Positions 1 to 24,000 of a stretch of DNA of 24,000 bases are shown one piece after another. The notes under the pieces are model-generated. The model did not search any database. It was not told where the DNA came from and was given only the letters and a program-made list of their open reading frames with translations. The DNA is from Nanobdellota archaeon (GTDB lineage Archaea; Nanobdellota; Nanobdellia; Woesearchaeales; JAHWHD01). Each line of letters begins with the position of its first letter. Positions within the stretch are counted from its first letter, which is position 1. The stretch is taken from the NCBI GenBank assembly GCA_034722435.1, contig JAYENX010000024.1, positions 17,494-41,493 of the forward strand, written 5' to 3'. Both the position numbers and the translations under genes were made by a program.

Positions 1-303
1 CTCTGATGATATTTTACTACAACAAATGTTTTTTTTCAGCTCATGATATTCAAGAGTTGGTATTTTTGTTAATTCATCACATCCTCTAAAAAACGATCCA
101 ATGTTAACTACACTCATAATCGCATGAAGTGTCTGCATTTTTTCTATTACGACCATACAAACATTTGCAGGACCCATAAATGCTACTCTTTTTTTCTTAT
201 TGAAATATTCAATTATTTTGTCTGTTTCGTTTTTGTATTCTGTATTGCTACAATCGCTAGTCCCTGAACTAAGTGATTCTGCAAATTCAATTATTACCTT
301 CAT
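1..303 (-). CDS. Hypothetical protein, N-terminal 101 codons only (C-terminus lies beyond window start)
   Basis: My manual reverse-complement translation from ATG 303..301 is open all the way to position 1 (MKVIIEFAESLSSGTSDCSNTEYKNETDKIIEYFNKKKRVAFMGPANVCMVVIEKMQTLHAIMSVVNIWIVFRGCDELTKIPTLEYHELKKNICCSKISSE). Its ATG overlaps the TGA of the upstream gene (ATGA at 300-303). It is absent from the ORF track because no stop lies in the window. Confidence 0.5.
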   Translation of the reverse strand, partial: MKVIIEFAESLSSGTSDCSNTEYKNETDKIIEYFNKKKRVAFMGPANVCMVVIEKMQTLHAIMSVVNIGSFFRGCDELTKIPTLEYHELKKNICCSKISSE

Positions 304-866
304 TTCATTTGCTGTGATAACATCATCGTTTTCGCCCATTGTTCCATCTCCTGTAATTTCTCAATCTCTTTGTCGCTCCATATTGTAAGAACGTTTTTGT
401 ATTCTTCACAAACTGCTTTATAGATTTTGTTTGCTTTGATGCTGTCTCTATCGTATCCGAAATTATCACAAAAATCTTTAAATGTTTCTGGGTCATATTT
501 TTGTAGACATGTCAAAACGTCGTAAGCTGTTGGCTCTTTTGGTTCTTCTATTTTTATACCACTCAGTGTTTCGAATTGAGCCTTAACCTTTTTTTTAACG
601 TCTTTTAGTGTCATTGGTAAAGTCGCATAATAATTTCCACCATGTAGCCTATTGTTAGACGATGTTTTTACCTTATAGCCACTACCATCAATAGATCTCC
701 CAAACATAACAAAAAAAGAACGTTCACCACGTGTAAATGTTACTTTATAGATATCTCGCTCCTCTTCATCATCTACAAAGTGCTTTCCATGTTTGACAAA
801 TTCCGTTGTAAATGTTGTCTGAGTATCTGCTAAAAATTGTTCTGCCTGCTTTTCGTAATCATCCAT
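300..866 (-). CDS. Hypothetical soluble protein (188 aa)
   Basis: Track ORF. AGGAG lies 9-13 nt upstream of the ATG and the stop overlaps the next ATG. The composition is K/E/D-rich and non-hydrophobic. I cannot name a family with confidence. Confidence 0.75.
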   Translation of the reverse strand: MDDYEKQAEQFLADTQTTFTTEFVKHGKHFVDDEEERDIYKVTFTRGERSFFVMFGRSIDGSGYKVKTSSNNRLHGGNYYATLPMTLKDVKKKVKAQFETLSGIKIEEPKEPTAYDVLTCLQKYDPETFKDFCDNFGYDRDSIKANKIYKAVCEEYKNVLTIWSDKEIEKLQEMEQWAKTMMLSQQMK

Positions 867-867
867 C

Positions 868-996
868 TCAATACACTCTCCTTGTAAAAATTGCTCTAGC
901 TAATCTAACGCTATCGTTTGAATATTCCTGCTGTCTTAATTCACGTTGCCATCTATCAAATTGCTTAATGCTCATCTCGATTTTCTTCATATTCAT
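868..996 (-). CDS. Small hypothetical protein (42 aa, MNMKKIEMSIKQFDRWQRELRQQEYSNDSVRLARAIFTRRVY)
   Basis: Manually translated and below the track size cutoff. GAGGTG lies 5 nt upstream of the ATG at 996, and the TGA (868-870) ends 1 nt before the ATG of the next gene (866). It sits in otherwise unexplained intergenic space within an operon. Confidence 0.35.
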   Translation of the reverse strand: MNMKKIEMSIKQFDRWQRELRQQEYSNDSVRLARAIFTRRVY

Positions 997-1010
997 TTGT
1001 ACACCTCTTC

Positions 1011-1026
1011 GTCGTTACGTAACGAC
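1011..1026. promoter_or_regulatory. Perfect 16-bp palindrome GTCGTTACGTAACGAC between a promoter-like motif and the SD of the 42-aa ORF
   Basis: Read directly: GTCGTTAC and its exact reverse complement GTAACGAC abut. It lies in the presumed 5' leader of the 996->1 operon. Confidence 0.4.
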
Positions 1027-1048
1027 TTACGTTTTTAGTTGTGTCTAT

Positions 1049-1068
1049 TGTTTAAATATATTTAGACA
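1049..1068. promoter_or_regulatory. Copy 1 of a 20-bp quasi-palindromic AT-rich motif (TGTTTAAATATATTTAGACA); candidate operator/TATA element
   Basis: Matches the copies at 2153-2172 and 3253-3272 at 18/20 in either orientation. It is intergenic, upstream of the 996->1 operon. Confidence 0.5.
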
Positions 1069-1102
1069 ATGGAATATATATTCTAAAGTATATAGAACTA
1101 GC

Positions 1103-1510
1103 CTAATTTTGCCTAATATAGTGATGTATGCTTATACTGCGCACTTCTGTGCCTTCTTTCTGCATCCATCTGTGTGACTTGTCTCGAAAATCTATTAGAG
1201 ATATCCTGTACATTTTTCCATCCCTAAACATCGTATAGATATACTCTACACCATGCCTGATAAACTCCTTGAGATGTTCACAATTTATGCTGTCGCCAAC
1301 TCCCTTCTCCCCTATAGCTCTAAATTTATATCCAAAATTAAAGAAAGGCTCAGTCTTTAGAAGTATTGCAATTGCATTAGATCCCTTTGCTATTGCATAC
1401 CTTCCCCTGTTCGTATAGATTATTGAATTATAAGTAATTCCTTTCTTTACTAAGAACATTAGAACTTGCCGCACTGCTTCATCTTCAAACAGAATGTTTT
1501 TTTGTAACAT
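1103..1510 (-). CDS. Hypothetical protein (135 aa)
   Basis: Track ORF with an ATG start and AAGGTAGG 8-10 nt upstream. The composition is soluble. No motif recognised. Confidence 0.7.
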   Translation of the reverse strand: MLQKNILFEDEAVRQVLMFLVKKGITYNSIIYTNRGRYAIAKGSNAIAILLKTEPFFNFGYKFRAIGEKGVGDSINCEHLKEFIRHGVEYIYTMFRDGKMYRISLIDFRDKSHRWMQKEGTEVRSISIHHYIRQN

Positions 1511-1581
1511 TATTCAAACCTACCTTTATGTGATAATTCTCTACTGTCAACTCATCGACTACTTCCGTTACCTCATGAAAT

Positions 1582-1875
1582 TCAACTAATTTCATCTGTT
1601 TTTTCTGTGTCATTCTTTTGTGATACGATAATTTTATGCTCTGGCAATTCTCCATCTTCGTTGTAGTACTCTTCAAAGTATGATTCTCTAAAATGTAATT
1701 CAATGATGTCATCTACATCTTTACTATTCAAACCCTTAAAGAAATCAACAACTTCTTTGTGCCAATCTTTTGCGAAAGTGACTCCCTCTTCTTCTGTTGG
1801 CTTTTTCTCTCCATCAAGAACTGATATTTCAAATTTATCTGGCGTTTCTATCTCAATTGTTAATTTTGTTTTCAT
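1582..1875 (-). CDS. Hypothetical acidic protein (97 aa)
   Basis: Track ORF with an ATG start. It is E/D-rich, and an AT-rich TATA-like run (TAATATATATAA) lies 14-26 nt upstream. Confidence 0.65.
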   Translation of the reverse strand: MKTKLTIEIETPDKFEISVLDGEKKPTEEEGVTFAKDWHKEVVDFFKGLNSKDVDDIIELHFRESYFEEYYNEDGELPEHKIIVSQKNDTEKTDEIS

Positions 1876-1914
1876 TAGTATCTTCTCTATTATATATATT
1901 AGAGTACAAGTATG

Positions 1915-1953
1915 AAAACTATAGGGGAAAAAGAGGTGTCTAAACCCCTATAG
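1915..1953 (-). terminator. Hairpin (9-bp perfect stem CTATAGGGG/CCCCTATAG, 17-nt loop) followed by TTTT on the minus strand
   Basis: Read directly. The 5' arm contains the TAG stop (1948-1950) of the upstream small ORF. It sits between the wHTH-protein unit and the next promoter-like AT run. Confidence 0.4.
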
Positions 1954-2097
1954 TATCATATTAAGTACATTGTATGAATCCATCATCGCAGGATGTGCAG
2001 CCCTCTCAAAATTTACAATTACTAATGTTATGGTCTCAACATCAGGCAGGTTAATGAGAAATCCGTCATTACTATATGTTATCACTTTGGCGCTCAT
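1948..2097 (-). CDS. Small hypothetical protein (49 aa from internal ATG; MSAKVITYSNDG...)
   Basis: The track ORF 1948..2208 would read through the conserved 20-bp intergenic motif and overlap the upstream gene by 26 nt. I therefore trimmed it to the first ATG downstream of the motif (2097). A TTG at 2136 is an alternative start. Confidence 0.3.
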   Translation of the reverse strand: MSAKVITYSNDGFLINLPDVETITLVIVNFERAAHPAMMDSYNVLNMIL

Positions 2098-2152
2098 ATG
2101 TGTCGTATTGTTTTCTGCACTTTCATTAGTAATCAATTTGACTCTTTTTCTC

Positions 2153-2172
2153 TGCTTAAATATATTTAAACA
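2153..2172. promoter_or_regulatory. Copy 2 of the 20-bp quasi-palindromic motif (TGCTTAAATATATTTAAACA)
   Basis: The extended match CTCTGCTTAAATAT-TTTAAACATT (2150-2175) is shared with 3250-3275. It lies immediately downstream of the stop of the wHTH gene. Confidence 0.5.
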
Positions 2173-2182
2173 TTTATCTACT

Positions 2183-3238
2183 CTAAAAGATATAATCGGG
2201 TATGTCATTTTGAATTTTCTCTTCTGGATTAATCGTTTCTTTCTTCATCAAATCAACCACACTCTTTAATCCTGCTGCTGTTTCATAATTTATTTTTGTA
2301 CTCTCTTTATTTTGTTGAATAATTGTTGCAACTATATGCATGATATCACTCAATGATATCCTCTCTTTATGAGTAAAAAAATCTTCGTGCTTGTTTATCA
2401 TGTTCTCGTATCTACCATCTTTTAGAGTATGCAAGAAATATTTTGCTCGATCTGTATCATCAAATCCTTTTTCGGGATGAACCGCTTCTAATTCAGCAAC
2501 TCCCTTACTCCAATCAAATAAATATCTAGGCTTCCCATCTTCTTCATCATGTACCACTAAATAGTTAATACCTTGTTTTTTGTATTCTTGTACAATTCCA
2601 TTGTGCATTATAGCAATGTGCATGTTCCTTATGTCGAAATTTACCCTGTCATGCTTGAATAAATTGACCTTAAATCTATTTTCCCACTTCTGGACAGTAT
2701 TTTGTATCTCTTGATATAACTTTGATCCTATATCCATTATATCGCTTCCTGTGATTTCCCAACCTTCTGGAAATTTGAAATAGACATGCTCTCTGGTAAT
2801 TAGTCCCGTGACAAGATAATCCATATACAACCCTGCTCTATTTTCTCTCACATTATAAAATTCCCTTTTCTTTAGAACTGTAGCTTTTATCATTCTATGG
2901 ATGTCAGAATTTACATTTAATCTTATTTCCAAAAGGTGCAATCTGCAATGATCTTTCAAGTTGTCATTTTGATGACTTTGACCGACCCCCCTTACGTTTT
3001 TGATGACTTTGTATACGCCTCGATCTATCCTTTCAAGATATCCTTTTTCTATTAATCTTTTTAAATCCCTAGCGACGAGCCTCTTGTCTCTACCCGTCTT
3101 TTTTACTACGTAAGAAATAAGAGGATACACCATAAGGTGTTGTAGCGTGGCTTTCAATATAGGTGGCAAGTCATCACGTTTTTTTGATGACTTTGATGAC
3201 TTTAACATATTTACTTTTTGCACCCTTTTTTTCCGCAT
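2183..3238 (-). CDS. Winged-helix DNA-binding protein, 351 aa; possible replication initiator or master regulator (function inferred)
   Basis: Track ORF with a basic N-terminus. It has a wHTH-like segment LISYVVKKTGRDKRLVARDLKRLIEKGYLERIDRGVYKV, and the remaining ~250 aa are unassigned. The gene is bracketed on both sides by the 20-bp palindromic motif. Confidence 0.85.
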   Translation of the reverse strand: MRKKRVQKVNMLKSSKSSKKRDDLPPILKATLQHLMVYPLISYVVKKTGRDKRLVARDLKRLIEKGYLERIDRGVYKVIKNVRGVGQSHQNDNLKDHCRLHLLEIRLNVNSDIHRMIKATVLKKREFYNVRENRAGLYMDYLVTGLITREHVYFKFPEGWEITGSDIMDIGSKLYQEIQNTVQKWENRFKVNLFKHDRVNFDIRNMHIAIMHNGIVQEYKKQGINYLVVHDEEDGKPRYLFDWSKGVAELEAVHPEKGFDDTDRAKYFLHTLKDGRYENMINKHEDFFTHKERISLSDIMHIVATIIQQNKESTKINYETAAGLKSVVDLMKKETINPEEKIQNDIPDYIF

Positions 3239-3252
3239 GAGTGTGTTTCCTC

Positions 3253-3272
3253 TGCTTAAATATTTTTAAACA
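3253..3272. promoter_or_regulatory. Copy 3 of the 20-bp quasi-palindromic motif (TGCTTAAATATTTTTAAACA), in the divergent promoter region
   Basis: On the minus strand it reads TGTTTAAAAATATTTAAGCA. Its TTTAAAAA part ends 24 nt upstream of the ATG at 3238. Confidence 0.5.
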
Positions 3273-3310
3273 TTGTTGTTTACAATCATACCTATTTTGT
3301 TATCTAAACA

Positions 3311-3318
3311 TTTTTAAG
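3311..3318 (+). promoter_or_regulatory. TATA-like octamer TTTTTAAG, 23 nt upstream of the ATG at 3342
   Basis: Same geometry as six other first-gene starts in this window. There is no SD between it and the ATG. Confidence 0.4.
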
Positions 3319-3341
3319 TAATAGCTTTAATACAATGCAAA

Positions 3342-3605
3342 ATGGTAATTAAAATAACAATTCCAAAGCTTGTAAAAATACTACAAGATCGGAATAAAGA
3401 TAAATCTGGTACATACAAAATAAGTAAGTACACTGTCAAAATCATTAAAGATGGTGTGACCATTAATGAGCGTGTTATGAATCTATACAATATTAGAAAG
3501 TCACAAGGATTATGTGTTACTTGTGGCACACCTGTTAAAAAGAAGAATCCTAAAACCGGAAAAAAGTACACTAGATGTAAAAATCATAGGACGTGGGAAA
3601 ATTGA
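3342..3605 (+). CDS. Small basic protein (87 aa) with C-terminal CxxC...CxxH zinc-ribbon-like motif
   Basis: The track ORF is K-rich, whereas the competing minus ORF 3314..3571 is F/L/I-rich antisense-type sequence. The motif is CVTCGTPV...TRCKNH. It is divergent from the wHTH gene. Confidence 0.6.
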   Translation: MVIKITIPKLVKILQDRNKDKSGTYKISKYTVKIIKDGVTINERVMNLYNIRKSQGLCVTCGTPVKKKNPKTGKKYTRCKNHRTWEN

Positions 3606-3666
3606 AGATATTTGAAAAAATAGCTAGATATTTTTGGGATAGACCACCACGTGGAAGATATGGTTT

Positions 3667-5322
3667 TTAGCGTTTCTTTTTCTTATTTTTCATCATGTAG
3701 TTAACAGATAATCCAATCACTACAAGCACAAATACTATAAATCCAATGAAGAACGGTGTTATCTTAAAATTTGTATTTGGAATCTCATAGATATCTGTGT
3801 TAAGATACGACACAAATTGCTGCAATATATTTTCTCTTATGTTTACTGTAATTTCATATAATTGCACATTCCCATCTACAGCTACAGAAATGTATCCTAA
3901 ATACTCGCCAACTGCAATCTCACTAGGAACTCTTACTTGAGGTCTCACATATTTTACATTCTCAGTCAATCCACCAGATGATGGTACAGTTACAATTATC
4001 TCTTTAAAATCATCAAAATATATCCAATCATACACTTCTGGATTCTCTACGCTTTTAACCACACTTACTTTTGGTTGTATTGTTTCTGTTTCCTCATTAA
4101 TTATCTTGAACTCAATATCATATATCTGTCCGGGTTGGACATTTATTTTCTTAAATCTTGGATCTATCCTATATGTTATGTTATCCATAGATTCAACTGG
4201 GTAATCATCTCCTCCACCGCCACCGCCACCTGTTGCTGGCGTGGTTCTTGTTTGTACATTCATGCTTTTAGTTACATTACTTTGTTTACCAAAAGAATCT
4301 TCATATGTTATATTTACATCATATTGACCAATTGCTGATGGATACCATGTAAGCGTTTTAAAATAACATTTATTTTTGTCGTATTCTGTAACATATGTCC
4401 ATGTAGAATCACTCATTGCTAAGACTCCGCTAGCACCGTTATATATCTTGATTGAATGAATAGATGTAATATCACATCCATCTTCTGAAATATCAACGTA
4501 CAAATAACAAGATGTATCTCTCTGACAGCTATTTGGTGCTCCATTCCTGAATGATTCGATTCCTGTTATATTTGGATCAACATTTTTAGCTTGCAAAGTT
4601 CCGGTGTATGTTGTGTACCCCAAGTTGTTATCATACAAGATAATTTCGTAGTTATTCACAGTGTAATCATTGAGTGTAAATGGTAATAGCATATCAGAGC
4701 CGGAGTACGTATGTACAGAACTCTCTATGCTATCACCAGATGAATTTGTTATGTCAAAATGTACTTCTTTTATTCCGGGAGTACTATTGAAGTTACTTAG
4801 AATTAGATACATTTCATCTCTCACTTGCCCTGTAATATTTGTAAAATTAGTGTAGAATATATCTTGATTGTCTTTAAGAGTAATGTTTGCTGTTGGCGCA
4901 ATGTTTGTAAAAAAATTTAGTATGTTGTATTGACTTGTAGCATTAATTGAGAAATTTCCATCAGTATTTCCTTCTATTATGCTTCCGTTGTATTGCACAA
5001 CGTAATTATTTGGAATACCACTCATTGTAAAGTTTAATTCAATATTTGATTCTGCTCTTACTGAATAATTTTTTTGATAATCGTTATTTACCATTATCGT
5101 TGTATTTACTCCCGGTACTTCTTTGTATGCAAATGTCCAATTTCTTAGCGTTATACTCTCGGGATAAACAGTAACGTTAACCAAATCTTGTGTAGAATTT
5201 ACAAACATTGTCATATTTATCGATGATGCATGTATATCAACCGTAGTGTTATATATTGCAGCTTGAGCATATACAATACAAATAAATAATGTCAATATCC
5301 ACAATAGTGATTTTTTAATCAT
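3667..5322 (-). CDS. Type-I membrane glycoprotein-like protein, 551 aa (signal peptide, sequon-rich ectodomain, Gly7 hinge, C-terminal TM anchor)
   Basis: The N-terminus MIKKSLLWILTLFICIVYAQA/A looks like a Sec signal. I counted 20 N-x-S/T sequons, 16 of them in the first ~195 residues. GGGGGGG is encoded at 4210-4230. The C-terminus is ITPFFIGFIVFVLVVIGLSV followed by the basic tail KNKKKKR. Confidence 0.9.
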   Translation of the reverse strand: MIKKSLLWILTLFICIVYAQAAIYNTTVDIHASSINMTMFVNSTQDLVNVTVYPESITLRNWTFAYKEVPGVNTTIMVNNDYQKNYSVRAESNIELNFTMSGIPNNYVVQYNGSIIEGNTDGNFSINATSQYNILNFFTNIAPTANITLKDNQDIFYTNFTNITGQVRDEMYLILSNFNSTPGIKEVHFDITNSSGDSIESSVHTYSGSDMLLPFTLNDYTVNNYEIILYDNNLGYTTYTGTLQAKNVDPNITGIESFRNGAPNSCQRDTSCYLYVDISEDGCDITSIHSIKIYNGASGVLAMSDSTWTYVTEYDKNKCYFKTLTWYPSAIGQYDVNITYEDSFGKQSNVTKSMNVQTRTTPATGGGGGGGDDYPVESMDNITYRIDPRFKKINVQPGQIYDIEFKIINEETETIQPKVSVVKSVENPEVYDWIYFDDFKEIIVTVPSSGGLTENVKYVRPQVRVPSEIAVGEYLGYISVAVDGNVQLYEITVNIRENILQQFVSYLNTDIYEIPNTNFKITPFFIGFIVFVLVVIGLSVNYMMKNKKKKR

Positions 5323-5521
5323 GTAAACGTCTCATTCTTGATAATTTATTACTAAATGCCTTTCGTAATGCTTTTTCATTTATGTAAACTAATTGAGATA
5401 TTTCATCATATTCATCCCCATACTTTTCGTACTCAGTCAAAATAAAACCTATATCTTTTTCCCATCTTCCAATTAACATAAATGGTTCCATTTCTTCTTT
5501 TCTTATTAATATTGAATTCAT
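5315..5521 (-). CDS. Small soluble hypothetical protein (68 aa)
   Basis: Track ORF. AAGGAG lies ~10 nt upstream and there is an 8-nt overlap (ATGATTAA) with the downstream gene. It is the only non-exported product in the operon. Confidence 0.6.
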   Translation of the reverse strand: MNSILIRKEEMEPFMLIGRWEKDIGFILTEYEKYGDEYDEISQLVYINEKALRKAFSNKLSRMRRLHD

Positions 5522-5590
5522 TTCCTTTTTCTCCTTGTTCTTTTTTGAAAATCTTATACTTTAGTGTTATTTGTTTTGGTAAATTTATCT

Positions 5591-7438
5591 TTAAGTCTGT
5601 GCCCCAACCACTGATCCATCAGTGTCAGATGTAGGTACACTATTTTTTATTCTTAAATCGCCTGTTGAATCTATCCAAATGTGATAATTCCCAAGTATTA
5701 GTGTTACATTTTCATTTACACTATCTTCTCTCCTAACTCTAAACTTGTTTGTCCCATCATGAAGTATAGCTATACTATTTTGCACATCTGCTACTTTTTG
5801 GTCAATAACAATTGCTGGTTTTGTTGTTGATTCTGAATCAATATATAATGAATTTCCATTCCCATTCTGGTCAATGAATATTCCGCTACCTGTGCCATCT
5901 TGTTGAATCTTTAAAGCATTTTGATCGTCACCAGAGTTATCATTAACTACATTCATTAAAGCTCCCGCTGTGTTCGTACTATCCAAATCTCTATAAAATA
6001 AATTAGTTCCATCTGAACTTGTTTGATCACGATTTAATCTTACCACTTCTGCATTTCCATTTCTTGCAAGAATCATCATAGTATTTGTAGAGTCTGAATT
6101 TTCAATAGAAAATGTTGTGCCACCAACTTCTTCTGAGTCAATACGCAATGCGGTGCCATTCCCATTTTGGTCAAGAAATATTCCATCACCTGTACCATCT
6201 TGCTTTACTCCGAGTGCATTGCCTGTAGCGCCAGTATTATCTACTGAAATGCCAACTAATCCGTCAATTCCTGCACCTGTAAACGATCCACTTGCACTAT
6301 CAGAATAAAATGTTGCTGCATTACCCGTTGTTAATGAATTTCCTTGAATTACCAATCCACCCGATTTATAAAATGAATCACCAGTTGTTGCATCGGTGTC
6401 AATATATACCGATTTGTCATTTTCGTCAGGATAAATTGATATTGGATTATCAAATACATACTTACCCGCACCACTATATGTCATAATGTCAGATGTTGAA
6501 TTGTATGTCATCTCAGCAACTCCTGTCAATAATTCACCATTTGCTTGATTAACTGTCGATATTAATGCTACTGATGCTTGATCACTTTCTTTATCTGTAA
6601 TTGCGAAAGTTCCCTCAAACAGTGCAAATCTATTTGGTATAATTGGCGACTTGTCGTCTGAATCGAAACTGAGCATTGGATATTCATAATAATTATTATC
6701 TGCACCACCAGTTATCAATGAAAAATTAATTGGCATTGTTGTAATATTGATTAATCCTGTATTATCAATGTAAACATCTCCATCAACTTCAAGTTTTGCT
6801 GCTGCTATTCCTGTTCCTATCTTAACATTTCCTGATGGCATAATCCTCATTGCTTGAGTGCCATTTATGTGCATTATATACTTTGCTGCATGCATCCATA
6901 GATTATTATAAGGCACATCATCAGTTGGATCTCTGAAAAATAATGAAAATACATTATTATTTGAATTAAATCCACCACCCATTGCACCATCATAAGTCCC
7001 TCGTTGCTCTCCCAACCAGAATCCATCACCAGATGTTTTTCTTACATGCAATGGAGCTAGAGGGTTATCAGTTCCTATTCCTACCCATCCGCTAGGCGTT
7101 ATTTTCATTATTTGATCCGATGTAGAATTGTAGAATCTGTATCGATTTGCATAAAATTGCATTTCCTTCATTGTATTATCAATATCCCTTGACATAATAG
7201 CAGCAACACCATTATTTTGATTTAGTGCTATTGCAAGTCCGGCAGGGGTTGTTCCGTTTGCAAAGAACCCAATATTTGTTTTTGAGTCATAAGCTGTAGT
7301 GTATAGCTTATATTCTGTGTTTCCTTCTATCTTTGATCCTATTCCTATTTCAGAATCTCCAATATATGTATAAGCTGTTACACTTAAACATGCAAGTATC
7401 GTTATAATTAGTATCATTGCTGCTTTTGTAATTTTCAT
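5591..7438 (-). CDS. Tail-fibre-like / receptor-binding-type secreted protein, 615 aa
   Basis: It has a signal peptide (MKITKAAMILIITILACLSVTA). It carries two copies of the fibre-type motif PSG[NW]V[GK]IGT...L[HE]V (residues ~115-134 and ~201-224). It also has two copies of QDGTGxGIFxDQNGNGxxLxIDSE. The C-terminus is WIDSTGDLRIKNSVPTSDTDGSVVGAQT. From memory these motifs recur in phage and archaeal-virus fibre proteins. Confidence 0.9.
   Translation of the reverse strand: MKITKAAMILIITILACLSVTAYTYIGDSEIGIGSKIEGNTEYKLYTTAYDSKTNIGFFANGTTPAGLAIALNQNNGVAAIMSRDIDNTMKEMQFYANRYRFYNSTSDQIMKITPSGWVGIGTDNPLAPLHVRKTSGDGFWLGEQRGTYDGAMGGGFNSNNNVFSLFFRDPTDDVPYNNLWMHAAKYIMHINGTQAMRIMPSGNVKIGTGIAAAKLEVDGDVYIDNTGLINITTMPINFSLITGGADNNYYEYPMLSFDSDDKSPIIPNRFALFEGTFAITDKESDQASVALISTVNQANGELLTGVAEMTYNSTSDIMTYSGAGKYVFDNPISIYPDENDKSVYIDTDATTGDSFYKSGGLVIQGNSLTTGNAATFYSDSASGSFTGAGIDGLVGISVDNTGATGNALGVKQDGTGDGIFLDQNGNGTALRIDSEEVGGTTFSIENSDSTNTMMILARNGNAEVVRLNRDQTSSDGTNLFYRDLDSTNTAGALMNVVNDNSGDDQNALKIQQDGTGSGIFIDQNGNGNSLYIDSESTTKPAIVIDQKVADVQNSIAILHDGTNKFRVRREDSVNENVTLILGNYHIWIDSTGDLRIKNSVPTSDTDGSVVGAQT
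5831..6217 (-). repeat. Internal duplication in the fibre-like gene (units at 5831-5920 and 6128-6217)
   Basis: The protein units ALGVKQDGTGDGIFLDQNGNGTALRIDSEE and ALKIQQDGTGSGIFIDQNGNGNSLYIDSES lie ~100 aa apart. The similarity is also visible at DNA level (ccattcccatt.tggtcaa..aatattcc...cctgt.ccatcttg). Confidence 0.8.
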
Positions 7439-7443
7439 TGTTG

Positions 7444-8043
7444 TTACCCCTCCATTTGTGATAATAGTACTAATCTACCATTATACATATTGTCTCTTGT
7501 ATATATTTCTATCTGATCTTGTGAACACTGAATTAAAAACAATGATACTCCATTTTTGAAGTGCCATTTTGCTGCTTCTGTGTCACCCATCCATATTCTA
7601 TCTCTACATGGACCATTAGGATGATTATGAATTAATGCCATTTCATTGCATTTTCCTATTGATACAAAATTACTTTCTCCCTCATGTAAACTTTCAATCT
7701 TGTCTAAATATATTGTTGCGTTTCCTTTTGTCCAATCGTCAACATCTGTTTCATGCGAGAAATCTCCCTTTATGCATGCAGCATATTCTGAATCTAAATG
7801 CTCGTTCCATTGATTCCTTAATTCATCTGCTAATCTATCACGCATAATTATCTTTATATTTGGCGAATACATTGCTCCTGTAACATTATCATCATTACTT
7901 AAAAAATCATAATTAAATGGTATATATACAACCCTTGTTTCTATCCATCCCATCTGATTCAAAAGACAAAATCCCAAAATAATTATTCCACATACTATCA
8001 AGAAAAATAGTATGAAATAATCAAATTTTGTCAATCTTGTCAT
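7444..8043 (-). CDS. N-terminally membrane-anchored protein, 199 aa, with JAB/MPN(RadC)-like HNHPNG motif (tentative metalloprotease fold)
   Basis: A TM helix is present (FDYFILFFLIVCGIIILGFCLL). EYAACIKG lies ~53 residues upstream of ALIHNHPNGPCRDRIWMGD. The His-x-His-Pro and upstream Glu-x-x-x-Cys pattern resembles JAMM/RadC. The canonical Ser-x-x-Asp spacing is not satisfied. There are ATGA overlaps on both sides. Confidence 0.85.
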   Translation of the reverse strand: MTRLTKFDYFILFFLIVCGIIILGFCLLNQMGWIETRVVYIPFNYDFLSNDDNVTGAMYSPNIKIIMRDRLADELRNQWNEHLDSEYAACIKGDFSHETDVDDWTKGNATIYLDKIESLHEGESNFVSIGKCNEMALIHNHPNGPCRDRIWMGDTEAAKWHFKNGVSLFLIQCSQDQIEIYTRDNMYNGRLVLLSQMEG

Positions 8044-10295
8044 TTCTTTTTCCTCATGAATATAAAATACGATGACAAAGCAAACAACAGTATCATTGTT
8101 GCTCCATATATCATATAATTGTTAATATTTTTATCTCCGACTGAATAGTCTTGATTTTCAATTATTTGTCTTAATTGTGCAACTAATTCTTTTTCTCTTT
8201 CTAGTGAGTCTGCATACTCAGCAATAAGTGCTTCTTTTTCTTCCAATGTTATTCTTAAGTTTGCAACAATTTCTGTAGTATCTGCAAGATTCACTTCCAA
8301 TTCTCTTATTAATTGCTTCATTTCGTTATTTGTCAATTTTAAATCACTAATTAATCTTGACATCTCTTCATTACTAAGCTCGAGCTGCATAATTAATTCT
8401 GCTTGTTGTGCAATATTCAGATTAAGGTTTCGTATTAACTCTGCTTGTTCTTCGACTTCTAATTCTAGTTCAGAAATCAAATCCGCTTGCTTTCCGATGT
8501 TATCATACAACTCTTCAATTATCCTTGCTTGTTCTGCAAGTGTTATCTCCATTCCTTGTATAATATTTGCTTGTTCTGATACCTTTGTTGATAATGTTGA
8601 TATAATAACTGCATCTTCTGCTATTGTAAGATTTAATTGTGAAATAATTTCACCTTGCTTTCCAAATGACACTTCCATTTCTGCAATTAATTCAGCTTGT
8701 CTCTCATTTTCTACCTCAAGTTGACTTATTAGTGCAGCTTTTATTGCCAAATTATTTGTAAGCTGATTAATCAAATCTGCTTGTTCAGCGATATTTTGCG
8801 TCAACTCTTCAATGTATATTGCTTGTTGCTCTACTGTTTGTGAAAACTCTTGTATCATTGTTGCTTGTTCTGCAATAGTTAATTCTAATTCTTCCATAAT
8901 TGCTACTTGATTAGCAATATTTTGTGTCAAACCTGCAATTATTTGAGCTTGCTCATCAACTCTAGTTGATAATTGTTCAATTAATGATGCCTGCTCTTGT
9001 ACCTCTAAATTCATTGCAGCAATTATTGCTCCCTGCTCTTCAAGTGTTATCTCTAGATTTGATATTATAATAGCCTGCTCATCTGTATTTGTTGTCAACT
9101 CTTGTATCAACATTGCTTGTTCTTCAATATTTAATTCAAGTTGAGATATAATTTCTGCTTGCTCTTCTTTAATTAATGTTAATTGATTAATTATTGCTGC
9201 TTTTTCTGCTATTGTTCCCTCAAGTCTATTTATTGCTTCAATTTTACTTGCAATGTCTGTATTTAGTACATCTAGATACCCTCTAATGTAGTCTTGACAT
9301 ATGAGATAATTACTTATTCCTGCTTGTTTACATATTTCTGGCAATTCTGGATTTATACATTGATGTTCAATAATTACAGCCGCATCGTCACATACTAATT
9401 GCTCACATATCGCTTCTTGTTGTGATTTTTTTGAGCACACTTCTTCTTCTTGACAATCTGCATTCTTTGAACATTCAATATTACTTTTGTATAGAGGCTT
9501 TTCGTCCCATTCTGTTCCTGCTGCTGTCCACGCCCAATCTCTACCATTTGAATCGAAATCAAAACATACCATGTGTAGATGGTCAATTGTTGCATAATCT
9601 GTAAGATCTAGAGTATGATCTTTATTTGCTGATATTTTTTTATGATAATTTCTACATCCACTTTTATCACAATTTGCGTGATTCCAAAATGAATTCCAAT
9701 CACCTACATTTTGTGTATAAATATATGCCTTATCTCCTTTACACTTGTAGTAAAAAGGATATTTTGATGATACGTATGATTTTCCATTATATTCGTCATA
9801 ATACAAAGGTCCATAGTAGTTTTTTGCTACTGCTTTTGCAGATCCATAAGATGCCTCAGAAAAATAGCACCCTTCATAATTTCCATATGCATCGCAATTC
9901 CCATACTGTGTTTCTTCTTCATAATCATCCTCATCTTCTAACTCACATTTATCGAAATATGTTGTGTATCCTTCATTTCTGCATGCATCACGTCCTTCAT
10001 CTGTATAACATATCTGGTATGACCCATCTGCGCAAGGTAATGATCCGGGACTACTACCACCATATATGTATACTGTCTCACCCTCATCCAATATACTATC
10101 AACTTGAGACGCAGAGCATGTGAATTTATCTGCATATGGTCCGTTTGGATCTGTACAATATCTACCTGTAGTTTCTAATGCTTCCCAATTCCAAAATTCC
10201 CACCAATTCGGTCTGTCATATACTGTTTCTGCTTGTACAGATACCAACATTATAAAAATTAATGACAAAATTGCAATCAGTCTTAGCATTTTCAT
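8040..10295 (-). CDS. Anchored stalk protein, 751 aa: signal peptide, ~320-aa Cys/aromatic-rich head, ~364-aa coiled coil of 14-residue repeats, C-terminal TM anchor
   Basis: The signal peptide is MKMLRLIAILSLIFIMLVSVQA/E. There are about 20 Cys in residues 47-333. Residues 344-707 are strictly 14-periodic. The C-terminus is NYMIYGATMILLFALSSYFIFMRKKK. Confidence 0.92.
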   Translation of the reverse strand: MKMLRLIAILSLIFIMLVSVQAETVYDRPNWWEFWNWEALETTGRYCTDPNGPYADKFTCSASQVDSILDEGETVYIYGGSSPGSLPCADGSYQICYTDEGRDACRNEGYTTYFDKCELEDEDDYEEETQYGNCDAYGNYEGCYFSEASYGSAKAVAKNYYGPLYYDEYNGKSYVSSKYPFYYKCKGDKAYIYTQNVGDWNSFWNHANCDKSGCRNYHKKISANKDHTLDLTDYATIDHLHMVCFDFDSNGRDWAWTAAGTEWDEKPLYKSNIECSKNADCQEEEVCSKKSQQEAICEQLVCDDAAVIIEHQCINPELPEICKQAGISNYLICQDYIRGYLDVLNTDIASKIEAINRLEGTIAEKAAIINQLTLIKEEQAEIISQLELNIEEQAMLIQELTTNTDEQAIIISNLEITLEEQGAIIAAMNLEVQEQASLIEQLSTRVDEQAQIIAGLTQNIANQVAIMEELELTIAEQATMIQEFSQTVEQQAIYIEELTQNIAEQADLINQLTNNLAIKAALISQLEVENERQAELIAEMEVSFGKQGEIISQLNLTIAEDAVIISTLSTKVSEQANIIQGMEITLAEQARIIEELYDNIGKQADLISELELEVEEQAELIRNLNLNIAQQAELIMQLELSNEEMSRLISDLKLTNNEMKQLIRELEVNLADTTEIVANLRITLEEKEALIAEYADSLEREKELVAQLRQIIENQDYSVGDKNINNYMIYGATMILLFALSSYFIFMRKKK
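8175..9266 (-). repeat. 26 tandem 42-nt (14-codon) diverged coding repeats, consensus roughly L-x-L-x-I-x-E-Q-A-x-L-I-x-x
   Basis: I hand-parsed residues 344-707 into consecutive 14-mers with no indel: LNTDIASKIEAINR, LEGTIAEKAAIINQ, LTLIKEEQAEIISQ, LELNIEEQAMLIQE, ... LRITLEEKEALIAE, YADSLEREKELVAQ. The register was checked against the DNA (L344 = 9266..9264). Confidence 0.9.
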
Positions 10296-10612
10296 TCTGT
10301 TCCTACACCCGTTTGTACATTCTCACTTGTTCCTTGACTATCTGCCCTGTAATTTTCATCAAATTCATAGTCAATTTCTTGACCATTTATGCATGCTATA
10401 TAGTTTTGGCTATGATATTCTACTGAGCAATCACTATATCCATCACATACATATGCGCACTTTTCCATTGATTCGCACAATATAATATTTTTACAACTAA
10501 TTTTATCGTCTTCGTTTATTTGTCCCGTAATATCAAAATACTGATTAGCTGTAAAAATAGCTAAAATTGCTAATAGTGCTATAACTCCCAGTATTATTGC
10601 ATTTTTCTTCAT
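10292..10612 (-). CDS. Small secreted Cys-rich protein (106 aa from internal ATG)
   Basis: I trimmed the track ORF 10292..10663 to the ATG at 10612. That ATG forms an ATGA overlap with the upstream stop and yields a clean signal-type N-terminus (MKKNAIILGVIALLAILAIFTA). The short acidic mature part has 6 Cys. Confidence 0.75.
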   Translation of the reverse strand: MKKNAIILGVIALLAILAIFTANQYFDITGQINEDDKISCKNIILCESMEKCAYVCDGYSDCSVEYHSQNYIACINGQEIDYEFDENYRADSQGTSENVQTGVGTE

Positions 10613-11715
10613 ACAAATAACCCCGTGAAGAATGATACTATTGCATTCCACCACTTTGCCCAAAATGGCAACACTTCTGGATCTGTCTCAGGTATGTTTT
10701 CTTCTGGTTCGCCAATAAAATCTCTCTTAATAAATTCAGCAGCCTTTTCACATAATGTTAAATCTTCATAAAATGTTTGATCTATCGCATCGCTTTGTAA
10801 TATTTGTACACATTTTGCGTCTGATAACACATCATTTTCGTATACTCTTTCTACGATATATCCACTTAGTTGCTCTGGTGGGCTATCTGGTGGCTCATCT
10901 GGCACTTCTGGTGGGTTTTCAGGTGGCTCAGGTGGTGTATCTGGTGGATCGTTTGGATCCACTTCACTTTCTGGTTCTGCACAGTTATGCCATCCTGTCT
11001 TTGCTGTGCTTGTTTCTGTTCCTTCTATTACATATCCCGGATCGCATACAGTTCTATATTCCTGTAAGACTCTCTGACTACATAATGGTGCATCACCGTA
11101 TTTAGTACATGCTCTCTGCTGTAAATCTGCATGATATGCTGTGTCGGTTGTTATCCATCTATCACAAAAATCAGTAGGACAATCCGTTATTCCAACATTG
11201 AAGTTTGTACATTCATCTCCAATTAATGATCCTGATGTTTCCCTGATTGTGTAACATAATTTGTATTCTCCTGATGTTATTGGTGCATTAAACTCGCTTA
11301 CAGTATTCAAATTTACTGACTTTCCATATGAACTACATAGATCTGGTCCGAATAGACTACATCCTAATGCATAACTTAGCGGATATCTGAAATCCCAACT
11401 ATTCAACACCTGATTATTTCTGTCATAAAGTCTCATCGTTGCCTCTTTTATTCCATCAAACTGAGGAATTGATATAACCAAATCAACATCTACTAGTTCG
11501 CCCGGATCTGGGTTAGATTCTGATAAAAATATTGCAAACATTGATCCTTCTATATTTCCCTTTGACACCTTTGTACATACTACTTCTTCATTTTCTCCAA
11601 GTTCACAGTGCTCTCCTACAGTTGAAAATGTACCTGCTAGATATAATGTTGATATTATTGCAGTTAATAATAATATGCCAATTAAAATCATTGTTTTGTC
11701 AATTTTTTTCATCAT
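10609..11715 (-). CDS. Cys-rich membrane-anchored protein, 368 aa, with Pro-rich linker and hydrophobic C-terminus
   Basis: The N-terminal leader MMKKIDKTMILIGILLLTAIISTLYLAGTFSTVG is paralogous to that of the 572-aa protein. It has 14 Cys and the linker DPNDPPDTPPEPPENPPEVPDEPPDSPPE. The C-terminus is LPFWAKWWNAIVSFFTGLFV. Confidence 0.9.
   Translation of the reverse strand: MMKKIDKTMILIGILLLTAIISTLYLAGTFSTVGEHCELGENEEVVCTKVSKGNIEGSMFAIFLSESNPDPGELVDVDLVISIPQFDGIKEATMRLYDRNNQVLNSWDFRYPLSYALGCSLFGPDLCSSYGKSVNLNTVSEFNAPITSGEYKLCYTIRETSGSLIGDECTNFNVGITDCPTDFCDRWITTDTAYHADLQQRACTKYGDAPLCSQRVLQEYRTVCDPGYVIEGTETSTAKTGWHNCAEPESEVDPNDPPDTPPEPPENPPEVPDEPPDSPPEQLSGYIVERVYENDVLSDAKCVQILQSDAIDQTFYEDLTLCEKAAEFIKRDFIGEPEENIPETDPEVLPFWAKWWNAIVSFFTGLFV
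10870..10977 (-). repeat. Low-complexity Pro/Glu/Asp linker coding region (degenerate TCTGGTGG-type repeats on the plus strand)
   Basis: Residues 247-282 are EPESEVDPNDPPDTPPEPPENPPEVPDEPPDSPPEQ. The plus strand shows reiterated ctggtgg/caggtgg units. Confidence 0.8.
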
Positions 11716-12557
11716 ACATCACCCGATAATATTATCCCTATCTTATTTAGTGCTCCTCCAAATATGACCAAAAGTATGAGTGTAATTATCCAACCAATTT
11801 GAAAAAAGTTTTGTGTAATTACTCTATATGCCTCTCCAACTCCATACACTGCTAGATTATTTCCAACATGTGCACCAAAACTAAATGTTGTAGTTATTGC
11901 TACATATTTTATCATATTAGCCCACTGATCCCCTTTGACTATAACAATCATAAGTGCTCTAAATATTATGGCTGCAATAATAAAAGCTGTGAATGCTAAT
12001 TTTCCAATATGGAATATTGCAAATGTTGTTCCTGCAATTGTTGCGATAATTGCTATTTGTAACCATATATTTGTGAATATTTTGAATTTTTTTCCTAACA
12101 AATCTAGAAGCAATTTTACAACGATTGGTATTGTGAACATCCAGAAAAATTCTTCTGCTATTGGTATGAGAAATGACGTAGATCCAAACTCTAACATTTT
12201 CGGCATTTGTCCTGAGACTGATGTTGCTAACTGATTTTGTGATATTGCAAATACTGATTTTTCGTATCCGCCTGTGAAAAATACCATTCCACCCCATGCA
12301 ACCAAACCAATCACAAATGATAAACATGCATCACTCCAACCACCCATATATCTTATTACGTTTTGTTTGAAAATTGTCTCACCTAATATTATAAGGATTG
12401 GTGCTGACAATAACATTGTTCCAAATATCAATAAATAGAATCCTGCTCTTATTGAATTGTTTTCGTGACCCCAGATACCCACCCAGATGAAGACAGCTAA
12501 TGCTATTACAAATAATGAAGTTATGAATGCTATTCCGCCTATGCCTTCATCTTTCAC
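11712..12557 (-). CDS. CPBP-family (CAAX protease/Abi-type) intramembrane glutamic metalloprotease, 281 aa
   Basis: Polytopic membrane protein with the three family motifs in the right order and spacing. They are IPIAEEFFW (EE at residues 135-136, nt 12150-12155), FAIFH (H183) and GAHVGNN (H230...N234). The Arg of the EExxxR motif is replaced by Trp. The start is GTG with GGTGAT 5 nt upstream. Confidence 0.85.
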   Translation of the reverse strand: MKDEGIGGIAFITSLFVIALAVFIWVGIWGHENNSIRAGFYLLIFGTMLLSAPILIILGETIFKQNVIRYMGGWSDACLSFVIGLVAWGGMVFFTGGYEKSVFAISQNQLATSVSGQMPKMLEFGSTSFLIPIAEEFFWMFTIPIVVKLLLDLLGKKFKIFTNIWLQIAIIATIAGTTFAIFHIGKLAFTAFIIAAIIFRALMIVIVKGDQWANMIKYVAITTTFSFGAHVGNNLAVYGVGEAYRVITQNFFQIGWIITLILLVIFGGALNKIGIILSGDV

Positions 12558-12571
12558 CTACAATCACCAAT

Positions 12572-12605
12572 AAAAAATAAAAAAATGACTGAGCTAATTA
12601 GCTCA
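12572..12605 (-). terminator. Perfect 16-bp palindrome TGAGCTAATTAGCTCA (12590-12605) containing the TAA stop, followed on the minus strand by T7 and T6 runs
   Basis: Read directly. It lies between the 362-aa gene and the CPBP gene, so it would act as a partial terminator or attenuator inside the operon. Confidence 0.5.
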
Positions 12606-13686
12606 AGTCTAATGTAAATGACTGTAGTGTATAGATAGCTGCTGGACTTGAAGCATCTGTCACAGAACTGTATCTTACATCGTATCCGCTTGTAGCACGT
12701 GCTGCACCAATTGTAGCGAAAGCAATTACAATATCAGATGTTGGATTTACTCCATCAACTGCTTCTACTTCAAGCTCGATAGATACATCATCATCTTCAA
12801 TTAATGCTGATGCTTGATCTGCCTCAAGTTTGTATACATATTCATATGATGAATATGATGTGCTTTCCTTTTTGTCTACAAGATCAAATACAGATAACTT
12901 ACTACCTTCAAATTTAACAGTTGGCTCTTGGAAATCTGATGTGCTTGCATCAATTAAGATGTATAATCCAAGATCTGCTACATCACCATCAGATATTGTT
13001 GCCTCAGCTTCGATATTGAAGTCAATATCTCCTGATGCTCCAACTGCTGTTGCTGTTGTATTACCTGTTGTAGATTTGAACGTTGCTCCTGTGGTTTCAA
13101 AGTCAGTTGCATCATTATCAGAGCCATCATATACCCAACCTGATTGGTCGTTATCATATACTCTAATTTTGATTGGCGAATGTTGCTTACTTACAAGCTC
13201 AAGGTTTAAACTAGGACCTGTTGCTGTAAATTTAACCGCTCTTCCACCTTCAACTACTGTAGCATCTCCTGCACCTACTGACATAATCATAGCTGAATCT
13301 CCTGATGATCCATCTGCTGATACTTGTCTGTAAACATAGTCGCTTCCACAATCTAGTGTAGCTGTTCCGGCTGTTGTATCTGTAATTGTTGATTTTAGAC
13401 TTTCTTGTCCGTTAACAACTTTGTACAAATAACCTGTGTTGTCATATGTTTCAATTCCTGTCGTATTTAGTCCGTTATTGACGGTTAATGTCAATGCAGT
13501 ATCTAAATCAGTTGGACATCCTGCCACTGATCCAGAGCCTTGACTTCCACCACCATTTGATGCTCCAATAGCACTAAATGGTCCAATTCCGGCAAAATAC
13601 GCAAGACCTGTCATTACTAGCAAGGCTACTAAGATTATGCCTACTAGCATAACTACCATGTTCTTTGTTGCGTCTTTTGTTCTCAT
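12598..13686 (-). CDS. Abundant-type structural protein candidate, 362 aa, N-terminal membrane anchor/leader, Thr/Ser/Gly/Asp/Ala/Val-rich
   Basis: Track ORF with the strongest SD in the window (GGAGG 6 nt upstream of the ATG). Its GC content is visibly higher and it is poorer in Lys/Asn/Ile than all neighbours. It is the first gene of the operon, with its own long leader upstream and a terminator-like element downstream. The N-terminus is MRTKDATKNMVVMLVGIILVALLVMTGLAYFAGIGPFSAIG. The structural role is inferred. Confidence 0.9.
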   Translation of the reverse strand: MRTKDATKNMVVMLVGIILVALLVMTGLAYFAGIGPFSAIGASNGGGSQGSGSVAGCPTDLDTALTLTVNNGLNTTGIETYDNTGYLYKVVNGQESLKSTITDTTAGTATLDCGSDYVYRQVSADGSSGDSAMIMSVGAGDATVVEGGRAVKFTATGPSLNLELVSKQHSPIKIRVYDNDQSGWVYDGSDNDATDFETTGATFKSTTGNTTATAVGASGDIDFNIEAEATISDGDVADLGLYILIDASTSDFQEPTVKFEGSKLSVFDLVDKKESTSYSSYEYVYKLEADQASALIEDDDVSIELEVEAVDGVNPTSDIVIAFATIGAARATSGYDVRYSSVTDASSPAAIYTLQSFTLDLS

Positions 13687-13800
13687 TTTTTTCCTCCATC
13701 ATCCGCATGCGATTCCTCGGAGCTTGCTTGATAATGGTTCAGGGGGGGTTAAACCATTAATCCTTACTGACCCCGGATCTTCCTATTGCGTTTGAGCATA
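13687..13800 (-). promoter_or_regulatory. Long GC-rich (~48% over 13701-13800) structured 5' leader of the 362-aa gene
   Basis: It has a perfect 8-bp stem TAATGGTT (13732-13739) / AACCATTA (13752-13759) around a 12-nt loop that carries a G7/C7 homopolymer (13742-13748). There is a CGCATGCG palindrome near 13704-13711. CTCC at ~13716-13719 (minus sense) could pair with the GGAG of the SD. TATA-like runs lie further upstream at ~13800-13850. Confidence 0.45.
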
Positions 13801-13842
13801 TATTTTATATATTACTTTATTCATAAATTCTGTATTGTATCA

Positions 13843-13850
13843 TTTATAAG
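13843..13850 (+). promoter_or_regulatory. TATA-like octamer TTTATAAG, 25 nt upstream of the ATG at 13876
   Basis: No SD in the intervening 25 nt. Same geometry as the other first-gene starts. Confidence 0.45.
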
Positions 13851-13875
13851 TTTTTTTTAAGTAAAATCCTGAAAA

Positions 13876-14445
13876 ATGAAAGGTATCATGTTTTTTGGAA
13901 AAATATTTGCGAGTAAGCTGCCTTTACTCAAAGTTGTGTTTATTCCTGCTATTGCGTGGGGAATTGTTATTATTGGTGTTCTAAACACATTATCTAAGAA
14001 GGGTTTTGGCGAAGCGATGATTGAGCTTGTTCAAAAATCATTAGCTTCCGAGTACACAATAAATCAAAATGTCACTCTTGCGATACAAAATCCTGAATTA
14101 TTTGGATTTATGCATTTTTTGGAAATTGTTTCTGCTGTCCTTATATTTTACTATCTAGTGAAGTGGATTACAAAAGCACAAATTGGTGATACTGGTGCAC
14201 AAGCATGGATGGGAGCTGCTCGATGGTCCATCTTAATTGTCATAATACTTGAAATAGCTGTAATATCAGTTACTAATCTAGATTTACAATTCTGGAATTA
14301 TTTTATTCCAATAAAAGATTCATTCTGGTATTTACTTATGAATTTCTATCATGTTGTTGATGCAACACCTATACTAACTTTTTTTGCGTCAAGTCCAAAT
14401 GTTGCTGAGATAAATCAATCAATTAATTTTACTGATTCTTTCTAA
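13876..14445 (+). CDS. Polytopic membrane protein, 189 aa, unknown function
   Basis: This is the only long ORF in this interval on either strand. It has four to five hydrophobic segments and is divergent from the structural operon. Confidence 0.8.
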   Translation: MKGIMFFGKIFASKLPLLKVVFIPAIAWGIVIIGVLNTLSKKGFGEAMIELVQKSLASEYTINQNVTLAIQNPELFGFMHFLEIVSAVLIFYYLVKWITKAQIGDTGAQAWMGAARWSILIVIILEIAVISVTNLDLQFWNYFIPIKDSFWYLLMNFYHVVDATPILTFFASSPNVAEINQSINFTDSF

Positions 14446-14514
14446 TATCCATCTTACTACTGCTTTCATCACTTCCTTTCTAATTAATCAACCAAATCTA
14501 GGCATGATTCAAAA

Positions 14515-14778
14515 TTATTTTAATAGTTCCAATGGTGTATTTTCTATTTGTATTTTTGCAAGTTTTGTCTCAATTTCTTCTTTTATTTTATCCCCTAGAC
14601 TTTGCATTCCTGCTAATTTTGTCATACACTTTTTACATAATCCCCATGATTTTAATGCTCTTTGACTGTATCCTCCTTTTTCTGGATATTTTGACACTAC
14701 CATTCGCCCAACACATCGTGACACTTTCTTTCCACACATATCACAAAATTTTATATCGCAACCGATTACTCTTCCCAT
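14515..14778 (-). CDS. Small zinc-ribbon protein, 87 aa
   Basis: CDMCGKK...GLCKKCMTK gives two CxxC pairs ~33 residues apart. It starts with ATG and has a basic composition. Confidence 0.7.
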   Translation of the reverse strand: MGRVIGCDIKFCDMCGKKVSRCVGRMVVSKYPEKGGYSQRALKSWGLCKKCMTKLAGMQSLGDKIKEEIETKLAKIQIENTPLELLK

Positions 14779-14781
14779 CTT

Positions 14782-14997
14782 CTACGACACATCCATAATT
14801 TTGAGAATCTCTTTTGTTGCTCCAATTATTACCCAGTCTCTAAATTCCATTTTAATATCAAGATGATTTCTATTTAACCAATTTTGATACTCTTTATTGT
14901 TATAAGATGGATTAATATTTGATTTTAAGTTATTCATAATAACCTTTACTCTAAATATTTTCTCTTTGTGAGTTAAACTTTTTATTCTAAGTTTCAT
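14782..14997 (-). CDS. Small hypothetical protein (71 aa from internal ATG; MKLRIKSLTHKEK...)
   Basis: I trimmed the track ORF 14782..15120 to the ATG at 14997, which overlaps the upstream TAA by 1 nt (TAATG). The N-terminus MKLRIKxLxH is shared with the 46-aa ORF at 15481..15621. Confidence 0.55.
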   Translation of the reverse strand: MKLRIKSLTHKEKIFRVKVIMNNLKSNINPSYNNKEYQNWLNRNHLDIKMEFRDWVIIGATKEILKIMDVS

Positions 14998-15293
14998 TAT
15001 TGATACACCCTTGTTATTTCTTCTAATTTCTCTAAAATTATCTTTCCACATTGTGAACATTTGAATACTTGAAATATAGTTCCAGTATTCTCTCTTGCGA
15101 AAACACCAATACTTGCCCAACAGTGCCTATTATGATAATCTCTTATACAGTATGTTTTTGTTTCAACTTTCTTTTTAGTGGAGGACATTTTTAATCGATT
15201 TCTCCTAATATTGTTGATATTCCACGAAGTTTTAAATTTCACGATGAGTTTCTCCACGATTTCAAAAATTCTAATTCGGTCATCTTTTATCAC
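14997..15293 (-). CDS. Small Cys/His zinc-finger-like protein, 98 aa
   Basis: The motif is YCIRDYHNRHC...FKCSQCGK. The track start is a GTG that forms a GTGA overlap with the upstream stop, and the first in-frame ATG is at codon 36, so the start is uncertain. Confidence 0.6.
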   Translation of the reverse strand: MIKDDRIRIFEIVEKLIVKFKTSWNINNIRRNRLKMSSTKKKVETKTYCIRDYHNRHCWASIGVFARENTGTIFQVFKCSQCGKIILEKLEEITRVYQ

Positions 15294-15481
15294 TTCTTTA
15301 ATTTTTTAAGTAGTTGTATTAATATTTCTTCTGGGTCACGTTCTGCATTTTTACAAAATTTAAGAACACTTTCAATAGAAACCCATCTATGTGATAGATA
15401 TTTTTTATATTCTTCAACACCATAAAGTGTAAGTTTATGATTTGCAACCGCAATTATTCCCTCTGTTCTTCCAGTTCTCAT
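15290..15481 (-). CDS. Small hypothetical protein (63 aa, MRTGRTEGIIAVANHK...)
   Basis: I moved the start from the track GTG (15493) to the ATG at 15481. That ATG has GGAGG 5 nt upstream and overlaps the TGA of the preceding small ORF (TGATG). Confidence 0.6.
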   Translation of the reverse strand: MRTGRTEGIIAVANHKLTLYGVEEYKKYLSHRWVSIESVLKFCKNAERDPEEILIQLLKKLKK

Positions 15482-15621
15482 CACTTCCTCCACCTTAACA
15501 GATTAAGCATTTTTATTGCTGATTCTTTTGTTTTGTGTTTACTAATAATTTCTAATGTGTCCTCATCAGTAATCATATAGCCGGATTTATCGTGACCTAA
15601 TTTTTTTATTCTAAGTTTCAT
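15481..15621 (-). CDS. Small hypothetical protein (46 aa, MKLRIKKLGHDKSGYMITDEDTLEIISKHKTKESAIKMLNLLRWRK)
   Basis: Manually translated codon by codon. GGTGACAATTG lies immediately upstream of the ATG and the stop overlaps the next ATG. Its first 10 codons match those of the ORF at 14997 at about 25/30 nt. Confidence 0.35.
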   Translation of the reverse strand: MKLRIKKLGHDKSGYMITDEDTLEIISKHKTKESAIKMLNLLRWRK

Positions 15622-15627
15622 CAATTG

Positions 15628-15747
15628 TCACCACACTGTTTTTACTTTTTCTGAAATCTTTTTATGTTTCTTACAATATATATTATTATATGCAACACAT
15701 CCACACATACAACATATCATTTTATAATTTGGAGTTTTTATCTTCAC
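15628..15747 (-). CDS. Tiny Cys-rich protein (39 aa from GTG, or 30 aa from the ATG at 15720): ...MICCMCGCVAYNNIYCKKHKKISEKVKTVW
   Basis: The GTG at 15747 is preceded by the same GGTGACAATTG context used by the next ORF. It has 5 Cys plus 1 His in 20 residues. The alternative model is listed under rejected items. Confidence 0.3.
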   Translation of the reverse strand: MKIKTPNYKMICCMCGCVAYNNIYCKKHKKISEKVKTVW

Positions 15748-15846
15748 CAATTGTCACCTCTTGAATATAAAGACCCCGAGCCATTAAAGGCTCAATTATT
15801 GTACAATTATAAAACATCAAAGTTTTAGGGTCTATTTTATGTTTCA

Positions 15847-16032
15847 TCATATCCGCCCCACATACTTAGGAGATTTGCCTTTATTTCCTATTTTATCGCC
15901 ATTATATAGCTTAATTAATCTGCTTATTACATCGTCGTAAGTTTCGCCCATTACTCCTATTTTCTTAATATCTTCTGTTGTCGAAATACGTAACTTTACT
16001 GATGTTCGTGATTCTTCGTTATTGGTAGCCAT
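15847..16032 (-). CDS. Ribbon-helix-helix (CopG/VapB-antitoxin-like) DNA-binding protein, 61 aa
   Basis: TSVKLRISTTEDIKKIGVMGETYDDVISRLIKLY fits the beta-strand, helix, G-E-[ST]-x-x-D-V-I-x-x-L-I pattern that I recall from small archaeal RHH/antitoxin-like proteins. No PIN-type toxin follows it. Confidence 0.7.
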   Translation of the reverse strand: MATNNEESRTSVKLRISTTEDIKKIGVMGETYDDVISRLIKLYNGDKIGNKGKSPKYVGRI

Positions 16033-16068
16033 AGTATACTTAATAGTATCGGTAGTATATATATATTT
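16032..16068 (-). promoter_or_regulatory. Promoter/operator of the RHH gene: (TA)n TATA-like run plus three direct TAGTAT(A) repeats
   Basis: On the plus strand, TAGTATA lies at 16032-16038, TAGTAT at 16044-16049 and TAGTATA at 16053-16059, merging into a tatatatatat run to ~16066. The TA run ends ~23 nt upstream of the ATG and there is no SD. Confidence 0.45.
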
Positions 16069-16106
16069 CGTTTATGAGGACTTTTTGGTGTTATTTCCTA
16101 CAAGAT

Positions 16107-16138
16107 AAAAAGAAAAAAATAGACTCATTTAAGAGTCT
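16107..16138 (-). terminator. Hairpin AGACTC-TTAAAT-GAGTCT containing the TGA stop, followed by T7 and T5 runs (minus strand)
   Basis: Read directly. The stem arms are at 16121-16126 and 16133-16138, and the A7/A5 runs on the plus strand are at 16113-16119 and 16107-16111. It ends the integrase plus 110-aa unit just before the RHH promoter. Confidence 0.5.
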
Positions 16139-16457
16139 CTAGAACTGATTTAAGCTTATTAAATCTTTTAATAGAATATTCTAGTATATCAATTAATACT
16201 GTATCACTTAGCTTTATATTAAGATATACTTGGGCTTCTCCATTTTTAGTTATTGCATTAGATGATATTTGGATTTCCCCGTCTTCAAAGTAATATTCTT
16301 CTCCTGAAAGATTTTCGCTCATTAATTGAAGCCATTTTTTATCTTTTTCATTAATATCATTTTCTATAGCTTCGTTTCTCATACTTTCAATGTGGTTTTT
16401 AGTGTCTAAAATAGTTATATTTACATAACTAGGTGCAGTTTCTTTGTCTACATTCAT
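16125..16457 (-). CDS. Hypothetical acidic protein, 110 aa
   Basis: Track ORF with a strong SD (AGGAGG 8 nt upstream of the ATG). It lies downstream of the integrase gene. Confidence 0.7.
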   Translation of the reverse strand: MNVDKETAPSYVNITILDTKNHIESMRNEAIENDINEKDKKWLQLMSENLSGEEYYFEDGEIQISSNAITKNGEAQVYLNIKLSDTVLIDILEYSIKRFNKLKSVLETLK

Positions 16458-16547
16458 TTTATTCCCTCCTGCCGATCTCTCAGCAAATATTCCGAAATCT
16501 CAGAATAAATATTAGTAGTGATACTTATTTATTAATGTTCGCCTTTC

Positions 16548-17465
16548 CTACATTTTCCCAATATCGTAATCTCCAAATTTACTATATGCTTTCATACCAC
16601 GATATGGAGACACCTCTATATAAATCTCTGATGTCTTAACACTTTCATGACCTAAATATGCACTAATTGAAAGTATATCCGCACCAGCATCAGCCATATG
16701 CGTAGCTTTTGTATGACGCATACAATGAGGTGAAACATCTCTTTGCAGTATCCTTTTTGTTGTTGTTTTAACTATTTCGTATAATCTGTGTCCTTTGTCA
16801 ACCCTTGCCTTTCCATCCCCTCTATTAAATTGAAAAAGACTAACATTTTTCGTTTGAATTTTACCTTCGTATATTTTATAGATTAATTTCCTCGATGTTT
16901 TGTTCAGATAAACCTCTCTAACTTTATTTCCCTTTCCAACAACTCTAATTTTGGCATATATTCCAGATTTAATTAGCTTCTTTTCTTCTGATTTTGTCCA
17001 TCTAATATCTTTAAATTTTATTCCTATCACTTCTGAACGTCTACATGCAGTATCATACAAAACACAAAATAATGCTTTCGTTTCTAAATCCTTTATCTTC
17101 TCAAACAAATCCCTCAATTCATCTCTACTCAATATTTTATTTTGCAACATTTTTCTTGATTTCAACGCATTTGTATACCTAGTTTTTGGTGGCTTTATGT
17201 GATCTATCAGGTCTGATTCATAATTATTTACAGTTTGAAGATACCATAGGTATGCCTTTATTGCAGAGTAGTGTATCATATTAGACTTTTTTCTAATTAG
17301 TTCATTGCAAACCAAAATTATCTCTTTTTTTGATTTACACATATGTATTTTCTCAATATCATTGTGCAAGAATCCAACGTATCTTTCTATTGTAGAAGGT
17401 GCGTATTTCTCGCCATCCGGCTTTTTAGCTTTCTGCATGAACTTTATGAAATTATTTATCTTCAC
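16548..17465 (-). CDS. int: Tyrosine recombinase / phage-type integrase (XerC/D-like), 305 aa, apparently intact
   Basis: The N-terminal core-binding-type region is YAPSTIERYVGFL...AIKAYLWYL. Catalytic motifs are in order: ACRRSEV (Arg), PHCMRHTKATH (HxxR), LGHESVKTSEIYIEV (His...Tyr nucleophile). The track start is a GTG at 17465, and an in-frame ATG lies at 17438. Confidence 0.95.
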   Translation of the reverse strand: MKINNFIKFMQKAKKPDGEKYAPSTIERYVGFLHNDIEKIHMCKSKKEIILVCNELIRKKSNMIHYSAIKAYLWYLQTVNNYESDLIDHIKPPKTRYTNALKSRKMLQNKILSRDELRDLFEKIKDLETKALFCVLYDTACRRSEVIGIKFKDIRWTKSEEKKLIKSGIYAKIRVVGKGNKVREVYLNKTSRKLIYKIYEGKIQTKNVSLFQFNRGDGKARVDKGHRLYEIVKTTTKRILQRDVSPHCMRHTKATHMADAGADILSISAYLGHESVKTSEIYIEVSPYRGMKAYSKFGDYDIGKM

Positions 17466-17601
17466 TCTTTTCTCACATCAGTTTATTGATTCACTTCATC
17501 CAAAATCTTTTATTCTTTTCTTTTGTTATTGACATTTTTACTGGCACACACCTATATTTTTCTTTTCCATTTCCATACAAATAGTTCGCATATTCGGTAT
17601 G

Positions 17602-17790
17602 TTACTTACAAGTACTCCTATCTGGGTACACTTTTCCATGTCCTGTTACATAAACATTTTCATCAATATTGAATTCGTTTTTTCTGAAGCGATCTTTAAA
17701 ATGCACTTCTGCAAATGCTTTAAATCTTCCACTACTGACATAAAATTCGGCTATTGCCCAACCAAGGATTTCTTTTTTATTATTTTTCAT
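17602..17790 (-). CDS. Small hypothetical protein, 62 aa
   Basis: Track ORF with an ATG start and a basic/aromatic composition. The plus-strand ORF 17599..17979 that covers it is F/I/L-rich antisense-type sequence. Confidence 0.55.
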   Translation of the reverse strand: MKNNKKEILGWAIAEFYVSSGRFKAFAEVHFKDRFRKNEFNIDENVYVTGHGKVYPDRSTCK

Positions 17791-17808
17791 AAAATTTTAG
17801 GCAGGATA

Positions 17809-17828
17809 CCCACTAATTTATTAGTGGG
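17809..17828. other. Perfect inverted repeat CCCACTAA-TTTA-TTAGTGGG (8-bp stem, 4-nt loop) overlapping a stop codon
   Basis: Read directly. It lies in the 30-nt gap between the 85-aa and 62-aa genes and contains the TAA at 17821-17823. Confidence 0.5.
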
Positions 17829-18078
17829 AGGAATGCCGTACCTCCTTCTTGTTTTTCTGCAAGAGGTCACATTGAGTAACCTCTGGTTTGTGTTTAGTAC
17901 CATAAGCACTCCATCTTGTAGGGCAGTTATCTTCTCCTTCATCAACCAAACCTCTTTCAAAAGAGATGTTTTTAACTGAACGACCTTCCCAATCAATCCT
18001 ATTATCAAAATCTTTAGGAGAATTAAAAAAATAAAATTTTGATTGATTACAATAATTTCTAAAACTTTCTAAACTCAC
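17821..18078 (-). CDS. Hypothetical protein, 85 aa
   Basis: Track ORF whose ATG overlaps the upstream stop by 4 nt (18075-18078). I preferred it over the alternative frame 17787..18008, which lacks such coupling. Confidence 0.6.
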   Translation of the reverse strand: MSLESFRNYCNQSKFYFFNSPKDFDNRIDWEGRSVKNISFERGLVDEGEDNCPTRWSAYGTKHKPEVTQCDLLQKNKKEVRHSSH

Positions 18079-18494
18079 TTTGACACCTCCAAAAGATTAT
18101 TTATTATCTCTCTTCGTGGTATCCATTCACACTGTCCACCTTCTCCACCATACAATTTAATAAAACATTCACAAGAACTTGTTTTCTCATCTTCATCAGT
18201 TGAAAAACCGATAATCTCTACTTTCTTATCTTGTATGTATGTTTTAGCAAACTTACCGCTGTAAAAATAAACTTCACCTTTTTTCTTTCCAAGATACTCT
18301 ATGATGTGGTCGTGACAATCATTACAATGACAATCAAATATACTTTTATTACTAAAACTACATTTATCACCAGACATCTTAATAGATTTCTTTCTACAAT
18401 CATTACATATTTCAATACCTTGATTACTTTTATCACCACATCTAAAAGCAGCGACATCGTCTTTATCTCTTATCCAATTACGACAATAATACAT
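18075..18494 (-). CDS. Cys/His-rich (zinc-binding type) protein, 139 aa
   Basis: It carries CNDC, CHCNDCHDH and further Cys, about 12 Cys in total. GGAGGT lies 7 nt upstream of the ATG. Confidence 0.75.
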   Translation of the reverse strand: MYYCRNWIRDKDDVAAFRCGDKSNQGIEICNDCRKKSIKMSGDKCSFSNKSIFDCHCNDCHDHIIEYLGKKKGEVYFYSGKFAKTYIQDKKVEIIGFSTDEDEKTSSCECFIKLYGGEGGQCEWIPRREIINNLLEVSK

Positions 18495-18495
18495 T

Positions 18496-18836
18496 TTAAT
18501 TACCTCCGAAGCTCGTTAGCTTCTGCTGACCTGTGAAGTTACCTATTTTCTGATTAGGACTTCCAAAAACAGAATATTCAAACACATCCTTGCCTTCTTG
18601 CTCGTTAATGTATCGTTTTACTGCTTCTTGCGATACATGACCTGCACTTCCACAATAATAACCTTTAGCCCATAAGTTAGGAAATCTTTTTCCAAAGTTC
18701 CAGAGTAAATAAGGTAAGTGTTTAAAACATCTTTAGGTTGCACGTTGAACGAACCACACATTAAACTTTTCTCTGTAAGGGAACAGTTTAAGTTAAGTGG
18801 TTTGTATGTGCTAACTGTTTTTTTTGTTTTTACCAT
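18496..18836 (-). pseudogene. Frame-disrupted gene whose 3' frame resembles the C-terminus of IS200/IS605-type Y1 transposase (TnpA); remnant, or expressed by -1 frameshifting
   Basis: Frame A (track ORF 18618..18836) has an ATG. Frame C (18496..18732) has no start but reads ...RFPNLWAKGYYCGSAGHVSQEAVKRYINEQEG. This matches my memory of the TnpA C-terminal LW..[SG]Y[FY]..[ST].G..s.E.v.kYI..Q segment that carries the catalytic Tyr. No HUH motif exists in any frame upstream. Confidence 0.45.
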
Positions 18837-18859
18837 TTTTTTCTTTTTGTTTTTGGAAA

Positions 18860-18879
18860 CTACCTACTTTAGTGGGTAG
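18860..18879. other. Imperfect inverted repeat CTACCTAC-TTTA-GTGGGTAG downstream of the wHTH gene stop
   Basis: Read directly. It has an 8-bp stem with one mismatch in the minus-sense RNA. It shares the octamer TTAGTGGG with the hairpin at 17809-17828. Confidence 0.35.
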
Positions 18880-18891
18880 AGCATATCATTT

Positions 18892-19140
18892 CTACCTCAC
18901 TCTCCAAATATTACTGTCTATTGATCCTCTGCCATCTTCTTGAATTTTATCTTTGTAGATTTCTTTATTTGATTCTAGTTTTTTTAACATACTTGAAACA
19001 CACACCCTTGCTGTTACCATATTACTGTAGCCAAATTCTTTAAAGAAGTGTTTTGATAGAGTAGCTTGTGATATTTTTCCCTTTCTTTGTATGTATTCCT
19101 TTATTTTTTTTGACTTGACTGAATTTCCATATATCTTCAT
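18892..19140 (-). CDS. Small winged-helix/HTH DNA-binding protein, 82 aa
   Basis: KIKEYIQRKGKISQATLSKHF...ARVCVSSMLKKLESNKEIYK fits an HTH plus wing pattern. It is the first gene of a unit, with a TATA-like box 26 nt upstream. Confidence 0.75.
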   Translation of the reverse strand: MKIYGNSVKSKKIKEYIQRKGKISQATLSKHFFKEFGYSNMVTARVCVSSMLKKLESNKEIYKDKIQEDGRGSIDSNIWRVR

Positions 19141-19166
19141 ATATTCAAATACATCACACTATGCAC

Positions 19167-19174
19167 TTATATAA
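19167..19174 (-). promoter_or_regulatory. TATA-like octamer TTATATAA, 26 nt upstream of the ATG at 19140
   Basis: No SD in the intervening sequence. A second CTTATATA copy lies at 19181-19188. Confidence 0.45.
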
Positions 19175-19188
19175 GTTTCGCTTATATA

Positions 19189-19419
19189 TTATGATTCAAT
19201 GTAACCAATCATAAATCCAAGTTCTCTGCTAGAAATAGAATCATTATCTCTTAATTTTTCTAATGCTTCTTCATTATAAAATGTATCTTTTGGTTTTAAA
19301 TCTCTCTCTATTTTCTTTTTCATTCTTTCAAATGGGTCTTTTTTTACAACCTTAAATGCTCTATCATTAATTTTTGCAAAAGTTACAAAGTTTTTTTTAT
19401 CTAATCTCTTTCTTATCAT
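19189..19419 (-). CDS. Small hypothetical basic protein, 76 aa
   Basis: Track ORF, apparently monocistronic. It lies between a TATA-like box (19444-19451) and the next promoter. Confidence 0.65.
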   Translation of the reverse strand: MIRKRLDKKNFVTFAKINDRAFKVVKKDPFERMKKKIERDLKPKDTFYNEEALEKLRDNDSISSRELGFMIGYIES

Positions 19420-19443
19420 ATTTAGATATTCTGTATTGCCGAA

Positions 19444-19451
19444 TTTATAAA
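19444..19451 (-). promoter_or_regulatory. TATA-like octamer TTTATAAA, 24 nt upstream of the ATG at 19419
   Basis: Read directly. No SD before the ATG. Confidence 0.45.
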
Positions 19452-19458
19452 TATTTTG

Positions 19459-19476
19459 AAAAATTAAAAAATGCAG
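19459..19476 (-). terminator. Oligo-T tract terminator candidate (T6 and T5 on the minus strand) right after the TAG at 19477-19479
   Basis: The minus strand reads TAG CTGCATTTTTTAATTTTTC. It ends the long 23256->19477 operon. Confidence 0.35.
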
Positions 19477-19830
19477 CTACTCAAAGAATAGCCACTTTAT
19501 TGTAACATATCCACCTACAGCCATTGTTATATATGGAACTACTGGCGCAATTATGTTTGGTATTATACCCCATCCAAGATTGATAATACCTGCACCCAAC
19601 ATCACAAAACCAAAAATTGCTGAAAAAGCACTCAAGAAATCGTTTTCTTCAATTTTCTTATTTAGTAATGTTTTCCATGAGACATCGACTAATAATAATA
19701 TCCCTGCTGTTATGAATAATGCTGACATTCCCCAATCTTGATATTTTGCATTTAGTATAGCTAATCCTGCTAATATTAATGCAACACCAAAACCTACCGG
19801 AATAATTTTCTTTTTCCACTTAATTTGCAT
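19477..19830 (-). CDS. Membrane protein, 117 aa (3-4 TM segments)
   Basis: Track ORF with hydrophobic segments separated by short polar loops. Confidence 0.75.
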   Translation of the reverse strand: MQIKWKKKIIPVGFGVALILAGLAILNAKYQDWGMSALFITAGILLLVDVSWKTLLNKKIEENDFLSAFSAIFGFVMLGAGIINLGWGIIPNIIAPVVPYITMAVGGYVTIKWLFFE

Positions 19831-20092
19831 TTTTTATGTCACCACTATTTGTATTTTCCCCCTGTAATTTTTGCGCATGAATTTTCTCTCTGAGTAGTCT
19901 CATATAAAGTATTTTTTCATCTTTACATAATCCATAAGGAACTTCTTGACCAATATATTGATATTGTCCATTTGTTCCATCTCTTATGTATAGTCTTCTG
20001 TTTGTATCAATCTTAATTCCCAATTGATCGTCTTCTAATGCAATTTGTCCGTCTTTTTCTTTTATTTCAAAATTGTAGTTGCTTACTTCCAT
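19820..20092 (-). CDS. Hypothetical soluble protein (90 aa from internal ATG; MEVSNYNFEIKEKDGQ...)
   Basis: The upstream part of the track ORF 19820..20302 overlaps, in another frame, the much more convincing 70-aa membrane ORF. I therefore trimmed it to the ATG at 20092, which gives a 10-nt overlap with the upstream stop. Confidence 0.5.
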   Translation of the reverse strand: MEVSNYNFEIKEKDGQIALEDDQLGIKIDTNRRLYIRDGTNGQYQYIGQEVPYGLCKDEKILYMRLLREKIHAQKLQGENTNSGDIKNAN

Positions 20093-20295
20093 TTCCAAAG
20101 CCAATTGTACACGAATCCAACTGCTATCAAACCCATGATGAATAATATAGGTCCAATTAATATTCTTGATGCAGGATAGCTTGAAGTTGCTAAATATCCT
20201 AATCCAATGAATATCGCCATGAGAACCCATGCCAATAATTGTCCAACCAATGCTTTTATTCCTGTAAGTAAATATCTTGCTATTTTTTTCATCAT
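20083..20295 (-). CDS. Small membrane protein, 70 aa (2 TM)
   Basis: It has clean hydrophobic helices and GGGTGA 4-5 nt upstream of ATGATG. Confidence 0.7.
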   Translation of the reverse strand: MMKKIARYLLTGIKALVGQLLAWVLMAIFIGLGYLATSSYPASRILIGPILFIMGLIAVGFVYNWLWKWK

Positions 20296-20303
20296 GCATC
20301 ACC

Positions 20304-22022
20304 CTAAATGCTAAATAAATTCATTATCCATTTCACAATCATTGGAATAATTAAAAACAACGACACTACAACAAAAACTACGATTATTCCTTTTTGCCAA
20401 TCCTTTAGCTTTGTTTTTGATAAATATGCTAATGTCATAACACCTCCAATAATTGCTATGATTATTGCTGCAATTAGTAAAGGCTTGTTAAATTGTTCAC
20501 CATTACCAGAATTCTCTCCTCCTTTATTATTTTTACATACTGGATTACCATTGTTTGGTTCACAATATTGATCTACTCCACATGTTTTTATTACTGAAGT
20601 ATTCGTTCCTTCGTTGTTACACTGTTTTATTACTGCTAGTCCACCAATTTCAGAACAATACTTTCTATTTTTTTGACATACCTGTAGTGGATCTGCACAT
20701 GTGGCTATCTTAATTTTTTCCTCTTCACCTGCTGTTTCAAATGTTATCTCACATTCTCCTATTTCTTTTTGTGAAACATCGGAACTCAATTCAAGACTAA
20801 CACTATCTTCCTCATTAGCCTCCAGACTAAATTGAATTGACCTTGTTACTTCAAATTTGTCCCCACATTTTCCATATGCATTCCATGTACCTGCTTCCGT
20901 TCCTATATTTTTTACTGTTACGATAATCTCCCCTTTATCTCCGGTTTTGAAGCATTCACTTTCTCCATTAATAATTTTTAGGTCTGGTTTTGGTGTGTAT
21001 ATACCCAATTTATCAGCCTGTACAAACAATGTTATTGATGGGTTTTGTAGAGGATATTCAATATCCTTTCTTATAACAGCGTTATTTAATGATGATTTTT
21101 CATCTATAGTTCCAAATGTTTGTCTTGTTTTTGCATAGTTTGAATCTGCATTAATATCTCTGACAAATTCTTTTATTCCTTGCTCACTATAATCGTATGA
21201 ATTTCTGTTATATGAAAATTGATTTATTCCTGTTGGTGTCCATGCCTTGTATGCATTTGCAAAGTCTTCATATCTATCCTTACTTATTATACTCCACTGA
21301 CCATCATACATTGCTGTATATGGGGTTTCTGTAGAATAAGGACAGCTTTTCCCTAGATCATAGTTTCCGTTGTAAATAGCATACGTATACCTACCCATTC
21401 CTTGATTACTCTCTTCACTATCAATAGATATACTATCTGTACTCCCATCAGCATTTATGTTAATTGTAGCCTTTGTCCTTATATCTGCCCTGTCAAAAAA
21501 TCCCACTCCATTACGCTCTACTACATATGTTCCAACACATCTTGTTAATCCAACCTTTCTACTAGGTCCTTCTACATCCAACACAGATACACCACACCTT
21601 TCTGCAATTTGGTTGTACCACCAATTTTTATTGTTAAAATCCCCAGTTAAACAATTCCATGCACAAACGTCTAATTTTATTATCTCTTGTGCTTCAGTAT
21701 TTCTTGTTATTGGATATACACATTCTTGATTATCATATCTCACATTAATTGTTAGATCTCTTTGTGTTGTTTCTGAGCCTGTTTTATCGGCAATATCTTC
21801 TGATGTCACCGTTCCATAAGCCGATTGACTCAATCCACCTTGTACAATTGTCATAACCCATGCAGGTCCATTAAGATATGGTATGCTTGATTTTAATTCC
21901 ACCTCATCAAGAGATATTATTGTTCCTCCAATGATTGAAAATGTCCCTGTATACAACAATGCGGTTAATATTACAATAATTGCCAGAATTCCAATGATTA
22001 TGATGTTTTTGTTTAGTTTCAT
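20304..22022 (-). CDS. Cys-rich surface protein, 572 aa, N-terminal anchor/leader and two C-terminal TM segments
   Basis: The leader MKLNKNIIIIGILAIIVILTALLYTGTFSIIGG is paralogous to that of the 368-aa protein. It has 16 Cys, including 7 within the C-terminal ~55 residues of the ectodomain. It contains a CARDB/Ig-like-looking stretch GEIIVTVKNIGTEAGTW. The C-terminus carries LLIAAIIIAIIGGVMTLAYL and IIVVFVVVSLFLIIPMIV. Confidence 0.9.
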   Translation of the reverse strand: MKLNKNIIIIGILAIIVILTALLYTGTFSIIGGTIISLDEVELKSSIPYLNGPAWVMTIVQGGLSQSAYGTVTSEDIADKTGSETTQRDLTINVRYDNQECVYPITRNTEAQEIIKLDVCAWNCLTGDFNNKNWWYNQIAERCGVSVLDVEGPSRKVGLTRCVGTYVVERNGVGFFDRADIRTKATININADGSTDSISIDSEESNQGMGRYTYAIYNGNYDLGKSCPYSTETPYTAMYDGQWSIISKDRYEDFANAYKAWTPTGINQFSYNRNSYDYSEQGIKEFVRDINADSNYAKTRQTFGTIDEKSSLNNAVIRKDIEYPLQNPSITLFVQADKLGIYTPKPDLKIINGESECFKTGDKGEIIVTVKNIGTEAGTWNAYGKCGDKFEVTRSIQFSLEANEEDSVSLELSSDVSQKEIGECEITFETAGEEEKIKIATCADPLQVCQKNRKYCSEIGGLAVIKQCNNEGTNTSVIKTCGVDQYCEPNNGNPVCKNNKGGENSGNGEQFNKPLLIAAIIIAIIGGVMTLAYLSKTKLKDWQKGIIVVFVVVSLFLIIPMIVKWIMNLFSI

Positions 22023-22315
22023 TAGCTTGCCGCCTCCTTAATCCTTAATTCTCCTGCAAATACCATATCAATTCGATCTTTTGAGATGTATGATTGACTT
22101 CTACCAACAAGTCTCAGATTGTAATTAGTTCCATTATAATTCATTGTGTATCTCCATCTCTCCCCACGTTCGTTCATCACATATATCATTGCATACTCGA
22201 CTCCACTTGATTGAGATAAAATTACTCTTATTGCTTGATTTGGATGAGAAGCATGCTTTACATTTGCGTATGCAATCATTGACTCTTCTTCGTATAATTC
22301 TGCTCGATACCTCAT
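22022..22315 (-). CDS. Hypothetical protein, 97 aa
   Basis: Track ORF. GAGGG lies 7 nt upstream of the ATG and there is a TAATG overlap with the downstream gene. The alternative frame 22134..22403 was rejected. Confidence 0.7.
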   Translation of the reverse strand: MRYRAELYEEESMIAYANVKHASHPNQAIRVILSQSSGVEYAMIYVMNERGERWRYTMNYNGTNYNLRLVGRSQSYISKDRIDMVFAGELRIKEAAS

Positions 22316-22413
22316 GATTTTCCCTCAGGATAATAATACCGGGATAACTTATAACTTTTTTCAAACAAGAATGTACCCGGTGTAATCCTTGTTTTATCGC
22401 CAACTTTGGTCAC

Positions 22414-22626
22414 CTACTTCACATATTGGTAAACTAGATAGCCTAGAGCATACAATCCTGCCAGACCTACTGCACCATACACTATACTCAGCACAACTTC
22501 TGGAAACCATTGTAGTAGAAATTCAACTAGATTCCACTTGAATACTCCCACAAGTCCCCAATTGAATGCACCAAGACCTACGAGTAACAATGCTATCTGA
22601 TCGTACCATTTCATTTTTCTTGCCAT
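22414..22626 (-). CDS. DUF378-family small membrane protein, 70 aa
   Basis: IALLLVGLGAFNWGLVGVF...VVLSIVYGAVGLAGLY matches the DUF378 signature as I remember it (iG.lNWGLvG ... riiY.lvGlsgly). Confidence 0.85.
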   Translation of the reverse strand: MARKMKWYDQIALLLVGLGAFNWGLVGVFKWNLVEFLLQWFPEVVLSIVYGAVGLAGLYALGYLVYQYVK

Positions 22627-22635
22627 TTTTTTGCC

Positions 22636-23013
22636 TCATAAAAATTGATCTGGTCCATAGTCTTCTATTTCATCATTAAAATCATCAGCCATCATTTTTG
22701 CTGCATTTGATCTTACGTTTGCCGAAAATTCTGGCGGAGTTTCATGTATTTTTCTATTCGCTCCATCTGGGTAATATCTCGCTGCTGTATCTGTTAGATT
22801 TCTCCATAATATTACAGCTATTTCCTTCTCATATGTACCTTTTTTAATTTTCTTTGCTAGATTTTTTTGTATCGGTATTTTCATCTGATTGTACAATGTT
22901 GCCTCATTGTCCGTAAAAAGATATAACTCCCTTGCTGCTTCTTGATCTTCTGGGTCTTCTAAGTGTCTCTTAATCTGTCTTAATTTCTGCATTTGTCCTT
23001 GTGATACCATCAT
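22636..23013 (-). CDS. Hypothetical soluble protein, 125 aa
   Basis: Track ORF. Its ATG lies immediately after the upstream TGA, with GGAGGA upstream. Confidence 0.75.
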   Translation of the reverse strand: MMVSQGQMQKLRQIKRHLEDPEDQEAARELYLFTDNEATLYNQMKIPIQKNLAKKIKKGTYEKEIAVILWRNLTDTAARYYPDGANRKIHETPPEFSANVRSNAAKMMADDFNDEIEDYGPDQFL

Positions 23014-23256
23014 TCATCCTCCAAATAGTTTTTTCGTCATTTTTTTCCAACTGTATCCAACTATCCATAATCCACCAATTGACAACAATAGAACCAATAA
23101 CCACAAAGTAATTTCATTTTGTATCTGTAGAAATTCTTTTAGAAAATCAATTCCTTTTGTCAATATTGAGAAAATTGCAATACCTGCCGTAGTAATTAAT
23201 ATTGTGCCAATTATTATTCCAAAGATATTCTTATGCACAATTTTTTTTCTTTTCAT
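23014..23256 (-). CDS. Small membrane protein, 80 aa (2 TM)
   Basis: Track ORF. It is the first gene of a unit, with a TATA-like box 24 nt upstream and no SD. Confidence 0.75.
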   Translation of the reverse strand: MKRKKIVHKNIFGIIIGTILITTAGIAIFSILTKGIDFLKEFLQIQNEITLWLLVLLLSIGGLWIVGYSWKKMTKKLFGG

Positions 23257-23280
23257 ATCCTATTTTTCTTGAAGTAATAA

Positions 23281-23288
23281 TATATAAA
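23281..23288 (-). promoter_or_regulatory. TATA-like octamer TTTATATA (minus sense), 24 nt upstream of the ATG at 23256
   Basis: Read directly in the 67-nt intergenic gap 23257-23323. Confidence 0.45.
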
Positions 23289-23323
23289 TGTTTTTTAAGG
23301 AAATTCCTGAAATTTATTGTAAA

Positions 23324-23701
23324 TTACTGTTTAATCCACTCTCCACCTTTACATAGCTTATATTTGTCCATTTCATCTTCTATCTTGTAACATACCTCTT
23401 TTGTTTTGTCTAAGTGATGACAAATCTCTTCTTGTTTTTCGTTTTCAGAACAATAATAAAATACTTCTTTTATTCTTTTGTCAATGAACTTCTTTCCATG
23501 AATCTTATTTAGTTTTGCTCGGTATTTTGTCAAGTCAATATTCATCTTGGCTTTTTGAATTGTAATTGTGTCTGTACCAAATATCTTATACTCAGCATTG
23601 TAAATAAAAGCTTTGTCAGTCTCGGTAATATCAACTTTCATTGCTGACACAGGAAAAGACAATGAAATTATAATAAGTAAAATAAATAAAAGTTTTCGCA
23701 T
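23324..23701 (-). CDS. Secreted protein (125 aa from internal ATG; signal peptide MRKLLFILLIIISLSFPVSA)
   Basis: I trimmed the track ORF 23324..23758 to the ATG at 23701, which overlaps the upstream TAA (TAATG) and gives a canonical signal peptide. The mature C-terminal part has 4 Cys. Confidence 0.75.
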   Translation of the reverse strand: MRKLLFILLIIISLSFPVSAMKVDITETDKAFIYNAEYKIFGTDTITIQKAKMNIDLTKYRAKLNKIHGKKFIDKRIKEVFYYCSENEKQEEICHHLDKTKEVCYKIEDEMDKYKLCKGGEWIKQ

Positions 23702-24000
23702 TATGAACACCCCGTTATTAATCCATCTTTTACTGTTAATGTTGTTCCTGATCCACAAGAACCCGTGTAACCCTGTGTGCCATCTCCTGAATAGTAATCA
23801 TCTGCTTGGAATGTGCCATTTACTTCAAGTAATTTTGATCCGAAGCACCCATCCATACCTATTCCAACAGTTGAGCAACTAACTCCTGCATCAAAAAATG
23901 TTGACCCATCAGGATTAAATACGGTTATATCGTTATTTGTGCCTATGGTTCCATTTACAAGAAGTGTTCCCCACATTCCTAGAGCGCTCATTGCTTCGGT
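23701..24000 (-). CDS. C-terminal part of a fibre-like protein (N-terminus beyond window end)
   Basis: The frame stays open upstream of the track ATG (23991) to position 24000. It is Gly/Thr/Asn-rich and ends ...YYSGDGTQGYTGSCGSGTTLTVKDGLITGCS. From memory this resembles the short C-terminal DG..G.TG...T[VF]..G[IL][IV]T module of many phage fibre proteins. Confidence 0.7.
   Translation of the reverse strand, partial: TEAMSALGMWGTLLVNGTIGTNNDITVFNPDGSTFFDAGVSCSTVGIGMDGCFGSKLLEVNGTFQADDYYSGDGTQGYTGSCGSGTTLTVKDGLITGCS

Follow-up and report, generated by a model that had tools for sequence, protein, structure and literature searches.

The window, meaning the whole stretch of 24,000 nucleotides (24 kb) that was analysed, lies inside a mobile element that encodes an integrase, is at least 24 kb in size, has a GC content of 33% and resides on a source contig of 41.5 kb. 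Within it, positions 3667-13686 (~10 kb) are occupied by a surface operon of nine tightly packed minus-strand genes, whereby all nine ORFs, which a sequence-only reading had described as a consecutive run of genes for almost exclusively exported or anchored proteins, were confirmed in both coordinates and strand. Neighbouring genes are joined by four 4-nt ATGA overlaps and one 8-nt overlap or are separated by gaps of 5, 40 and 69 nt. An N-terminal hydrophobic segment was identified in eight of the nine products, with p68 (68 aa, 5315-5521, minus strand), a small acidic/basic protein, being the sole soluble product and the other eight being exported or membrane-anchored. C-terminal TM anchors were found in p751 and p551, p281 is polytopic, and p368, p106 and p751 contain 14, 6 and 20 cysteine residues, respectively. 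With the exception of p68, the operon products are acidic and possess 5-8% K+R, while the small soluble proteins encoded elsewhere in the window mostly possess 13-26%.

The first gene of the operon encodes p362 (362 aa, 12598-13686, minus strand), which is composed of an N-terminal TM helix (residues 7-31), a disordered Gly/Ser linker and an all-beta ectodomain. A GGAGG Shine-Dalgarno sequence is located 7 nt before its ATG, and the only terminator-like site identified on the minus strand between 3300 and 14600, a hairpin followed by T7 (12606-12589), coincides with its stop codon. Both features support the earlier description of p362 as abundant-looking; as judged from these signals p362 is probably the most abundant operon product, and the hairpin likely dampens expression of the genes that follow. 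The AlphaFold2 model of p362 is confident (pLDDT 85.8) and revealed, together with Foldseek, an ectodomain of tandem Ig/CnaB-like beta-sandwiches. Within the PDB, the top matches are the pilins SpaA, BcpA and SpaD (~1e-7), and RrgB, antigen I/II and the conjugative aggregation substance PrgB are also found (E ~1e-7 to 1e-4), with TM-scores to the pilins reaching only ~0.3. The best structural match overall is BFVD A0A5Q2WAX2 (3e-11, TM 0.49/0.56), a protein of UniProt class viral. The idea of p362 being a capsid analogue was rejected given this fold. In the family alignment, C57 and C113 do not vary, and about two-thirds of the members have conserved sequons near N74 and N209. With 406 clusters at 50% identity, uniform length and highly diverse sequences, p362 is the founder and hallmark of an unannotated family.

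Directly downstream, p281 (281 aa, 11712-12557, minus strand) was identified as a divergent CPBP/Rce1-like intramembrane glutamic protease, as had been proposed earlier. The window protein itself scores below every Pfam threshold; its orthologue L006:11151-12044 (30% identical, E = 5e-29) clears the gathering score of the Pfam Rce1-like family (24.2 vs 22.4 bits). Among the orthologues the predicted catalytic residues E135, H183 and H230-x3-N234 are invariant, as are the motifs PI-x-EE, F-x3-H and H-x3-N, and it is this orthologue and these motifs that assign p281 to the CPBP family. A p281-type gene adjoins p362 in seven loci. The following gene encodes p368 (368 aa, 10609-11715, minus strand), a doubly anchored 'W-tail' protein in which an N-terminal TM segment and a YLAGTFSTVG motif are followed by a variable ectodomain rich in Cys, then by a linker rich in Pro and, at the extreme C-terminus, by a conserved aromatic tail (FWAKWWNAIVSFFTGLFV). 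Each locus with a CPBP gene holds one W-tail protein; these make up 8 of the 197 proteins, and all lie within the module. The tail motif, which was defined after seeing the data, occurs only three times in 47,797 other residues. A further motif, G-x-F-S-x-x-G, follows the TM segment of p362, p368 and the fusexin Fsx1 alike; it shows a ~21-fold enrichment, was likewise defined only once the data had been seen, and stays enriched in members outside its definition set (11/143 vs 2/1,728 windows). Dedicated sorting proteases include archaeosortase/exosortase and the CPBP-family 'myxosortase'. p281 resembles them in being a polytopic membrane protease whose gene adjoins those of a set of surface proteins that share short terminal signals made up of a TM helix and a motif. 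However, the candidate signals found here, which are G-x-F-S-x-x-G after an N-terminal TM segment and an aromatic tail free of Cys at the C-terminus, do not fit any described sorting signal, and cleavage is putative.

The distal part of the operon starts with p106 (106 aa, 10292-10612, minus strand; 123 aa in the mechanical ORF list, which starts from an upstream TTG), a small exported protein. Next to it, p751 (751 aa, 8040-10295, minus strand) possesses a Sec signal peptide, a Cys-rich head, a stalk and its C-terminal anchor. The stalk comprises ~26 repeats of 14 residues (EQAxIIxxLxxxIx, ~370 aa), which confirms the head-stalk-anchor architecture suggested earlier and is mirrored in a 42-nt periodicity of the DNA; its length would be roughly 55 nm if it forms a coiled coil. 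Among relatives, the stalk is conserved while the heads vary. The N-terminally anchored p199 (199 aa, 7444-8043, minus strand) carries an HNHP motif, but its assignment as a JAB-like protein found no profile support, with no match in Pfam, PHROGs, NCBIfam or PDB; the single-sequence AF2 model was unusable (pLDDT 40.5). Neither p106 nor p199 is conserved among relatives. The fibre-like nature of p615 (615 aa, 5591-7438, minus strand) was corroborated by a match to phrog_18345 'tail fiber' (7.7e-7) and a precomputed match to PF26986 Cap_depo, a region of it thus resembling phage tail fibres or depolymerases; homologues are present in L013 and L016. Finally, p551 (551 aa, 3667-5322, minus strand) is a candidate type-I membrane glycoprotein, for which a Sec signal peptide, 20 N-x-S/T sequons, a poly-Gly hinge and a C-terminal TM segment followed by KKKKR were identified, in agreement with its earlier description as sequon-rich; its homologue holds the same terminal position in L013.

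Upstream of the operon, at a distance of ~6.6 kb, lies the gene for Fusexin1 (Fsx1; 20304-22022, minus strand), a HAP2/GCS1-type class II fusogen with an N-terminal TM segment or signal and two C-terminal TM helices. The window protein matches PF10699 (3e-6), its homologue P0027 carries PF28161 Fsx1 (E = 1e-27), and the Fsx1 profile A3 aligns with PDB 7P4L over chain residues 8-509 (E = 1.3e-38), which by sequence comparison identifies the window fusexin as a genuine Fsx1. Between both, a XerC/XerD/XerA-like tyrosine recombinase is encoded (16548-17465, minus strand; PF00589, 3e-22; phrog_1 integrase), and upstream of Fsx1 a 70-aa DUF378 protein (22414-22626, minus strand; precomputed PF04070; phrog_36131, 2e-4) forms a two-helix hydrophobic hairpin, is conserved in L002 and L009 and is a candidate membrane or matrix component. 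The element further holds many tiny ORFs. Families of capsid, portal, terminase and polymerase proteins and Walker-A/P-loop ATPases were not found in the 24-kb window, in line with the earlier statement that nothing there looks like a capsid, portal, terminase, ATPase or polymerase protein; that statement was incomplete, the integrase and the fusexin having been overlooked. Its corollary, that the locus matches no nameable module, therefore overstated the mystery, these two being the most informative genes. Likewise, neither a replication initiator nor a particle-forming protein was identified in the window, and VirB4, TraG, relaxase and T4SS genes are not visible.

The gene order recurs in metagenomic relatives: seven of the nine operon genes are found in the same order in L013, and L009 has the nine-gene backbone in common with the window, so the arrangement is not due to chance. 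The conserved operon core consists of p362, p281, p368 and p751, and the fibre and glycoprotein genes differ between elements, with relatives carrying giant LamG adhesins at the distal end instead. Most conserved, across 30-62% GC, is the triad of p362, CPBP and W-tail protein, which adjoins integrase and ATPase in the elements. Sister elements carry D5-type primase-helicases or FtsK/HerA-type ATPases, an FtsK/HerA (A32-like) ATPase adjoining p362 in L003 and L011 and being present in L006, and one sister element is integrated beside tRNA genes. In four of the five close-relative loci in which the region is visible (the window, L006, L009 and L012), a homologue of Fsx1 is encoded upstream of p362, at a distance of 3-9 kb; L002 has none within 10 kb upstream, and in a second subgroup (L003, L010, L011, L015, L016) p362 occurs without visible Fsx1. 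It follows that p362 does not strictly need the fusexin. L017, an unrelated element, shows the order CPBP, W-tail beta-sandwich protein, Fsx1 and a 917-aa secreted protein. None of the Pfam, PHROG and NCBIfam families matches the module, nor does it occur in GenBank phages, PLSDB plasmids, IMG/VR or GTDB representatives; it is a previously undescribed, putative surface-adhesin module. Since it also travels with an integrase and a fusogen, the earlier proposal that a mobile element carries a new surface or envelope apparatus gains weight. The MAG labels are Nanoarchaeota and Paceibacterota. An archaeal host, as assumed earlier, is likely rather than proven, because in one case a member of the p362 family has inserted beside bacterial-type tRNAs of a bacterial chromosome with ~70% GC. 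In such a chromosome a fusion-based transfer is also harder to picture.

Considering these data, the best explanation of the operon is that it serves surface attachment in a small integrating mobile element which spreads through membrane fusion by Fsx1, a reading to which we assign a probability of roughly 0.55; on this view, attachment for the transfer of DNA is probably the task of the operon. The element would insert its own protein set into a lipid membrane, with p362 as bulk component whose ectodomain is tethered via the N-terminal helix. The stalk of p751 would hold the Cys-rich head ~55 nm out, and the p615 fibre and the p551 glycoprotein may serve as variable recognition or glycan-clearing parts. 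p281 may mature or anchor surface proteins, candidate targets being the aromatic tail of p368-type proteins and the post-TM motif of p362, p368 and Fsx1. The adhesins would then dock the carrier membrane to the target cell, whereupon Fsx1 would merge the bilayers and the element DNA would enter. The functional coupling of operon and Fsx1 is suggested by their proximity. The haloarchaeal Fsx1 elements, for which fusion-dependent transfer was proposed, share with the window a genuine Fsx1 of the same ectodomain (7P4L match) and a XerC/D-like tyrosine recombinase; however, they are insertions of >50 kb in high-GC genomes and carry HerA, VirB4 and TraG/VirD4-type genes, whereas the window lacks such ATPases and carries the p362/CPBP/W-tail/coiled-coil surface module (PMC9259645). 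No CAAX, CPBP or DUF378 term occurs in the supplementary neighbour tables of that report. The logic of adhesion before fusion is known from eukaryotic gametes, where HAP2 acts with FUS1/GEX2 and MAR1, fusion being gated by the Ig-like-domain adhesins FUS1/GEX2, and viral class II fusogens likewise need accompanying proteins (PMC13601591). Here, too, a HAP2-family fusogen is accompanied by anchored Ig-like beta-sandwich proteins, yet the genes are clustered on a mobile element, and p362 compares with FUS1/GEX2 by fold class alone, no sequence homology having been found.

What carries the fusogen distinguishes two more specific readings, between which we lean slightly towards a released, vesicle-like and capsid-less particle rather than a donor cell. 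In the first, the operon might encode the envelope proteins of a temperate virus or plasmid vesicle that has a membrane but no capsid, a tentative version of the preferred explanation that would follow the principle of pleolipoviruses, plasmaviruses and pR1SE while being unrelated to them in sequence. The major envelope protein would then be p362, the fusogen Fsx1 would serve entry, fibre and stalk would bind receptors, and DUF378 and other small hairpins would be internal membrane proteins. Plasmaviridae and pR1SE exemplify capsid-less enveloped viruses and plasmid vesicles, and with these and Pleolipoviridae the element shares the lack of capsid genes, small hydrophobic membrane proteins, an integrase, a fusogen with N-terminal signal and C-terminal anchor and, in sister elements, an ATPase. 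Class II fusogens are classic viral envelope proteins, and the small size with many tiny ORFs, the tRNA-adjacent integration, the A32-like ATPases, the tail-fibre/depolymerase-like p615, the hallmark-like p362 family with its viral-class best match, the PHROG matches of p188 (1.8e-20) and DUF378 and the missing T4SS genes point the same way. Against this stand the ATPase-free window, PHROG searches in which pleolipovirus VP3, VP4, ORF6/7 and AAA+ ATPase were not detectable, a fusogen of class II/HAP2-type instead of VP4-type, and the contigs, of which none is in IMG/VR or resembles a deposited virus. Moreover, the element is several-fold larger and much richer in adhesins, 2,300-aa adhesins and a 55-nm stalk being unusual for small pleomorphic virions, and the particle itself is a prediction from the genes. 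Slightly less likely is a mating-type apparatus for adhesion between cells. In this reading the element would cover the donor cell with its proteins, the adhesins would bring donor and recipient together, in the manner of PrgB for pCF10 or of FUS1/GEX2 for gametes, and Fsx1 would open a cytoplasmic bridge for the element. The FtsK-like ATPases of sister elements recall the TraB-type dsDNA transfer of actinomycete integrative elements, and the structural neighbours of p362 are cell-surface adhesins and pilins, PrgB included; the long-reach adhesins and giant LamG proteins of relatives would fit as well. This is the published hypothesis for Fsx1 elements (Moi et al. 2022, PMC9259645), and HAP2 with FUS1/GEX2 provides a eukaryotic precedent (PMC13601591). 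Nevertheless, the invisible VirB4, TraG and relaxase, unlike in haloarchaeal elements, and several p362 family members lacking visible Fsx1 speak against it, and it presupposes fusion by putative DPANN or other hosts.

The module might also be host-surface remodelling cargo without a role in the element's own transfer, a fitness module whose adhesins attach an episymbiotic DPANN/CPR cell to its partner or block superinfection, with the CPBP protein acting as Abi-type immunity protein. In bacteriocin loci, CPBP/Abi proteins have an immunity function, giant LamG proteins are typical of DPANN/CPR-type genomes, and the MAG labels name lineages living attached to hosts; the highly variable distal genes would also suit cargo. 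This is nevertheless unlikely, since the triad is the most conserved part and lies beside integrase and ATPase, a mobile element is usually served by its own core modules, and the linkage to Fsx1 is tight in several lineages, with direct adjacency in L017. Highly improbable, and already disfavoured, is a pilus of the sortase or donor-strand type, for which p362 would polymerise as the pilin and p281 would be the assembly enzyme: p362 shares its fold class with Gram-positive adhesins and pilins, of which the major pilins provide the best PDB matches, and a dedicated membrane enzyme is encoded next to it, but LPxTG is absent from all 144 family members examined, the alignment holds no invariant Lys for isopeptide links, no sortase is present, the TM-scores are low, and the anchor is an N-terminal helix instead of the cell wall. 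The N-terminal linker of p362, being neither conserved nor ordered, would make a poor donor strand. Returning to the proposed attachment module, its immediate surroundings include p189 (13876-14445, plus strand), a polytopic membrane protein encoded divergently from the operon, which is conserved beside p362 in five loci.

The sequence-only reading stood with regard to the absence of capsid and packaging genes from the window but had missed two genes, one coding for a tyrosine integrase of 305 aa (16548-17465, minus strand; PF00589, 3e-22), which is XerC/XerD/XerA-like by NCBIfam, and the other for a 572-aa protein (20304-22022, minus strand) that resembles Fusexin1 (Fsx1). To our knowledge, no prokaryotic protein other than Fusexin1 is related to HAP2, the fusogen of eukaryotic gametes, and to the viral class II fusion proteins, and the studies of Fusexin1 known to us were made in mammalian cells only. 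The window protein scored 26.5 bits against PF10699 (HAP2-GCS1), just under the gathering threshold of 27.4, and possesses four database relatives, one of which (P0027) carries the curated PF28161 (E = 1e-27). When a five-sequence Fsx1 profile (A3) was compared with 7P4L, the Fusexin1 crystal structure, an E-value of 1.3e-38 was obtained over chain residues 8-509, hence over nearly the whole ectodomain, and the hydrophobic segments of the protein (residues 1-36, 510-537 and 540-572) fit an N-terminal signal and C-terminal transmembrane (TM) anchors. Judged by this profile match, the 572-aa protein is a true Fusexin1 and thus a predicted class II fusogen of the HAP2 type. Since integrase and Fsx1 both reside in it, the window is the interior of an Fsx1-carrying mobile element. 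Att sites or terminal repeats were found neither within the window nor in the visible part of the related metagenomic locus L003, and the window holds no tRNA. Upstream of Fsx1, a two-helix hydrophobic hairpin protein of the DUF378 type (64-70 aa) is conserved (22414-22626, minus strand, in the window; L009:4684-4878 and L002:6908-7108 in two related loci), which weakly matches the viral family phrog_36131 (function not annotated; 2e-4 and 6e-6) and may be likened, by shape only, to the capsid proteins of spindle viruses, which are hairpins, or to matrix proteins of the pleomorphic kind of virus.

The surface-protein operon noticed from the sequence alone (3667-13686, minus strand; products are named by their length in residues) was confirmed, whereby all nine open reading frames were found where they had been placed, the four ATGA overlaps, one 8-nt overlap and three short gaps at their junctions document operon packing, and a hydropathy scan identified N-terminal hydrophobic segments in eight of the nine products. 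By the same scan p281 is polytopic, and p751 and p551 possess C-terminal anchors. Cysteines are frequent in p368 (14), p106 (6) and p751 (20), while p551 contains 20 sequons. The operon products are acidic and low in Lys and Arg, and most small proteins elsewhere in the window, which has a GC content of ~33% and carries nearly all of its genes on the minus strand, are basic and lack hydrophobic segments. Searches of the nine proteins against Pfam, PHROGs and NCBIfam gave essentially no match, and within the 24-kb window the claimed lack of capsid, portal, terminase, polymerase and P-loop ATPase genes held against Pfam, PHROGs, NCBIfam and a Walker A search. A GGAGG Shine-Dalgarno sequence precedes p362, and a terminator-like hairpin, the only one on the minus strand in the operon, sits on the p362 stop codon, so the amount of p362 produced probably exceeds that of the products encoded downstream.

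For p362, no sequence match was obtained in Pfam, PHROG, NCBIfam or PDB, and its exact sequence was annotated solely as a hypothetical protein of a Nanoarchaeota metagenome-assembled genome (MAG) on a 41.5-kb contig. A word index returned 22 homologues, and an exhaustive profile search enlarged the family to 406 clusters at 50% identity, of which 351 reach E<=1e-10; with few exceptions the matches are full-length, with 336-422 aa. In the family alignment, a TM helix is seen at the N-terminus and the Gly/Ser linker is variable; two Cys are invariant as a pair, the C-terminus (D-[IVL]-[STA]) is conserved, and two sequon positions recur in approximately two thirds of the full-length members. The AlphaFold model of p362 is confident (pLDDT 85.8), and its best PDB matches by Foldseek are multi-domain Ig/CnaB adhesins and pilins, namely SpaA, BcpA, SpaD, RrgB, PrgB and antigen I/II, with tandem Ig/CnaB-type domains indicated by the matches to SpaA, BcpA, SpaD and RrgB (E = 8e-8 to 1e-5). 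The closest structural neighbour overall, well above the PDB pilins, is an unnamed viral protein of 309 aa from the viral structure set BFVD (A0A5Q2WAX2, E = 3e-11, TM 0.49/0.56). A sortase pilin was considered and rejected, as LPxTG occurs in 0 of 144 family members and the alignment holds no invariant Lys; a sortase gene was found neither in the window nor in the related loci. A jelly-roll or HK97 capsid protein was likewise rejected, the top PDB and BFVD fold matches being pilins and adhesins and including no capsid protein. In the best-supported reading, p362 would form the bulk coat of tethered beta-sandwich proteins. As a large unannotated family, p362 marks a whole class of mobile elements which is invisible to current virus and plasmid finders.

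Comparison of the contexts of 11 non-redundant related loci identified a close subgroup (the window, L002, L006, L009, L012, L013 and L014) in which the p281 orthologue directly follows p362. The gene of p189 lies beside p362 in five loci and is divergently oriented in three of them including the window, while an integrase is common to six loci and a coiled-coil protein to five. The integrase adjoins the module in L002, L009, L012 and L013, and a related one is found in L010. In L013 the order p362, p281, p368-like, coiled-coil, fibre and glycoprotein is repeated. In the window, L006, L009 and L012, an Fsx1 homologue lies upstream of p362 at a distance of 3-9 kb; in L002 the upstream 10 kb contain none, and none was found in the visible sequence of a second subgroup (L003, L010, L011, L015 and L016), where a 552-aa protein of L003 was tried as Fsx1 and ruled out by hhalign. 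The distal operon genes are variable, and in relatives their place is taken by LamG proteins that exceed 2,300 aa. The p751 stalk consists of 26 copies of a 14-residue unit (~370 residues, ~55 nm as a coiled coil), and the heads of p751-type proteins differ among loci. The fibre-like p615 falls into the tail fibre/depolymerase family by a partial match, to phrog_18345 ('tail fiber', 7.7e-7) over residues 93-210, and by a precomputed PF26986 (Cap_depo) annotation; in the Pfam copy searched, p615 had no match. Not conserved in relatives are p106, p199 and p68, and for p199, a candidate JAB-like protein in the sequence-only reading, no Pfam, NCBIfam, PHROG or PDB match was obtained; it carries HNHP, but the S-x-x-D downstream is out of register for a JAB motif, and its single-sequence AF2 model (pLDDT 40.5) is unusable.

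Identification of p281 relied on its orthologues, as the protein itself has no PF02517 match at E<=10 and a word-indexed homologue search returned the query alone. Its orthologue in L006 (11151-12044; 30% identical, E = 5e-29) reaches a Pfam Rce1-like score of 24.2 against a gathering threshold of 22.4, and the catalytic motifs are invariant across seven orthologues (E134-E135, with the Arg of EExxxR replaced, F179-x3-H183 and H230-x3-N234), on which grounds p281 is assigned as a divergent CPBP protease. Short, clear Rce1-like genes occur within the same modules in L010 and L017. The gene following the CPBP gene codes for a protein of the p368 type (W-tail protein), the ectodomain of which is unalignable among loci while both ends are conserved, the N-terminus as a TM helix and the extreme C-terminus as an aromatic tail (…W-N-W-I-x-x-F…, Trp invariant). 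This tail motif, found post hoc, is present in the last 25 residues of 8 of 197 proteins, two of which were not used to define it; all lie within modules, one per CPBP-containing locus (p368 in the window, C-terminus at 10609-10670; L013:5371-6297; L009:12009-13007; L014:1600-2751; L002:12032-13372; L017:3495-4412; L006:8640-9800; L015:13513-14529), and elsewhere the motif occurs only 3 times in ~48,000 other residues. The CPBP protease may use the aromatic tail as a C-terminal signal for a substrate or an anchor. Directly after the N-terminal helix, another motif (Y/F-x-G-x-F-S-x-x-G) was identified in the window proteins Fsx1 (…YTGTFSIIG, residues ~24-33), p368 (…LAGTFSTVG, ~24-34) and p362 (…GIGPFSAIG, ~30-41) and in the unrelated exported proteins L002:12032-13372 and L013:7163-8875; it is absent from proteins with ordinary Sec signal peptides. 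Also defined post hoc, its strict pattern is ~21-fold enriched at that position and is still enriched in 143 family members not used for its definition, of which only ~8% carry it; a role as signal for processing or sorting may be assumed. The two motifs are suggested as new terminal signals by which a CPBP protease would sort proteins. L017, a separate low-GC element, encodes in one string (2955-8855), after a primase/helicase-like gene, first a CPBP protein of 164 aa, then a W-tail beta-sandwich protein of 305 aa (CarboxypepD_reg), Fsx1 with 550 aa and finally a secreted protein of 917 aa; by sequence its 305-aa protein is no homologue of p362 or p368, only termini and architecture matching. 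The Pro/Asp/Glu-rich linker of p368 (…PPDTPPEPPENPPEVPDEPPDSPPE…) is encoded by a 33-nt tandem repeat of 2.2 copies (10874-10947).

The host range was approached by way of MAG labels, which name Nanoarchaeota, Paceibacterota and Fermentibacteria and cannot be relied upon where contigs are mobile. In the window, several genes have no Shine-Dalgarno sequence and show a box resembling TTTATATA at 25-35 nt from the ATG on its upstream side, which suits archaeal promoters and proves nothing; counts of sigma-70-like promoters were no higher than chance. The p362-family element of L003 (~60% GC) ends next to bacterial-type tRNA-Gln and tRNA-Ala genes (15593-15754), beyond which RNase Z and an MlaE/MCE/MlaF transporter are encoded at ~70% GC (15900-21086). 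From this flank, the site of integration is judged to be a bacterial chromosome, and the p362 family consequently to span both domains or at least very different hosts. The L003 element carries a tRNA-Asn of its own (2770-2842). Searches by tblastn with p362 and Fsx1 against GenBank phages and PLSDB plasmids returned no match, for phages even at E = 10, and scans of IMG/VR and of GTDB-representative genomes returned no relative of these contigs. Sister elements possess a D5-type primase-helicase, or DUF87/FtsK-HerA-type ATPases adjoining p362. This ATPase class serves the packaging of membrane viruses as well as conjugative DNA translocation and therefore does not discriminate the type of element. 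The Fsx1 elements known from the literature are insertions in Haloarchaea, exceed 50 kb and contain genes of the HerA, VirB4 and TraG types (PMC9259645). The window shares with the Fsx1 elements of Moi et al. 2022 (PMC9259645) a XerC/XerD-type recombinase, whereas their HerA, VirB4 and TraG/VirD4-type ATPases are absent from the 24-kb window (Pfam, Walker A), and its sister elements possess a DUF87/HerA-like ATPase only. In addition, the terms CAAX, CPBP and DUF378 are absent from the supplementary neighbour tables of PMC9259645. The window element is a different kind of Fsx1 carrier, compact, low in GC and very unlike the haloarchaeal ones. Compared with capsid-based viruses (HK97, jelly-roll), no major capsid protein, portal, terminase or A32-type ATPase was identified in the window (Pfam, PHROGs), and no window protein scanned had a PHROG match to the Pleolipoviridae module (VP3, VP4, AAA+ ATPase, ORF6, ORF7; 10.1101/2025.02.15.638363). 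While Fsx1 elements themselves are known, the surface module, the p362 family, the pairing of CPBP and W-tail proteins and a compact carrier of low GC content had no description in the libraries and literature searched.

Functional links were drawn throughout from genomic proximity and from resemblance in sequence or fold, with 24 kb of the 41.5-kb contig examined. The best-supported reading is that the operon is an adhesion and maturation module serving fusion-mediated transfer of the element, whereby stalk, fibre and glycoprotein would provide reach and specificity, p281 would act as dedicated sorting or maturation protease and Fsx1 as fusogen. The conserved surface proteins near Fsx1 look like its missing adhesion and maturation partners. 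HAP2 works with Ig-domain adhesins and viral class II fusogens with accompanying proteins (PMC13601591), a logic which the proposed combination of operon and Fsx1 would parallel, and the module would fit the transfer model put forward for Fsx1 elements (PMC9259645). As for the membrane carrying these proteins, either a donor cell or a released capsid-less particle may be assumed, and a slight lean towards the particle results from the small size of the elements, the hallmark-like p362 family, the ATPase adjoining p362 in relatives, the tail-fibre-like protein, the viral structural neighbour of p362 and the absence of T4SS genes. That the module is instead cargo remodelling the host surface is less likely, as it constitutes the most conserved part of the elements and adjoins integrase and ATPase. 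For an adhesion and maturation module, p362, p281, the p368-type and p751-type proteins and Fsx1 provide a short parts list for joint fusion assays. A further-reaching idea, considered unlikely at roughly one chance in four, is that the elements constitute an unrecognised, widespread lineage of capsid-less enveloped viruses or self-transmissible vesicles (~400 p362 clusters, 30-62% GC, hosts probably archaeal and bacterial), some of which would enter by means of a HAP2-type class II fusogen with Ig-fold adhesins and a dedicated CPBP sorting protease. If true, this would represent the first virus-like agent of prokaryotes to possess a fusexin, would include a candidate accompanying protein for Fsx1 and would offer a testable prokaryotic system for the 'virus or the egg' question on the origin of gamete fusogens.

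Besides the integrase, the strongest phage or virus family match of the window is that of a 188-aa protein (300-866, minus strand) to phrog_4273 (function not annotated; E = 1.8e-20). A near-identical 23-nt sequence is found at the p281/p368 junction (11702-11724) and at the junction of Fsx1 and the next gene (20282-20304), and reads GGGTGATG[T/C]ATGATGAAAAAAAT on the coding strand, thus combining an SD-like GGTGAT with an ATGATG start. The copy next to Fsx1 would open an alternative reading frame for a 70-aa protein with two TM segments (20083-20295, MMKKIARY…), which overlaps the called 160-aa one, a gene call which for this reason may be wrong. A 29-nt repeat (93% identical; 2146-2174 and 3246-3274), in which a palindrome-like TTTAAATAT(A/T)TTTAA is followed by GCAGAG, has one copy just upstream of the p351 start and is probably a duplicated promoter or operator. 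Finally, a 30-nt repeat (14968-14997 and 15592-15621) encodes the same N-terminus (MKLRIK…) for two small paralogous genes, and the listed 112-aa open reading frame probably starts at 14997 instead.

Follow-up and report, generated by a model that had tools for sequence, protein, structure and literature searches.

The protein described here has a stalk architecture of a familiar kind, of which tetrabrachion, SlaB and adhesin stalks are examples. Tetrabrachion, the S-layer protein of Staphylothermus marinus, combines outward-facing N-terminal domains, a parallel coiled-coil stalk that extends for tens of nanometres and a C-terminal membrane anchor, and its stalk includes a right-handed four-stranded segment made of 11-residue repeats. 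SlaB, the S-layer anchor of the Sulfolobales, is the product of a chromosomal core gene and has a Sec signal, beta-sandwich domains, a trimeric coiled-coil stalk and a single C-terminal TM helix, with SlaA as its lattice partner. The trimeric autotransporter adhesins YadA, SadA and BadA also follow a head-stalk-anchor design, with length-variable repetitive coiled coils, characteristic stalk motifs and recurrent polar core layers in which Asn at d binds anions; they are anchored by a C-terminal outer-membrane beta-barrel. A helical stalk, a receptor-binding head and a separate fusogen are the points of likeness with paramyxovirus HN/G and F, the reovirus sigma1 fibre, and Chlamydomonas gamete adhesion and HAP2. 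TraA has a variable recognition domain, a Cys-rich region and a C-terminal anchor, the latter being a MYXO-CTERM sorting tag, and its stalk consists of Cys-rich repeats, not of a coiled coil. Myxococcus TraA is described as a polymorphic surface receptor that acts with TraB in kin recognition for outer membrane exchange (PMC12045341).

The window, that is, the whole 24,000-nucleotide stretch of Nanobdellota archaeon DNA that was analysed, encodes a 751-aa protein with the layout of a type I membrane protein (Table 1), and an identical protein is encoded by Logan contig SRR26901924_9833. Its signal peptide is probably cleaved after residue 22. The C-terminal membrane anchor proposed in the sequence-only reading was confirmed by both the hydrophobic stretch Y727-M747, which is followed by RKKK, and the AF2 helix that covers it; upstream, AF2 extends the stalk helix up to residue 716 and predicts coil from 717 to 723. 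A sortase-like C-terminal sorting motif was also considered and rejected, as no conserved motif precedes the TM and just the TM and the K/R tail are present.

Table 1. Features of the stalk gene and its neighbours, in window coordinates
Feature	Position	Strand	Basis
Whole gene, 751-aa type I membrane protein (head, neck, stalk, TM anchor)	8040..10295	-	ORF list and translation
N-terminal signal peptide (predicted), residues 1-22 (MKMLRLIAILSLIFIMLVSVQA, then ETVY)	10230..10295	-	Sequence reading; AF2 helix 2-25
Head, residues 23-270	9486..10229	-	AF2 models
Cys-rich neck, residues 271-343	9267..9485	-	Alignments A1 and A6; AF2
Predicted coiled-coil stalk, residues 344-707, 26 x 14-residue repeats	8175..9266	-	Sequence, AF2
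Signature block inside the stalk, residues 512-567	8595..8762	-	Family alignment
Helix end and short linker to the membrane, residues 708-726	8118..8174	-	AF2
Transmembrane anchor, residues 727-747	8055..8117	-	Sequence reading; AF2 helix 724-750
RKKK tail, residues 748-751, predicted cytoplasmic (positive-inside stop-transfer)	8043..8054	-	Sequence
281-aa multi-pass membrane protein, EExxW / FH / HxGNN motifs	11712..12557	-	Homology to L008 neighbour
Tyrosine recombinase/integrase of the element	16548..17465	-	PF00589 E 3e-22; phrog_1 integrase E 5e-32
Divergent fusexin (Fsx1/HAP2-GCS1-like), 572 aa	20304..22022	-	NCBIfam NF053506, Pfam PF10699

Parsing of the translation reproduced the 26 consecutive 14-mers that had been read from the DNA, with the register unbroken from residue 344 to 707 (window 9266..8175). 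The identity autocorrelation of the stalk was 0.343 at lag 14, 0.333 at lag 28 and 0.345 at lag 42, and just 0.098 at lag 7, while the maximum obtained in 1000 shuffles was 0.181; the lag-14 periodicity is thus far above chance. In the query, position 1 is occupied by L in 21/26 repeats, position 5 by I/L/V in 20/26, position 8 by Q and position 9 by A in 17/26 each, and positions 11 and 12 by L/I and I, respectively, in 23/26 each. Position 3, which the sequence-only reading had left out, is also hydrophobic (~15/26), and the Gln at position 8 had been overstated as nearly invariant, with a frequency of 65% in the query and 56% across the family. The family repeat consensus is L-[NET]-L-[TSN]-[ILV]-[EQA]-E-Q-A-[EQ]-[LI]-I-[NS]-[QEN]. 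Among 2236 family repeats, Pro accounts for 0.01% of the residues, Cys for 0% and Gly for 2%, and the query stalk contains neither Pro nor Cys. The query stalk has 20 K+R against 71 D+E, which gives each chain a net charge of -51. A halophile salt-in origin of this charge was rejected, given the basic cytoplasmic proteins of the window (integrase pI 9.8; HTH proteins pI 9-10). N-glycosylation sequons formed by N at position 2 and S/T at position 4 are not enriched in the repeat (227 observed vs 263 expected); the query stalk has one sequon, and none was found in the query head.

At the DNA level, TRF detected no tandem repeat in the stalk sequence. The 42-nt units have a mean pairwise identity of 0.50 (maximum 0.83), and the conserved Leu of the repeat is encoded by five different codons. 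Since the DNA units are diverged, Leu codon usage is mixed and the 137 homologues described below keep the 14-residue phase almost throughout, the earlier proposal that periodicity is maintained by selection, not by recent slippage, is supported, with the selection placed at the protein level. The proposal that the repeat is not a recognised one is supported as well, as it had no match in Pfam, NCBIfam, PHROGs or PDB; searches of these collections with the query and the family profiles returned just generic coiled-coil noise (Med9, SMC, SNAREs and designed bundles).

The stalk is helical and heptad-periodic, as had been read from the sequence: position a is I/V/L in 90% of cases, the hydrophobic power (FFT) peaks at period 3.5, with a second peak at 2.0, and AF2 predicts helix. 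The period-2 power and the L-x-L-x-I pattern could have denoted a beta-solenoid, which was ruled out by the composition and the AF2 helix. A single alpha-helix (SAH) domain, i.e., an E/K/R-rich helix that has i to i+4 salt bridges but lacks a hydrophobic seam, was ruled out by the low K+R content relative to D+E and the strong hydrophobic seam. A single heptad phase spans residues ~376-743, with Leu, Met or Gln at core position d. In line with the predicted polar Gln layer, which would recur every two heptads, d alternates between Leu (21) and Gln (17). We propose that the segment would form a canonical left-handed coiled coil in which each unit comprises two heptads that are not equivalent. 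In the first, a would be Ile (position 12) and d Leu (position 1); in the second, a would be Ile/Leu/Val (position 5) and d Gln or Lys (position 8), flanked by Ala at e (position 9) and Leu/Ile at g (position 11).

Several chains may zip in parallel and in register, three being the likeliest number and two or four being possible. Under established coiled-coil rules, Ala at e and Leu/Ile at g without charged g-e' pairs, as found in the stalk heptads, suggest a core wider than a dimer. The trimer call is weak, because Ile at a, Leu at d and a conserved Asn at a constitute the classic dimer signature. The zipper would extend from a disulfide-knotted 8-Cys neck down to the C-terminal transmembrane helix, yielding a rigid acidic rod of up to ~54 nm (364 x 0.1485 nm, if the stalk is one continuous coiled coil). 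At low ionic strength, the charge of -51 per chain would oppose such parallel association. The Leu at the exposed f position, present in 45% of cases family-wide, is not accounted for by a simple coiled coil.

The AF2 single-chain model contains a helix over residues 330-716 and the TM helix; the stalk has pLDDT values of 45-80 and the chain is folded back. Low-confidence breaks at 440-442 and 548-577 leave helical segments 330-439, 443-541 and 578-716. Taken literally, these three segments would pack antiparallel within one chain, as a spectrin-like or hairpin-like helical bundle, and the stalk would be compact at ~15-25 nm in place of a 50-nm rod. The wide hydrophobic face (positions 1, 3, 5, 9, 11 and 12) could serve several neighbouring helices, and the weak PDB matches are designed antiparallel bundles (E 0.004-0.15). 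We nevertheless give a bundle little chance of being correct: the breaks have pLDDT <50, folding back of monomers is a known AF2 artefact for oligomeric coiled coils, no Pro and just 2% Gly would be available for turns, and fixed-length segments fit poorly with both the continuous range of 6-51 repeats and the variable repeat counts around the signature block. Long heptad repeats next to the TM and the type I topology also recall class-I-like fusion proteins or the envelope spikes of viruses, in which TM-adjacent heptads would refold to fuse membranes. An integrase, fibre-like proteins and many small ORFs are signs that the element may be viral, and the signature block may contain a hinge. Yet no fusion-peptide-like hydrophobic segment is present internally, N-terminally or between head and stalk, the heptads form one uninterrupted array and not an HR1/HR2 pair split by a loop, such as builds the six-helix bundle of class I fusion proteins, a dedicated fusogen homologue is already encoded close by, and viral structure and sequence collections gave no match; that the stalk protein is itself the fusogen is, in our opinion, very improbable.

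The signature block consists of four atypical repeats, LTxNLxxKAxLVxQ / LxxENExQAxLIxx / MxLSFxxQGxIIxx / LNxTIxxDAxIIxx, and its 56 residues place K, N, M, F and D at core positions where they are unusual. Counting the block as present at >=24/56 identities in phase with that of the query, we found it in 109 of the 137 family members, preceded by 2-13 and followed by 5-17 generic repeats. In the 93-sequence alignment A3, K36, L43, Q50, L53, D78 and I82 are invariant. The second AF2 helix break overlaps the second half of the block. We suggest that the block may act as a unique key amid degenerate repeats, setting the chain register and/or binding ions or a partner. The block had gone unremarked in the sequence-only reading, as had the 8-Cys neck, the -51 charge and the integrase and fusexin setting.

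All 20 Cys of the protein lie within residues 1-343, in agreement with the earlier count of about 20 Cys in the head. Residues 23-125 are acidic and Cys-containing, and residues 126-270 form a beta-rich core; in the full-length AF2 model, pLDDT is ~30 for 25-125 and 80-93 for 125-330, whereas the head-only model reaches a mean of 89.6. The head fold had no significant match in PDB (best E 0.31) or BFVD (best E 0.066). The neck contains eight cysteines, C275, 281, 287, 297, 302, 313, 322 and 333, that are invariant in alignments A1 (21 sequences) and A6 (18 sequences), and AF2 starts the helix that leaves the neck at residue 330.

Based on an exhaustive search of cluster representatives, which returned 234 sequences at E<=1e-3, we obtained a family core of 137 representatives with at least five in-phase 14-mers. 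The family is defined by an N-terminal signal/TM, a variable Cys-rich head, these >=5 in-phase 14-mers, the signature block and a C-terminal TM with a K/R tail; the query has every feature of this 'EQA 14-mer stalk' family. Comparison of relatives showed 6-51 repeat units (median 15), with spacings that are almost always multiples of 14. A C-terminal TM (median 19 hydrophobic residues) with a basic K/R tail is present in 121 of the 137, the tails having a median of 5 aa and being 82% K/R. The heads differ from member to member, with a median of 12 Cys and an even Cys count in 86%. Because the stalk-less members P0123, P0145, P0146 and P0149 retain the head and the C-terminal TM anchor, the stalk is a spacer module.

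The family surfaced through the exhaustive representative search only. Word-indexed homology searches returned one fragment with the 93-sequence stalk profile and 0 matches with the head alone, and no family member was found in IMG/VR, searched with block patterns, or in the phage collection. In 185,579 representative genomes, a narrow search pattern gave one match only, and the first scan confirmed none. P0130, P0135, P0139 and P0142, which lie at the margin of what the search returned, are distant 14-residue-repeat proteins that score above the SlyX threshold and have an L-N-x-x-V-x-x-Q-A-x-x-I-like unit resembling SlyX (PF04102)/DUF16 (PF01519); the signature block is missing from all of them, and the head-stalk-TM order from most. 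The window protein had no Pfam match to SlyX at E<=0.01 and only a sub-threshold score against NCBIfam PRK00736 (23.7 bits; cut-off 72), and at E<=1e-4 neither it nor 66 core family members matched SlyX or DUF16. The more than 130 membrane-anchored stalk proteins form an undescribed family, which is carried by low-GC mobile elements.

Compared with the right-handed segment of tetrabrachion, the period of this family is 14 = 2 x 7, i.e., canonical left-handed, with a hydrophobic period of 3.5; no undecad signal (11 or 3.67) was obtained by autocorrelation or FFT, and Pfam, NCBIfam and PDB searches detected no sequence similarity to tetrabrachion. The coiled coil of SlaB is far shorter and has no 14-mer array, whereas the stalk family has hypervariable Cys-rich heads and resides on mobile-element-like contigs; beyond coiled-coil noise, the same three databases revealed no homology to SlaB or known archaeal S-layer anchors. 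Like the trimeric autotransporter adhesins, the stalk protein has a recurrent polar core residue, Gln at d every 14 residues, but its anchor is one TM helix followed by a K/R tail, and Pfam identified no YadA-type domain. The likeness to paramyxovirus HN is an analogy without homology, HN being type II and the stalk protein type I, and the fusogen co-encoded in the stalk-gene elements is a class II/HAP2-type fusexin. TraA resembles the stalk protein in layout, with a variable domain, a Cys-rich region and a C-terminal anchor; a role of the stalk protein as a polymorphic surface receptor would be a further likeness.

The fusexin-like gene lies on the same strand as the stalk gene, 10 kb apart. 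Its product aligned with the NCBIfam Fsx1 model NF053506 (E 1.9e-29, 102.5 bits against a curated cut-off of 650; residues 35-530 on profile positions 3-519/610) and with Pfam PF10699 HAP2-GCS1 (E 3e-6, 26.5 bits; cut-off 27.4). Judged by these profile scores, it is a divergent Fsx1 homologue and not an equivalog. Likewise, the integrase matched XerC, XerD and XerA models at E 1e-26 to 1e-32, all under the equivalog cut-offs. Two further candidate links were rejected: a Cys-module common to fusexins and stalk heads, whose regular expression matched 12 of 137 heads only and no fusexins, and a jackhmmer link between the window fusexin and a 368-aa protein, which stems only from a similar N-terminal signal-anchor.

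A second, independent locus (L010) also combines both genes; there, an Fsx1-like gene (E 1.4e-10) is followed by those for a Cys-rich membrane protein, the stalk protein and a CPBP protease, the last being a PF02517 Rce1-like gene directly downstream of the stalk gene (E 4.9e-11, above cut-off). For L006, L011, L016 and L018, no Fsx1-like gene was detected at distances of up to ~10 kb from the stalk gene, and Fsx1 models matched none of the candidate proteins of L006, L011, L013, L016 and L018. The fusexin-stalk link is therefore seen in 2 of ~6 informative loci. The 281-aa membrane protein of the window has a homologue in L008 (E 6e-17), encoded immediately upstream of the stalk gene there, and is possibly, from its motifs, a CPBP-type intramembrane protease; it had no Pfam match, its link to the CPBP gene of L010 is weak (hhalign E 0.0024, probability 12%), and the multi-TM neighbour in L006/L003 is unrelated to it.

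In general, the stalk-gene contigs are mobile-element-like, fast-evolving and strand-biased, with integrase, homing endonucleases and many tiny ORFs, and the stalk genes have as neighbours genes for large proteins that are secreted or located at the surface (LamG_3, beta-helix, DUF2341). Scans for tRNAs, as pointers to attachment sites or the host, found none. Integrated mobile elements that carry fusexins have been described with fsx1, a XerC/XerD-type recombinase and the conjugation-type proteins HerA, VirB4 and TraG (PMC9259645). None of the latter three was found among the scanned window ORFs, and the window may hold the element only in part.

We tentatively favour the view, which falls somewhat short of probable, that the stalk protein is a parallel homo-oligomeric coiled-coil spike with a diversifying head, serving as the attachment or recognition spike of the fusexin-bearing element. 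A fast-evolving, beta-rich head stabilised by disulfides would be kept off the membrane by the rod, giving the integrase- and Fsx1-like-encoding element a long reach; by capturing the surface of a target cell, the spike would let the much shorter fusexin act. This logic would be akin to that of viral pairs of attachment and fusion proteins, or of gamete adhesion followed by HAP2. The adhesive function and the functional link to the fusexin are, like the oligomerisation and extension of the rod and the role of the signature block, inferred. An ordinary cell-envelope spacer or anchor, SlaB- or tetrabrachion-like and functionally unconnected to the fusexin, would likewise have a signal peptide, beta domains, a coiled coil and a C-terminal TM; in this role it would determine how wide a pseudo-periplasm is, or raise a canopy or a binding domain over the host surface layer. 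The repeat numbers vary as though tuned to envelope thickness, surface and secreted proteins are among the neighbours, and four of six loci have no fusexin near the stalk gene. We consider such a spacer unlikely, albeit with an appreciable chance of being right, given that the gene resides on contigs of mobile-element character, that the narrow pattern found a single match in the representative genomes, and that hypervariable heads on a conserved stalk fit recognition better than lattice formation.

An extension of the attachment-spike reading, which we regard as doubtful, is that the stalk family is the missing recognition or tethering partner of prokaryotic fusexins, the two together constituting an adhesion-and-fusion machine on a mobile element. 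The polymorphic disulfide-rich head would then pick the partner cell and a rod of 12-100 nm would span both envelopes. The signature block, as an ion- or partner-binding hinge or a register lock, would permit the rod to collapse or hand over, after which the HAP2-like fusogen would merge the membranes.

To our knowledge, HAP2, the gamete fusogen of eukaryotes, has no known relatives in prokaryotes other than the archaeal fusexins. The founding paper on archaeal fusexins mentions no adhesin or tether (PMC9259645). With its length-variable stalks, swappable heads and co-location with a fusexin in two independent elements, the stalk family is a concrete candidate for the means by which a cell or element with a fusexin locates its partner and keeps hold of it. 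The stalk, in which as many as 51 14-mers follow one another in strict phase and a regular Gln layer is predicted, is also an attractive coiled-coil model, and the Lys, Asn, Phe and Asp at core positions of the signature block bear on the question of how mis-registration is avoided in long degenerate repeats. If the link to the fusexin is coincidental, the family would still be a sizeable unannotated group of surface proteins built on the familiar plan of head, stalk and anchor.

Based on its translation, residues 344-707 of the 751-aa stalk protein (hereafter, the query) parse exactly into 26 back-to-back 14-mers without a register break, as the sequence-only reading had proposed. Identity autocorrelation of the stalk was 0.343, 0.333 and 0.345 at lags of 14, 28 and 42 residues, respectively, and only 0.098 at lag 7; in a shuffle control (n=1000), the top value over all lags was 0.181. 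The periodicity is not due to chance, and since identity is high at lag 14 but low at lag 7, the unit is a true 14-mer and not merely a heptad pattern. Hydrophobicity showed strong power at period 3.50. The hydrophobic columns listed earlier (1, 5, 9 and 11-12) are confirmed by the residue counts, i.e., L in 21/26 repeats at column 1, I/L/V in 20/26 at column 5, A in 17/26 at column 9, L/I in 23/26 at column 11 and I in 23/26 at column 12, although column 3, hydrophobic in ~15/26, had been left off. The Gln at position 8, present in 17/26 repeats (65%) and in 56% family-wide, does not deserve the description "nearly invariant". TRF detected no tandem repeat in the stalk DNA, the 42-nt units have a mean pairwise identity of 50%, and five different codons are used for the conserved Leu, indicating old repeats whose maintenance is at the protein level; this agrees with the earlier claim of diverged DNA repeats with periodicity under selection.

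All 20 cysteines of the query fall within residues 1-343, where a Cys-rich head with ~20 Cys had been postulated. Eight of them, invariant in the alignment (C275, 281, 287, 297, 302, 313, 322 and 333), form a neck directly before the stalk. The AlphaFold2 model (single chain, 21-sequence alignment) comprises a signal-peptide helix (2-25), a low-confidence region (25-125), a beta-rich head core (~125-330, pLDDT 80-93), a helix (330-716) that starts within the 8-Cys neck and has low-confidence breaks at 440-442 and 548-577, and a TM helix (724-750). The latter corresponds to the membrane anchor anticipated at the C-terminus, Y727-M747 followed by RKKK. The query has a type I topology with a helical, heptad-periodic stalk free of breakers. 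When the head was modelled alone (mean pLDDT 89.6), no significant structural neighbours were found, the best E values being 0.31 in PDB and 0.066 among viral models; for the full-length model, the matches were limited to long coiled coils of generic type (Rad50, chemoreceptors, MukB; E of at least 0.02).

Features of the window and their locations
Feature	Window position	Strand	Details
Stalk gene ORF	8040-10295	minus	751 aa
14-mer array	9266..8175 (exact)	minus	query residues 344-707; from translation
Signature block	8595-8762	minus	query residues 512-567; four atypical repeats
615-aa secreted fibre-like protein	5591-7438	minus	C-terminal tail-fibre likeness
199-aa N-anchored protein	7444-8043	minus	start overlaps stalk gene stop (ATGA)
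281-aa multi-pass membrane protein	11712-12557	minus	EExxW, FxxFH and HxGNN motifs
368-aa Cys-rich protein			near stalk gene
551-aa secreted protein			near stalk gene
Tyrosine recombinase	16548-17465	minus	PF00589 E 3e-22; phrog_1 E 5e-32; XerC/XerD/XerA-like
Fsx1-like protein (divergent fusexin)	20304-22022	minus	572 aa; NCBIfam Fsx1, Pfam HAP2-GCS1

A word-indexed homology search with the query retrieved four relatives only, and an exhaustive search of 1.84 billion representatives gave 234 matches at E<=1e-3, of which 138 also passed E<=1e-10 and 59 passed E<=1e-30. The 150 matches listed of the 234 were scored with a matrix derived from the query's own 14-mers; with the query counted in, 137 sequences carry at least five in-phase 14-mers. 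The comparison of repeat number between relatives, suggested from the sequence alone, gave 6-51 units (median 15) in these 137 listed sequences, and in nearly all listed proteins scored, the detected repeats are spaced by multiples of 14, with rare exceptions at odd multiples of 7 (21, 35, 49, 63) or stutter-like spacings (18, 25). A total of 2236 repeats give the consensus L-[NET]-L-[TSN]-[ILV]-[EQA]-E-Q-A-[EQ]-[LI]-I-[NS]-[QEN], with L (81%) or M (13%) at position 1, I (81%) or V (11%) at position 12, 0.01% Pro and 0% Cys. In 121 of the 137 listed members, the C-terminus consists of a hydrophobic stretch with a median length of 19 aa and a tail of ~5 residues, 82% K/R; no conserved sorting motif precedes the stretch. 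The heads, of 200-1500 aa, are dissimilar to one another except within sub-groups; their median Cys count is 12, the count is even in 86%, and a few include CBM96 or LamG-type domains. Four relatives (P0123, P0145, P0146 and P0149) keep the head and C-terminal TM anchor without the 14-mer stalk, which thus behaves as an insertable spacer.

The query showed no homology to families in Pfam, NCBIfam or PDB, no Pfam family covered the stalk in 66 members, and the stalk profile matched nothing among solved structures beyond designed bundles and SNAREs (E of at least 0.004). IMG/VR and the phage collection yielded no relatives. Pfam SlyX and DUF16 matches are confined to distant search outliers. Five of these outliers (P0130, P0135, P0139, P0142 and P0144), above the SlyX threshold, carry a related 14-residue unit, e.g., LNADVAEKAxQIEx or LNxTVNxQATTIxx, and have Big_3_5 or HAD domains in place of the head-stalk-TM layout, a possible sign that 14-mer coiled coils form a broader class so far unrecognised.

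The stalk also contains a signature block with repeats LTxNLxxKAxLVxQ, LxxENExQAxLIxx, MxLSFxxQGxIIxx and LNxTIxxDAxIIxx. With at least 24/56 identities in phase with the query, it was identified in 109 of the 137 listed members, flanked by 2-13 generic repeats before and 5-17 after. In A3, in which 93 members align without gaps, K36, L43, Q50, L53, D78 and I82 are invariant and N32, L33, A51, I54, M57, S60, F61 and Q64 are conserved in at least 90%, figures that are somewhat inflated because members were chosen for likeness to the block. The deviant residues are in the core, with Asn and Phe at a and Lys, Met and Asp at d. Such a unique polar and bulky pattern would keep degenerate chains from mis-pairing by multiples of 14, and Lys, Asn or Asp rings in a parallel core are candidate ion- or partner-binding sites. 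The second AlphaFold2 break (548-577), which overlaps the second half of the block, may be a hinge or an artefact. The invariant Lys and Asp of A3 columns 36 and 78 lie at equivalent core d positions 42 residues apart, a pair that a simple parallel coiled coil does not explain. Inside the stalk, an antisense ORF (8497-8724, plus strand) resembles antisense ORFs in loci L002 and L008; it was rejected as a gene, the match being a by-product of the conserved coding-strand repeats.

In the heptad register, 14-mer positions 12 (Ile) and 5 (Ile/Leu/Val) correspond to a, 1 (Leu) and 8 (Gln/Lys) to d, 9 (Ala) to e and 11 (Leu/Ile) to g. In the query stalk, a is strongly hydrophobic in 90%, d alternates Leu and Gln, no charged g-e' pairs were found, and 71 D+E versus 20 K+R residues give a net charge of -51. 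By established coiled-coil rules, the wide g-a-d-e seam produced by Ala at e and Leu/Ile at g favours at least three strands, as do the missing g-e' salt bridges and the Gln layers in the core; the pairing of Ile (a) with Leu (d) and the conserved Asn, also at a, argue against this and would fit a dimer. We lean, with low confidence, to a trimer. The chains would pair in parallel, neck to membrane, giving a rod of at most ~54 nm. In 45% of all family repeats, Leu sits at f, nominally an exposed position, which a simple parallel coiled coil does not explain.

Every substantial ORF of the window (GC ~0.33) is on the minus strand except 13876-14445 (plus). The tyrosine recombinase shows that the window belongs to an integrative element; neither a tRNA nor an attachment site was detected in the window. 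The fusexin aligns with nearly the whole NCBIfam Fsx1 profile (E 1.9e-29), its 102.5 bits being far under the equivalog cut-off of 650, and with Pfam HAP2-GCS1 (E 3e-6; 26.5 bits, just under the threshold of 27.4); it begins with a signal-anchor, contains 16 Cys and has TM segments at its C-terminus. Such fusexins have been described in archaeal integrated mobile elements with XerC/D recombinases, in a paper that makes no mention of an adhesin or tether (PMC9259645). The window fusexin has a low GC (0.33) and is far from haloarchaeal fusexins. Just upstream of its gene lies that of a 70-aa, two-helix DUF378 membrane protein (22414-22626, minus strand; E 6.5e-15), an arrangement also present in Logan contig L009.

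The genes around the stalk gene encode acidic secreted or membrane proteins. Residues 545-615 of the 615-aa protein are 39-62% identical to Pectobacterium and Klebsiella phage tail-fibre C-termini (E down to 7e-7), and the protein matches phrog_18345, tail fiber (E 7.7e-7), and has a precomputed Pfam Cap_depo match. The 199-aa protein, with an H-x-H-containing motif, is faintly similar to the same-position L008 gene product (E 0.039), which in turn matches L007 23-541 (E 4e-10). The motif G[LIT]FS[VIL], directly after the N-terminal hydrophobic segment, is found in the fusexin (residues 25-31, window 21930-21950), the 368-aa protein (residues 27-33, window 11617-11637) and at least 16 stalk-family members, including P0008, P0013, P0014, P0015, P0022, P0025 and P0026, and may serve specifically for processing or sorting; unlike these, the query starts with an ordinary signal peptide. 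A small protein (15847-16032, minus strand) weakly matches DUF7557 (E 0.0013), as does a 41-aa protein in the stalk-bearing L016 (6317-6442), a possible shared regulator of stalk-bearing elements.

Between loci, the stalk gene is the best conserved and its neighbours are fast-evolving. The sole match among 185,579 representative genomes, obtained with a narrow search pattern, is L010, a contig of 22 kb assigned to a 'Candidatus Saccharibacteria' bin. It encodes, in order, an N-anchored protein (335 aa), an Fsx1-like protein (632 aa; E 1.4e-10 with NCBIfam Fsx1 and BLASTP E 2e-6 against the window fusexin), a Cys-rich membrane protein (478 aa), a stalk-family protein (692 aa) and an intramembrane protease that is CPBP/Rce1-like (E 4.9e-11, exceeding the PF02517 threshold), the last four genes being consecutive at 5355-11609. 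Since the window and L010 each carry both genes, stalk and fusexin co-occur in two independent elements. The 281-aa membrane protein has a homologue directly upstream of the L008 stalk gene (3603-4550; E 6e-17) and a weak profile link to the L010 protease (hhalign E 0.0024, probability 12%), its CPBP likeness being motif-level only; an unrelated 276-279-aa multi-TM protein occupies its position in L006 and L003. Four other loci, L011 (22.6 kb, from a contig of 48 kb), L016 (23 kb, from a contig of 43 kb), L018 (12.9 kb) and L006 (10.8 kb), show homing endonucleases, numerous tiny ORFs and large surface proteins of LamG or beta-helix type, and no candidate protein tested in these four matched Fsx1 models. 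In L018, a zinc-dependent phospholipase C (PF00882; 5640-6629), a membrane-active enzyme, is encoded two genes upstream of the stalk gene P0012. Fsx1, the weak DUF7557 match common to L016 and zinc-ribbon matches point to an archaeal host; the L010 bin alone says a CPR bacterium, and binning of mobile contigs is unreliable.

A strictly phased, length-variable array, a conserved anchor, neck and block, and variable disulfide-rich heads occur together, on DNA with an integrase and a fusexin. A conserved stalk with swappable heads is a hallmark of receptor-binding or recognition proteins, and with a fusexin encoded nearby, the simplest and most likely role would be long-range attachment preceding membrane fusion. 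That the protein specifically pairs with prokaryotic fusexins to provide recognition and tethering is, by our estimate, rather unlikely. A plain envelope spacer, SlaB- or tetrabrachion-like, we regard as possible, if somewhat doubtful. An intramolecular fold-back bundle appears quite improbable, and a class-I-like fusogen, on an element that already encodes an Fsx1-like protein, very improbable.

In architecture, the protein is of the same kind as tetrabrachion, SlaB, the trimeric autotransporter adhesins and the stalks of viral attachment proteins; the likeness to trimeric adhesins and tetrabrachion had been pointed out earlier. Nevertheless, the query belongs to none of these groups: tetrabrachion has a period of 11, in contrast to 14 in the query, which also lacks the YadA anchor of trimeric autotransporter adhesins. 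The stalk architecture is of a known kind; what is new is the sequence family with its strict 14-residue phasing, the signature block embedded in the stalk, the 8-Cys neck, and the recurrent neighbourhood of the stalk gene with fusexin and CPBP-type protease genes.

Follow-up and report, generated by a model that had tools for sequence, protein, structure and literature searches.

In Bacillus subtilis, the tapA-sipW-tasA locus encodes the signal peptidase SipW between the genes of its few secreted structural proteins, TasA and TapA, while the other secreted proteins are served by general peptidases, not by SipW. Among CPBP-family enzymes, MrtX and MrtJ act as sorting proteases for MYXO-CTERM and JDVT-CTERM, and the catalytic residues of MrtX and MmRce1 are located on TM4, TM5 and TM7 (PMC11980579). 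Rce1, the type II CAAX prenyl protease (PF02517), trims three residues after the prenylated Cys at the cytosolic C-terminus. MroQ, a CPBP/Abi peptidase of S. aureus, is needed for maturation of AgrD (bioRxiv 10.1101/516906). Integrated mobile elements are known to encode the fusogen Fsx1 (Moi et al. 2022, PMC9259645); in the text of that study and its available supplements, no CPBP/CAAX gene is mentioned and there is no comment on two N-terminal classes.

Here, a stretch of 24,000 nucleotides (the window) was analysed, which belongs to an integrative mobile element, or provirus, of a Nanoarchaeota MAG. Like the published Fsx1 elements, it carries an Fsx1 homologue together with a XerC/D-type tyrosine integrase. 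Among related elements, a DUF87/HerA-VirB4-like ATPase is found in L007 and L022, and a D5-type primase in L024. The conserved core of the element consists of a small multi-pass membrane protein, the tandem Ig-like protein of 362 residues, a CPBP/Rce1-like protein of 281 residues and a Cys-rich secreted protein of 368 residues, with the Fsx1 fusexin homologue (572 residues) carried in addition (Table 1). The small membrane protein is 29% identical to its positional counterpart in L006 (E 7e-10), and similar proteins with an “AAEYTIN” motif adjoin the 362-family/CPBP-like pair in L009, L010, L012, L014, L016, L018 and L024.

Table 1. Features of the element in window coordinates. E values of the three leaders are from the leave-one-locus-out leader profile.
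Feature	Position	Strand	Remarks
106-aa Cys-rich protein	10292..10612	-	weak possible fourth carrier; MKKNAIILGVIALLAILAIFTANQYFDITGQ; leader profile marginal, E 0.21
368-aa ORF	10609-11715	-	start MMKKIDKTMILIGILLLTAIISTLYLAGTFSTVGE
C-terminal Trp-rich amphipathic tail of 368-aa protein	10612..10668	-	PFWAKWWNAIVSFFTGLFV, then stop; second conserved signal-like element
Leader of 368-aa Cys-rich protein, residues 1-34	11614..11715	-	MMKKIDKTMILIGILLLTAIISTLYLAGTFSTVG; E 4.4e-5
281-aa CPBP/Rce1-like intramembrane glutamic protease candidate	11712..12557	-	GTG start
H230 and N234 codons	11868-11870, 11856-11858	-	HxxxN at 230-234
F179 and H183 codons	12021-12023, 12009-12011	-	FxxxH at 179-183
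E135-E136 codons	12150-12155	-	motif EE at 135-136
362-aa ORF	12598-13686	-	contains ...GLAYFAGIGPFSAIGA
Body of 362-aa protein	12598..13560	-	G/S-rich linker, then tandem Ig-like beta domains
Leader of 362-aa protein, residues 1-42	13561..13686	-	K/R-rich start, long hydrophobic helix, then ..YFAGIGPFSAIGA; E 1.8e-5
189-aa multi-pass membrane protein	13876..14445	+	conserved neighbour of 362-family/CPBP-like pair
572-aa ORF	20304-22022	-	start MKLNKNIIIIGILAIIVILTALLYTGTFSIIGG
Body of 572-aa Fsx1 homologue	20304..21923	-	C-terminal TM helices
Leader of 572-aa Fsx1-like protein, residues 1-33	21924..22022	-	MKLNKNIIIIGILAIIVILTALLYTGTFSIIGG; E 1e-5

The original prediction had singled out a common N-terminal leader on the 368-, 572- and 362-aa proteins, and its sequences and coordinates are correct. 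The spacing of IGIL and GTFS is indeed identical in the first two, at exactly 12 residues each, and the hydrophobic segment of the 362-aa protein has the related end that had been described, with G.FS..G present. The leader is a complete tripartite signal in mirrored, N-terminal form: a K-rich start is followed by a helix of about 20-25 residues and then by G-x-[F/L]-S-x-x-[G/S]. In the six-frame translation, G.FS..G has exactly three matches, all at the N-termini of these carriers and each at the outer end of the N-terminal membrane helix (3/3), while residue shuffles gave a mean of 0.15 matches and a maximum of 2, with none of 2000 trials reaching three. The two closest leaders are 60% identical in DNA (49/81 nt) and differ synonymously at conserved residues, which points to conservation at the protein level and not to a recent DNA copy. 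With a profile constructed from other loci only, exactly these three carriers were the top-ranked proteins of the window (E 2e-6 to 1.5e-5), and the window proteins with ordinary signal peptides scored E > 2. Carriers were also recovered in L007, L012/13, L014, L018 and L019 by the leave-one-locus-out scan. One short signal is common to several proteins per element, three in the window, L007 and L012 and four in L018 and L024, and their mature parts are unrelated. The 106-aa gene, which shares the sequence ATGA between its start codon and the stop of the 368-aa gene, may add a fourth in the window. In about half of the loci (L006, L009, L010, L014, L016 and L021) the 362-family motif is degenerate and escapes the leader profile; the long N-terminal membrane helix is kept there and the catalytic residues of the enzyme are intact.

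Ordinary signal peptides are present on the other exported proteins, as had been predicted, with sites (arrow) at ..VQA↓E in the 751-aa, ..AQA↓A in the 551-aa, ..VTA↓Y in the 615-aa and ..VSA↓M in the 144-aa protein; giant adhesins and other secreted proteins of the same loci likewise have ..V-x-A↓ sites. Counted from the final charged residue of the N-terminus up to the site, the leaders have a median span of 25 (21-31) and the ordinary signal peptides of these loci one of 18 (16-22; p 1e-6), with sites marked by hand. Long hydrophobic cores tend toward signal anchors and away from signal peptidase I substrates. The leader span thus exceeds the short core of an ordinary Sec type I signal peptide, although the motif itself is compatible with the -3/-1 rule, with small residues at both positions (..S-x-[I/V/T]-G↓). 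Recovery by the profile from other loci, together with this greater length, supports the earlier view of the leader as a distinct, recurring class. Some homologues with an ordinary signal peptide have, 20-40 residues further on, a G-x-L-S-T-like site that follows an amphipathic Trp helix (for example NLWDKIVSIFSPGALSTSSG in L007), a recurrence which suggests that the site is read beside a membrane-bound helix and separately from the signal peptidase site. A class III (prepilin/archaellin-type) signal was considered and rejected: the [K/R]-[G/A] site is missing, and K-T, K-N and K-N precede the helix in the window leaders. In the 362-aa protein, moreover, the helix is followed by a disordered linker of 25 residues, in contrast to pilins.

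The carriers had been labelled structural proteins, a description that calls for revision: one is homologous to the Fsx1 fusogen, and another is a surface protein with tandem Ig-like domains. The latter, the 362-aa protein, has 23 homologues; its AF2 model (pLDDT 84) places a helix at residues 9-31 and disorder over 28-54, and its best Foldseek matches are the shaft pilins SpaA, BcpA and SpaD of Gram-positive bacteria (E 4e-8 to 1e-5). The 572-aa protein is, by its profile matches, a distant Fsx1 fusexin homologue and not an equivalog: residues 35-530 match positions 3-519 of 610 in NCBIfam NF053506 (E 1.9e-29; 102 bits, where the equivalog cutoff is 650), and Pfam HAP2-GCS1 (PF10699) is matched at E 3e-6, with 26.5 bits against a cutoff of 27.4. 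Its relatives are P0003-P0005, and its leader runs directly up to the first residues conserved in Fsx1 (TIISLDEV..). A second Fsx1-like protein in L007 has an ordinary signal peptide; the leader is therefore not required by the fusexin fold. The published Fsx1 proteins PME_1.1, PSM_1.1 and AcL_1.2 possess the same long-helix leader as the window carriers, while the characterised Fsx1 has an ordinary ..VTSA↓D signal peptide. The element studied here derives not from a haloarchaeon but from a Nanoarchaeota MAG of low GC.

The gene between two of the carriers had been assigned to the CPBP family with EE, FxxxH and HxxxN motifs. These motifs are present, and a full HMMER search gave 126 relatives; in 104 of them, 15-40% identical to the window protein, E135, F179, H183, H230 and N234 are invariant, and E136 shows a conservation of 90% or more. 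The motif EExxxR lacks its R, the window protein having M140 there, and a nearly invariant F199-R200 occurs on TM6 instead. The window protein itself has no Pfam (E <= 0.1), NCBIfam or PHROG match. PF02517 is matched by 13 of the 104 relatives (best E 1.7e-6), and no other Pfam family matches more than one. A single relative exceeds the Pfam threshold: that of L026, 30% identical to the window protein (E 8e-32), reaches 24.4 bits (cutoff 22.4) over positions 4-92 of 93, in a match spanning the region from EE to HxxxN. In hhalign, EE and FxxxH are in register with those of a classical CPBP protein. The AF2 model (pLDDT 94.6) comprises eight TM helices, where TM4 (120-155) bears EE, TM5 (164-182) bears F179 with H183 at its end, and TM7 (224-238) bears H230 and N234, the layout of MrtX and MmRce1. 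Compared with solved structures, the model gave no significant Foldseek match in the PDB, the sole CPBP-related entry being SpdC at rank 17 (TM 0.35). Taken together, the comparisons support membership of a divergent CPBP/Rce1-like family with a predicted protease role.

The leader genes are tightly linked to this enzyme gene. All 17 related loci with sequence in front of the CPBP-like gene have a 362-family gene directly preceding it, and the reverse look-up from 362-family homologues found the CPBP-like gene immediately downstream in 3/3 long contigs. The start codon of the 368-aa gene overlaps the CPBP-like stop by 4 nt, and in the window as well as in L012, L018, L024 and L026 the downstream gene overlapping this stop codon carries the leader. 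The predicted co-occurrence thus holds in every related locus examined, from either gene, but within one syntenic element family, so that it is not phylogenetically independent, and with the strict motif degenerate in about half of them. Scans of genome and viral collections for co-occurrence of signal and enzyme across independent genomes gave no matches. An unrelated gene of classical CPBP type (PF02517) occurs in L002-L004, at an independent Fsx1 locus, where it directly precedes the genes for a leader-type protein and for an Fsx1 of 25% identity.

Exosortase and archaeosortase had been offered as the analogy; the idea of a signal-enzyme pair is retained, while the closer precedent is myxosortase, itself a CPBP enzyme. 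Myxosortase and the candidate enzyme are both of the glutamic intramembrane protease type, with EE on TM4, H on TM5 and HxxxN on TM7, and in both cases several targets, here putative, have one common signal; the site of action of myxosortase, as is proposed here, is a short motif at the outer end of one membrane helix in surface proteins, and its relative MrtJ has a two-gene neighbourhood of enzyme and target (PMC11980579). However, the myxosortase signal is C-terminal, contains a lipidated Cys that is invariant and has a basic cluster at its end, whereas that of the element is N-terminal, of mirror polarity and has no Cys. The 281-aa enzyme also differs in the missing R of EExxxR and in its divergence, too great for a direct Pfam match; moreover, myxosortase resides on a bacterial chromosome, and here an archaeal mobile element is concerned in which cleavage is predicted only. 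Rce1/MmRce1 resembles the enzyme in the order of the residues E, H, H and N and in its eight helices with TM4, TM5 and TM7 involved, but no CAAX box is found here. MroQ, also of CPBP type, has conserved EE and FxxxH, required there to mature a membrane-associated precursor peptide; unlike the present case, the system is bacterial, the substrate is the small precursor of a quorum-sensing peptide and no large surface protein, and the gene of the enzyme does not lie next to those of its substrates. SipW differs in being a serine signal peptidase I homologue acting on ordinary-type signal peptides, the candidate here belonging to an unrelated protease class.

A dedicated leader/protease pair in this fusexin-carrying element is plausible. 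We infer leader cleavage, its position and the enzyme responsible; that the CPBP-like enzyme of the element cleaves the leaders of the Ig-like, Cys-rich and fusexin proteins is held tentatively, at slightly less than an even chance. A subset of exported proteins has the three-part leader, with its Lys-rich start, full-length helix and motif at the outer membrane face. This leader would insert N-in/C-out as a signal anchor, poorly handled by host signal peptidase I, and the glutamic protease would recognise helix and motif inside the membrane and cut at the outer boundary, which may release or mature the three proteins. A possible, if doubtful, alternative is that the leaders are Sec signal peptides cut by host signal peptidase I, or uncleaved anchors, their likeness resulting from shared constraints of insertion or assembly, and that the CPBP-like protein has another function for the element, for example in immunity or superinfection exclusion, regulation or scaffolding, as is the case for many bacterial Abi/CPBP proteins. 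Agreement of the site with the -3/-1 rule and the weak conservation of the motif in half of the 362-family are consistent with it, and Moi et al. took Fsx1 N-termini as ordinary signal peptides. The hydrophobic span, on the other hand, exceeds that of the ordinary signal peptides in these loci by 7 residues, and the motif is common to unrelated proteins within the element and persists despite synonymous change. In favour of an anchor, the disordered linker behind the 362-aa helix is typical of the stalk of an anchored surface protein, and this protein has no other membrane anchor; against it, in Fsx1, whose leader directly precedes the ectodomain, a retained anchor would tether both ends of the class II fusogen. 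Non-proteolytic or immunity roles of CPBP/Abi proteins are documented, but invariance of the catalytic residues across 104 diverged relatives argues against such a role here, SpdC and other non-catalytic CPBP proteins being reportedly without catalytic activity.

It is improbable that the enzyme instead processes another target, the C-terminal Trp-rich tail (..FWxxIWNWIxxLFxx-stop) of the Cys-rich protein, which would fit the C-terminal trimming by Rce1 and myxosortase. In 7 loci the tail closes one protein of each element; in 6 of these loci that protein is encoded directly behind the CPBP-like gene, and the stop and start codons often overlap. The CPBP enzymes with known cleavage sites in PMC11980579 cut C-terminal signals. 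The pattern has 7 matches in 143,000 six-frame residues, all 7 within 4 residues of a stop codon, but was defined only after its sequences had been seen. The tail has no Cys and lacks the motif/TM/basic-cluster architecture of CAAX or MYXO-CTERM, and the 368 family has no member downstream in L006, L009, L014, L016 and L022, which keep both the enzyme and the 362-family gene. Hardly credible is a chance or compositional origin of the leader likeness, with fortuitous EE, FxxxH and HxxxN: short motifs can recur in low-complexity hydrophobic sequence, and the leader profile gave one antisense false positive (E 1.5e-4), but the shuffles, the other-loci profile, the residue invariance and the relative above the Pfam threshold effectively refute it.

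Returning to cleavage by the element's own enzyme, a wider and rather unlikely extension is an unrecognised N-terminal sorting system, in which a CPBP-type “leader sortase” of fusexin-bearing DPANN elements or viruses would cut a mirrored tripartite signal, maturing the Ig-like protein and freeing the N-terminus of Fsx1. If so, this cut would be a priming step for membrane fusion by the Fsx1 fusogen. The leader/protease pair, if true, would represent a new, N-terminal variant of myxosortase-like CPBP sorting.

The leader combines a Lys-rich N-terminal start, a long membrane helix and a G-x-[F/L]-S-x-x-[G/S] site. When read again from the window translation, the N-termini of its three carriers, the 368-, 362- and 572-aa proteins, agreed with the sequences of the original prediction, as did the spacing from IGIL to GTFS-xx-G, which is exactly 12 residues in both the 368-aa and 572-aa proteins. 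The hydrophobic segment of the 362-aa protein terminates in ..YFAGIGPFSAIGA. Across the whole six-frame translation the pattern G.FS..G has 3 matches, all located at carrier N-termini; residue shuffles gave a mean of 0.15 with 0/2000 reaching three, and a chance origin of the resemblance is effectively excluded. The two most similar leaders are identical at 12/27 protein positions and 49/81 DNA positions, and the codons of conserved Gly, Ile and Leu residues differ synonymously, which argues that the resemblance is kept at the protein level. Recent duplication of the leader DNA is ruled out by this 60% nucleotide identity with synonymous changes. A class III/pilin-type signal is also ruled out, the leaders being without a [K/R]-[G/A] site and the linker following the helix. 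As had been described, the operon's other exported proteins possess classical sites (..VQA↓E, ..AQA↓A, ..VTA↓Y and ..VSA↓M).

Three approaches supplied related loci: relatives of the 281-aa CPBP/Rce1-like protease candidate were looked up as exact proteins (L006, L007/8), metagenome contigs were scanned with a pattern (L009-L021), and homologues of the 362-aa protein, the 362-family, were looked up (L022-L027). Many of these elements encode several proteins, each with a Lys-rich start, a long helix and a G-x-[F/L]-S-[T/I/V/A]-[I/T/V]-[G/S] site, and in the same loci ordinary ..V-x-A↓ signal peptides are found on giant Laminin_G adhesins and other secreted proteins. The proposal that the leader is a distinct class was borne out by a profile built from non-window leaders only, which ranked the three window carriers top in the six-frame translation (E 2.3e-6, 2.5e-6 and 1.5e-5), with one antisense false positive in the window at E 1.5e-4 and E > 2 for its ordinary signal-peptide proteins. 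A 106-aa protein is a possible fourth carrier in the window, marginal by leader profile (E 0.21). Furthermore, leave-one-locus-out scans retrieved carriers in the window, L007, L012/13, L014, L018 and L019. Between the last charged N-terminal residue and the site, leaders have a median span of 25 (21-31, n=18) and ordinary signal peptides one of 18 (16-22, n=16; p 1e-6), a comparison that is descriptive because the sites were marked by hand. Within the 362-family of L006, L009, L010, L014, L016 and L021 the long helix is kept and the motif is degenerate (..LGQGST.., ..ASVTG..), these members being missed by the leader profile. Among homologues with ordinary signal peptides, including those of the 368-aa protein (368-family), an amphipathic Trp helix lies 20-50 residues further on, followed by a G-x-L-S-T-type site, as in NLWDKIVSIFSPGALSTSSG and TVWDRVGDFFSDSFTTVG, so that the site seems linked to membrane-associated helices of both kinds. 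No description of the leader was found in the literature searched.

The 281-aa protein matched nothing in direct scans of Pfam, PHROGs and NCBIfam, and a word-indexed homologue search retrieved only the protein itself, while a full HMMER search obtained 126 relatives with lengths of about 270-300 aa. Among 104 aligned relatives, 15-40% identical to the window protein, E135, F179, H183, H230 and N234 are invariant and E136 is at least 90% conserved, in keeping with the CPBP motifs originally assigned; the R of EExxxR is absent from the 281-aa protein. The only Pfam family matched by more than one member is PF02517 (Rce1-like), found for 13/104 relatives with a best E of 1.7e-6. The relative in L026, 30% identical to the 281-aa protein (E 8e-32), scores 24.4 bits against a Pfam cutoff of 22.4 over a match spanning the EE motif to HxxxN. 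Alignment with a classical CPBP by hhalign placed EE and FxxxH in register, weakly (E 0.008, probability 5%). The AF2 model (pLDDT 94.6) displays eight membrane helices, of which TM4 carries EE, TM5 has F179/H183 at its end and TM7 carries H230/N234, a layout that agrees with the TM4-TM7 CPBP domain of myxosortase and MmRce1 (PMC11980579). A sequence-profile search of the PDB gave no match, and Foldseek of the model against the PDB gave no significant match, the CPBP-family protein SpdC appearing only at rank 17. Taken from the conserved residues and the predicted fold, the 281-aa protein is very probably a divergent, catalytically intact CPBP-type enzyme.

In every locus with upstream sequence, the gene before the CPBP-like gene belongs to the 362-family. 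A CPBP-type gene of about 276-283 aa lies directly after the 362-family homologue in 3/3 long contigs, the search having started from that family. One of these contigs, L022, is a high-GC element whose very divergent protease keeps E, FxxxH and HxxxN and is without significant similarity to the 281-aa protein, of which it is the positional analogue. The protease stop codon is often overlapped by the next gene, which encodes a leader carrier in the window, L012, L018, L024 and L026; four-base ATGA-type overlaps within the window suggest that the module is translationally coupled. Next to the pair there is also a conserved multi-pass membrane protein of about 185 aa, encoded on either strand and present in most related loci; its 189-aa window member has an 'AAEYTIN'-like conserved segment. 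In L002-L004, a classical PF02517 CPBP of 164 aa is encoded directly upstream of a secreted protein whose N-terminus is similar (..ISTLHFAGLLTLG..), together with a 25%-identical Fsx1 whose N-terminus reads ..LLAGTFFYF..PMAIGFS↓TLS. BLASTP found no similarity between the 281-aa protein and the CPBP of L002, and CPBP-type genes have therefore been recruited beside fusexin-associated leader-type proteins at least twice. The predicted co-occurrence of leader and CPBP homologue thus stands as real linkage in related loci, and not as an independent co-occurrence test, since the loci are related elements. No related locus was found in scans of viral contigs, genome contig scans gave no match for the Fsx1 or CPBP-like family, and a phage collection gave none for the 281-aa or 362-aa protein.

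Features of the window and of related loci (coordinates are those of each locus)
Locus	Coordinates	Strand	Feature
Window	5591-7438	minus	615-aa secreted protein
Window	7444-8043	minus	199-aa N-terminally anchored protein
Window	8040-10295	minus	751-aa secreted protein
Window	10609-10612		368-aa/106-aa gene overlap
Window	10612-10668	minus	Trp-rich tail
Window	11712-11715		CPBP-like/368-aa gene overlap
Window	11712-12557	minus	281-aa CPBP-type protein
Window	12598-13686	minus	362-aa carrier
Window	13876-14445	plus	189-aa multi-pass membrane protein
Window	16548-17465		tyrosine integrase
Window	20304-22022	minus	572-aa carrier, Fsx1-like
L007	2667-4484		Fsx1-like protein
L007	11956-13734		Fsx1-like protein
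L007	10906-11940		Trp-rich tail; ordinary signal peptide, Trp helix, leader-type site
L007			leader sites FFSGSNSLSIIGS, LFATGSLSTTGQG, YFAGQFGLSTISSG
L010	8031-8398		ordinary signal peptide, Trp helix, leader-type site
L011	1600-2751		Trp-rich tail; ordinary signal peptide, Trp helix, leader-type site
L012			leader sites LFFTGSLSTILGE, TGALSTIGT, FNGSFSTTQP
L018	5371-6297		Trp-rich tail
L018			leader sites YYTGVFSTIGSE, SYGTLSISGS
L019	1756-2388		ordinary signal peptide, Trp helix, leader-type site
L020	817-2115		Trp-rich tail
L021	2221-2739		ordinary signal peptide, Trp helix, leader-type site
L022	15890-21086		high-GC module relative
L024	12032-13372		Trp-rich tail
L024			leader sites YFGGVFSIAVG, PSGTFSAVTS, GSMLFSVTGT, AGAGPFASTE
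L026	8640-9800		Trp-rich tail

Nearly all genes of the window are on the minus strand, GC is about 0.33, and a tyrosine integrase is present. The 572-aa carrier, which had been labelled a structural protein, is instead identified by its profile matches to NCBIfam NF053506 (E 1.9e-29, residues 35-530) and Pfam HAP2-GCS1 (E 3e-6) as a distant Fsx1 fusexin, a homologue of HAP2/GCS1-type class II fusogens, and the window is therefore part of a fusexin-carrying integrative element from a Nanoarchaeota MAG. Fsx1 genes are known from integrated mobile elements that also carry XerC/D, HerA and VirB4-type genes, and the paper, with the part of its supplements examined, makes no mention of a CPBP/CAAX gene (PMC9259645); the literature searched holds no description of a CPBP link to fusexin elements. 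The published Fsx1 sequences, as far as available, fall into two N-terminal classes, ordinary signal peptides, as in the crystallised Fsx1 (..VTSA↓D), versus long-helix leaders, as in PME_1.1 (..LVSFGAFKLPFSVINSG↓FSTLS). L007 encodes one Fsx1-like protein of each class, matching NF053506 at E 1.5e-14 (ordinary signal peptide) and 1.3e-6 (long leader). In an alignment of four Fsx1 relatives, a conserved hydrophobic-hydrophobic-Gly closes the leader, and the first ectodomain residues that are conserved follow immediately. The L022 module (GC about 0.60) is flanked by DNA of GC 0.70 with bacterial-looking genes (MlaD, MlaE, ABC ATPase, Uma2), and one 362-family homologue is labelled Candidatus Fermentibacteria; the element family may reach beyond archaea, and artefacts of binning or assembly are another possible explanation.

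The 362-aa model comprises a TM helix at 9-31, a disordered G/S-rich stretch at 28-54 and then confident beta domains (pLDDT 84), the body being predicted as tandem Ig-like domains. Its best structural matches are the Gram-positive shaft pilins SpaA, BcpA, SpaD and RrgB (E 4e-8 to 1e-5), and the best match in BFVD is an unnamed 309-aa viral protein, A0A5Q2WAX2 (E 3.6e-10, TM 0.49/0.56). A double-jelly-roll capsid protein is ruled out by the predicted fold. Elsewhere in the operon, the 751-aa protein looks like a stalk or fibre, being built of a Cys-rich head, a long series of 'EQAxIIxxL' coiled-coil repeats of about 11 residues each and a membrane anchor at the C-terminus. The 199-aa protein, for which no Pfam or PDB sequence match was obtained, contains 'ALIHNHPNGPCRD' with an HNHPNG motif reminiscent of a JAB/RadC-type metal site, making it a second protease candidate. 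For the 615-aa protein, a receptor-binding or depolymerase function is hinted at by a weak match to a tail-fibre PHROG (E 7.7e-7) and a precomputed one to Pfam PF26986 (Cap_depo).

Regarding maturation of the leaders, the best explanation, at a little short of an even chance, is a mechanism of three steps. The leader would insert as an N-in/C-out helix; because of its length it would, by established signal-anchor rules, be a poor substrate for signal peptidase I; and the element's CPBP-like enzyme would then cut at the motif on the outer face. The positive-inside rule predicts both termini of the 281-aa protein to be cytoplasmic and H183 to lie at the outer end of TM5, which fits an outer-face cut, and the G-x-L-S-T-type site after the Trp helix in 368-family homologues is likewise compatible. 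By analogy, the proposed geometry would mirror MYXO-CTERM processing by the CPBP enzyme myxosortase. The main rival, somewhat less probable and still to be taken seriously, is that the leaders are cleaved by host signal peptidase, which the length of the helix would disfavour, or are retained as anchors, the CPBP-like enzyme serving another role.

It is also conceivable, and unlikely, that the enzyme's target is the Trp-rich tail conserved at the C-terminus of the 368 family. This amphipathic tail (..FWxxIWNWIxxLFxx, then stop) closes one Cys-rich protein per element, with 7/7 matches to its pattern lying no more than 4 residues from a stop codon among 143,000 residues scanned, and may either anchor the C-terminus in the membrane or act as a second signal. 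The tail-bearing gene is usually directly after the CPBP-like gene.

Prokaryotic CPBP proteases are abundant, and substrates are known for very few of them. The SipW-TasA operon is an analogous system to the pair of 281-aa enzyme and leader; the other nearest known systems are MroQ-AgrD, Rce1 and myxosortase/MrtJ, a CPBP sorting enzyme whose target gene may be adjacent (PMC11980579), just as the CPBP-like gene adjoins leader carriers. According to its authors, myxosortase (2025) was the first prokaryotic CPBP protease shown to sort surface proteins (PMC11980579). If the present pairing is real, a CPBP enzyme encoded by an archaeal mobile element would serve an N-terminal, Cys-free, mirrored signal, giving a second, easily tested CPBP enzyme/substrate system, with the enzyme encoded beside its targets, and extending the known prokaryotic sorting signals by a new class. 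The conserved four-gene surface module defined here marks a family of uncultured elements, without members in the viral collections searched. With an Fsx1 fusexin among the carriers, the pair could shed light on the maturation or priming of archaeal class II-type fusogens, a step central to a possible spread of these mobile elements through cell fusion.
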